DNA of 64,000 nucleotides from Lobosporangium transversale (GCF_002105155.1 NW_019028997.1:496001-560000); one strand, 5' to 3'. Numbered from the stretch's first letter, positions 1 to 64,000 are shown. Program-made: numbers and translations. Notes: a model not told the origin generated them from the sequence alone.

Positions 1-105
1 GCCAAGCGCAGTTGTCAGTAACCAAAGCGATGCATCCCTACAATATACACACATATATTTATATGACTACTCCTTGCTCTACCTGCATTTCAACCACAGT
101 TCCTC

Positions 106-139
<34 letters not shown>

Positions 140-689
140 CAAAAAAAGCCTCTTTAGTAAGAGAAAAGAAGCATTGCCCATCTTCCTTTCTACACAATGT
201 CATCTTTGCCCTTTAGAATGTTACCCTGGATTCTGTTATTAGGACTCATAGCGTAGCAGAAGTAAAGTATCAAAGTTCTCGGATAAAGAAACTGGAAGAG
301 GTTAGGGAGAGATGAAAAGAAAAAGAGAGGTCTTGATGTGTATGAAATTATAGAAGTTAAAAAGATGTGAAGAAGAAAAAGCTGTTGAAATACTTGTTTT
401 TCACTGAGGTCTTGAGGTCAATTGGTTTTTTTTTTTTTTGTGCATAAACGTTCATCCTTCGATCGCGCACGGAGAGAATAAAAACGATCGGAGGGACTGA
501 AGCCCGTGAGAACTTTTTTTTTTTTTTGCCTGCACCTTATACTCTCTCATAATTTATTTTTTATTCTTTTTCGATACTCGATAATCAAAGGTAACCAAGA
601 TCCCGTAATGAACTCCTTCCACCAATGCTTCGAGTTAATAAAAGATTTTTTTTTATTTTATTCCAGCTTTTTCAACTTGTTCTCTCTTT

Positions 690-935
690 TTACAACTTGC
701 GTTGTGTGTTTTTCTCACAGCTGTGCTCCAGATTATGTAGTGCTTCAACATCCTTGTCGCTGCCTTGATTTTCGATCTTGCGAATAGCTCCTGGATACAT
801 ATCCCAATCGGGTTGGTGTTCTTGGTTTGTGGTTTGCGCTGTTTGTGCTCCAGCTGCAGCTGCAGCTCCATTGTGGACTTGATCCTTGCCACTTACGGGA
901 CCTTGTTGAACCTTGTTGGATGAAGATGTGTCCAT
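690..935 (-). CDS. Small hypothetical protein (81 aa, Q/A/N-rich)
   Basis: ATG-initiated ORF with protein-like composition, downstream of KAE1 on the same strand. No recognisable domain. A GTGAG near its end could be a splice donor. Confidence 0.3.
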   Translation of the reverse strand: MDTSSSNKVQQGPVSGKDQVHNGAAAAAGAQTAQTTNQEHQPDWDMYPGAIRKIENQGSDKDVEALHNLEHSCEKNTQRKL

Positions 936-1308
936 GATGTGTAAATAGTATGGAATAGAGCTGGATAAAGATAGTGAACGGGTGTTTTTTTTTTTTTTTT
1001 TATCGTTATGAGTGTGTTATGAGGTTGTTTTTTTTTTTTTTTTTAAAAAAAAAAGAAGTAGCAAAAAGAAGAAGGAGGTCCATTGCTGCTATTTGTATGA
1101 TTTTTTTCCTCTCTTTCTCTTTCTCTTTCTCTTTCTCTTTCTCTTTCTCTTTCTCTCGGCATAGCTGCATACAACACCATTGTCTCACTCTATCGGCCTA
1201 CTTTCCTACTTCAGACACTATAATAGAAATATATAAATATATATTATTACATCACTGTTTATTCTATTGCAGTATGAAATCCTCCCTCTACATTTATTTA
1301 TTCTTCAT

Positions 1309-2085
1309 TTAGTCTCTCCACGCTACAAACACCTCGTCTGTCCTGAACCGTTGTGTACACCATGTCTTCTCCAAGGGAGTTGTATACCCAGTTTGATAAG
1401 CAAGAATACCTGCCTGTGCGATCATGATCCCATTATCAATACAAAACCTCTCATCTGTCGCAAACACTTTCCCATCACGCTGACTAGCCATCTGCGACAT
1501 CATCTCCTGTAATCTCATATTACATCCAACTCCTCCCACAATCAACACCTCCTTCGAACCAATGTGCGCCATCGCTCTCTCCGTTGTCTCCACCAACATC
1601 GCAAAAAGTGTTTCCTGTAATGAAAAACATAGATCGGCCTCTGTATATTCTCCAGATGCCAAAAGCGCCGGTGCGTTCGTCTCGATATAGGATAACACCC
1701 CGCTGAAGGATACGTCCATACCCTTGACTGTGTAGGGCAGATCAATCAATTTGGAACCCTTCTTTGCCAATTGTTCTACATTATAACCTGGTGCAGGATC
1801 GTTTGGTAAACCAAGGACTCTGGCGAACCGATCAATGCAGTTTCCGACCGCGATATCCAATGCCTCTCCAAAGATCCTATACCGTTTATCTGCGTAAGCA
1901 ATCACCTGTGTGTTCCCTCCAGAGACATAGAGCACTACAGGATTTTCTGCCCCTGTGATCTGACGGCCCATTTCAATGTCTAATTTTTTTTTGTTTTTGG
2001 GCGATAAAATATAAGGATGCAAAGAAAGTGATCAACAAACATGCGCTTTCTGGCCACTTTTTCACATGCACGTGTATATACCAGC

Positions 2086-2123
<38 letters not shown>

Positions 2124-2510
2124 GAAGGAGAGGAGAAGTAAAAAAAACTTACGTCCAACACAGTGATTGACACCCACGAGTTCTTTATTCCACATCAATG
2201 CCAATGTCCTAGCCACGGTTGCTACGCTCGTCAGAGGCCCTCCCATACCAGGCCCCTTTGTGAAGCAAATGACATCGATATCCTTTGGCGTGATATTTGC
2301 TTCTGCCATCGCGTTCTTGATCAACTCTATGATAAAGGTACGATGGTGTAGTGCCGTGTCCTTGGGTAAGAACCCTTCACCCGGTGGAGGGTGATATGTG
2401 TGGCGAACATTCGAGAGGATAGTCACGGTCGGTGGTGTGGTCGACATGTCATGTTTAATCAATCCAACACCCAATTTATTAGCGCTTCCTTCAAGTCCCA
2501 ATGCGATCAT
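1309..2510 (-). CDS. KAE1: tRNA N6-adenosine threonylcarbamoyltransferase Kae1/OSGEP (KEOPS complex), 2 exons: 2510-2153, 1979-1309 (342 aa)
   Basis: Motifs [31 protein letters not shown] (restored across a GTAAG...TTAG intron), [23 protein letters not shown] and RFRTDEV. Confidence 0.97.
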
Positions 2511-2871
2511 GGTATATAAATCTTGATAATTAAAGGTCGGCGGTGATTTCTCTTTTTTTCCCTTTTTTTTTTTTTTTTGAAGAGTTGAATTGAATGACGA
2601 GAGGTGATGGCAGCTGTGCAATTTGTTCACAAGATTAAGGTATCAAGGTTACATTACCTAGTCCAGTCCAGGCAGGCTAGATGCACTAAGCCACTTGAGT
2701 CTTAAATCGGCACACAAAAAATAAGGTTTGATATTCTTTCAGACCCTGAAGATTTTTATTTTACTCCTTCACAGCACCTATCTTACTATGAAGGCTTTTG
2801 TATATTTCCCTTCCAAGTCTTACCAAAGCACGCGTCTATCTAGACGTTTGTTTGAGGGGAGGGTGGAGTTT

Positions 2872-3011
2872 TGTTGCAGTCATTTTAATGGATTTTTACT
2901 ATAGTTAGGATCTTTACCTCCCCCCTCTTTTATTTAACGAAGATCCCTGGACCATAATAAACCAAATCTTTCTTTCGTTTTCGTTACTTTTTATGACCCT
3001 GGCATGTTTCG
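2872..3011. mobile_element. Degenerate copy of a ~140-bp solo LTR (same family as 42267-42405)
   Basis: Aligns by eye along its whole length with 42267-42405 (TGTTGC...TTTATTTAACGAAGATCCC...TCTTTCTTTCGTT...GGCATGTTTC). It ends CG instead of CA and has no clear TSD. Confidence 0.55.
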
Positions 3012-3382
3012 TTGACATCGATAGCATGAATGGGCTCTTTACAAGGTCTTGAAGACTGGAGATCATTTTTGCGAGTACGTCGGTAGTTCTCTGCTTACCA
3101 CATTGGATCCATCGCTTCGATATATTGTTTGATCCTATAGAAAATATTTAACATGGATACACACCTATCCATGTCGCTCGTAGAAAGATCCGTAGTTATG
3201 CTTTTGCTTTGTCCTTGATAAATCTAATAAAGCTCCAATAAATACTTTATGGGTATGGTATGTATGCTCTCATCTTACTCCCACATGTTTTACTACAGTG
3301 CCGCTCATCTAGTCCCATTGTTTTTGAAGTGGTATTGACTACCATTTTGGCGTACATCGATCATCCTCTCTTTCAAAAGGAA

Positions 3383-3872
3383 AAAATAAAATAAAATAAA
3401 ATAAAATAAAAAATAAAATAAAATAAAATAAAATAAAATAAAATAAAATAAAATAAAATAAAATAAAAAATAAAATAAAATAAAATAAAATAAAATAAAA
3501 TAAAATAAAATAAAATAAAATAAAAAATAAAATAAAATAAAATAAAATAAAATAAAATAAAATAAAATAAAATAAAATAAAATAAAATAAAATAAAATAA
3601 AATAAAATAAAATAAAATAAAATAAAATAAAATAAAATAAAATAAAATAAAATAAAATAAAATAAAATAAAATAAAATAAAATAAAATAAAATAAAATAA
3701 AATAAAATAAAATAAAATAAAATAAAATAAAAAATAAAATAAAATAAAATAAAATAAAATAAAATAAAATAAAATAAAATAAAATAAAATAAAATAAAAT
3801 AAAATAAAATAAAATAAAAAATAAAATAAAATAAAATAAAATAAAATAAAATAAAATAAAATAAAATAAAAT
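3383..3872. repeat. (AAAAT)n microsatellite, ~490 bp
   Basis: Directly visible pentamer tandem array with occasional extra A residues. Confidence 0.98.
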
Positions 3873-5398
3873 AGATCTTTTCTTTCATGTATCTTGTGTG
3901 TATCTTTAGAAAAAAAAAAAGATGGTGTGCTCTCGGCAGTACACCAGACCAAAATGTGGTCACATATCTAAAAGACTACAAAAGCCCGTGCCCAAAGGCT
4001 TTCAAATTCAGTGAACATTATGAGTCTTCGAAAATAAGCAAGGAAATGCTCCCTAGACATGGATGCATATCGAAAAATATGTGTCTAGCCATGTTGTTGA
4101 ACAGCAGGTAAATAAAAATACAAACCCGGTGGTTGCGTCGGTGATTTACCAATCATATTTCAGTCATTGCAAGAACGCGTTGTAAAAGAAGAATAACAAT
4201 TCGATCTCCCCCTTTTTTAATTTTTGATGAACGGCACTATACTTGTCTACTTGACTGCCCAAAACCTTTCATCTCATCGTAGCGCATCGTGCCCTTCCAG
4301 AGCTTGAGAAGTTAGCCGCAGAGAGGGAGTGCACCGCATCATATGCCTGTCCAACTCTCCACGCCAACCTTTTTGTTGGGAGTATCTTTGATTTCGATTT
4401 GCAAAGAGTATCAGTGAGAGGGTTTCCCACAAGTACACCATAATGCCTCAACAGCCGTGCTTGATAGGACTAAAGCGAGTAGGAAAGGAGCAATCAGCTT
4501 CATTGTAGAAATGCGAAGTTTTTCTTTTCTTTTCTTTTTTCTTTTTTTTTGAGTCAAGAAGAAAACAAGTAATGTTGAGATAAGAAGAGGGTAGGTTGTC
4601 TGGATATAGTTATATGAGAGGTCTTCCTGGGAGTAGAGCCGGCTTTATATAAATAATGGGCGTCTTGTGTGACCCGGGTACGAGTAAAAGGGCAGAGAAC
4701 TGAAGAGACAAAGCAAATAATATGTAAAGGGAACTCGGGGAATAAATACAAGGAGTACGAGAAAGGAATGCTTGAATGTCGTGTATAAAGAAAAAGAAAA
4801 AGGGTAGGAATTCAAGCTATCCAGTAAAGAACCAAAGCGCCACGAGAGGAAAAAAAAAAGAGGAGATCAACTATTACATTACGCTAGCAGGGCTTGAGTT
4901 GACGTTTATTGCTTTTTCGTAATAAGCTCATAGAGGGATCAGAATCGTATTTTGCCTCATCATAGTCTCCTTCCGAGAAATTGATTATTTCATCCATGAT
5001 AATGGTACCATAAGAACCTCGTCCTTGGACTCTCTTGAAAAACTGGGTAAAGAATGACCTGGGCATTGGAATATTGAAGGTTAACGTGGCTCTACATATC
5101 TCCATACCATACCAGAGAGAAGGATCCCTAGAGTGAAAGATCCTTTGAGAAAGGGAGAATAAAAAATCTCAAGAAATAGTATGAATGGAAATGTTGCGTT
5201 TTATGTCAACACATTCTGTTCATTCTGCTGCAGATTACTGGCAATAGTTTGAATGTCCTCATCACAAAAGGTTGTAGTTGCAAACATCGCAATATGTATA
5301 GTACGGCAATGAAAAGTTTAACAAGATTAATGCCTCGGAAATAGAGGACAAAGACGATAGTAACAACATCTCATTTACCGAATCTGGACTCCCAAATC

Positions 5399-5923
5399 GC
5401 TAAGCTCAATGATGAGAACAAAAATTTCATATCTTTTGGACGTTGATGACGCTTCCCCACTGCTTCCTCGGAGCTGTCCAAGTCATAAGATCGGAACATT
5501 TGACGGCTTTAATGCTTTCTCAAATGCTACAAGGTCAGCTTCGGACCGACCCCAGTTGAATGCGATGTCTAACTCATAGACACAACTTGCATTGGCCAAA
5601 GCAAGGAAGAGTTCTTCAGCTCTTATACTGGATCCCAATTCGATTACTAGTTTGCCAAGACGCTTACTGTATTTGCCACTATTCATCCCAATTACATTTT
5701 CGAGTGCTTTCTGATCTTCCTCTTTATACCTCGTTTCGGTTGTGCTCCTTTACAAGTTGTCAAGTACCTTACCTTTACCGCTAGTTCGAAGGAATGTGTT
5801 CGCTTTTTGAAGATTGGCCCCTTCAAGCGCTTCACAGTCATCGGCTGTGTCAATATTACTCAAAACTGCATTTAATAGAGAGCGCTTTCATGTAGTCGAG
5901 TGATTTATCGATATAAGCATTGA
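5399..5923 (-). pseudogene. Degenerate central fragment of the LRR-family gene (paralogue of 10250-12418 and 15690-18317)
   Basis: Translates to DKSLDYMKALS, EALEGA and GKYSKRLGKLVIELGS...YELDIAFNWGRSEADLVAFEKALK, matching the paralogues. It is broken by frameshifts and deletions. Confidence 0.8.
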
Positions 5924-6039
5924 CTAGATTTGGGATACATCCATTATATCCTTTGGTGGAGGATCAAACCCTTGTTGGAAGTTTAAAATGGCATTATGGC
6001 GACTATGCATGGCATCTTGTATCACAATAGCTGAAAGCA

Positions 6040-6955
6040 TGGTCAAGGCTAATGCAGTTTTGGTCACTTTGGACTTGAGGGACAACCAGATTAAGAAGGA
6101 AGGGGTTATGGCATTGTTAGATGCGCTCAAGGTTAGTACGATTTTGACCAGTTTGGGCCTCTGAACACCCCAGTTATGGGACGACTATCGGGTAGGGGTG
6201 TGGCAAGTTCATACTTAAAGGATAGCTCAATTGAGAACGAAGGAGCCCTCGCGATCTCAGAGACACTCAAGGTTAACACGACTTTGGCAAATTTGAACTT
6301 GGAGTACAACAAAATTGGGAATGAAGGAGCCTTCGCACTCTCAGAGGTGCTTAAGACTAACACGACTTTGACCATAATGTACTTGGGGAACAAAAAAATT
6401 GGGAATCAAGGAATCCTCGCATTCTCAGACGCACTCAAGGTCAACCAGACTCTGACAAGTTTGAACTTGATTTGGAACTCAATTGGCAAGGAAAGAGCCT
6501 TCGCACTCTCAGAAGCGCTCAAGACCAACAAGGCTTTGACAAATCTGAGCCTGTGGAATAACTCAATCGGGAACGAAGGAGCCCTAGCACTTTCAGAAAC
6601 ACTCAAGGTCAATACGGCGTTGACAAGTTTAGACTTGGGGAGTAACTTGATTGGGAAGAAAGGAGCCCTCGCACTCTCAGAGGTACTCAAGGTCAACACG
6701 ACCTTGACAGATTTGAGCTTGGGGGATAACAAAGTAGGGAACGGAGGGGCCATCGCATTCTCAGAGGCGCTCAAAACCAACAAGGCTTTGACAAATTTGA
6801 ACTTGTTTCGGAACTTAATTGGGAATGAGGGAGCTCCCGTACTTTTAGAGGTACTCAAGATCAACATCGCTTTGACAAGGTTGGAATTGAGTCATATGTT
6901 AATCGCGAAGGAAGTATCTCTGGCAATATCAGAGACACTCAGAACCAGGCACTAA
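6040..6955 (+). pseudogene. RNI-like leucine-rich-repeat array (28-aa repeats), detached C-terminal part of an LRR-family gene
   Basis: About 10 repeats of LSEALKxNxTLTxLxLxxNxIGNEGALA. There is no upstream N-terminal domain on this strand. Confidence 0.85.
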
Positions 6956-9900
6956 ACAGGACACAGCTTTGAGTACATTTATTTTACGTTATCTCTAAAA
7001 TAAAAAAATAAAAAAAAAATAAAAAAACACAATTGAGAATAAAAATAAAATTAAAAATAAAAATGCGCGAAATGAGACATGTGTAATTTTTTCTCCCGCT
7101 CTATTTTGTTTACATGAGTGAAAAGCTATTGCCTGCAGCCTAAGGAACCAACATACTTTGGTTGGAAGAAAGACTTCATAAGCCGCCAGGCTTCTTCCTG
7201 CATCCAGAAGCTGAGTCGATCCTCCTGGGAGATCTCAGATAGGTTGGCCCTTCAAGGTGACCACTTCATGGAAGATAAGATGCTGTTGTTGTTGTTATTG
7301 TTGTTTATTTACAGTAATATCAGCATTGTTTCCATTTTATCTACTGCCGCCACGCGTTTTGTGTCGTCCATTCTCGAATCGTACATCGCCTGCGATGACG
7401 CCTGATCCTGGTCACTGGCTTTGAATACTACCGAATTAACCCTATCGGACATAGTATAGCACTAATGATCCCTTCTTAGCTCCTTCAGGCAAAAAAGGTC
7501 TTTATCTAGGATGTCATGGAGGCACAAGGGGTTTTATGAAAGTCTATATTGAGCTGGCATAATAAGGGGTCAAGTTGAAATAAAACCATGCACAATTTTG
7601 GCGTATATAGATGGGGGCTTTATTTGTTACGAGTATGGCCTGTGCCTATATACATAGATAGGTTCCTAAGTAATAAAAAGAAAAGTTGACTGATAGGTTA
7701 CCTTGGACTCATTTTTTTTGTATGTTAGTGTATGGCGCCTTAAGACTAGAAGACTAGAAGGGATTTTTACAAAATTTGCCCCGCTCTTGGTTATTGCTCG
7801 CCAATACTGTACAATTGGGTAACCTCAGCTCTGTGGTATCTGCTGGTATCGAGCTAATTGTCTGTTGAGAGATTCGTTGAAGAGCTGAATTGGAAAAATA
7901 GCCTTTATCTTCGTTTGATGGCTAGTCACTTTGACTTCATATCTGTCTTCAGCATAAACACGTTCTATGCAATCGCGACTGTAGTATGTAAGAATATATA
8001 GGGCTTTAAGTGTTGCTATGCCAAATCTAACAAAAAGCAGAAGGTCGAACCCTTCAAGATTCACCGCCAAAAAAAAAAAAAAAAAAAAAAAAAATACACA
8101 CACAAACTGGACTCAATAAATACGTATAATATGTTTCTCATGGTGAGTATATATTGTCTCTGTTTTCTTTTATTACAAAGTCATTCATTACAGGCCAAGG
8201 AGGACCTTGGAGCTTCACAGGCGTAGAGATGAGCATAAAAGAAAAACTGCTTTGAAAAATGTATGGATAAAAAAAATATGTATTAGGTTGTATAGTTTTT
8301 CAAATTTGCTCATTCATGTTGCAAAGAAAGAACATGACTACAAAAGGCTTTACCTAACCACATTGAACCTGCCGCACTCATGGCCCTTATGGAGCCTTCA
8401 CAATTAGTATAAAAGCACTCTACTCATCAGTGTACTAGTCTAGGACAGACATTAATGAATACTACACATTCTTGAACTCCAAATGACTGTGGCTATTTCC
8501 AATAGAGGTTATAAATAGGGATAGCAGTGAGGGGTTCCCGTGCTGATAATTCAGGTAGTTATAGTATCGATAGTACTGAATGTAACTAATAGTGCCATAC
8601 CGATACTAGACATGCGATCCGTGGCTCTTCTCACAGCCACATCAGTCCAGTTCCAGTAATCTACGCATCAAGACCCTACACATCACTAAAGATTCTTGCA
8701 GTTCCACTTTCTTCTCCACTTCCATTATGTCCTAACGTATTCCAGGTGCACCTGGCAAGCCCCTGCATAAGCCTGACTTCGCCTCAACGTTTACTGACAA
8801 CTCAAAATGTTATGAATTGAGCCCTTCTCAGTCTATGCCACCATCATAACACGAGAAGCTTGTGGCTAGAGTGAGGCCATCAAGTGAATGATACGTTATG
8901 TAAGCAAGCATATCACTTTTGTACTTGTTCTTTAACGCGATTGCGATGGATGCTGCTGAGCCACAATGATGATCATATATATCAAGACCTGCCCTTTACT
9001 GCTTGGGCATGAGCTGTACAAATATGAAGCTGGTGGTCCTTTAGAAATGTGTAAAGAGAAGAACAATGACTTTTAAAAGACTGGCGGCTGTTTCTATCTA
9101 ATGTAGGTCTTCAATCCTTCTTACTCTAGGCGCTTCCGGATACATTCGAGATGGGCATAGGCATAAACATGGGGCCTTTACTTGATTCGATCAACTGATA
9201 TCCGTAGCAAAGTGTTATAATTTGACTTGTGATTAAATTACTTTGTAGTTCACCGCTTAGTTGGTATCTAGATGTCAACAAAAGAGCCCACAGTATCCCT
9301 TGACAATTTGATGAGTCATTGACACTAATCCTGCAGAGACCTTGAGTAGCTCTGGCTCCTTTTCTAACGATATGCTTCCACCTGCAAAAAGAACATCCCA
9401 TCATGAGGTTGCAGCTGGCTGTAAATGTAAGGTCAAATGATACTTAAGGAATTGACAATATTGAAGAGTGACAAACAAGAACAAACGACTTAGGGTACTA
9501 TATGAACTATCTATAATACAACACACAGCTATACGTAGGAGAGACCACCCATTTAGCGCACCTGTCTTGCGACCATTTATAATAAAGCTTTTGGCCAAAG
9601 GACCTCACTCCTACCGACTATGGCCTCATTAGAGAACATCACTTTTTAGTTCTCTTCTGTCTAACTTTAGGCGGTCCTTACCGGAGTGACATCCCACAAC
9701 GGCCTACTCCTTCGTTAGGACCCTACTTTGACTGGCACACACACTTCTAGATGTCTCTGGCACTTATATTCTCTTTGGTACTCTTTGCATCTGATTCAGC
9801 AAGCGTCCCATCGTATTTTCTCTTAGTCTCCCTTGGGGCTAATAAATAGAAAACCCAAATTCCCTTGGACACTTTTCTTTGATGCTCACACGTCTCTCTG

Positions 9901-10249
9901 TCTTTATAATGCATTTGATGGCCATATTTGGTTTGCCTTTAGAGAGAGCTGCTACAAAAAGGATGAGCTTTCAATAATCCTCGGATGCTAGAGCCATTTA
10001 GCAAGCGAGGGGAGGAGGAATCGATCAAAAAAAAAAAAAAAAAAAAAAAAAAAGCAGCGCTGCTACGGACGCTTAGCTGCCGTAAGTCAGCTTTTAATCC
10101 AAAATAAACTACTATCCGTAACCACTAAAGACCTCATCACTACTTCAATGATCAAACCAATCAACTAAATCAGAAAATGACTCAACGCCAGCCAATAATA
10201 AGCGGCATTAACAGCACCAGAGTTATTTACTTATCGATTAAAGCATTCC

Positions 10250-12418
10250 TCATACAGAAACCTTCAAAGCCATGTTTTTCTTGAGTGCCTCTGACAGTGC
10301 CAGAGCTCCTTCATTCCCAATTGAGTTGTGACTGACGTTCAAATTAGTCAGACTGGTGTTTGTCTTGAGTGCCTCTGACAGTGCCAGAGCCCCTTCATTC
10401 CCAATTGAGTTGTTCCATAAGTTCAATTTGGTCAGACAGGAGTTTGTCTTGAGTGCCTTTGACAGTGCCAGAGCTCCTTCATTCCCAATTGAGTTCCAAG
10501 TCAAGTCCAAATCGGTCAGACTGGTGTTTGTCTTGAGTGCCTCTGACAGTGCCAGAGCTCCTTCATTCCCAATTGAGTTGTATCGTAAGTCCAAATTGGT
10601 CAGACTGGTGTTTGTCTTGAGTGCCTCTGACAGTGCCAGAGCTCCTTCATCCCCAATTGAGTTGTACCGCAAGTTTAAATTGGTCAAACTGGTGTTTGTC
10701 CTGAGTACCTTGGAAAGTGCGAGAGTCTCTTTATTCCCAATCGAGTTAGATGCTAAGTCCAAAGTGACCAAAACCTCGAGTGAGTTTATAAGCCGTCGAA
10801 AATCACTAGCTCTCATGCTTCGAAGCCTCATCCCAAAGGATAACTTGCAAAGGTGTGACGATTTTACGCTTTGTAGATTGGAAAGATATTTGACATCCGG
10901 AGGAAGCACAACATGAATCGTTTTCATATTGTTAAGTTCTATGATGCCTACAAGTTTTACATATCGTGTTGAAAATAGGTTCCTGGCTATGCTTTCTTGA
11001 GATTCTCCAAGGTCAAGTCGAAGGATCGATACACTCGATACTCTCAGTGCATTCTTCAGTCCTTCCAGATCAGTCTTGGTCCAGTCCCAGTACTTGCTGA
11101 ATGTGATCTCCAACTCGTAAATATGTTTAGCTTTGGTCAAGGCTTCGAAGAACTCTCTAGCTCTGATCCTAGATTCCAACTCAATGACCACTTTACCGAG
11201 CTGTGAGTCATATTTGCCTTCATTCATCTCCACAACATCTTCAAACGCTCTCTGTTCTTTCTCTTTATATGTTGAGCGATAGTGATCGACACAAACCCAT
11301 TTGACATGGCCTGCTTCTGTCGTGATCCTGTACAAGTTGCCAAGCTGCCTGTTTTCATCATTGGTTTGAAGGAATTTGCTCAGTCCTCGGAGATCTGCTC
11401 CTTCAAGTGCTTCGTAGTCCTCGATTGTGTTGATGTCTTTCAGGGCCGGATACTCCACAGAAAGTGCTCTCATATAGTCGAGTGAATAATCAATACCGGC
11501 TTTGAGATTTGGGACTGACCCAAGCGAGGCAGCCAAAGGCATCCCTACGCTGAGGCACTGTAAAAGGATGATCATGTATTTCCCATACTTTTGAAAGAAC
11601 TCTGTGCTGTTTCGGATCTCATATCCTTCATGTCTGGCAAGATGAGTTTTGTTCTTCTGGCTGTCCTTGCTTGCCTTTTCAGAGCGATCCTCGCATTCAC
11701 ATAGGAAGTGAAGGCGAACCTTGTTCCTCAAGACATTCATTGGATCCCATTTGGTGCTGTCAACAGGCAGAATGATAAAGAGTCGAGGAATTGGATACTC
11801 GTGTAGCTCAAAGGTCTGGACAAGGATAGCATCAGCTTTCTGTTGAAGGATGGCAAGTCTGTCAAGGGCTTGATGCTGCAGTTTAACCGTCTCCGATTGC
11901 ATTTTAGGGGTTTCTATCACTAACTCCTTAATCTCTTCCAAGCTTTGAGCAGTAACAGATGGGTTCTGAGAGACTAAATTATCCGAGTCTCTCGACGTTG
12001 GCAAATGGACAATGGCGTTGCTGCTACTGTTGCTTTCGCTGTTGCTACTACTGGACTGTGATACTTCCGCAATGACGTCTAGGATCTTGTCAGGATAGAA
12101 TGCAATGCGCAAAGGCTCGATCCTATTAGAAAAAAAGACGTGCCAAATTGTCAAATTGGGTTCTTTTTATTTTTCAGAGCAATTGACAAAGTCGCCATAA
12201 TTATAAATAATTTACCAGGTGCCGTTATGGTCTGCAAGGAATGGAACAGGATGCCCATCAAGTTTGAATCGGAGCGCACCTGGAAACACTTGTTGAATGT
12301 CTTGCAAAGTCACACAGTGCGACAAGTTGCCATTGCTTGTGGAGATGGAGGCAGTTCTGACACAAACTTCCTCAATGAGGTTGTTGTATCGGAATTGTTG
12401 GTATTGAGGTTCTGTCAT
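10250..12418 (-). CDS. LRR-family protein (~691 aa): uncharacterised N-terminal/central domains plus RNI/NLRC3-like 28-aa LRRs; exons 12418-12216, 12122-10250
   Basis: A GTAAA...AATAG intron restores NGTW-IEPLRIAFYPD. The frame is open to the stop. Motifs FELHEYPIPRLFIILP, RLHFLCEC and KWVCVDHY are followed by ~6 LRRs (NSIGNEGALALSEALKTNTSLTNL). Confidence 0.88.
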
Positions 12419-13027
12419 TTCGGTGGTGATTCAAGGGATGATGACAAGATGAAGAAAAGAGAAAAAGTTGTCTCATTTCTCAATGTTAGGAGATGCTAGT
12501 TGATTGTTTTTCAGCTTAGCCTCTTAAAGTGGCAGGGCTGGGAAAATTATGCATGAATCCAATGGCTGTGTTTTATTAGGACCAGCAATTAATGGTTTGC
12601 CTCCTACTATGATTAAAGTCCGATGATACGATCGAGAGTGGCGAGTACAGAAGTGAAGTCAACCTGTAAAAAAACGCGTCTCGAGCTACCAGTATGAACA
12701 GCACAGCCATAACAGCGCACCACACTTGGGTGGTCAGTGAACCTATGCATTTTTGCCATTTACTGTCTAGTAATTTGGATCCAGGTTGGGTTTCGCTCGA
12801 GTACATATTTAATGCACGAGCGCTGTCAAGGTCATTGAACAGTATGCTTCAAGGCACATCTCCCGGAAGAATCACTGTAAAGGAGAACTCTCCTATCCGT
12901 CCACTAAGGTGTGGTGTGTGGCTATGATCGATCATCTTGGCTTTAGCACGACTGACCCATGCGAACTTTGTTTGTTAAAAAAAGAGAGATGATTAATCTT
13001 TTACAAATGCCTTTAGGATAATTTAGG

Positions 13028-13103
13028 GGTAAGTTACTTACTGATATTTTACTTTCATCGGTAAGTCACTTACTGATATTTTACTTTCATTGGTAAGTTA
13101 CTT
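13028..13103. repeat. 32-bp tandem repeat (~2.4 copies) containing a GTAAGT-N-ACTTAC palindrome
   Basis: GTAAGT recurs at 13029, 13061 and 13093 with near-identical intervening sequence. Confidence 0.8.
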
Positions 13104-13897
13104 GGGTAATGTTTGTGAAACGTGATCAGTATATTTTACTGCAAGCAGGTGTGTGCGGTACATCAGTACGAGTCACTGGTGGCAACTAATATGTAATTAA
13201 TTGGGTTCTTGAATAGGTTTCTTAGTCATCAAAGAGGGCTCATAATCGACCTTCCTGCTCCTGACGTCAGATGCTTTGTTACCAAATTGTTCTTCTACTT
13301 CTTTCCAATCCTCTCGTGTCGAGCTTGATCCAAGTTCGCCAATACGCACTGTGATATTACCGCCATATAAAATACACACTATCCCACGCCAAACTAAGCA
13401 TCTTCATGCCCAGAAGCCGTTGGGATATTTTGAAGATATTCAATCTCAGGACATCTATTATATACATATGTATTAGTATCAATTCATACTCATAAATTCC
13501 AAAGGAAAACCGTTAGACTCACTAATACACTACTACATTAATAAACTTACAAAAACTCCATTATACGGATGATTTTCAGTTCTTCATATTTGGCCTCTGC
13601 AATATCAAAGGGCCATCCACTATCCTCTTCAGCTTCTAAGTGGATGCGCCTGCTATAACAGTATCGACGGAGATGTCGTGTACTTATGTCATAGCCAAGT
13701 TTCTTGATCAGTATATCAAATATAGCCTGTTGCCTTTCAGGAACAGAGAAAAAATCTTCTTGTCGAAACATATCAGCAATGTCCTTGAAATTAGAGCACG
13801 ACTCTTCATGGGCATCATCGATAGTATTTATGATCCCGCTAAGAGCGGTATTGATATAAAAGATGAAATAAGTAGGTCAACTTTAAACCAGTAGTAT

Positions 13898-13930
<33 letters not shown>

Positions 13931-15689
13931 ATTGTTATTATTATTTGTTTTATTTTACTTACAAACAATCTTTTCGCTGTACTTTGTTGCGATCACTCGA
14001 GGAGCCAAGGAGCGCCTCCTCAGAGTGATATGTCTTCTCCTCCATTTCACTTGAGAAAGTTGTTTGTGGTGGGGAATCACGAGAAGAGCAGCCATACAAT
14101 GTTATACAGGTATATCAAATTGTTAGGACTAGATGCTTGGCAGAGCTTTTTAAAGCGTAATCTGTAACACAAGCATTGATATTTACCTTCTGGTATAGAT
14201 GCATAACAAGGTGTGCATATGATTCTTCATCGACTTTCAACTCCTCATCTTCAAACTCGTTGGCAAAAGTAACCATCATCACGTGCTCAGTTTTATGGTT
14301 ATTCTTGTCACCAGATGCATCCGATGGACGACGCAATGTCCTGCTAAGCTGCGCCTCGAAACTACGGCCCAAGTCCTTCTAAATTAATGCACAAATTACA
14401 GGTGTTTAATGAATATTGCACCACAATAGAGTAATGAAGACAGCCTTCAGAAGACGATAGGAGACTGTTTCAAATCCTGACACACCTCCATAACTGATGA
14501 GAATGATACAGGCGCGTAGGAGGGAGTTGGCTTTAGGTTTATTATCTTACAAAGAACGTCTGTTAGTAGGATTGTTCTGTTAGTCACATAAGCCAATTAA
14601 CATGAATAATGAAGTTTAATGTGGATCCAAAATTCTACTTTCAATTCCCAAAGCCAGATTAATTTGGCCATCTATCCGCACCCCAGCTGCACAGGCGACC
14701 CGTTACGTAAATCGCCCACCTCGAGATGGCATTACATTGGAAATGAAATTGTGCGCAATGGAAAACAATAACCGGAAGTTGAAAGATAAGTGAGAATTGA
14801 ATGTGGATCACAGCACTACATTATCCGAGTATTTATTCATTCACTTTCTATATATAAAATTGAGATCCTATTAATGTGGGCTGGAGGGCCGGAGGGCTGC
14901 AGTGTTAGGAATGTACAAAATGGTATCCTTTTGTACGTGTGATCAGATATGCAATTAGACGAAATATGCAACACGCAAGATAAGAATCGAAGCTATTTCT
15001 ATTACCGTGCGTGTTTGTAAATAGAAGCCAGTAAAGCACCTAGGTATGGAATTGAGCCCCGTGTATATGCCTTCCTTGAAAAATGTAGTGAGAGAAGAGA
15101 TGAAGAGTGAAGAGTGAAGAGATGAAGAGAGTTGAGTTAATAAGATGAGAGAGCCGCGTTTTCCGTCCTCGTGATATGATTTAAGCATAACAATCACATA
15201 GGCGCACAATTTACATCACTGATATGTTTTCAGTAAAGGAGATCAAAAGTTATTTTTATTATTGATGCCAGACAGGATCCTTTTATTAAGGACGCGTCAT
15301 GACCGCCACACAATGTTCTGACTTTAAGGGTAAAAATGGAAGTACTCTTGAGGTGCACTCGGTACGTAACATTCTCAATCCTTTCTCTTCCCTCTCCAGA
15401 TTGGCTTGGCGATATTCTCAAGTCCCTTGGATACTTCCTTTGATTGTTTCCTAATTGTAAAGAGAGATATTACAGGCCAGTGCTTTTGCGACCTTGCATT
15501 GTGTGATTCGATTTTATCAAAAGACTGGCTCGAAATACCTAATATGCTAATACTCTTCTGCAAAATCACATAATAAAGCAGTTATGAACAATTGGCTGCT
15601 ACAAACTAGTAATTTATATAAACTAACCTATACTCTTAACACTGTTTCAAATAATCCAGTCGATCAACCAGTGTTGAGCTCTAGCAACA

Positions 15690-18317
15690 TCAGAACCCCT
15701 TGGCTACAACTGATGCCCTCGAGTTCAACACGGTTAAAGTCGAATTAACTTTGAGTGCCTCTGATAGTGCCAAAGCGCCTTCATTCCCGATTGAGTTCAA
15801 ACTCAAATTCAAATAGGTTAACGTCTTGTTAACCTTGAGTGCCTCTGACAATGCTAGTGCTCCTTCAGTCTCAACTTCATTGCAGCGCAAGTTCAAAGTG
15901 GTTAAAGCCATGTTAGCCTTAAGTGCTTCTGATAGCGCCACAGCTCCTTCATTCCCGATTGAGTTAAATCCCAAGCTCAAAGTGCTAAAAACCGTGTTAA
16001 CCTTGAGCGCCTCTGACAGTGCCAGAACTCCTCCCTTCCCAATCGGGTTACTATTCAAATTTAAAGAGATCAAGGTTGTGTTAACCTTGAGCGCCGTCGG
16101 CAGTGCTAGAGCTCCTTCCTTCTTAATTGAGGCATTCTCCAAGTCCAAAGTGGTTAAAGTTGTGTTAATCCTGAGAGCCTCTGACAGTACCAGAGCTCCT
16201 CCATCCTCTACCGGGTTCCCTCTCAAGCTCAAAGTGGTCAAAGCCTCGTTAATCTTGAGTGCCCCTGACATTGCCAGAACTCCTTCTTTCTCGATTGAGT
16301 TGAGAGCCAAATCTAAAGTGGTCAACGCCTTGTTAATTTTGAGTGCTTTTGACAGTGCGAAGGCTCCTTCATTCCCAATTGAGTTGTCCCACAAGTCCAA
16401 CGTGGTTACAGTGGTGTTGGTCTTGAGTGAATCCGCAAGTGTTCGGAAATCATTAGTTTCAAGCCCTCGAGGCCGTAGCACTAAGGATAACTCATGAAGA
16501 TGTGACAAACTCTTGGGTTGTAAACGAGAAAGCTCTATGAGGTTCGACATTAGAGCAATGCGAATCATTCTCATGTTGCTAAGCTCCATGATGCGGACAA
16601 GTATTTCATAAGGTGCGGATGTTGAAACTGCATTTCCCCTGCTTCTTTCTTGAAACCAAGCAAGTTCAAGTCGAAGAATCGATACATTTGGCACCTTTAG
16701 TGTATTCTCAAGCGCTACAAGATCAGCCTCGGACCAACTCCAGATGGATGTAATATTTAACTCATAATCACATCTTGCATCGGCCAGAGCATTGCAGAGC
16801 TTTTTAACTGGGGATCCAGATCCCAGTTCGATGACTACTTTGCCAAGATGCTTGTCATATTCGTCACCATTCGCCTCAATTACATTTTCGAGCTCTTTCT
16901 GTTCTTTCTCTTTATACGTCAAACGATAGTGGTCAAAACAAACCCATTTGGCGTGACCTGTTGCAGTTGTGGTCCTGTACATATCACCAAGTTGTTTGTC
17001 CTTGCCGTCGATTTGAAGGAATGTGCTAAGTTGTTGGAGGTCTGTCCCTTCAAGTGCTTCATAGTCATCAACTATGTTGATGCTGCTCAAGACTGGATAC
17101 TCGATAGAGAGCACTTGCATGTACTCGAGTGATTTATCGATAGCGGCATCAGTCAGGTGTGGGGGAGGTATCAGAGAAGTAGGAGAGAGCATCTTCAACT
17201 TGAGCCACTCTAAAAGGATCACCATGTGTTTTCCATACTTGCGGAAGAACTCAGTGCTGTTTCTGATTTCATATTCTTCATGATTGGTGATATGGATTGG
17301 GGTTTGAATGCTCTTGTTTGCCTCGACGGTGTACTCTCCACTTTCACAGAGGAAATGAAGACGGATCTTGTTTCTCAGGACATTCGTTGGGTCCCACTTG
17401 GTGCTGTTGACAGGCAAAATGACAAATAGTCGGGGACTGTATACTCGTATATCTCAAAGTTCTGGGCGAGTATTGATTTAGCATGCTTTTGAAGGATGGC
17501 AACTCTGTTAGGAGTTTGATTAGTATGCTTCTGGATGATGGCTGGCTTGTCAAGGGTTTGACATAGCAAACAAGTGCTCTTTTCATCCTTTTCTTTGGAT
17601 TCTTGTCGCAGTTGTAGCACCTCTAGTTGCAGCTTAAGCACCTTGTCATTCTCTTTGGCCTTCAACTGCAGTTTATGAATCTCTGATTGTACCTCAAGCA
17701 GTCCGTCGTTCCTCTCTTTGACATGCAGTTGCAACTCTTTAATCTGTTCGAGTTCAGATTTGGCCATCTCCGTTTGTGTATTTCTGTGCGCTGTAAGAGA
17801 TGATCTGAAAGATTGAACCAGGGCTGAGAGTGACTGAAGAAGATCCTGAGAGGCCAGATGTACCGATTTCTTCATGGTAGGCAAACTAATGACGGTGTCG
17901 CTGTCGCTGTCACTGTCACTGTTGCTGTTACTGTTGCTGTTGATGCTGCAGGGCTTTGGTACGTCTGTAATGACGTCCAAGATCTTGTTAGGATAAAGGC
18001 AACGCGTAGAGGTTTGATTCTTATTAAGGAAAAAAAAAAAAGATAATGGATGTCAAATTGAGTTCTCATTTTTCTTTCTCAGAGCAACTGACAGGGCACC
18101 ATAATAAAACAACATACCTATTGCCATTAGAGTCAGAAAGGAATAAAACAGGATGTCCATCCAACTTAAATCGCAGTGCATCTGGAAACACATCTTGAAT
18201 GTCGTGCAAGAGCACGAAACATGAAAGGATGCCATTGCTTGCATTAGTGGAAGTAGTTTTAACAAAAACTTCTTCAATGATGTTGGCCTTTCGGAATTGC
18301 TGGTACTGATCTTTCAT
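15690..18317 (-). pseudogene. LRR-family paralogue with two 1-nt frameshifts; intron 18117-18020
   Basis: Same start (MKDQYQQFR), intron position and motifs as 10250-12418. Frames shift at ~17995 (T run) and ~17430 (C run). About 8 LRRs at the C-terminus. Confidence 0.85.
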
Positions 18318-18660
18318 TTTCACTTGAACAAGACGGAATGAATCGACATTCTCATCACTTTGGAGTAAGAGTGAAGAATAAAAAGTCTTAATCAGTAATA
18401 TCATCACGACGCACTCTGTCCACCGTTTACTTGCCTCCACTCCTTTAACGCATCTAGCAACATTTATCATTTTGCAATCCTTCTTCTCCAGCCTAAAGAA
18501 AAACAAAAACACTTTTTCGGCTACTTTTTTTCGCTAAATATAATGTTACAGAAACTCTATACTGATCTAGAAATGGCTGTCATTCGAGACTTTAAAGAAT
18601 CGATTGATTGCATGGCTAAGTCTTTCATACTACTTTTACACGAAATACTTAATTTATTTT

Positions 18661-21600
18661 TTATTGTAAGTCTAACAGAGTCCGGACTTTCTCAGAGCTG
18701 TGACTAAAAATGATGTTGCAGACATTTTGGTCGCTGAGGTAGGTCCCGAATGGTGAGAGGAATACCCCGGCGTCACTGAACAAGTGTTCAGACTCAGTTG
18801 ATGCGGATTGGATACACAGGTACGAACGCGCGAGGTTGGCAAGAGCCCCAAATGTGATATGATTTTCGATGCCAAATGACCTCCAATAGTCCTGAGGCTT
18901 GTCTTTAAAGTGATCGTGAGTATACAGCGGTGGGCGTACCGTTGCAGCGTACATCTCTACCGCAAACTTCGAAGTCATGTCGAGTAGATGAATATTACTT
19001 GCTTGCAATGGCTTCATTGAATTTGCATCTTGCTGTTCAGGTATCCCTAAGGCTTCATTGCACAGTCTTTTTGCTTTTGCAAACAGATTTCCATCATCAG
19101 CAACCATCGTATTCTGCAAGATGTCGAGTGATGCGAAAGCAGGGTTCAGGAATATAGAAATGAGCGCAGCATCTGGAATGTTTTGGAGAGACCAGGATTT
19201 TTTGATCAGCTCGTCCAAGCTTTGCCATAACTCCCTTCCCTCTTCCGTTTCGAATGTTGAGAGTGCTGGGAGCATGGTGTGGACCCTGAAATAGATTTGC
19301 GAAATGGTCGGGTTATCATGTTCGTCTGCCCAGCGTGTGAATTTGGTGACCAGCTCCAAGAGCGTGATAATTTCCTGCAGAACCCTGATCCCCTTCTCGT
19401 CAAGTATGTGTCGCCCGAGCTCCATAGCTTTCGCTTTTTCGTCCTTGGATCCTGAACTCATTGAGTTATAGGTCGCTGTAATTGCTTCAGAAACTCGGAG
19501 AACCCTTGCTGCCATGTAGTATTGTGAGCTACATCGTGTAACATTCGTTGTAGGCAGCTTGATCAACTTTTTCTTACTTTTGCTACGCTCATTGTTGAGT
19601 ACACCCATAGCAAGGCTGGAGCTTCTGAAAAAGGTTGAGATCCTTTGACACTTCTCCATAATCATCTTAGCTCCAAGGCTTCGTTCCAATCCCTTGTTGA
19701 TATACAGCTGTATTACATGAAACGAACAGGGAAGCCAGGCCAACTTCGTCTTTAGATTATAAAGATACATGGCTCTTTTTATGTTCGATCTTTGATTCGT
19801 TGTTGCACAGATCAGATGCTCTTCCAAATTCCACCTTGCGATTACATGCTCTAGAGTACAAGTTCCAGGACCAAAAGTGTTATTTACATAGGTCTCAACC
19901 AGACAGCAAATAGGCAGAGCTGAAGTAATTATACTCTTAACAAGTTTTCCCAATAGAATTTCTGCCGATTGAGGGCCATAAACACGTTCTATGCCAATCA
20001 TAACTGAAACCGGTTGAAAGTCATGTGTTAGAAGTGAAATGTTACTCCAAAGAACTTCCTTTGATCACCGCTTGTCCAACTATCCGCTGTGATTGCGCCT
20101 TGAATTTTACGATCAGTGATGTATCTCGATTTGCCTCCACATATGCATTACACTTAAATCCATGTTTGATTGGATAGCGTCTGTGCTTGGAATTACGTAT
20201 AATGGATTAAGTTGCAAACATATTGCCTTGAAAGAATCCGAGCCAATTAAATTGAAGGTCGCTCCGTTGTCGGCGATAAGCCTCTCTAGCCACTTCGAAG
20301 TTCCCCTGTGGTCTAGGGGGCTCATCATCATCATCATCATCATCTTGATCTTTTGACGACTTGACATTCTGGACCATGCCTTGATAGAGGCGAAATTCCT
20401 GCACAGCCTCATATATTGTGGTGTGGTTTTTGAGGAGATGATTTTTTTTCGTGATCTGCCGCCCCCTGACTTCTTGTACTTTATGCCACACTTTACCCCG
20501 AGACTGTTCTTAACCTGGCATTCGAAGAAGTCAGATGCATCTGTATTATAGAAATGTCCAAGGATACTAGACTTGCGTATGGACTTATGTATTGGGACTT
20601 GTGCCAAAGGCTTTTGTGAGGCGGGCGCGTCGTCGCACTGTTCGGGCGAAGGTAAAACGCCAAGTTCAAGCGATTCATATAGCGTGTATCATGTCTCCGA
20701 TGCTCCATGACTGGTACGTAGGTTAAGTCGATGCTGCTCCAAAGCTTCAGCTTCAGCTGCAAGCAGGGTTGCTTGTGGGTTGTCAAAAGATAAAGGATAG
20801 GCTAAATCTCGTGAGATCTGAGGAAGTCCACGAAAAGAGGAGGACGATGAAGATGCCCGAGAGGTCTGGTGCAGGGAGATGGGCGACTTGGGCTGAACGC
20901 CATGCATATCTCTATGCCGTCCAGAGTACGATGAAGTAACTGAGGAGAGATAAGACCTAGGCTGTGGACTGCGATAATAATGAAAGCTCTCGGCCCTTTG
21001 TAGCGGTGGTAGTGGGGATTGTCGCGGAGCGCATAATGTGGATGTAGAGGGCGAGCCAAGAACATGAGATGCTGAGATTGAACGTAGGAATGACCTAGGT
21101 CTGGCAGGTTGAATAGGCAGTCCCTGATTTGTTGGAGGAGAAGGAGTCTTAGGATATCCTCGTTTGGCTTGGGCAGACCTGATGCTACTGGCGGCGACGC
21201 TGGCTTCGCTTCTTGAAGTCACCTGGGGCAACTGACGTGTTTGCACTTCCTCGAACATAGAGCTTGAACGCCCTTTGCGCGTTTTCACGCCCAAGACATT
21301 GTATTCTCCACCAGAATGGTCTATATCGTTGCTTTGGTAAACATCAACTTGCTCTTGTTCGTGTCTGTCCTGACCACGACGCCATACATCACGCTTCGCC
21401 TGCGCTTGCCGCTGGGCGCGTCGGTCGATGAGGCTCTCTGACTACAGAAGCATTGACGCGTACGGAAGAAGTCAGTAACAAGGTTCGAAGCAACGGATAT
21501 CAAGTATTAACTAGCAACTAAGAGTCAAAGGTATAGACTTACAGGCGATCGCCTTCCAGAAAACCCGCTGTAGTCATCATCACTCTCGAATTCGCACCTA

Positions 21601-21746
21601 TTCTCGTTGAAAGTAGGGTCTTCGTCTAGATTTTCATTGACTTCCTGGTTGAATGAATGATATTCATCAAAGTCGTCGTTATTTTCTTCACCATACTCTT
21701 CGCCATGCTCTTTGTCGAACAAGAAATTTTCACTCTTATCATTCAT
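18661..21746 (-). mobile_element. Decayed hAT-superfamily transposase gene with BED zinc finger and long low-complexity N-terminus
   Basis: BED-like FECQV..KCG...HLLKNH, first catalytic motif AITADSWTS (~20070-20097), LPCSFHVIQL, NVTRCSS (degenerate TRWNS) and dimerisation motif LARSYLCIQSASTESEHLFS. It has several frameshifts and the second Asp appears lost (TTNQRSN). TIRs were not identified. Confidence 0.85.
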
Positions 21747-22373
21747 CGTTGAATAAAAAAAAGGAATTGCGTTTCAAGGTCAGGCAGACTGATTCAGGAA
21801 GAGGAATGGAAAGTGGGAGCATGAAGAGAATGAATGAGAACAGAAAAAACTTTATTAAACAAAACAAGAATATGGACAAAAAAGTTTTATCGCATATTGA
21901 GGGTTCTCTCCTCCACTGTCTCTTTGCGAAGGCTGTTGCAAGAGAAGAATCTAGTACAATCGTATCAGTGTTACTTGGCGTCACAGACGATGATTATTGG
22001 TCTTTAAGATCTTTGAGATATAGAGATATAGAAGCCTAGCTATGGAAGTAGAAGTTGGCTTTGACTATATATAGTCAACATTAGTAATAAAGAGAAAGCA
22101 GAGGCAGAGATGCCGAGCATTTGCTGAATTATTAAAGTACATGGCCGCTTTGCGAGACAAGATCAGACAAATAAAGTTAATCTGTCAACTGTTCGTGGTA
22201 TTAAGCGTGTCTTTAGGGATGATGCAGAAGGTTCTCTGAGAATTGAATGAGAATGAGAATGGCAATGGCAATGGTAATGGTAATGGCAATGGTAATGGTA
22301 GTGCGAAAAGAGAAGAAGCCTGTTATGCATGCAGATGATTGTGGATTTTTTTAAGCCTGCATGCTTTCTCTTC

Positions 22374-22560
22374 AGGTTGGCGCTGTTTGTGCAATAGGTT
22401 TGTGCTGTTTTCAGAACAGGTTCGCGCTGTTTTAGAAAAGGTTCATGCTGTTTCACAACAGGTTCATGCTGTTTCACAACAGGTTCATGCTGTTTCACAA
22501 CAGGTTCGCGCTGTTTGGGCAATCAGCTTGTGCTGTTTGGGCAATAGGTTTGTGCTCGTT
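22374..22560. repeat. 21-22-bp tandem repeat (~9 units, AGGTTCATGCTGTTTCACAAC-like)
   Basis: Three perfect units plus diverged units are visible. It lies upstream of the hAT gene, like a transposon subterminal array. Confidence 0.85.
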
Positions 22561-23130
22561 TTCTTCCAGCACGTGCTGGAAACCAAAACATCACGCCCTT
22601 TCTCTTCAGGCTCAGATCTCTGGATTCAGGATCAATTTTATAGTGCTTTGCGGCTTGAACAACAACAATATTATTAAGTCCATTCTCAATACGCGCGTCT
22701 TCAAAGACTAGAGTTAACGTACAAATGTCCAGCTTTTTCTTTATTATATGCTCTCAAGCAATGAACTAGACTTTATAATATAATTGCAACACTTACCTCG
22801 AAATCAAATTCATGGCCAGCCAGGATATCTACTTGATCATTGTCCCCTTTTTCTCCATCGTCATCTTCTCTTTCTTCACTGTCATCCTCTCTATCCTTCC
22901 CAGAGTTTGACGCGTCAAGGGCTTTTCTCTAAAGCATAATTATTGCTTAGATATCATCAAGGAAAGCATTGATACAGAAAATTATTATTATATATATATT
23001 ATTCGTGTTTGAACACTTAGAATATCTTCAAATCCACCGATCAATATCTTTTCAATTTGATTGATGGCGAGAACATCATCGATAGGAGCATCAGTAACAG
23101 CTTCTTGTCCTTGGAATGAGGTATTAGACA

Positions 23131-23228
23131 CAGTGCTCCTATTCGAACTGAAATTTTGTCAATTATGATGTTTCAGATTAAAAAAATAAATATCAATTGA
23201 CAAAATTTCAGTTCGAATAGGAGCACTG
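23131..23228. mobile_element. 98-bp hAT-type MITE
   Basis: Perfect 34-bp TIRs (CAGTGCTCCTATTCGAACTGAAATTTTGTCAATT) and a perfect 8-bp TSD ATTAGACA (23123-23130 and 23229-23236). Confidence 0.95.
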
Positions 23229-23626
23229 ATTAGACATGTTCATAGTGGGATGAATGTAAGGTGAAGAGTGGATGTGCACACTTTCGATTGTGTGGTGAAA
23301 ACAAGAGAGTTAAAGAGACGAATAGTGTTTGTGTATTTAAATAATACATGTTACGTCACACTTGGGGGCCAATTCAATCTTTAATCGCATGGCGTCTTGT
23401 GCAACAAGAAAAAAAAATTTCTCACAGACACACACAGCATAGCCCAACCTTGAAATAAAGGAACAGATTTATCAATTGTCGCTCCTTTCTTTAACTTGCT
23501 TCACTTCATTTTTGCACTCTCCTCTTCCTTTTCTTCCTTTATCCTCTTTTCACTTTTTTCTTATTTCCCCCCAGTTTTGCTCCCATCAATTTTGCTCTTT
23601 TATTTATTCCAAGCCTTCATTCATTG

Positions 23627-23700
23627 CCTTTCCTTTCCTTTCCTTTCCTTTCCTTTCCTTTCCTTTCCTTTCCTTTCCTTTCCTTTCCTTTCCTTTCCTT
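23627..23700. repeat. (CCTTT)n microsatellite upstream of CRN copy 1
   Basis: Visible pentamer array. A shorter version lies upstream of CRN copy 2 (~29043-29077). Confidence 0.9.
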
Positions 23701-23851
23701 TTTTTTTTTCTTTTTTTCTTTTCCTCCCTCAACTTCATCTCTAGACAATTTTGAACCATCCTGCTACTGAATTATCATCCTTTAGCATTTTTATCAACCT
23801 TTCCCTATTTTCTGTCCTCCGTCCATTTATACCCTTGTTTTTGAAATCACA

Positions 23852-26435
23852 ATGGGAAGCGACAGAACATCACCACGATGCCTATCACCTCGAACTAAAC
23901 CGTATGAAAGGAAAGAAGAAAGAAAAGGGGAAGCGAAGGAAGAGTCTTCAAGCACCAATGACCCTAAAATCCTCGAGCCAACCGAGCTAAAGATTTTTTG
24001 TATTGTTGATGGAGAAGCAACTTCTTTTTCTGTAAAGATTCTTTCCAATTGTTCAGTCGATGAACTCAAGCAAGTCATCAAGGCAGCGAAGAAAAATGCA
24101 TTTAAGGATATTGACGCTGACCAGCTCACCCTCTACAGGGTCTCTATTCCTGACGAAGACAAGACCGTCGTTGAGTCAGAAATTGTGTCGAAAGAGGCTC
24201 TCGTACCCGCATCAATGGAGCTTTGGGAGATATTTAATTCTGAACTTCCAAGGAAAACGATCCATGTTTTTGTCAAGCCACCGCAGCGAGGTATGTATTA
24301 GCTCTTGATGGACTGATTGTTGATATTTTCAGCTGATGAAGCTTGGTTTATATCTTAAACGGCCATGTGCATAATATCACCATTTGGTTTGTGTCTTGAT
24401 AACTCAACGTTCTTTCTAATTATTCGCCTTTGATACTTAGCTCAGAAAAGAAAACAAGATGGAGATGCTGGTGAGTGCTTTTGGCTGAGAACCTGGTTAT
24501 TGATCAATTCAGAGTGATGTGCAGTGCAATAAATCAAAAATATTGACTTTGATCACTCTATCTCCTTTATCAGAGTCACCCTCTAAAAAAGCTCGTCCAA
24601 GTATAAGTAGCAGAGGTACTCTTAGGGATGCGATTACAGAAGCGGGGCTTGTAACGAAAGGGATAGTGAATGGTAGGCCTGTCCTCTCGCCTCTCAACTC
24701 GAAAGAGAGGGTCAAGGTGCTTTCGTACATGGGGGAGGAGTTATCAGGAGATAGTATTTACTACAGCATTGTTAGCGTGGCTTGCGAGCTCCGAAATTCC
24801 GGTGGTATCAAGGATTCCAAACTATTGACTGCTCCTGAGGGTTGTATCTTCCCTGTTGCCGGAACAAGGCATCTTTATATCAGAGATGAATATAAAAAGC
24901 TTTATGACCATATTACATCTACATTCAGTACCCCTCATGGAGCTAGTTTGAACCGACTCTTTGTCACTGGAACGCCTGGAATTGGGAAGTCAGCCTTTTT
25001 GGTCTATTTTGCCATCCGCCTCCTTGCAGAGCATGACGAGGAGAATCCACCGATTATTGTTTTCCATGAAAAGAAGAATACCGAATGTTATGCCTACGGA
25101 GGAACAACTTGCCAACGTTATGGAGAGAGAGTAGATTTCAAACATTTTCTTGAGCAACCTGAAACGTGGTATTTAGTTGACAGTGGTAACCATCCTCAAC
25201 CAGATCAAGCCAGGACGATATTTGCGGCATCACCAAAAACTCTCTATGGGCAGTACGATGAATTCACCAAGGAAAATTCACGCAGTAGCTACTATCACAT
25301 GTCACTCTGGAGTTTGGACGAGCTTAAGGAATGTAGAGCCAATGTAAAGTTTTTTCATCCAGTGGATGAAGAATTTTTGGAGGAGCTTTTTTACAAGTTG
25401 GGGGGAGTGCCAAGACAGGTCCTACAGGCTCCAGCCAAAGAACTATTCAAGAATCAAGGAGATATTAAGGGTGCTAGAGACTCTGCGTTTAGCCGCGTCG
25501 AAACTGCCATTGAAAAACTCCGGAACCCAGCAGATCTTGTAGCGCTCTTTGCACGAGGAAAAGAAGCGAGTGAATTTAGTGGTCGTTTACTCCATAGAGT
25601 CCCCACTTCTGACCACCTCAACTTCCATCTGGTGTGGGCATCTCGTTGGGTTGAATTAAGGGTTGTCGACAAAATAAAAGATGACACTTGGCTCGATGTG
25701 TTGGCGAAACTTGTCAAAAGCGAAGAGGATATAGCTAAAGGCCCACTGTTTGAAGTCTATGCTCATCACTTATTTCGATGTGGTGATATTAGATTTCCCT
25801 TTAGGGATCTCCAGTCAGGCGAAACAGGATTTCTTGATTTTCCAGCAAACCCAGAAGTGGTGCATATCCGGACTTCAGATGAATTATTAGGGCTCACTCA
25901 AGCAGCTGGCAAGTTGTTTGTACCAGAACATTCTAAATTTCCGTGCATTGATTTTGCATTGGGACCCAACAAGCTATTTCAGGTCACAGTATCAGAGAAG
26001 CATCCGATCAAGCAAGCACCATTCAAGGAGATAATTGAATGTATTACTGGACCCTGCTTGAAGGGAGACCAATCAAAGTTGAAGGGAGACCGATCAGAGT
26101 CGAAGGGAGACCGATCAGAGTCGAAGGGAGACCGATCAGAGTCGAAGGGAGACCGATCAGAGTCGAAGGGAGACCGATCAGAGTCGAAGGGAGACCGATC
26201 AGAGTCGAAGGGAGACCGATCAGAGTCGAAGGGAAGTGATGATACCATTTTCCTCTATTTTGTGGTGCCAGGAGACGTATATGGCGATTTTAAAGTTCAG
26301 AACTTTCTTACCACCAAAGATACGGTCGTCAAGAATCCATATGTATGCTTAAAACATGTAAGACAGCGTGTCATAAAAATCGACATCGAAGCTGCATATT
26401 CAGGAGGAGCAGCCGGTACGAATCTGAAGAATTAA
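23852..26435 (+). CDS. Crinkler (CRN)-family protein copy 1 (~776 aa): ubiquitin-like CRN N-domain + P-loop NTPase + PD-(D/E)xK-like nuclease; exons 23852-24290, 24441-24470, 24574-26435
   Basis: IFCIVDGEATSFSV...LTLYRV...IHVFVKPP header, Walker A GTPGIGKS, WYLVD Walker B-like, GGVPR, and FPCIDF...LFQVTVSEKHPI nuclease-like motif. Canonical splice sites give an intact frame. Confidence 0.9.
26060..26227 (+). repeat. 21-bp coding VNTR (KGDRSES x7 plus one variant unit)
   Basis: GAAGGGAGACCGATCAGAGTC is repeated 7 times perfectly after one variant unit. Confidence 0.97.
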
Positions 26436-26990
26436 ATCGAATACCAATCAAGTGGATGAAATTTTGTCTTTTTTAAAAAAAGCATTATACCCGTTCCTTG
26501 AGAATTTTTTACAATGGCTCATTCTTTATGAATGAAGCCATCATCATCCACTTACCTTTTAGACGAATAGATAGAGCGGTTTAATCCGTCCTCCCTTCTA
26601 CTGGGGCATATAGAACTTTATAAAGCTTCCTGTGATCATCATGCGATCTTGTGTGCAGGATTTTGTGATACTATTATCAAAGAGTTTTGTAAAAACGGAT
26701 AGAGATGAAGAATCCTGTGGAGAACCCAGTGAGAGTCTGATGATGAGACCCAAAACCATATTATTATCACCAGGACAGCTGGCATAGGAAATTATCCTTT
26801 CTCATATGTTTGTCATCTGGATGCTTGCCACTTGCGAAAGACCTATCAATTATCATCATCCAGGGCGCCAAAACGTTTACCGGGAGCTAGGATGACAGCT
26901 CCACTCTAAAGACATAAATGTCGTTTTAGCCCCATGGTGTGTGCACGGGATGGCAAGCAACCTGTGATTAATGAGATCATATTTGTTATA

Positions 26991-28026
26991 CACTATCATG
27001 CAAACCTGATTCAATAATTCATTCCCATGTGCATTTCTTTTTTTCATTCCTAGAAACCGTATATGCATACAACACTCTTACTTTGGTTTAATAAAGCTCC
27101 CGTCTTCTTCTACGTCGTAGTTATGCGTTGTGACATTAGCTTGTCTCATTTGGAAAGCTAATGACTTTTTTGTCCATTCAGGTCATTGAATCAGTTTCAC
27201 ATGTGCCCATTCGGTGGCCAAAGATCTTTATTCTTTTGTGAGCCATAACCTTACATCAATAAGTAGTATTCCAACCATGGGCATAACTGACAGCTTGGAG
27301 TCTCTTATGGATACCTATGATGAGTTTGCGGCAGAAGTCCACTGGGATCCTGTACCATTCAACCGATATTCGCTCCCATAGTTCATCACAGCTCTTAGCT
27401 CGCTCCGGATACCTAGAGAGCCGCCTATCCAATTCTGCCCACATGTGTTCAATAGGGTTGAGGTAAGGGGATTGTGCTGGCCACTCTAGAAGTGTACCTT
27501 CCTCTTCTGTCAGATGTACTGACTCCAAATACTTCCTAACAATCTTCGCCGTGTGCTTCGAGTCATTGTCGTGCTGAAAAACGATATCGCTTTTAGTTAG
27601 GCCCCAGTCATCAAGCGACATCTGTAGATCCTCCTGGAGTAGTTTGATGTAAAGTTGTGCGTCCATATTATTGTCAATCTTTGCAATGTATCCAGGTCCG
27701 TACCATGAGAAGCATGACCACACTTTAACGTTACCACTCCCAAACTTGACAGTGCCTTGCACCGACCTGCGAGTGAGGCGTCCCGGAGTGTCGTCCCAGA
27801 TCCACTGCACGCCATCAGAGCAGATTCGGTTTATTTTCGATTCACATGTGAAACTGATTCAATGACCTGAATGGACAAAAAAGTCATTAGCTTTCCAAAT
27901 GAGACAAGCTAATGTCACAACGCATAACTACGACGTAGAAGAAGACGGGAGCTTTATTAAACCAAAGTAAGAGTGTTGTATGCATATACGGTTTCTAGGA
28001 ATGAAAAAAAGAAATGCATGATAGTA
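26991..28026 (-). mobile_element. Internally deleted Tc1/mariner element with ~200-bp TIRs and TA TSDs
   Basis: Inverted repeats at 26991-27205 and 27843-28026, the right one carrying a ~29-bp deletion. TA flanks both sides. The transposase C-half (27256-27845) has VKVWSCFS, FQHDNDSKH and WPAQSPYLNPIEHMW. The N-half and first Asp are deleted. Confidence 0.93.
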
Positions 28027-28734
28027 TATTTAGGTAAATAGAGAGAGTTTTCGCAACCTCGTTTTTACATCAAAATTCACATCGGGGAGTGAAAAAAAAC
28101 CTTAAAAAGCATCTCTATTTTTGAAATCCAGCCTTGTCATAAATTTGCTTTGTAAAATACAACAAGATTCGTTTTTCTCGTATTTCTACGTCTAGCCAGA
28201 ATTGCTTAAATTTAGCCAAAAAAAATATAAAAAATTGCCAATTCTATATTTTTATCATTTTTTACCATAAAAGACGCGACTTTTTAGACTATAGAGGTTA
28301 TCAACATTAGAAATCTCTATTCTATTAGTCATCAATGCTCTAGCCTAGAGTCATTTAAAGCCGTAGTGTCTACGAGCCTTTACCTCCTGCTATTCCTTTC
28401 ACCGAAAAAACTCTGGCACACAACAGAAAGCATTCTTCTCTAATGAATACTCCCCCAGAACAAAATGAGACGCATAACTTACCTTCCTTTCAGAGATTGT
28501 CGATTGAGGATATATCCCAGACGGATCCTGTGGATGATGTTGAAGAAGCAGGATCAGACTCTGAATCACCTTTATCGGTAAATCTGAACATCGTACGGAA
28601 ATCTGCGTCAGAAAGTGCTTCCAAATCGATACGATTATTTTGGAGTCGAGGTACCTGGAAGTTAGCAGCACCATCATCATTTATATCCCTTCCATCGAGA
28701 AGCTGTTGAGCGTTGACGAGGTTTAAGAGAACGT

Positions 28735-28845
28735 GAACAAACGTTTATCTGAGGGACATGGAAAATGAGAAATGAGTTCTTTGCGCACTAAAGATTGTCA
28801 CGTCACAATGACCCAGAAAATGGCACGTGGCTGATTTGAAAAAAA
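28735..28845 (+). promoter_or_regulatory. Conserved upstream block of CRN genes with TCACGTCA and CACGTG motifs (also ~52785-52905, minus)
   Basis: Near-identical ~110-bp block ~400 bp upstream of CRN copies 2 and 3. It contains CRE-like and E-box-like hexamers. Function is inferred only. Confidence 0.4.
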
Positions 28846-29217
28846 TATTTTCTCACACATCGCCTAACCTTAAAATAAAGGATCAATTGCAATTGTCGCT
28901 CCTTTCTTTCCTTTCTTTCCTTTGCTTCACTTCATTTTTGCACTCTCTCCCTCCTCCTTTATCACTTTTTTCATATTTCACCCCAGTTTTGCTCCCATCA
29001 ATTTTGCTCTTTTATTTATTCCAAGCCTTCATCTATTGCCATTCCTTTCCTTTCCTTTCCTTTCCTTTCCTTTCCTTTTTTTTGCCTTACACATTTTTCA
29101 TTTTTGTTTTCATACAGCGACCACGAGTGTGAAAGAGTATAGAATATACCTTTGCCTATTTAACCATCATTCTCCCTGCATTTCAACCACACTCAGTCCC
29201 ACTCATCTTAATTTTCA

Positions 29218-31737
29218 ATGGCCACCACAAGGAGCCAAGCACAAAAAAAAATGACTGCAAATAAGCCTGAGGATGCCTCCACACTCAATAAACGAAAAAG
29301 AGTAAACCAGCACCCACAACGAAAAAAGCGCGCCATCCCACTGCTGCTGCTGAACTGCGTTGTCGAGGGAGAAGCAACGTCGTTCCCAGTAGAGATTTTC
29401 TGCGATAAAACGGTCGGGATGCTCAAGCAAGCCATCAAGGTAGCAAAGAAGCCAGAACTTGATCATGTTGCTGCAGATAAGCTCATCCTCTACAAGGTCT
29501 CCATCCCTGACGAAGACAAGACCGTCGTCGAGTCAGAAATCGAGTCAAAAGAGGCTCTCGCACCCGCGTCAATGGAGCTTTGGGAGATATTTAATTCTGA
29601 ACTTCCAAGGAAAACTATCCATGTTTTTGTCAAGCCACCACAGCGAGGTATATCCTTGGCTCTTGATGGACTGATTGTTGATATTTCCAGCTGATGAAGC
29701 TTGGTTTGTATCTTAAACGGCCATGTGCATAATGTCGCCATTTGGTTTGTGTCTTGATAACTCAACGTTCTTTCTCATTATTCGCTTTTGATACTTAGCT
29801 CAGAAAAGAAAACAAGATGGAGATTCTGGTGAGTGCTTTTGGCTGAGAACCTGGTTATTGATCAATTTAGAGTAATGTGCAGTGCAATAAATCAAGAATA
29901 TTAACTTTGATCACTCTATCTCCTTTATCAGAGTCACCCTCTAAAAAAGCTCGTCCAAGTATAAGTAGTAGAAGTGCTCTTAGGGATGCGATTACAGAAG
30001 CAGGGCTTGTAACGAAAGGGATAGTGAATGATAGGCCTGTAATCTCGCCTCTAAACTCGAAAGAGAGGGTCAAGGTGCTTTCGTACATGGGGGAGGAGTT
30101 ATCAGGAGATAGTATTTACTACAGCATTGTTAGCGTGGCTTGCGAGCTCCGAAATTCTGGTGGTATCAAGGATTCCAAACTATTGACTGCTCCTGAGGGT
30201 TGTATCTTCCCTGTTGCCGGAACAAGGCATCTTTATATCAGAGATGAATATAAAAAGCTTTATGACCATATTACATCTACATTCAGTACCCCTCATGGAG
30301 CTAGTTTGAACCGACTCTTTGTCACTGGAACGCCTGGAATTGGGAAGTCAGCCTTTTTGGTCTATTTTGCCATCCGCCTCCTTGCAGAGCATGACGAGGA
30401 GAATCCACCGATTATTGTTTTCCATGAAAAGAAGAATACCGAATGTTATGCCTACGGAGGAACAACTTGCCAACGTTATGGAGAGAGAGTAGATTTCAAA
30501 CATTTTCTTGAGCAACCTGAAACGTGGTATTTAGTTGACAGTGGTAACCATCCTCAACCAGATCAAGCCAGGACGATATTTGCGGCATCACCAAAAACTC
30601 TCTATGGGCAGTACGATGAATTCACCAAGGAAAATTCACGCAGTAGCTACTATCACATGTCACTCTGGAGTTTGGACGAGCTTAAGGAATGTAGAGCCAA
30701 TGTAAAGTTTTTTCATCCAGTGGATGAAGAATTTTTGGAGGAGCTTTTTTACAAGTTGGGGGGAGTGCCAAGACAGGTCCTACAGGCTCCAGCCAAAGAA
30801 CTATTCAAGAATCAAGGAGATATTAAGGGTGCTAGAGACTCTGCGTTTAGCCGCGTCGAAACTGCCATTGAAAAACTCCGGAACCCAGCAGATCTTGTAG
30901 CGCTCTTTGCACGAGGAAAAGAAGCGAGTGAATTTAGTGGTCGTTTACTCCATAGAGTCCCCACTTCTGACCACCTCAACTTCCATCTGGTGTGGGCATC
31001 TCGTTGGGTTGAATTAAGGGTTGTCGACAAAATAAAAGATGACACTTGGCTCGATGTGTTGGCGAAACTTGTCAAAAGCGAAGAGGATATAGCTAAAGGC
31101 CCACTGTTTGAAGTCTATGCTCATCACTTATTTCGATGTGGTGATATTAGATTTCCCTTTAGGGATCTCCAGTCAGGCGAAACAGGATTTCTTGATTTTC
31201 CAGCAAACCCAGAAGTGGTGCATATCCGGACTTCAGATGAATTATTAGGGCTCACTCAAGCAGCTGGCAAGTTGTTTGTACCAGAACATTCTAAATTTCC
31301 GTGCATTGATTTTGCATTGGGACCCAACAAGCTATTTCAGGTCACAGTATCAGAGAAGCATCCGATCAAGCAAGCACCATTCAAGGAGATAATTGAATGT
31401 ATTACTGGACCCTGCTTGAAGGGAGACCAATCAAAGTTGAAGGGAGACCGATCAGAGTCGAAAAAAAAGGGGAGACCGATCAGAGTCGAAGGGAGACCGA
31501 TCAGAGTCGAAGGGAGACCGATCAGAGTCGAAGGGAAGTGATGATACCATTTTCCTCTATTTTGTGGTGCCAGGAGACGTATATGGCGATTTTAAAGTTC
31601 AGAACTTTCTTACCACCAAAGATACGGTCGTCAAGAATCCATATGTATGCTTAAAACATGTAAGACAGCGTGTCATAAAAATCGACCTCGAAGCTGCATA
31701 TTCAGGAGGAGCAGCCGGTACGAATCTGAAGAATTAA
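29218..31737 (+). pseudogene. CRN copy 2 (tandem duplicate of copy 1), frameshifted in the VNTR; exons 29218-29647, 29799-29828, 29932-31737
   Basis: Exon 3 is nearly identical to copy 1. A +7-nt insertion (A6G) at ~31461 shifts the frame, giving a stop at 31541 instead of 31737. Confidence 0.85.
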
Positions 31738-32869
31738 ATCGAATACCAATCAAGTGGATGAAATTTTGTCTTTTTTAAAAAAAGCATTATACCCGTTCCT
31801 TGAGAATTTTATACAATGGTTCATTCTTTATGAATGAAGCCATCATTATCCACTTACCTTTTAGACGAATAGATAGAGCGGTTTAATCCGTCCTCCCTTC
31901 TACTGGGGCATATAGAACTTTATAAAGCTTCCTGTGATCATCATGCGATCTTGTGTGCAAGAAAGGGCAGATTTTTGTGATACTATTATCAAAGAGTTTT
32001 GTAAAAATGGATAGAGATGAAGAATCCTGTGGAGAACCCAGTGAGAGTCTGATGATGAGACCCAAAACCATATTATTATCACCAGGACAGCTGGCATAGG
32101 AAATTGTCCTTTCTCGTATGCTTTGTCATCTGGATGCTTGCCACTTGCGGAAGATCCATCAATTATCATCATCCAAGGCGCCAGAACGTTTAACCAGGAG
32201 CTAGGATGACAGCTCCGCTCTAAAGACATAAATGTCGTTTTAGCCCTATGGTGCGTGCACGGGATGGCAACCTGTGACCAATGGAGATCATATTAGTTGT
32301 ATGTTCGGCCAATTCAGTGTCAGTATGTGAAGGCGGTGCGTCTTGAATCTCTAGGCGTCCAGGGACATGGAATAAAAAAACATCAAGAATGTGGCCAAGG
32401 CTGCCACGCGATTGACCGGTAAAATGTGATACAACATTGGATTGTGTCGTCAGTATATTAATAGTTCTCGGTATATTAATGCTACATGCTGTTGAGGGCA
32501 TCAATCTCGCCAGAATCATCCCTCTCACATCAATTCATGCCAGACGGATGAAAGATTAGGAGGAAAAGGTCCTTGATATCTGGGATATCCACGCTTATTT
32601 ATAATCTCACCAAATGTTCTGTGTCTTGCGTTCATAGGCGGTTAACCGCAGTTTGGTTTTCGTATACCCCTTGAAGAACGTAAGCAAAAATGCCTTTATG
32701 TTTTATATTTGATACTCATCAATTTACCATTTTTACTAACTTGTGTATTTCAAATACTCATAGCCAATAAACGGTTTAGCAGCATTGAGAAGGAATTTTA
32801 TTCCAAGGATTGGTCTGATTTATCAAGGCTTATATTTATGGCACCGTTAAATTACCAGTAACAGACGGC

Positions 32870-33237
32870 GCAATGTCAGGCTTCCCAGCTGCTTGGCGTC
32901 GATTTCAGTCAGAAAAAAGAGAGGCGACACATAGACCATCACTCCTATTCTTTGATCCTCCTGGTTTGGATGGCTCTTATATGAGCTGCGACTCTAATAA
33001 CAAGGCAAAAGAGATCCTTGTACATATTTTGTCGCATAGTCTCAGCTTTTGCTCACTTTAGGAGCATCTGGCTGTGGAAAGACTCGAACAGTTATGGACA
33101 TGCTCTCGCAAAACTGGTGATTTTATTTCAATGCTGGTCGAGATGACCGCGGATCAGATGATGTCTGGTCTTTGATTACTTCTGTCAATCTTGGGGCTAG
33201 TGTTGACCTATCGGTAAACACTAATATTGCTATGATA
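32870..33237 (+). pseudogene. Fragment of another CRN-type P-loop NTPase gene, truncated by the pogo element
   Basis: LGASGCGKTRTVMDMLSQNW*FYFNAGRDDRGSDD Walker A segment with an in-frame stop. It ends at the pogo TIR. Confidence 0.6.
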
Positions 33238-33559
33238 TCCGGACATCCCACTGTCAAACTTGTTCGAATAATAATTAGGTTTTACTGAATTGGGTGATAT
33301 TCTAAACTTTATAAAATATATATACTCAGATGATACTTGCGTTCCTTTCAGTTACAAAAGGAACGAAACACGTTCGATATTGTGGAATAGGCTTCCAAGA
33401 CCTTTTTTTTCGGGCTCGGCTTTCCCTCCCTTGTTTCTTGGTCTTGCCTTCCCTTGGCTCTATCGTTGCCTATTGCATTTTCTCACTCACATCTGCTAAA
33501 CATATTGAGACGATTTTGTTTATTGCATTTGGATAGTTTTCTCTTATCATGTCGCTTCA

Positions 33560-33594
<35 letters not shown>

Positions 33595-33766
33595 GTGTTA
33601 AAGAAAGTATACTTAAAAACAGAAAACTATCTGAAAGAGCAGATCCATTATGATGACGACCTTCAAGCACTAGTTCGGAATAACTGGGATTAGTTCTTAA
33701 CGTACGACAATAGAACAGTGTAGAGAGCATTGAGTTATACTGAGTCCTCCTCCTCCTTCATATCAT

Positions 33767-36011
33767 TTACGCCTCCGCTGTTCTCCTTTTGCGCTTGAGT
33801 TCCTTCACCTCCATGACATCTTTGCCCCCGCGCTTGACCACCTTCAATTTGGACTGAATTCCCAGCTTCATATTTCGATGAGGCATGCTCAGTGTTGGAA
33901 ATGGACTGTTGTCTTTTACATGCCCCTGTCGCTTTCCCTTTAGGCACTTGCTAGTAATCCGGACCAATGATTGAATCTGAAACAATTGGAAGAAAAAGAT
34001 TTGATCCATTGATTTAAGTTCGGATGAACAGGTTGGCATTGTAAGCTCAGAGATCCTTGCATGGATGACAGTATTGCCAATCATTGCACCAAGGAAAAAC
34101 ACTATCTCAGGGCCGACAGACTGGAAGCTTATGAGTGGCAGATCTTCTTCAAGACCGGGGAGTAGATCATCGAGGCTGTCTTTTGTAAAAATGGCAATGC
34201 GGAGGGTATCCGCATTCTTTGACTGTGTTGTGGGGTGGATACCCTTGATTTCTCCATAATATACCTCACGTTTTCCCTCTGTTCGACCCACAATGTCGGG
34301 TTGCCTGGCTTGCCCATCCTGAGCCAAAGCAGCTTTTCTGTTCTCGCCCGCAGTCGATGCACTGTTAAGACTGCTAAAAGGAATAACGACAATTAAACCA
34401 AAAGAACATCCCATCTTCCTATATGCAAACGGCTAAACAATCAGGATGATATTACCATTTGAATTGGATATGGCCCGGTATATTCATAAATTCACGTAAA
34501 ATCGGCACGATGACGGACGACATAATATCACTTTCACTTTCAATCTCGCACCATGTATTGTAGTGTCGAAACACATACAGAGCCACAAACAAAACAGGTA
34601 ATATGTCTTTTTCTTGGCATGTGTAATAGGATCCCATTATCATGTCAACGACCGACCTAAGATCGATCTCGGGCTCCTCGGCGGTTTCAAGGTCCTTGGA
34701 TAGGTATCTCAAGAGATTCATTGATCCCAAATTCTGCAGTCAACAACCAAAAAAAAAAAAAAAAAAAAAAAAAAAAGGTGATTGGTGCCCATTATGCATT
34801 GCTCAAAACAAACAAGCAGTCAAAAAAACATAATGTCAACAACAACCATAGCCATATCCGCGAACCTGGACCCAAGCGCTCCATAGTGCAGCTGCTTCTA
34901 CCGACCGCTTTACGTCTTTCTCTTGCAGCTCGCTGGTATAAAACCGACGGAGAACTTCCTTTGTGATAGCTGAGATCTCAGCAGTCTTGAATCCAACATG
35001 CTCTTTGTCAAAATGCAGGACACCAGAGAGCAGCCTAGATTGATACATTTCATCACGTCGATTAGTTTGTGTAATTTCGCTTGAACGTGAATCTCATTTG
35101 TATGGAGTCAAACTTACTTACGCAATCTGATCTATTTGCTTGAAGTTCAAAGATGTCTTCTGCTTGATCTTGTTGTAGGACTCAGTTATCCGAGGTCCCC
35201 AGTCTTTTGTCAGCGGGAAACGGAATGTGAATTCTGGCCGCTCCTTACAGTGGAACTGTAGATATGTCCTGGATTAAGGTCGTCCAAATACCTCACCCTC
35301 ATCACCTTTGTCTCCGCTAGACAGCTGTTCGTGATTGTCGAAAGTTCCTGTGACAGCTCCTTCATCGTTGTTGATATTAAAGAGCGGACGGCACGGAGGC
35401 GACAGTGTTGGTGATGACAAGCCCGAGCCTCAGTCAAATAATGGAGTGCGAGCAGACAAAAATAGCACTATCAGTCGTCGGCCATGCAAATATTGAATGA
35501 GAGCAACAAACAATAACAAACAATATCAAATATAAGTATAAATAATACTGTAGTAACTCTTACCTCGTTTCGGACCCACCTCGAAATTGTTTGATAAAAG
35601 TGGAATCAAAGTTGAATTATTGACGCTGATATAATGTTCTCTAACAGCCCCACTTCCTTCGATTATCTCGCTTACAGCCGACTTCGTGGACATTCGGACT
35701 TGATAGCGAATTCTTCGGTCTGCCCAAAATTCACCACCTTTAGATGCCTTCCACACTTTGTACTGATTAAGCGAACGTCGTCTTATGATATACGGTACAG
35801 TTGTTGATTGTAAAACTTGCATAAATAGCGGATGTGCATCTTCCTCACAATGGAACCCAAGCTCTTCGGCGAATTTCGACATTTCTATATCTTCACCCCT
35901 TTTAGCTTTCTTTTGTGCCCAACTCAACGGGTCATTCACACATGGTTCAACTGAGTCGGCAGGATGAAGAGGAGGTAGTTTTTCCTGTGGAGCTGATGAT
36001 ACGCTTCGCAT
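33767..36011 (-). pseudogene. Multi-exon cargo gene with C-terminal PD-(D/E)xK-like nuclease motif
   Basis: About 5 exons with GT-AG junctions. The last exon has RQPDIVG...VYYGEIKG. At least one in-frame TAA lies in exon 2. Confidence 0.6.
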
Positions 36012-36699
36012 TTGTGATTCTATACGCTCATGATTCTCGTGAACGATTCAATATAAGTAATGAAATTTCAATTTACACAAAAACAAAAGAAATCAAAGAA
36101 TCATTAAGTGGATGTGATGTTATAACATTGTTCGATCCAACTCGTCTTTCCGCCGCCTCGCCGCGTACTAAGCAAAGGTTCGCTAAGAAAGATTCAGTAT
36201 CCTGAAGCTAATGTTATAACGTCTAATTAACTATGAATGCATCTCACAATCCGCCGCCTCGCCGCGTACTAAGCAAAGGTTCGCTAAGAATGTGCTCATG
36301 AAATCTACAGCCCACTTAATAATTCTAAATGAATAATTCTAAATGAATAAATCAATTACGGACCTTACGATGTATTATTTGTAACCGCTGAGTACAGTTG
36401 AAGTTCAATGCTACTTAATGTTAAACAGTTAATACACCTGAAGTTGATTGGACAAGATTAATGAACCAATGTTACGTGACAGCTTTTTTCGAAACACAAC
36501 TGGCCGCCGACGTGGTCTCCATTGTCCTCGTCTGGCACCACTTGAAACGGGCGCTGACGGAGTTTGAGAGTCGCCAGGACCTACAGGTCATTCACCCAGC
36601 CAAAGTTGGATTGGCAGAGCGAGGCGATAGCGTGGTTCAGAGCTAGGTCTACACTCGCAAGCGAAAAAAAGGAGATACTGCGACCAAAATCAATGAACG

Positions 36700-38542
36700 A
36701 TCGCAATGAAATATGAATAATTATATTTTAATTAAAAGGATTCTGGAATTCTTCGTCTCGTTGGGAGCCATCCTGCATATCTTTTTGTGGAGATACCTGT
36801 TCCCTATTCTCGTCTTCACAAGCTCTTACAAGCTTTTTCAAAAAAATGGCGCACACTACTCATGTTACTTTTTTTTTGCATTATCCAGCATGGCCTCCAT
36901 TCCCTCCGGAGTGCGCATATCATGCCCACCAGACAACTTGGCCAGTAGCTCAACCGAAGTATGAAGTGACTCCTTCGATAGAGGTGAACTATGCGTGCTG
37001 CTCACAGGGGGTGGAATGGGTTCTTGGACTCCATCGGAAAGATCAGGAAAGTTACAATCCTCTACAGAAGGGCATGGCCCATTTTTATCCTCCAAAACAT
37101 CCTGCACATCTTTCTCCAGCCGTTTGCCTCATTCACTGAGGTAACCAAGTGCTCGAAGTACGTCCTTTCTTGCCTCTCATAAAGGTGACGTCGCGTGTAC
37201 CGGAGCTCATGGTTCCGCTCTGCATTGGTAGTCGACATGGTTTTGAAGGGCGGCCGCATCTCTTCAGGAAGGACCGGCGTTTCAGCAAAGCAATTCCTTA
37301 GTGTTGTCGCTTTAACGGAATTCCATGCATATGGGATAATCGACCACGCGTGTCCATTAAAAATAGCCCTCGCCATGTCAAACGTTCGGATGAGATGCGA
37401 CTCACGGATAAGCATCTCAAGGAATGCTCCCTTGAACACACTAATAACACCTGCGTCAAGGGGCTGCGTAACAGATGTTGGGTTCACCAGGAGTCGTCGG
37501 ACGCGGAGATGCTTCCAGGATTAATTGATAGAAGGGTCGCGCATATCAATGTTGTTGTGTTGTGGAGCTGAGTCTAGGAGAAGTAGGCTTGGCTCCGTGA
37601 GCTGGTCATCGAGTTCTTTCAACCATTTCACAAAGATATGGTTTGTCATCCACCCCGATTCAGACTTCTTCACAACCATCCTACTTGCCGACTCTTCGTC
37701 AATGCCCTGGGTGATATTTTTGCCTAGTATATAAAATATATCACATCAAGTTAATGTCTAATATTTAATATTTACCAAGGTTTTCAGTAGTTGCTTCTCC
37801 TTACCAATGACTAGTGTCTTCAATGCACTCATGGATTCTGCCTTGAGGAGCGATGTGCCCGAAGCGTTGATACAAAATAGAATGGAAACACGGCAGCTCC
37901 TATTTGCCTTGATACCGGCTTTCGAGACCTGCGTTGTATAAGACTTGTGCTCCAGCTCCTTGAAATAAAATCCTGTCTCATCGCAGTTGTATATGTTGTC
38001 AGGCTTGGGAACATAGCCGCCGAATCTCGACTAGTTCAGGCTCAATCGCCTTAAGGTCAACCGATGCTGCTTCTCCGTGGAGCTGGCAATACGTTATGTT
38101 ATGACGCTTTTTGAAAGCATCGAACCAGGAAGCTGAAAAAGACGGCATCATGTTGTTGGAGTCCGAGTCAAAAGGATTTTTCTGGTCGGTGAGGACAATA
38201 TAGGTGGTTTTAGCCGCTTGCTTTATCATCCTTTTGTTGACTGGATTGTTTCGCTTCTGCTGATCTTCCAGGCAGCCATTTTAAGAGCACCGCCTCAAGC
38301 TGAAAATTCTTTCGCTGAGTCAAATAACATGCGCCCTTTGGATACAACGGAGCCTGTTGTCGAATCACATTTCTCTTTCTTTACATGTCGTAAAAAGTAG
38401 CCTTCGGAAGCATATATCCAACCAGGTCACCGAAGCTTCTAAAGGTTACATTGTGGGAGATATCTTTTTGTCGAAGCAAAAGATATTCGTATATATCAAG
38501 GACCTCGATTTTTTGTTCTAGAGTCAAACACACCTTCGCCAT
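36700..38542 (-). pseudogene. pogo-type transposase (CENP-B-like HTH + DDE_1), frameshifted
   Basis: Motifs LTLEQKIEVL, FSASWFDAFKKRHNI...HGEAASVD, NIYNCDETG, GWMT..IF.KWL, LLLLDSAPQH and TSVTQPLDAGVISVFK. The C-terminal boundary is approximate. Confidence 0.9.
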
Positions 38543-39559
38543 TGGGATGGCGTGGTTGTCAACTGAAGGAAGGATAAGGGGAGCATACATATCGCAATTC
38601 CTTGCACAATCTAGAAGCCAAGTACCTCTCCTTCCGCTTGCGTTCAATCGTTTTTATTTCAGACTTTGTATATTTGGTCTTCTTGGTCACTTCATAAGCA
38701 AGAGCCGACTCTGTGGAGCGTTTTCCAGTTGCCATTTTGATGCTTGGATGCGATTGTTTAATGTAAGGGAACAGGTGATATGTTGTGAATAGTAGCAAGC
38801 GGTGGTGGGTTCAAAAATGATTTATTGTTCAAGTCTGCCCTAATCTGCTACAATAATGATGGCTTTTATACTATTCGGGGACGCCGTGTGGAAGTCATAG
38901 GGCGTAGTGGGGCTGGGCAAAGAGGCGTAGTGGAGGCGTAGAATTGTCCGGATATTTCGTCAGACAAATCTTGTCGGACATTTCACCAGATGTGCATTTC
39001 GGGGAACCCGTAAATGCAATATCACCTGAGTATATATATATATTTTATAAAGTTTAGAATACCACCCAATTTAGTAAAACCTAATTATTATCCGGACAAG
39101 TTTGACAGTGGGATGTCTGGATATTGCAAGTTCGACTATACAATAGTCTAGAGAGTTTTCGCAAATATTTTTTTCGTCAAGGATTTTCATCGGGATATTG
39201 AACCTTACTTTCGCCGACGTAAAAATTGCAGTCTGTAAACAACTTATCGTATGTGCTATCCCTTAAACAGTCAACCTGGCAAATTTCATTATAAATGGGC
39301 TTAAAATCCAGCAATTCATGGGCATTGTCTTGAAATTTTATTTCGATGTCGAAATAAATGACCGAAAACTAAACTGTCATGGAGCTATCCTGGCTTCTTT
39401 ATTTGTGCCAATAAAAAAACTCTTGAAGGCTTTCGCATGACACTAGCATCCTCTTAGGGGGCCCATTGTGTTGTTTATTTATTGACTGGTGTAATAGCAG
39501 TGATAATATTCGCCATAGTATCGACTTGAAAGGAGGGCAATCTGAGTTGATTCATTCTA

Positions 39560-39960
39560 CCGCACCATAGAGCTTGCTCGGCAAGACTTGATTTGTCACA
39601 TCATTTGCTTCCTCGTCTTCTTGATATATCTGGGTTGGTAAACACTGCTAATAGAGTTTGTTGGGCCTGTTGAAACCAGAGGGAACCACAGCAACATATC
39701 ATACCAAATATCTCTGTTGGAGTGAGTGGTGAACTGTGTGTGGTTCAGATGTAGTGGACATAAACGGCGAAAGAATGCATCGAAAGGATGTGAGCGGTTA
39801 TGAGAGCAAGGAAGAAGGGGTTGGTATGCCTGTTCAAGTCCTTGGCAAGAGGGCATGAGTAGCAGTTGTGATCTCAAGTTGATTTCGGTGAGTCTGCATA
39901 ACAATGGTATAGTTTCTAGACCCTGTCTTCCACGTACAGCATTGCATTATTGGTGTTTTC
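39560..39960 (-). pseudogene. Possible Crypton/NDC10-like tyrosine recombinase remnant
   Basis: Broken frames give RHTNPF, SFAVYVHYI* and NRDIWYDMLL, reminiscent of the RH..CP..A.A.Y...WYD segment of NDC10/Crypton. Recognised from memory only. Confidence 0.3.
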
Positions 39961-41330
39961 AGACCTGGCACCAATCATGCGAGGTATTTCTTTTTCTGAG
40001 GATTCCTTGTGTTAAACGGCCAGACAGAAAGCTTAAAAGACATACAGACACAACGGTGAAACAAATGTATGTGAGCAAACAGCTGCTGTGTTTATTTGTT
40101 GTCTGCACATGCCTTCTTTCATCGCGGGCTTTTTTTTCCTTTTTTGTTCGTCAATCACTGTGTGCACGAATAAGCAGCTGAAGCATCTCTTTGTTTCTGT
40201 ACATGCATAAACACATTTTACATCGCGGCGTCTTATTTATTTTCTGCAATTCCAAAACACAAAACACAAGCGTTTTCCATTGGTGCCTCCAGAAGAAATA
40301 AACAAACTTTATTTTGGCGGCCACTCCACAATCATGCCATGGTTATAACAATCCCTAGGAAAGGATGAAACGCGTCGGTATTAATCTCGCTTCTGTAATT
40401 CTAAATGCATATATTTTGGCGATTGGTATCAACTATCAAGTTCGCACATACACACACCAAACGACCGCCAAAAACCACCACTCTCGCTTCTGCTCTCCCT
40501 CCATCCACAAGGCGCTGCGCAATATCACCATTAACAAGGCACCGTCCAGTAAGAAAGGGTGCTTAGCTAGCTTTTACTCCAAGCAATAAGCACATCACCT
40601 ATCTCCGCCATTGATGCCGGAACCTGAGAGCCAACGAATATCTCTGCTTTAACGCAATAGTACTGGGGCTGTTGGAGCAAAAAGCATCATTTGAAGCCAT
40701 TCTCTGATAAAAAAGACTTTTTTTCTTTAGTTGTTACCTATAATCACCGAGTCATATCTGTCAATGCATTTATTACCCTTGTTCAAAATTATAAATCATT
40801 AAATTCCTCACAAAGCAAGGGCCACTGCAAACAAAAGAAGCTGAAAAAAAATTGTATAACAAAGGATCGACATCAGCACTATATGCTGTATACCGAGATG
40901 GTTTCACTTTGGTATCTCAATGCTATTTCTTCCAATCTGCCGTTCATGCGAGAGCTTGTATTTATTTGTCAATCTCTGCTATTGACTGGGACAAAACCCC
41001 AATCCAAACAAAGGAACTGAATAAAGATTGATGTGGCCTGTGAAGCAAAGGATCGATATCAAAACTATATGAGACAATGATAAAACTCATCATCAACCCA
41101 GGATATAAAAAGGGATCATTGTCTTCCTCCTTCAAAGTCCCATCCCTTTTACCACTGCCACTTGTTCCTGTATCTTTCCCTCAATATTCTTTATCTATTC
41201 GCTTTGAATCTTTACACCATAAAAAAGCTCATCCTTTTATACCTTTGTCGCTCTTTTTTTTTTCTTTTTCATTTCTTTTCATCACCACCATTTTTCCTTT
41301 TTTCTTTCTCTTTTCGCTTAGATATTGACC

Positions 41331-44313
41331 ATGGGGCTGAAGTCCTTCTTCAAACTGGTTGCGGATCGCGGGGTTTTACCTTCGGAAACTGGCGTGGGCA
41401 CTTTCTTGGCGGCAAATCCTGACGTTAGGCCCGATTACTAATCTTCGATTAATTCGAAAGGTTGAGTGGAACGAGAACTATAATAAAATGCTTCAGGGCT
41501 ACCTAAGGGAAGCTAGTAAGGTGTTGGGAAGGAACGTAGCCTCTGAGGAAGGCCGTTTCAGTGTAGCTCTCCGCATTTTTACTTCCGGCCATCAAACGTC
41601 GGCCCAAGCGTTACCATCGAACAATGAGTTCGATAACTTCAAGCAGCGTTTACTCAATGGAAAGGATCTTCGCCATAGAATGGCTCAGCAAAGGCGAGCG
41701 CAGCGCCGCAGAACGTAAGAAAGCTCAAGCTATAGTTTTTGGCCTTGAAACCAGACGTCCCCAATACTAATCGTTAGTCCCTTTCTTGAATAATGTAGAG
41801 GCGTACCATCATTCTATATAGCGGAAGGGTCACATAGGAACCAATTCCGGCCCATCTTTTCTGACAAGGCGAGCATATTGAATGGGCGCACAGTTGATAT
41901 CAGTAACTACCGTCAGCACGATAGGCCGGGCCTTAAGCATCCACCACGTCGGAGAAAGGCAAAAAAGAAGCAACAGAAAAAACGAAAGCGGAAGCACAAA
42001 GGCAAGAAGCCCCACAGGGCTAAAAAAGAAGGTGCACCAATTAGGAACTTGAAGGATGCTACGAAGGTTGATCACAGCTACAGCAGTAAGCACCCTATCA
42101 AGGCCTTAACAACTGGGTCCCTTAAGGCCTCCATGGCAAGGAAAGGCGGACTGGACGCAGATGAAAGGGATAGTATTGCAAGCCAGGTCCGAGGGGCAGT
42201 TGTTGTCCTCAACCGACTACGCCGCTATGCATACTGGGCGATCGCCTTGGGCATTGAGAGGATCATTGTTGCGATTAGCAGTCATTTACATGGGTTTTTA
42301 CTATAGCAAAGATTTTTACCCTTTTTATTTAACGAAGATCCCCGGATCATAATAAACACATCTTTCTTTCGTTCTCGTTACTTATTATGATCCTGGCATA
42401 TTTCAATCATGCGGTTACCAGGGGCAGCAAAGTCGAGGAAAAAGGCACTGGACGAGGTCTTGGATAGCAATGATTATTCCTTCCGTCTCGCCACCCTTCT
42501 TTTGAGTGGTCAAGGTGGCCCCAATTCAGCTTACGCGAGGGCAAAAAAACAAGGAAAGGCGGTAGAAACGCCCCATCATCACCTCGCTTATGAACATTTC
42601 AAGGCCACCACTGAACTTTCCCCAATAAAGGATATAGACATCACATTGGGGGACGTCCAAGGCTTTGATCCCAAAAAGATCACATTTCCAAGAGCGTCAG
42701 ACTTACTAATGGGCCAAGTACAGACATCATTAAGGCAGCACTACAGGAACGCAATAGTATAGCTTGTGTAGGGGTATTTTCATGCATATTCTGCAATCAA
42801 ATGCTCTTTATTCACACCTTTTTTTTTTTTTTTTAGTTTGATGTCGAGAAAACAAACGAAGATATGAGCGACATTGAGTTTTTTTTTGCGGGAGAACAAA
42901 AGAGTGAAAAAATACTCAGACTTTCCTACGTCCCCCTGGTCACCCGGGTATGTGTATCTGTCTGAACACGCCCTAGTTGACATCCTCTGGGCGAACGAAG
43001 ATACCAAGCAGCTGCTGGAGCGTATTCTGCCTCTCAATAATGCTTCCAAGACTGCAATGTATGAGTGTGTACAGGGAACAAAAGGGGTTTGATACAGGCT
43101 CTCTTTTGTGACATTGGAGGTGATCGCATGGTTCGTGGATATCAAGACAAAGTATCCCTGCAGTCACAGGACAAAGATCTAACTCGGTTCAAACTCAAAG
43201 GGACGATTTCTACCAACGGTCTAGTTCTGAATCTACTTGCCTATGACACAACCCAGACGAAGAGACAGCAGCAGTCTGACGTAGATGAAGAAGACCCCAG
43301 CCAAGAACTGGAGCTTTCTCAGGGATTTCTCAACACGACGTGTTCAAAGGCGGCCGGTGAAGACCTAACAGATGAAGACTATGCAAACATAAACTGGAAG
43401 AGGAGCTCCAAGCTGCTTGAAAACGTTGAGCTCACATTCAACAAACCAGGGCGATGCCCATCCGCAAACACCACAACTATCGTCGGATGTGATCCTGGTA
43501 TTGTTAACGCCCTTACGTTTTCCTCGCTGGACCCTCACAACCCTAACTTGCGGCAAACGGTAAAGGTGAGAAGCAGGTTCTTGTACCTCCCTGTCCTCCG
43601 CTTCAATCACCTGTTGAACAAAAGGAAGCGTGAAAAAGGAATGATTGAGGTTGAGAGCGCCATCCCTGTGTTTGGAAGGGAACGTATAATGAGTACTTTC
43701 AATGGATGAACGAGGAGTCTCAGACACAGACAGGATCAACGAATTTGGATGTGCTTCAAGAGTTCTACGAGTCCAGATGGCACCTGAAAAAAAAATGGGA
43801 CCTACGAAAGGCTCAACGAGCTACGTTCGGCTACGCGGTACAGCGAGTGTTGAAGATGCTTGGGGATAAAGGAGTACTTGTCGTCGGCCTAGGGTCCTTT
43901 GAAAGTAGTAAAGGAGTTCCCAGCAAGCACACTGCTATAACGAGGCATCTTGTCACACAGGTATGGCTGTTTTTAAAAAAGTAAGCAAAGCTGGAAAGCC
44001 ATAAAAGCCTTGCTAATAAACGACTGCCATTTGAAACGCTTAGGTCAAAGCACGAGGACACTTCGCTGTAGGAGCGCACGAATTTTACACCAGCGCCCGC
44101 TGTCCCCGACCCCTCTGCGATAGCTTTTTAGAGACGGTGTACCCTCGCTCTAAATATTGCAGGACATGTAAGGTATTCTTCGACCGTGACGCAGTAGGGG
44201 CGGAAAACATCGCAAGAATCGGTCTTGCTCAAATTGAGAGACAAGAGAGACCTGCAAAGTACAAGCCCACGGAAGAGTCGCCTGCTCCGGCTGCAAAGCG
44301 CGCACGACGCTAG
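41331..44313 (+). pseudogene. Fanzor (eukaryotic TnpB-like RuvC RNA-guided endonuclease), ~860 codons when reconstructed; introns 41715-41798, 42757-42836, 43961-44043
   Basis: RuvC-I IVGCDPG (Asp 43491), LVVGLGSF strand, relocated Glu in AHEFYTSARC (44080), Zn finger CPRPLC...CRTC, RuvC-III FDRDAVGAENI (Asp 44188), and a basic C-terminus AAKRARR. It is disrupted by a solo LTR, about three 1-nt frameshifts and an N-terminal frame break. Confidence 0.88.
42267..42405. mobile_element. 139-bp solo LTR inserted in the Fanzor ORF
   Basis: Starts TGTTG and ends TTTCA, with a 5-bp TSD ATCAT (42262-42266 and 42406-42410). Removal restores GIERIMRLPG in frame. Confidence 0.85.
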
Positions 44314-44437
44314 ACACAAGTATTTGGGTGCCGGCACACCCACAAAAAATTTGTAAGTTCTGTTTATTTTCGTCTCCTGTATCCATCCTCTCTAATCTTT
44401 TGCCCCTGAATTTCTGGACTAACTTTAAAAACCGTAG
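44290..44437 (+). ncRNA. Candidate Fanzor omegaRNA region / 3' non-coding tail containing a putative 85-nt intron (44353-44437)
   Basis: Overlaps the Fanzor stop codon and is partly conserved in a second copy at 54485-54598. Hairpin TGGGTG-CCGGCA-CACCCA. The RNA assignment rests on analogy to known TnpB/Fanzor loci only. Confidence 0.4.
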
Positions 44438-45634
44438 ATAAAGAAGTATACAGTCACACAAATATATTGGTGGAATCCTTGCAACTTCAAAAAGTCCTTC
44501 CTGTTCATCCTGAAAAGTCCTATACACCTCGGCTTCCCGTTGCAATAACTCTTTTCTGTCCTCTTTATGCTGTTGGTGCAACAACATCGAGTTGACATGT
44601 GTGCTTTGTGGGGGATTGGAAATGATCATTATGGCAGTTGAGGTAAAGAAGATAGCAAAAATATGAACGAGGCAACTGTTACGTCCTGAGGCTAGGGAGT
44701 GTACCCAAATGGAGCACTCCCCTTTTTATTCATAGATCAGAGCAATTATAAGGCTCCGACCTAGCTAAAATAATAAACAACTTTTGATCTCCTTGACTTC
44801 CGACTTACCATAAAATATTTCAGCAACGAAAAAAAAAAAATTCTTATTGAATCAATTCAATCCTTGGCTTGACGAAAATTTCGTCAAATACGTTGCTTGA
44901 TGAAAAAATCAAAATGAATTTTCATCGGGACCAACTGGAAAAAGAAATAAGGTTCATTTTTGCTCTTCCCGATGAAAACTTGATGTAAAAATCGATTTGT
45001 CCAATAAATATTTCAGCCACTGTCAATCCAGCCGTTACATCACCTTTTTGCCACCAGTTGTTTCTTATAATTTGTTTGTTTCAAAGCGCGTCAATCCCTT
45101 CCTCCAAGCATAACAACCAATCAAAGCCACACACATCCACTTTCTTCTCTTCCTCTCCTTCCCCCTTCCTTTTCCTTTTCCTTTTTCTATTCAATGCTTT
45201 AATACTATTCTGTGCAAAATAATAATACACACATTAACACATCTCGTCTCGCTTTTTTTTTTTTTTTTTTTTTTTTTTTTTGGAGAAAGTAATGTCTAGC
45301 CGCTATAGTACATGTAACATGTACAAAAGTCCATATCTGTTTGAATATGCCTTATATTCATCCTATAACTGTCTAGTCATCTTTTTTTTTTTTTTTTTTT
45401 TTTTAAAAAAAAAATAGTAATAATAATAATGATAATGATAATAAAATAAAAACCAATAAATAATTTACAAAGAACAAAGAACAAATGGAGGCACTATTTG
45501 AAAGATTTCTATCAACTTTGGCTGAACTTCCGCAGCAGATTTGGAAAAGCCAGTCACATCAAATCACTATATTTGATGCTTTCTTTCTCCTTCTTCACCA
45601 GCTTATTAACTTTTTTTGTCTAATAATCACACCA

Positions 45635-48222
45635 ATGACAGGCGAAATCACTATCTTTTGCATTATTGATGGAGAATCCACAGCGTTTCCTGTGAGGATT
45701 CCACCAACAAAGACCGTGGACGAACTCAAAAAGGCAATCAAGAAAGAATATGAGCCAGACCTAGATTACCTTTCTGCTAAAAAGCTCAATCTTTACTATC
45801 TCTCAATCCCTTCCGCGCCGAAAAGACAAATCATGCTCAACTATCTAACAATCGAAGAAAGATCAAAGGAGCCAGAGGAGCTAGACGACGCAACAAGCGA
45901 GATTTCTGAATTCTTTGGAACGGCGCCACCAAAGAAAACCATTAATGTCATCGTCCAGCGGCCGTTGGGAGGTAAGGGATTAGCTGTTTGTTCTCAAAGC
46001 TTTGTGTATGACATCATTGATCAGGAAGCAATTCTCGAAATATCATGATTTTTATCTTTCTGATTTTTTTTTTATTTTTTTTTTTAATCACAGCTGTCAT
46101 CTGGACGAACACCTCAAGTATCCTTGCATTGGTTAAGCAATATGAACGACTCATCGGCACTAAACAAGCTCCGGTATGCTGCCTATTGTGTTTACATTTT
46201 GGGTGTACATCGCTATAAGTTATGAGTGGACGGAAGATTTTGTGCTGACTCTTTATTATACTTGTTATAGCTTGTTACATCTTTTGGTTCAGAATTCCCA
46301 CTTTGCCGCAGAGAGGAAACTCTTGACGTATTATGGAATGGGAGTTGTTATAATGGCGTCTTTGAGCGATTTAAAAACCGCAAGAAGAGCGACAAGGGCC
46401 TAAATCCAATCCCACTTCTTGCCTGTGGGCCAGGTACAGGCAAAAGCAGGTCCCTCCAAGAAATTGGAGGAATGCTTCGTGAAAAGGCCAACTCTTACGG
46501 TGACCAGAGTATTAAAAGCGCCTTCTCCAATATGGTCTCAATCAATATTTGCTACGGCAATGGCACCGCGGTCAGCCAGTTCGATAACAAAATTGGAGGC
46601 GATGCATCTATTGCTGTTAGATTACTCTACGGATATTTTATCAGTAACAAAGACTCCGATAGCAAACCTGTTGACTTTTTTCTGCAAAAGGAAGGCATCA
46701 ATCTACTCTCAGTGAGCAGAGCCATGGAGGTTATTCATGCTGATATTATCAGACGAGGCACACCCACTAACAATCCGATTGTGCTGGTCATCAGCATCGA
46801 CGAAGTGAATCATTTACACAATGCTTACCCAGGTACCCTTCGAGAAGTTGCGAATGCTATTGGGAAACTGAGCTTGAGAACCATAGAGCCTTTTTGTATC
46901 CCTATTATGGCAGGCACAATCCAAGGACCCATCGAAGAAATGCTCATGGGATCAACATATCGTATCCTACACCTACCTCTTCCTCTTCTTACTGACGACG
47001 ACGTGATCGAAATTGGCCGTAGGCTTCCTCCGACTATAGACGGTAAGGCTCTACATCTGACTGAAGACTACCTAAAGCATGATATACTGCTCCACCGTAG
47101 TATTGCAGACATCGGTGGAGTGCCAAGGGCTGTGGAGCATTTCTATGAACACTTTGTGAATCGCTTAAAGAAACTAAAGAAGATCCCTGACAAGGATGAG
47201 AAACTTACGGAATGTCTGCGCAATGTCGATATCATGGCCGTTATGCAGAGCCTGGCAGTTCGTTTAGACACACTTTATCCTTTTGGGAACTACGTGGAGT
47301 TCATGACACCTGTAGTGGAGTGGCAAGGGCCATTCTTGGTATCCCAGTCAAAATGAATGATATTATTGGAGGTGGCACAACCTATAAAGATCTCAGGACA
47401 ACTGGCCTAATAAAGCTGGAACGAGCTGAAGAGCATGACATATACCATATACGTATCCCATATTTGTGGCTGGTTTTATTGATCAGCGCTTCCTATAGCC
47501 AATCCGAGTCCCCTTTGAAGTACTGGACCGCTTTTATCGATCCAAAGCAAGATGTCTCCTGGGCAGGCTGGGCTCTACGTTTATGCCTTTTCTCTTACCT
47601 CGGAAAACAGACTGTGTCTCTGCAGGAACTTTTTGCAGGTGCTGAATTTGATCCCGAGTTTCCAGAGTTTAAAGTTGAAATTCCAGAGCACCGCAATGTT
47701 ACAGTGCATCAATTGCTCGAAATGTCCCCCAATCACGAGATCGCAAAGGATGTGGACGGCAAGGAGCATACTAACTTTCTTCAAGAGTTTCACAAGATAT
47801 TTGTTAATGGCAAGGGTGCTCCAGCTGACGGCTATATGCAGTTGCGTTTACAGAACAGAAGAGACATTGCGTCTTTGTGTCTATTTTGTCAAATGGAATG
47901 GGCCGAAGAGAAGGATTCAAAGACGTCTAGCCCTATCAACCAAAAAACAATTGAGAAAGAAATTGAAAAGATTGCCGAAGTGAACGAAGTTCTTAAGAAA
48001 CGATGTCCATCCTTGGAATGTGCCTTTGGTATATTTTCAAATCGACAAATAGCTCCAAAGGCGAACCTCCGTTCTCATACATTTATGATGCCTGCAGTTG
48101 GGGAGAAGATCTGTAAAGAAATCGTGAGCGAGCGGAAGAAGCGACGATTTGAGGATGAAGATGATTTTAAGAAAAGGGTGAAAATGTTTCCAGAAAATGA
48201 GTTGGCGTTGCTTATATTCTAA
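45635..48222 (+). pseudogene. CRN-family gene of a different subtype (CRN N-domain + NTPase + nuclease-like + helix-hairpin-helix tail), frameshifted
   Basis: ITIFCIIDGESTAFPV...INVIVQRP header, Walker A CGPGTGKS, Walker B VISIDE, GGVPRA, NGKGAPADG, and a PAVGEKICKEIVSERKKRRFEDEDDF HhH-like end. Frameshifts lie near 46450 and 47315. Confidence 0.8.
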
Positions 48223-48494
48223 CCAATCAATCACCAGCGGACCGACTTTGCAAACCGAGAGATGGATCAATGAAAGCAGGCATTTGTTGCTGTGAGCAAG
48301 GAGGTCAAAGTATTAGTCAAACTGGAAGCGAATCAGCGCTTTTTGAGAACAAGCAGGTTCTTGTTAATTTTTAAAATCACTTTTGTGAAATGCAATAAAT
48401 GTAGTAGAAACTCTAAACGTCATAAATATAGATATATATTCATTCGCTGTAGATTGATGCCTTTTTTGACATGAAAGATATATTTTAATCAGCA

Positions 48495-49985
48495 TATTAT
48501 GCAATATTGGTACCGCTTAGAACCAATGATCAGTTGCCATTATTGCGGTGCCTTCATGTTTATTGAAGAATGTGTGTGCAACGCAGTAGTAAAAGTCGGC
48601 CAGAATTTCCTTTATGCTGTGGGAGAGGTCAAGTGGATATTCCTCCACTTAGCCTTGGTTTAACTTCTTGATGGGCAGAGCCGCAAGGTAAGTTATTCCG
48701 TTAACACATATAAGCATATAACTGCGCTCTTTTGTTCACGTCCATGGAAGTGAACCTTGATAAAGACCTTGCGAACAACCTATATGGAGTGTACACGCTT
48801 CGTATCATTGGAAGGGTTGGTACTCTGATTGATCCTATGACGCCAACTGAAGGCGCTGCCTCTCTGTTCCTGCAGGCTCACGCTCACATTCATGACCCTG
48901 CTCAGCAAGCAAGACTCCGTAATAACCATTTCGGGGATTCCTTGATGAAGGCCTGTTGCAGTAACCACAGCAGCTCCTTGAACTACACTACCCGATAGCC
49001 CATACGCTCAAAGACGTCAGAGAATGTGCGCACGAGGATATCATGCGGCTGAAGGTCGCCATCTGTGCTGGGCCTCAGCATGAGGGGAGAGGGCAAAGGC
49101 GAATGCAGTACAGGCCCTCTCATCAACTGGAATCGTGCTATTGATGGCTGGCGCCAGTAGTAAGGTTTCTCAGCAAGGCATCATAATTGAAAGCAGAGCC
49201 AGTGGTTTGAAAAAAACCAGTGAGGTTCATCCAGCTCACGAGAGTCTCCATAATAACCTCTTGCATCCAAAAGGCGAGGACTGGACATATAAAAAATATA
49301 AAAAATGGCCTAGGCCAGGTCAAACCTCTGCAGGGCCTCATGGTGACAGCTATGACGGTAGCGAAAACGGCCAGCTAGAGGTGGATGTAGGTGAGGGCGA
49401 TGGCCGAGCTAGGAAAAGTCGAGAATACGCCAAGCTGGAGGAGTTTTACACGTACAGGCTGCAGATTCGTCCTTTGAGCTCAACAGACCAGCGATTTTTC
49501 ATCAGGATGAATACATGCTTGACTTATTAGTAGGCTACCGATCAATACAGTAGGCTTGAGGTGGATCAGCTTCAATTCATCAGCGAGAACCAATCTAAGC
49601 TGAAGACGGATCCATATATCGGTGTTGTGGGTGCAATTGAACTTAATCTCAGGCCTGGGCTATACATGCGGGACATTGTCTACAAGGATGCTTTGTAAAT
49701 AAGCATCCTCTCATTTACTACCGTATCTTCCAAATATTCTGCCTTATTTTGTGTTTTATTTTTTGTTTATTTTACTACTGTACATGTATATAGTCTTAAC
49801 TGATTTTGCTTTATTGTATTTTATCGCGCGATTCGTAAAAAAGACCCAATCAATAAAAAAGTTATGCAAAGATACAATTGGTTGTATTTGACTACGATTT
49901 TTATTTTCACTTTATTTTGCCCTCATGAAATTTCTAACGAGGCAAGGCAAGAGCCGGCCGTGGCGAAGCCACGGTCTCCGGCTCG
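48495..49985 (+). mobile_element. Helitron remnant (Rep N-terminal region plus 3' terminal hairpin)
   Basis: Degenerate CHYCGAFMFIEE, LCCGRGQV, AYN..L.FTSM, HP....L...LLHPKGE.W, FYTYRLQIR and NQSKLK motifs. The 3' hairpin CCGTGGC-GAA-GCCACGG (49958-49974) is followed by CTCG|T, a CTAG|T-like end. Confidence 0.85.
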
Positions 49986-50034
49986 TTATAATTATTATGG
50001 AAGCAGTTTGATGTACTATTCTCAAATTATTATT

Positions 50035-52473
50035 TTATACCTCTTTAGTTCTGCCCTCAAGTCTACCTCGCTGTAATTCTGCGTTTAAGTCTACCTCCAT
50101 GACATATTGCTTGATACTTGATAGTTTTTTTGTCGGTTTAGGATCCACCCGATCAGCCCCAGCCTTAGCTTTTGGAACAACAAAAATCAATACAACGTCC
50201 TTCTCTGAGCGAATCCACTTTTTTTCTTGAAGCTTTTTAAGAAGTTCTTTGCAAGATTCACTCTTGATACCATGATCTACGTTTGCCGTAATCTGGAGTA
50301 GATAATTCGGCGCTATTAGCATATCAACGCAGGCAAAAGTCTTGCTTTTTGGGATCCATAGTTCTCCTTTCATCGATTTCTCGTAAACATCAAAAGCTTC
50401 GAAGAATTTAACCGTCGGCTTGGCATTGATGGTGATGGTGATATCTTGCTTTTTCTCTACATCTAGACTCCTGGCCACGAAGGTACAGTCGCCTCTCCGT
50501 AGTATGCGACGTATACATATCTCGAGCATAGCTCCTAGATATATTCTAACTTTGCCATTGACTAATCGATCCAATATCATGTTAAAAGTATTGTCGTCCG
50601 CTGCTTCGTACACCTTTTCGACCTTTTCGAGAATGTGATTAGAGGCCCACTCTAACACAAATTGCTGGTGATCTCCTATTGGACGACGATGAAGAAGTGG
50701 GCTGCTATATTGTAGTGAAACTTTGGCCTGTTCAAAATATTGTAACAGCTTCAATGGATCGTTGAGGTTGTCGAGGGCTGTTTCTACGTGACTGTACGCT
50801 TCCCTCCTAGCTCCATCAAGATCTTTTTCATTAAAGTGCAGTCGGTTCGCTGGTTTCTCGAGAACATACCTTGGCACACCACCTATCTTCTCATAGAGTT
50901 CCATCATAAATTCTTCGCTGACGATGTTAAAGGTCCGAACCATTTTTCTACACTGTCTTAACTCATCCAGCTCCCATGGTGCCATGTAATAAATCCATAC
51001 CACCCTCTTTACAATTTCTTTATACATGTTGGACTCGGAAAATAACGTCTTTGGTGATACTGAGAAGATAGTTCGAGCCTCCATAAGCTCCGGCTTTGGT
51101 GAGCTGTCGACTAGGAACCAAGTGTTAGGTAGGTCTAGGAAGGCGGCGAAATCCTTTATATCTCCATTTTGAACAGTAGATAACCCACCAAAAGCGTAGC
51201 ACATTGAATCTTCTTTTCGCTGGATGATGACAATAGGTGGATCATCCTCAGTACTGGTTGCAAGTAGTCGGATGGCAAAATATATGAGAAAGGATGACTT
51301 CCCTATACCAGCCGTCCCTGTAACAACAATACGGTTTCGTGCATTGTTCTCAGCGTTGCAAAACTGTTTGGTGATTAAATCGTAGAGATCCTTGAATTCC
51401 TTTCTTACATATAGATCTTGCGCATCGATCACCGGAAGATCCATCCCTGGTAGACTGGATATCACATAATCTGATAATATTTTGGAACCCTTGATACCAC
51501 CAGAATTTCGGAGCTCGCGAGCCACGCTAATAATGCTGTAGTAAATACTATCTACTGGTAACCTCTTCCCCATGTACGAAAGCAGCTTGACCCTCTCTTT
51601 CGAGCTTAGACGCGAGATGGCAGGGCTACCATTCACTATCCCTTTCGTTACAAGCCCCGCTTCTGTAATCGCATCCATAAGAGCATCTCTACTTATACTT
51701 GGACGAGCTTTTTTAGAGGGTGACTCTGATAAAAGAGATAGAGTGATCAAAGTTAATATTCTTGATTTATTGCACATCACTCTAAATTGATCAATAACCA
51801 GCTTCTCGGCCAAAAGCACTCACCAGAATCTTCATCTTGTTTTCTTTTCTGAGCTAAGTATCAAAAGCGAATAATGAGAAAGAACGTTGAGTTATCAAGA
51901 CACAAACCAAATGGTGATATCATGCACATGGCCGTTTAAGATATAAACCAAGCTTCATCAACTGGAAATATCAACAATCAGTCCATCAAGAGCCAAAGAT
52001 ATACCTCGCTGCGGTGGCTTGACAAAAACATGGATCGTTTTCCTTGGAAGTTCGGAATTAAATATGTCCCCAAGCTTCCTTGACGCGGGTGCGAGAGCCT
52101 CTTTCGACACAATTTCTGACTCAACGACAGTCTTGCCTTCGTCAGGGATGGAGACCTTGTAGAGAGTTAGCTTCTCTGGTGGGATATCATCAAATCTAGC
52201 AGGTAAATAGATGGCTTGCTTGAGCATCCCAACCGATTTATCGGAGAAAATCTCTACTGAGAACGACGTTGCTTCTCCCTCAACAACGCAGTTCAGCTTC
52301 AGCAGCAGTGGGATGGCGCGCTTTTTTCGTTGTGGGTGTTGGTTTTCTCTTTTTCGTTTATTGAGTGTGGAGGCATCCTCAGGCTTATTTGCAGCCATGT
52401 TTTTTTGTGCTTGGCTCCTTGTCGAATCATTTGCAGCCATGTTTTTTTGTGTTGAGCTCCTTGTGGTGGCCAT
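50035..52473 (-). CDS. CRN copy 3 (~729 aa), chimeric; exons 52473-52005, 51853-51824, 51725-50035
   Basis: Same header, introns and 30-nt micro-exon as copies 1 and 2. Walker A GTAGIGKS, GGVPRYV and FACVDML...LQIT. Intact frame. Confidence 0.9.
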
Positions 52474-53507
52474 TGAAAATTAAGATGAGTGTGGTTGAAA
52501 TGCAGGGAGAATGATGGCTAAATAGGCAAAGGTATATTCTTACTCTTTCACCCGTGGCCACGGTATGGAAACAATAATGAAAAATATGTAAGGCAAAAAA
52601 AAAAAGAAGGAAAGGAAAAGAAAGACAATAAATGAAGGCTTGGAATGAATAAAAGAGGTAAGTGGTGAAATATGAAAAAAGTGGTGGCGAAAATGAAGTG
52701 GAGCAAAGGAAAGAAAGGAGCGACAACTGATAAATTTGTTCCTTTATTTCAAGGTTAGGCTTTGCGTGAGAATTTTTTTTTTTTCAAATCAGCCACGTGC
52801 CATTTTCTTGGTCATTGTGACGTGAAAACCAACCACAATCTTTTAGTGCACGAAGAACTCACACATTTCTCATTTTCCATGTCCCTCAGATAAACTTTTG
52901 TTCACACTCGACTTGCTCATTCCTCTGCTTACAACTGCTCCCCAGGAGGACTGAAATGATCATTGAAGGGGACATTTGAAAAGGATTATAAATTTGAATT
53001 TGCCAGATGTCAACTGATCACTTTATCCGCTTTTACTATAATACAACTTTGATTACAGTTTATGATAGCCTTAAAAGCTTCTATTGCAATTGAGCCCCTA
53101 AGAACGATGCAGGACTGTTGTTAGAATGTCCACTGAAAGTTAAGTGGACTACTATAAAGACAATCGTTAACATACAATATGTGCGGTGTTATATGGAATT
53201 CCTGCATAAAATGGCTGTTTATTATCATTGCTTGTGCAGCAGAGGCAATATACCCTGCCAATATTTGTTCATTCCTCATATAGGCCATTCAGCTTTTTGA
53301 AGGAATATTGACACATTCTCTTGAGTTGATCATGTTATTTAGATGTTGTGCCTGTGCACCATACAACCCTTTATGCTCATCACATACTCCTTGAAGATCC
53401 AAAAAACTCCCAATCTTCATACTGAAGTTATTCATCGTACGTTAAAAAAATAAAAAAATTAAAAAAAAAAGAGCTGGCAATGCAAGCCACACTTGTGCAT
53501 GATAGAA

Positions 53508-54073
53508 GTCGTCAACTATCTAGGCCCTGAGGACGAAGTTCATGTGCTCTTCTCTCTCAGGTTGGGACCAAACTTGACATTTTGGCCGGAGGTCTCTTTT
53601 TTAAATTTGAAGTCGAGCACACTGCTCTTTTTTTTTTTAAGTCATTTGCGCCACAGGGAATAGCTTAGTTTTTCTATTTTTTTTTTTTTAAAGATGAGAA
53701 TGATGATAGGTATATTTCGTAGTGATAATCGGATGAATAAATGAGATTGTGAAATGAGAGCAAGAAAAACAGTAGCATGCTTTACACGTAGGCCATTTTC
53801 CTGTGATCTGTAGGACTTTGCTTGAAAAAAAATGACTTAAAAAAAAAAGTTTGAACATAGAAAAAAAGCTATCTCCTGTGGTGTAAATGACTTGGAAAAA
53901 AAAAAAGAGCCTTCCTAGCAGTGTGTTTGACTTGGAAATTTTTTTCAAATTAAAAAAGAGACCTCCGGCCAAAATGTCAAAGTTTGGTCCCGGCCTGGGA
54001 GAGAAGAGCAAGCCACATTTGCCTTCAGCACGTGCATGTGCACATGAACTTCGTCCTTAGGCTGGTTGACGAG
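53508..54073. mobile_element. Degenerate ~560-bp foldback/MITE-like element
   Basis: Imperfect inverted arms at ~53508-53680 and ~53855-54073 (e.g. AGGACGAAGTTCATGTGC and GACATTTTGGCCGGAGGTCTCTTTTTTAA, each with a reverse complement). No TSD was seen. Confidence 0.7.
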
Positions 54074-54370
54074 CCTACCAGTACCAGCTAGACTCGTAAC
54101 CAGCCTATATAAATGTGGCTTGGATGTAACAACTCTAGTGTCTGATATCAACTTCGCTGGCATTCACAAGGTCATGAATAAAGAGGTGATTTTCCGAAGG
54201 ATTTGTAGTACATCTGTCAGAGTCTCTCAACTGCTGAACAACCAATTTCATCCAATCTGGGCCCTTGCTTCCAACTCTTTTCGTATATTGCTCCTCCTTT
54301 TATTGTCTAAAAGGTTTTTTCCGAACCTACTTTCCTATTCTTTTAATATTAAGGATTGTTGCGAAATAAT

Positions 54371-54598
54371 TAAATATTGCTGGGCATGTACGTACTTGGA
54401 TAGCATCGCAAGAGTCGGTCTTGTTCAGATTAGGAGCCAAGGGAAGCTAACAGAATACGGAAGAGCCGCCAGCCTCTCTCCCCCCTGCAAAGCGCGCACG
54501 ACGCTAGACACAAGTATTTGAAAGTTCTCTTCCGCGTCTTTCTGATTATTTTTTTTTTTGCCCGTGAATTTCTGGGCTAATTTAAAAAAACCTTACAG
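54371..54598 (+). pseudogene. Second, truncated copy of the Fanzor 3' end and non-coding tail
   Basis: Matches 44151-44437: TAAATATTGC.GG.CATGTA, CATCGCAAGA.TCGGTCTTG, a 36-nt identical CTGCAAAGCGCGCACGACGCTAGACACAAGTATTTG, and TTTTGCCC.TGAATTTCTGG.CTAA. Confidence 0.85.
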
Positions 54599-54781
54599 AC
54601 CAACAGACATACCGTCCACCAGAACCTTGTAGACATGACACAATGCGCAGACCCTGAACGGCCTGCGAATCGTTTTTTTTTTTTTTTTTTTTTTTTTTTT
54701 TCTTTCTATTTCATTCTCATCACATTACTCATTTCTTTTATTCATACATTCTCATTGAGCCATAACTAAATTTCAAACACA

Positions 54782-55444
54782 ATGACAGACTGGGCTCCAA
54801 CCACTTCCGAGGAGCAACTTTTGATTCTCAAGGACGCGGCACTTGACTTTGCACTGTCTCACGGACTTGTCGTTCGTCCTCCTCCTCCTCCCGTGACAGC
54901 AGCAACATCCATTTCAAACATACAAGAGGCTGAGGGTGTTATCAACGCTCCTGTCTCACTCTTCCCTTCTCCTTTCCCTAAAGCTGCGTTCGATAATGCG
55001 GTCAAGATTCAACCCTTGTTCAATCAGCTCGTGCATGATATCTCTGAGGACGATGAGTTCCTGAAAGAAATTATGGAAAGGTACTGTATGGATTCTTTGC
55101 AAAAGTCGCCAATATGTAATATCTTTATGAATATATTCGTTCCTCTCCCCCCCCCTTTTTTCACCTCATTGATCTAATAGTCTCTCTTATCTGCTTTACC
55201 ATTTATGTATATCAACTTTAGTCTGTCAACTGTGGATGACTTTGTCAGCCGTCTTTACAATCTTTATATTACTGTCAAGAAACGGGGCATCACTCAGGTA
55301 ATTCTTTTTTTATCATTTTATTTTATTTTTTTATAAATACTTTGTTTGCTGGTTTCTTGTTATGTTTCAACTGCAAAAAAAAAAAAAAAAAAAAAGTAAT
55401 CACCTATTTGGATGTGTCGATGGCGCCATCGATATCTTCCAAGG

Positions 55445-55480
<36 letters not shown>

Positions 55481-56104
55481 TTGTTTGTCAACTAGGCAAA
55501 AACAAAATGATTAGAAATGTTATTGTTGAGAGACAGATCAGAATATTTCCTGTGAAAGAAATGCTGATTAATGTGGCTCATAGAAAAAGCGGGATTTTGC
55601 GTTTATTTCATTGGTCAATTGCTTACAAATGCATTGTGTGCTGCGCTTCTCCAAAAAAAAAAAAAAAAAAAAAATTCTTTTCGTTTTTTTTTATTTAGCC
55701 TGCATCGTTGGGAATTCATCGATCTGATTATATCATCAATTTGAATCCAGGACAAGATTTCTCGGATGCAAAGATCAAACAAGTGGAATTGAATACTATC
55801 TCTGTCTCGTTCGGAAGTTTATCATCATTGACAGGAGATCTTCATCGGTAAAAAAAAAAAAAAAAAAAAAAAAAAAGAGAGAGAGAGAGAGATGATATAA
55901 AGCTTGCTTATGAGGGAAAAAAAAAAAAAAATTTGAAGAGTCAGTGATTGACCATTGATTGGTTACGTGTCTTTAGGTACTTGCATGCTACCACTGGATA
56001 TCTTACAGACAAGGTGGACAACTCAATGCTTCCGAGCAGTGATTCGATTTCTTCAATTGCCTCAGGACTTGCATCTGCTCATGAGCTATATGGATCGAAA
56101 ACGT

Positions 56105-56142
<38 letters not shown>

Positions 56143-56531
56143 AATGTTGTGTTCTCTATATCAAGCTTCCCATAAGTCTAAAATAGTCTTCTACTTCGCA
56201 ATTGAATAGTGCCAAGGTCATGATGGTGGTGCAACCAGGAGAGCGCAACGCGTTTGATCAGAGATGGATTGAATATAATCTTTTGAAAAAGTAATGTAGA
56301 CCCTTCGCAAAACTCCTCCCCAGATATGTATTCTCGATATCAGGAGCTGGATTTGGATATTGAAAAAAAAAAAAAACATATCAATGGAACAACATCTAAC
56401 AAAGGCTCATTTGACTTGCAAATGTATGGATACATAATATAGCCATGGAGTAGTGATGATTCGCAGGACTCTTGCAGAGATTGCTGAGCAAGGTAGTTTG
56501 CATCCGGAGACCAGTGCACTTTATATGTAAG

Positions 56532-56573
<42 letters not shown>

Positions 56574-57196
56574 TTGAACAGCTACTGCGGGAGAGATCGT
56601 CAAATTTTTTGTGTCCTTGTACTAAACGCCACCAAAAAAAATGTACTTTATTTCTGACATGTGCATCTATCTAGGGGCGATCAAGAGGTCTCGGTTGTAT
56701 ATTATCGATCAGCATATGCTACTACCGATTACCCTACTGAAAAGGTATTCGTTAAGAATATATTTACCAAGTCCAACTATGGTTCAGGATGCCACAATAA
56801 TCTTTAACTTTCAATCGAAGAAAAAAAAAAAAAAACAACGTCTATCGTTGATACTGATAGAGATCAAAATTTTTTTTTTATTTTTTATTTTTTTACGAAA
56901 GGAATGGGAAGGAAGAATGCTTGCAGAAAAATCATTGGCCATCAAGTGCCCTACAATTGCCTATCAACTTGTTGGAGTCAAGAAGGTTCAGCAGGTTCTG
57001 GCTGCACCAGGACAACTAGAGCGCTTTGTCAAGGATCCTGCTGATGCTGCTCTGCTGCGTGCATCATTTACAGGACTGTATCCCTTGGATAGCTCTCCGG
57101 AGGGAATTACTGCATATGAGGCTGCCCTTGCCAATAGTGACGAGCTAGTGATGAAGCCTCAGCGTGAGGGAGGAGGTAAGGGATTAAAAAGCTTGG

Positions 57197-57230
<34 letters not shown>

Positions 57231-57608
57231 CAGCATGTATATATCCTGACGTTTTCTTTTTATTTTTTATTTTATTTTATTTTCTTTTTTTAAAAAAAAG
57301 GGAATAATATCTATGGGAAGGATATCCAGAAGGTGTTGAAGGAACTTACTCCGGAACAGAGGAATGCATATATCTTGATGGACATTATCCGTCCTCCTAT
57401 TACGAAGAATGTTTTGTTGCGAAAAGGCCAACTGCTGCGAGCAGATGTTGTGTCGGAATTGGGTATTTATGGGATCTATCTACATGATGGTAAAAAAGTG
57501 GTGCGAAATGATAATGGTGGACATTTGCTCCGCACCAAAGGTGTAGAGAGCAATGAAGGAGGTGTTGCTGCTGGATTCGCCGTCATTGATTCTGTAGTGC
57601 TACTCTAA
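54782..57608 (+). CDS. GSH2: Glutathione synthetase (eukaryotic type), 9 exons: 54782-55080, 55222-55297, 55699-55847, 55977-56102, 56210-56290, 56443-56526, 56675-56744, 56902-57175, 57301-57608 (488 aa)
   Basis: Motifs APVSLFPSPFP, LGIHRSDY, KQVELNTIS, GERNAFDQRWIE, KCPTIAYQLVGVKKVQQ, KPQREGGGNN, SELGIYG and EGGVAAGFAVIDS. All junctions are GT-AG and the total is in frame. Confidence 0.96.
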
Positions 57609-58601
57609 TATATTAAAAACAAATAAAAACAAATAGAAACAAAAGAAAAAACAAAAAGAAAAAACAAAAAGAAAAAACAAAAAGAAAAAACAAAAAGAAA
57701 AAAAAAAAAAAAAAACAAATAGAAGCAAATAGAAAGGAAGCAAATTCACACACACAACATACACACATTACCATCTGTTGCAGCTTCTGTGTTTTGTGGA
57801 TGTCTAGTAAAGTACTATGTAGTACAAATGCTCAGGCTCAAATGGATACAAAATGAAGAGGGCAGTTCATTCTTTTTTGTTCATTTGATTTGATCGAGAA
57901 CAAATGAAAAAGGAGGAGTTGTAAAAAAAAAAAAAAAAAAAAAAAAGATGAGCAAGGAATTATGAGAAAACAATGTTGGACATCGATGGTGGAAAAACGA
58001 TTATAATGCAAAAAAAAAAAAAAAAAAAAAAAAAGTTGTACCATCTAGGCATCCATACCCTTTTGATGTAAATTGTGTAATGATCAAGTACTCCATATAA
58101 GGATCATTAATGCCTTTTTTGCACTATAATATATATACGCTTTGTGTAATTATCGTGATTATCACAAGCAAAAAAATGTCGAGGAAAAGATAAATTATTA
58201 AAGCCGACGACAAAACCAACTATGTAAATACAATATATTATACATATACTATACATGTATGCTCATTCCAATTCCTTTCTTTCTTTTACGTGAAAACGAA
58301 GGTTGGGGCGGATGGGAAGAAAGAAAGCGAGTTCATTAGTGCTGAGAGCTTTCAGAAAAAAAAAAAAAAAAAAAAAAAAGAGAAAGAAAGAAATGATCAT
58401 CTGACCTGAGGAAAATAGAATTATAGAACCGTTTTGGATAGGATCCTCTACAAAATAGAAAAGCGTACGCCACTATATAGGGTAAAAAGGAAATAAACGT
58501 TGTTTATAATTATTCAAACATACATTTGTAAATGTGTGTATCCAATGGCTGAATGTATTGTAAAGAGAAGGGGGGGGGGAATTCTTCAGGGCAGGTCAAT
58601 C

Positions 58602-58633
<32 letters not shown>

Positions 58634-59024
58634 GACAAAAACAGACGAACAGACATCACAAGTCTGTGCGACCATGAACGGTCCATGCTAAAAAAGCAAA
58701 AAGCATTGCTCTTTGAACTCTTTTTGTTTATTTTATTTACACTTTTGGTTAGACTAACCTTGCAATTGTGTGTGTGCAGCTCTTTCTGTTTACATTTATT
58801 TTGTTCCGCATAATGAGTACATTTGTAGATAAAAATAAGAAAACGTTTTGAACCAAGGTTTATTTTTCGATCACTTGGTGACTTTGGAAGGGAAGGGGGA
58901 GGGGAACAAAACGGAAAGGGGAGGGGGGGGAAAAGCAAAGAAAAAAAGACAGGAAGGGAAAGGTTAAAGGGAAAAAGGGAAAGAGAAGGGAAGGATAGAA
59001 AATGAGACCAATAGATGAAGGCAC

Positions 59025-59055
<31 letters not shown>

Positions 59056-60317
59056 TTAATCTTCATTCAGTTACTTTTATTCCTTTCTCTTCTTACTCTA
59101 AACCTCTTCTCTTTAGGTACCCTTTTTTATGTTAAAAAAGACGCTTTACATACACGTGTATTTCTGCAGATGATGGCAAAATTATATCTGTAAGAACGTA
59201 TCACGAATAAAAGAAAAAAGAAAAAAAACAAGAATGAAGACAAAAGGCATTAGGTTGGCAAAACGTTGGCGACAATGGCTTGTATTCTGTGTTCGAACCT
59301 TTTGCATTATCCTTTGGTCCCTTTTTACCCCCCCCCCTTTTTTTTTTTTTTTTTTTTTGTCCCTTTGTCCTTTTTGTCCGCCAACTGCCCGTAGGTTTAG
59401 GTTGGTTGTAACAATATAGATTATGGGTGGCATAAAAAAAAAGTATAAAAGTCTGTATACATATATTATATATATATATATACTGATCAATTGATGGGGC
59501 CATACAGACCCTTCCCTGGGTCCTTGCTCTCTTTTTTTTTTTTTTTTTTTTTTTTTTGCATGAATCAGAAAAAACAGAGAGCGGGTTTTAACGAAGGTTG
59601 ATATGCAAACTTTATAAATTAAGAAACGAAACAACCCGATCATCAAGGGCTTTTTTCTCTTTTTTTCTTTGTGAAATCTTCAGACCCAGTAGATTTTCAC
59701 TGATATAAACGAACGAATCATCTTTTTTTGTTTTTAGTTAGAGGAAAGAGGCATTTTACACCTGGATAAGCACATCCAGCGTGATCATCCAATGCTCATA
59801 AAAGTATATATCATAAATGAGGTATAAAATATAAGTATAAATGTCAGAAAAAAAATTTTCTCATCATGACAAAAGGTGAAGGTATTGGTATATAGTTTCT
59901 CTATTTTCTGATTACATATTAGACACAGTCCATGAGTAATCAAGAATATCAACAACAACAATAACTAAAAAAAAAAAAAAAAAAAAAAGGCCTTTTTGTC
60001 TTTCGACTCTTTAACCATGAAATGGCTCTAATATAGACGTTTGATGTTTCAATTTCATGCCCTTACTCTTTTCTCCTCTTCGTATTGCCTATTGCCTATT
60101 GAAATATGCAAATATGCAAATATGCATAGGGATTAGAGATCAACAATATAAAAAAAACGTGTTTATATTATTTATGATTCTCCTTCCTCCCTAAATAGAA
60201 TCGACTGTTAAATGAAACACAACATTGCTACTCCTGAACCACAACTATAAACAAATACATATTTATTTTTAACAAGAATTTATCGAAATATGATATGCTG
60301 ACATTGCCATGCATGGT

Positions 60318-60354
<37 letters not shown>

Positions 60355-61321
60355 ACAATGCGATATAATGTACATGTAGAGTAGAGAGGTGATAGATAGA
60401 TAGATAGATATATATATATATAAACATTTGATACGAATAGCAAAAACATAATAACCGGGCAACCTCCACCACCTTTTCAAACAAATATTTTTCATTCTTG
60501 GGCATTTGGGATGAAAAAAATGATAATAATAATAATAATAATAATAAAAATAAAAAAGAGTAAAAAGCACATAGAAAGTTGGGTAGCGGAATGAAATTTT
60601 GAGATGCATTGATGCATGTATCACAAATCATGTACAGACATATACATGTACATGTCTAATGGCATGTGTAGGTGTAGATAAAAGAGAAGCAGTCCCAGGG
60701 ACGAACAGACGAACAGGGGTGGAAATCAAAAATCATTTGATCGACATGAACTGGGGTGCCAAAAGAAAAAAATTTCATCTTTTTATTTGTTGGATTGGTT
60801 AGTCACACTGGAATAAATTACAATCTGCACTAGACTAAGGACTATGGACTAAAAGACTAACTGGTAACAATAAATAGATAAAATAAAATAAAATAAAATA
60901 AAGTAAAATAATACAGATAACATTGAAGCCCTTTTGACTCATCTTCATACAGATGCACACACTGTCCACCCCTCCTTCCTTGAGTAGTGACCCATTCACC
61001 TTACTCTTTCATTCCCACTCTTTTTATTTTTATATTTTTTATGGTTTATTGCAATAGTGTACCAAGTAGACGACTGCAGTGCAATTGACATAATATGGAA
61101 CTAGACTTGATCCTCTTTACTTTATTTCTTTTATCCTATCCTCGCATGCTCAAGACGTTTGCTAAACATTTATCCATAAGATCAGCTGGTTTCATATTAA
61201 TAAAAGGAATTAGTATGATCGATTTCGGGAATATGCTTGATAATGAGTAATGAATAATAATTAACGAGTGCACATGCAATGGGTGCACAACAGATTCGAC
61301 GCCATTGAAAAGGGAGGAGCC

Positions 61322-61354
<33 letters not shown>

Positions 61355-63105
61355 GGTGGAGGAAGGGGGAAAAAGAGAGAAAGTAGGAAGACATGTTTAC
61401 CCCAGTCAGATAAAGAATGGGCCATGAGCGTCTTTCTTTTTTTCTTATGCCAAAAAAAGGTGATCGATTGAGAGCACGAAAAGTAAAAAAGAGAGAGGCG
61501 ATCAAAAAAAGGAGGCGGGAATAAGAAAAAAAAAAAGCAGAAAGTAAAAAGAGTTGCATAAAATCGATATATTTTACGCGCTCTTCTCTTAGTCTTTGCT
61601 CTTTTTTTTTTTTGTTGTTGCATGCATGCGCACACGCCTCTCTCTTTTGTCTCTCTCTCTCTCTTTCAAGACAAGCACGTTTGTCCCCTCCCATCTTTTT
61701 TCTTTTTTATTCAAAATAATACAAAAAGAAGAGAGAAAGGTATATAAAATATTATATGTATCAATCCTCCAAAAAAGTCTGCTCTTCTCCTTCCCATGTA
61801 AAGTGCAAAAAAGAGATGCAAGCCCAATTGGTAAAAAAAGACGATCTTTTTTTATTTGTTTACTTTCACAACTGGGGGACACATCAAAAAGAGATTACTT
61901 GCACATGGACCCAACAATGATATTCAAATTTATTCGTGTGAGTTCACTTGTTTGCTAGATTTCCATTCCTCTATCCTATCCTAAAAAAATAATTCCCATT
62001 CCCATTCGCATTCAACATCCACACCCATTCACACTCACATCCACACACATACCTATACACAGAAAGAAAGAGAAGAAAGAAAAACCAGTACAGACAAGGT
62101 ACACGTCGCTCTGTAGTCCTTAATGCTCATTGTACGAAACACTTGTTATATCTTTTTCCTTTTTCCTTTTTCTTTTTTCCTTTTTCTTTTTCTAGTGTCC
62201 TTAAAGCTCTTTTGTTAACGTTGAGTGCTTTGATAGATGGATGCGGGATAATCGATTAATGTCAGTCTACTTTCTTTTTTAATATCAATTGCAGACGAAC
62301 GACGCTTGCACAATGAGCTGAGTGAGCTTTTTTTTTTTTTTTTTTTTATTTTTTTTTTATTTGATCGTTGTTGAAAAGTAGTGGTACAATATTATACAAG
62401 GAAAAGAATACAAGTCAAGGAGGGACAAAGGGAAGATGGGGGAAGGAGTAGAAAAGAGGGCACCCCAATGGCATCTTTTTTGGGTTTGCCACACAAGCCT
62501 TTTTTTAATCATTCTGGGTTCCCGTCTCTTTGATCAAGAAACAAAGTAAAATCCAAATTGCAATTGAATTCTTGACAAAGGGACTCGCAAGGTAAGCTCA
62601 GTTAAAGTGTAAAGGGATACAGGTTATTATAGAGAATAGATGAATTCAAAGATGAATTACATAGTATATATATATATGTATGTATTGTATATATGTATAT
62701 TTATATGTATTTTATATAATCTGGACACTTATAAAATATGTTTATATTTATATATATATTATATACAACATATATACTGGTATAGCTATAATGGTTATCT
62801 ACAACATTTGTTCAAAAGGAATTACTTTTAATCCGCTCTGTGCCCCGTGCTCCAGGTCCACAAGGTCATGGTCAAATGTCAGTGCCCCCAAGTGTTGAAA
62901 GTGCTCAACTGTTAAAAAATTAAAAAGTTTTTTTTTTTTTTCTAGTTCCCAAGCATTTTTTGTTTCCTTCATCATATCCTAAAGTAGGTCTATTTTGATC
63001 AATCATGTCATACAAACTAGACTGGTCATTGTAAATAAATGTAATTGTGCTGTAGTTCAAGCTGTTTGTGATCGGGTCAAGTTCAAGCTGTTTGTGGTCG
63101 GGTCG

Positions 63106-63136
<31 letters not shown>

Positions 63137-64000
63137 CCCCTACTGTAGGCGAGGATGATGGACATTGATTACGATGGTCTTGGCTTTTGTCATGTTGCTT
63201 GAATGTTTTGTTTTGAGAATGTCTCAGTTTTGTTGAGATCTGTATAATTCCTTACTTACCAGGGTGTGGTAAATAGGGAAGTTTGAGAAGAAGAAAAAAA
63301 AAAAAAAAAAAAAAAAGGGAGGCGAACTAAGAAAGCATCATGATGTCTGCAGATCAATCAAAACAAATCAAAAAGATGTTACCACTATGCATGCAAGGCA
63401 CGATCTCTGTCCTTTTATTTTTTTTTTTTTTTTTTTTTCTTTTTCTTCCCTTCCTCCCCTTCCTGTGAATTCATGATAATCATCTTTTTTTTTCTTTAAA
63501 AAAAAAAGGGGGAAAAAACGAAAAAAGTGTACAAGGACCGAAGAAGGGAGGGAAAAAGGGACGGGGGGGGGGACCGAAAAGATGATCGAAAAAAAGGAAT
63601 TTTCAATTGCATATTTTATTGTTCATGTCCATATCCATATCCATTTCCATATCCATGTCCATGTCCATGTCCATGTCGATGTAGGACAAAATGGATAAAA
63701 GATCAATCAAATCGTTACAGACAAAACTCTTTTTTTTTTTTTACTTTTTATTTATTTATTTTTATTTCAGATAGTTGACAGTTATTTGTGAGTTCATGAG
63801 AAAAAAAATAAAAAATAAAAAATAAGAAATAGGGCATAAAGGCTTTTTTACTTTTTGTCAATTCCCATTTTTATTGTTATCGACCCTCATGGACAAAAAC
63901 AAACTGTCGCTATGGCCATAATCGCCTCTTTTCTTTTTCAATTGAATATACCTCTGTAATAAATACATGTGTTTATATATATATATATATATATATATAT

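Follow-up and report, generated by a model that had tools for sequence, protein, structure and literature searches.

The locus at 41331-44313 (+ strand) of a 64,000-nt stretch of Lobosporangium transversale DNA (the window, meaning the whole of the stretch analysed) is a spliced Fanzor1 gene in the state of a pseudogene, almost certainly a dead copy, and it belongs to a family that very probably carries an N-terminal head resembling the nucleases FEN1 and EXO1. The FEN1/EXO1 head of this Fanzor family appears to be new; as a Fanzor pseudogene the locus is unremarkable, and the family to which it belongs has already been catalogued. What is known of the head comes from relatives alone. The features on which the argument draws are the following.

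40000-41330 (+), non-coding upstream segment of the repeat element, with a contig depth of 46-320 (runs X1 and X3) vs 16-20 beyond 44488.
41331-41423 (+), start codon and opening 31 codons of the FEN1/EXO1-like head (MGLKSFF...); paralogues P0017 and P0011 match it at their N-termini with 90-94% identity, and the full-length homologue P0114 has the same start.
41423-41424 (+), junction of a frameshifting deletion of ~210 codons in which the catalytic core of the head was lost, placed by homologue alignment and contig ends.
41425-41714 (+), C-terminal remainder of the head (tail of the helix-turn-helix and the next helices), aligning to P0114 from residue 241/242, within the part of P0114 (2-308) that superposes on EXO1/FEN1.
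41715-41798 (+), intron 1, 84 nt, GT..AG; paralogue model P0161 reads through the identical junction.
41799-42261 (+), first part of exon 2, with the linker, a Lys/Arg-rich NLS-like stretch (~41947-42009) and the predicted start of the Fanzor core (~42088), from translation and homology.
42267-42405 (no strand assigned), solo LTR, 139 nt, TG..CA, with a 5-nt target duplication ATCAT at 42262-42266 and 42406-42410.
42406-42756 (+), second part of exon 2, a REC-like helical region, which in paralogues P0017 and P0161 follows the first part unbroken.
42757-42836 (+), intron 2, 80 nt, GT..AG, phase 0; the spacing across the joined junction equals that of homologue P0046.
42837-43960 (+), exon 3, with REC/WED, the RuvC-I Asp of DPG (43491-43493) and the Gly-bearing RuvC-II strand (43880-43900), from translation; P0132 and P0133 are uninterrupted there and 98% identical.
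43961-44043 (+), intron 3, 83 nt, GT..AG, phase 0, from paralogue models and homologue alignments.
44044-44313 (+), exon 4, with the relocated Glu (44080), a four-Cys zinc finger, the RuvC-III Asp (44188), a basic C-terminal tail and the stop; Pfam PF07282.
44314-44436 (+), 3′ non-coding right end and candidate guide-RNA scaffold region; depth falls from 705 to 16 past the bin, and single-copy contigs begin at 44407.
54398-54592 (+), diverged second remnant holding the 3′ end of the element only, matching 44202-44431 at 73% over 131 nt and 91% over 34 nt.

The identity of the gene can be read in large part from its translation, which contains the RuvC-I Asp in GCDPG (43491-43493), the strand VVGLGSF (43880-43900), which lacks a Glu, and HEFYTSARC, in which the Glu at 44080-44082 is followed by six residues and then the Cys at 44101 (E-x6-C, 44080-44103). 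The RuvC-III Asp lies in DRDAVGAEN (44188-44190), and the knuckles of the zinc finger are C-x4-C and C-x2-C. One glycine of VVGLGSF is presumed to occupy the canonical RuvC-II Glu position, and the distance from Gly to the relocated Glu is 35 residues. Each motif that a prior sequence-only reading had named for a Fanzor1 gene (DPG, Gly, relocated Glu, zinc finger) is in place, as are the basic NLS-like stretches that it proposed, which correspond to the Lys/Arg-rich segment; together with three introns of spliceosomal type they make splicing and nuclear import putative properties of the gene. In published surveys, the Fanzor fingerprint consists of DPG combined with a Glu placed six residues ahead of the zinc finger (PMC10711439), and the canonical Glu is lost to Gly or Pro in Fanzors, in which introns and NLS are common (PMC10530073). 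The DPG-to-Glu distance of 169 and the C-x4-C knuckle lie outside the strict pattern with which PMC10711439 searched for Fanzor-like TnpBs.

The last exon was recovered as an 89-aa frame that matches the Pfam family Cas12f1-like_TNB (PF07282) with a score of 27.9 bits, the cut-off being 26.3, and its best sequence match among solved structures is a weak one to a Fanzor2 chain (E 0.26). Structure was modelled on paralogue P0013 (89% identical; pLDDT 79.9) rather than on the window sequence, and the C-terminal half of this predicted model folds as a Fanzor/TnpB RuvC domain, the fold that the sequence-only reading had expected of the C-terminus. Foldseek placed SpuFz1 first (E 9.5e-10), followed by PpFz1 and GtFz1, these three filling the top seven rows, while the top 22 rows of a wider structural search were all Cas12/TnpB/Fanzor chains, ranked with Cas12j, Cas12f and Fanzor2 at Z 14.0-11.7 and GtFz1 at 10.4. 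A Fanzor1-type REC/WED/RuvC/TNB fold is present in the models of P0013 and P0114, as distinct from the window's own sequence. Placement in the FZ1 clade comes from the paralogue ORZ22893.1 (P0019), which is labelled FZ1 in the tree table of Saito 2023 (PMC10432273 supplement) and has 212 residues identical to those of the public gene model XP_021881279.1 (P0003). The locus belongs to Fanzor1, and by analogy with studied Fanzors its family would cut DNA under RNA guidance. Since a published Fanzor table lists a paralogue, the presence of a Fanzor here was known in substance and comes as no surprise; nor is the gene hidden, as had been claimed, for P0003 tiles the window at 428 of 428 residues with the last exon included.

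The exon structure proposed from the sequence, with three introns of about 80-85 nt, agrees with the relatives. All three introns carry stops in three of three frames, and the joined exons align to relatives without gaps. For the third intron, whose use in homologues had been set out as a point to check, 13 of 15 paralogue models (predictions, not transcripts) join the flanking exons directly, and the homologues P0114, P0024, P0030 and P0059 align over the junction without a gap. Models from other species (P0016, P0027 and P0022) turn into unrelated sequence at the same position, as expected if the intron was missed in those models. Homology supports the splicing of all three introns. Among the 15 contig joints listed, of 27, there is none that skips an intron, a result that has no bearing on expression.

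Five independent lesions mark this copy, namely the ~210-codon deletion, the solo LTR and single-base frameshifts near 42879, 43087 and 43683; the LTR and the three single-base changes had been recognized from the sequence and stand as described. Residues ~32-240 of P0114 have no counterpart in the window. Contigs of run X2 depart from the window at 41423 and continue into the missing sequence, and two contigs of X7 break at that point. Portions of what was deleted at 41423/41424 are retained in the paralogues P0011, P0017 and P0161. Past the deletion the start codon is out of frame and meets a stop after 36 codons. All seven FEN-type acidic active-site residues fall in the deleted stretch, and this copy is not classed as a FEN-family nuclease. 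The sequence-only reading had overlooked this deletion, in which the part lost amounts to a whole second nuclease. At the LTR site, the contigs of three of four runs (X1, X3 and X7) skip exactly 144 nt, which, together with the TG..CA ends and the 5-nt duplication, identifies the insertion as a solo LTR absent from sister copies; a second LTR copy, 84% identical, lies at 2876-3010 in the window.

Read through with X at six breaks, the gene gives 864 residues without a stop, 33% identical to the full-length homologue (E 3e-150). The start of the Fanzor core at ~42088 is inferred from residue 436 of P0114 in its superposition on SpuFz1, and from there to 44310 the core appears readable, being complete except for the LTR and the three frameshifts. 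The earlier proposal that local repair restores most of the frame holds for this core and fails for the protein as a whole: with ~210 N-terminal codons missing and the start codon no longer in frame, the full natural protein is not one that the sequence of this copy would allow to be rebuilt. Nor do the lesions establish a recent inactivation, as had been supposed; there are five of them, and at least two seem common to other copies. The 43683 frameshift seems to be shared with the P0001 locus and the 42879 frameshift with P0013 and run X7, which suggests that copies multiplied in the damaged state, in place of a single recent inactivation. The frameshift near 43087 is seen in none of the listed X1 contigs (inserted base in 318/318 depth) and may be unique to this copy or reflect a mistake in the assembly.

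The relatives supply what this copy has lost. Searching with the RuvC-I frame of the window retrieved 17 proteins, of which 16 bear the name Lobosporangium transversale, and the longer relatives so found begin with the motifs MG, DL(F/L)G, (H/Y)IDG, EAD, DSD and NDY. A profile search yielded the full-length homologue P0114, of 1,183 aa, and intact relatives of 1,180-1,360 aa occur across Mortierellaceae. In the AlphaFold model of P0114 (mean pLDDT 80.9), residues 2-308 superpose on EXO1 (Z 21.5, rmsd 3.2, 279 aligned) and on FEN1 (Z 20.7), and residues 436-1181 on SpuFz1 (Z 17.5, rmsd 3.6, 470 aligned); counted from residue 435/436, the matches to SpuFz1 and PpFz1 stand at Z 17.5 and 17.3, respectively, with 470-476 aligned, and Foldseek concurs. 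The family profile matches XPG/FEN1/EXO1 at E 2e-6 to 7e-5 and also the chains of Fanzor2 and SpuFz1. Pfam alone left the head unseen in P0114, P0016 and P0017, where profile and structure were needed, and PF00867 was detected in 9 of 19 aligned relatives at E<=0.01.

In the head, across the 19 aligned relatives, E164, D166, D186 and D188 are present in all and D238 in 18; D80, K87 and R94 are each kept in 17 and D34 in 16, the misses at these four positions being gaps. These counts are inflated by the retrieval of 11 of the 19 relatives with the head as query. The relatives compared are 19-48% identical to P0114, and the retention of nine active-site positions at such distances points to selection on head catalysis. 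A 5′ exonuclease or flap endonuclease activity of the head is putative. The head and the Fanzor half also travel together: 8 of 11 long proteins found by the head alone carry a TNB domain, and of the 24 proteins of 900-2000 aa that were fetched, 19 show three motifs of the head, while the complete set of six from head and RuvC occurs in 12. A second Mortierellaceae subfamily, whose RuvC-I was misaligned by MAFFT, has D(A/G)G in place of DPG when read by eye.

The family is a dispersed, multi-copy mobile-element gene as judged from its sequences. In L. transversale, 36 gene models carry different locus tags and include two adjacent pairs, giving up to 34 loci; none of the 36 exceeds 619 aa, and among the fetched L. 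transversale models none has the full set of head acidic residues. Intact relatives, as had been anticipated, do exist: besides P0114, Entomortierella parvispora holds three full-length copies that are 97-98% identical (GJJ77517.1, GJJ71033.1 and GJJ77590.1), and hosts of the family include Mortierella, Linnemannia, Podila, Entomortierella, Gryganskiella, Haplosporangium, Benniella and Gamsiella. Contigs over 40000-44487 are several- to tens-fold deeper than the flank, a depth that is not to be read as a copy number. Scans of metagenome contigs, by an exact 29-nt match and by protein alignment, and of viral contigs found no locus.

The ends of the element are unequally defined. Contigs run over 40000, so its left end lies at or before that position. 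The right end is placed near 44436, where depth falls and similarity to the remnant at 54398-54592 stops; depth there reaches 705 vs ~200 (a hint only), and the right-end sequence is conserved in the two copies. From its position, 44314-44436 is a candidate guide-RNA scaffold. Its predicted RNA folds no better than shuffled sequences (z +0.7 to +1.95), and Rfam gave no match on the right end beyond one chance hit. Pfam scans of five of five frames at 39599-41028 gave no match and no transposase domain, and a scan of the window found no TIR and no inverted repeat of the right end upstream. A remnant of a pogo-type transposase (~37065-38653) was considered as a partner and set aside: the 90-nt inverted repeat at 33235-33324 and 39035-39124 encloses this remnant and not the Fanzor gene, which falls short of proof against a partnership.

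XPG-like domains are known from Academ transposons. The proteins nearest in kind to the present family are the studied Fanzor1s, the repair nucleases themselves and an engineered fusion. With SpuFz1 (Spizellomyces punctatus; PDB 8gkh, 9ceu-9cez) and PpFz1 (Parasitella parasitica; 9cf0-9cf1) the family shares DPG, the relocated Glu and the RuvC-III Asp, the full REC-WED-RuvC-TNB fold in the homologue model, multiple copies including partial ones, and a fungal host. It differs from them in that the Fanzor core of the intact relatives is preceded by a FEN1/EXO1-like head of 300 residues and by a basic linker, in that no terminal inverted repeats were found in the window, and in that the present copy is a pseudogene. 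The head of the intact relatives has the fold, the acidic metal-binding residues, the arch Lys/Arg and the helix-turn-helix Asp of EXO1/FEN1/XPG(Rad2), whereas it is only 15-17% identical to them and forms one protein with an RNA-guided nuclease, encoded by a repeated element instead of a single-copy repair gene; in the copy studied here it is deleted. The engineered IscB-T5 exonuclease fusion (PMC13599430) likewise tethers a 5′ exonuclease to an RNA-guided RuvC nuclease; it is man-made, whereas the present fusion is natural and eukaryotic, with a predicted function.

Mortierellaceae entries of the same family, including the paralogue ORZ22893.1, stand in the FZ1 tables of Saito 2023 (PMC10432273) and PMC10711439, and several long proteins in those tables start with FEN-like motifs, as judged by eye. 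The tables give the head no domain label, "XPG" is absent from both supplements and "FEN1" from that of PMC10711439. Term searches of the main texts of PMC10432273, PMC10711439, PMC11423790, PMC10691335, PMC13565253, PMC3627910 and PMC5499597 returned no mention of the fusion, the PMC10530073 supplement had no match to the genus names or XPG, and the papers that mention Fanzor together with FEN1 or EXO1 appear to be genome-editing reviews or tool papers. A fusion of FEN, XPG or EXO1 with Fanzor was not found in the literature searched; subscription papers or Repbase may record one.

What the head would do for the element is proposed here by analogy, and the reading that we prefer, on which belief and doubt are evenly balanced, is that a Fanzor cut would be resected by the head in a way that favours recombination restoring the copy. 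Judging from studied Fanzors, the Fanzor half would make an RNA-guided DNA break, as in SpuFz1, with its guide RNA encoded at the right end and with sites vacated by the element as its target; the head, judging from the chemistry of EXO1 and FEN1, would trim 5′ ends into 3′ tails, and these tails would promote recombination by which the element is restored or copied. 5′ overhangs are the kind of end on which a 5′ nuclease acts. SpuFz1 leaves such overhangs (PMC10432273), and man-made exonuclease fusions are described as shifting repair (PMC13599430). Studied Fanzor1s function without a head of this kind, so that none is needed for cutting. It seems unlikely that the head is instead part of the insertion machinery, removing flaps during transposase-free or Helitron-like copying so that the fused protein would both target and finish integration, and we know of no strand-transfer activity for the FEN fold. 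Such a role would suit the lack of a transposase domain in the five of five upstream frames scanned and of an upstream inverted repeat of the right end in the window, and the 3′-only remnant and the right-end depth recall the 5′-variable Fanzor elements described in PMC3627910; however, a left end at or before 40000 leaves room for terminal repeats, Fanzor elements that lack a transposase and are mobilized in trans are common (for example Spu-1; PMC10432273), and the lesions that seem common to several copies, at least two in number, fit movement in trans.

An action of the head on RNA, whether to trim the 5′ end of a guide RNA from its transcript or to clear an RNA-DNA hybrid for turnover, would be quite unlikely in our estimation. 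FEN-family nucleases can remove RNA from hybrids, and the candidate guide region adjoins the end of the reading frame, so that a guide would be either cut from a longer RNA or separately transcribed. The nearest structures, however, are those of the DNA-end enzymes EXO1 and FEN1, and headless Fanzors produce mature guide RNA (PMC10432273 and PMC10711439). The account closest to the sequence-only reading, in which the gene is an ordinary Fanzor1 with a dispensable N-terminal extension and local repair would give the natural enzyme, we regard as very unlikely: the completeness of the SpuFz1-equivalent part (~42088-44310), apart from the LTR and the three frameshifts, means that a headless core could be active, but the nine active-site positions are kept across the diverged relatives of P0114, and the start codon of this copy is out of frame after the deletion.

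Cutting followed by resection, the reading preferred here, also has a bolder form, which we consider doubtful, in which FEN/EXO1-headed Fanzors would be self-sufficient, transposase-free mobile elements of fungi whose single protein would cut at a site chosen by RNA, resect the break and in this way bring about copying of the element to new places; if true, this would amount to a natural machine that inserts genes by cutting and resection. An RNA-guided nuclease of eukaryotes into which an EXO1/FEN1-like domain is built would be a natural form of the exonuclease fusions made to shift repair, and the near-identical intact copies of E. parvispora make the role of the head testable. If the head does resect the break, the job of the Fanzor would be to steer repair to recombination, which bears on what Fanzors do for their elements.

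The window carries three leucine-rich-repeat genes, in which the repeat unit is 84 nt long (LRR_6), two housekeeping genes, four genes that encode an N-terminal Crinkler domain (PF20147; 72-81 bits each in Pfam) and several DNA transposons or their remnants.

Features of the window (coordinates, strand, identity)
1309-2642, minus, TsaD/Kae1-type tRNA modification enzyme, housekeeping gene
6137-6955, plus, leucine-rich-repeat gene (LRR_6)
10250-12166, minus, leucine-rich-repeat gene (LRR_6)
15690-17453, minus, leucine-rich-repeat gene (LRR_6)
18066-21441, minus, hAT transposase remnant (Dimer_Tnp_hAT at 18661-20064)
23786-26435, plus, Crinkler-domain gene 2 (PF20147)
27030-28018, small Tc1/mariner-type element, 176-nt perfect inverted repeats flanking a DDE_3 frame
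27256-27858, minus, the DDE_3 (Tc1/mariner-type) frame
29212-31541, plus, Crinkler-domain gene 3 (PF20147)
33235-33324 and 39035-39124, inverted repeat arms (90 nt, 94%) around the pogo/Tc5-type transposase
37065-38653, minus, fragmented pogo/Tc5-type transposase (HTH_Tnp_Tc5, DDE_1)
45464-48222, plus, Crinkler-domain gene 1 (PF20147)
50035-52479, minus, Crinkler-domain gene 4 (PF20147)
from 54770, plus, glutathione synthase, housekeeping gene

Approximately 1 kb is common to three of the four Crinkler-domain genes at 87-97%, and gene 1, which occupies more than one reading frame, additionally gives a weak AAA match and a C-terminal helix-hairpin-helix/DUF655 match. The small DDE_3 element looks young. 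The pogo/Tc5-type transposase lies 2.7 kb upstream of the Fanzor gene, and the solo LTR has a second copy, 84% identical, at 2876-3010. Immediately to the right of the Fanzor element is a short, unrelated repeat (44675-44861) covered by contigs to a depth of 365-560 vs. 16-18 in its surroundings.

A second, diverged subfamily of the Fanzor element is present in L. transversale, and there is a further subfamily in Mortierellaceae; the proteins concerned are P0092 (XP_021886259.1) and P0119-P0129. The further Mortierellaceae subfamily carries D(A/G)G rather than DPG at RuvC-I, a departure from the fingerprint that Fanzors usually show.
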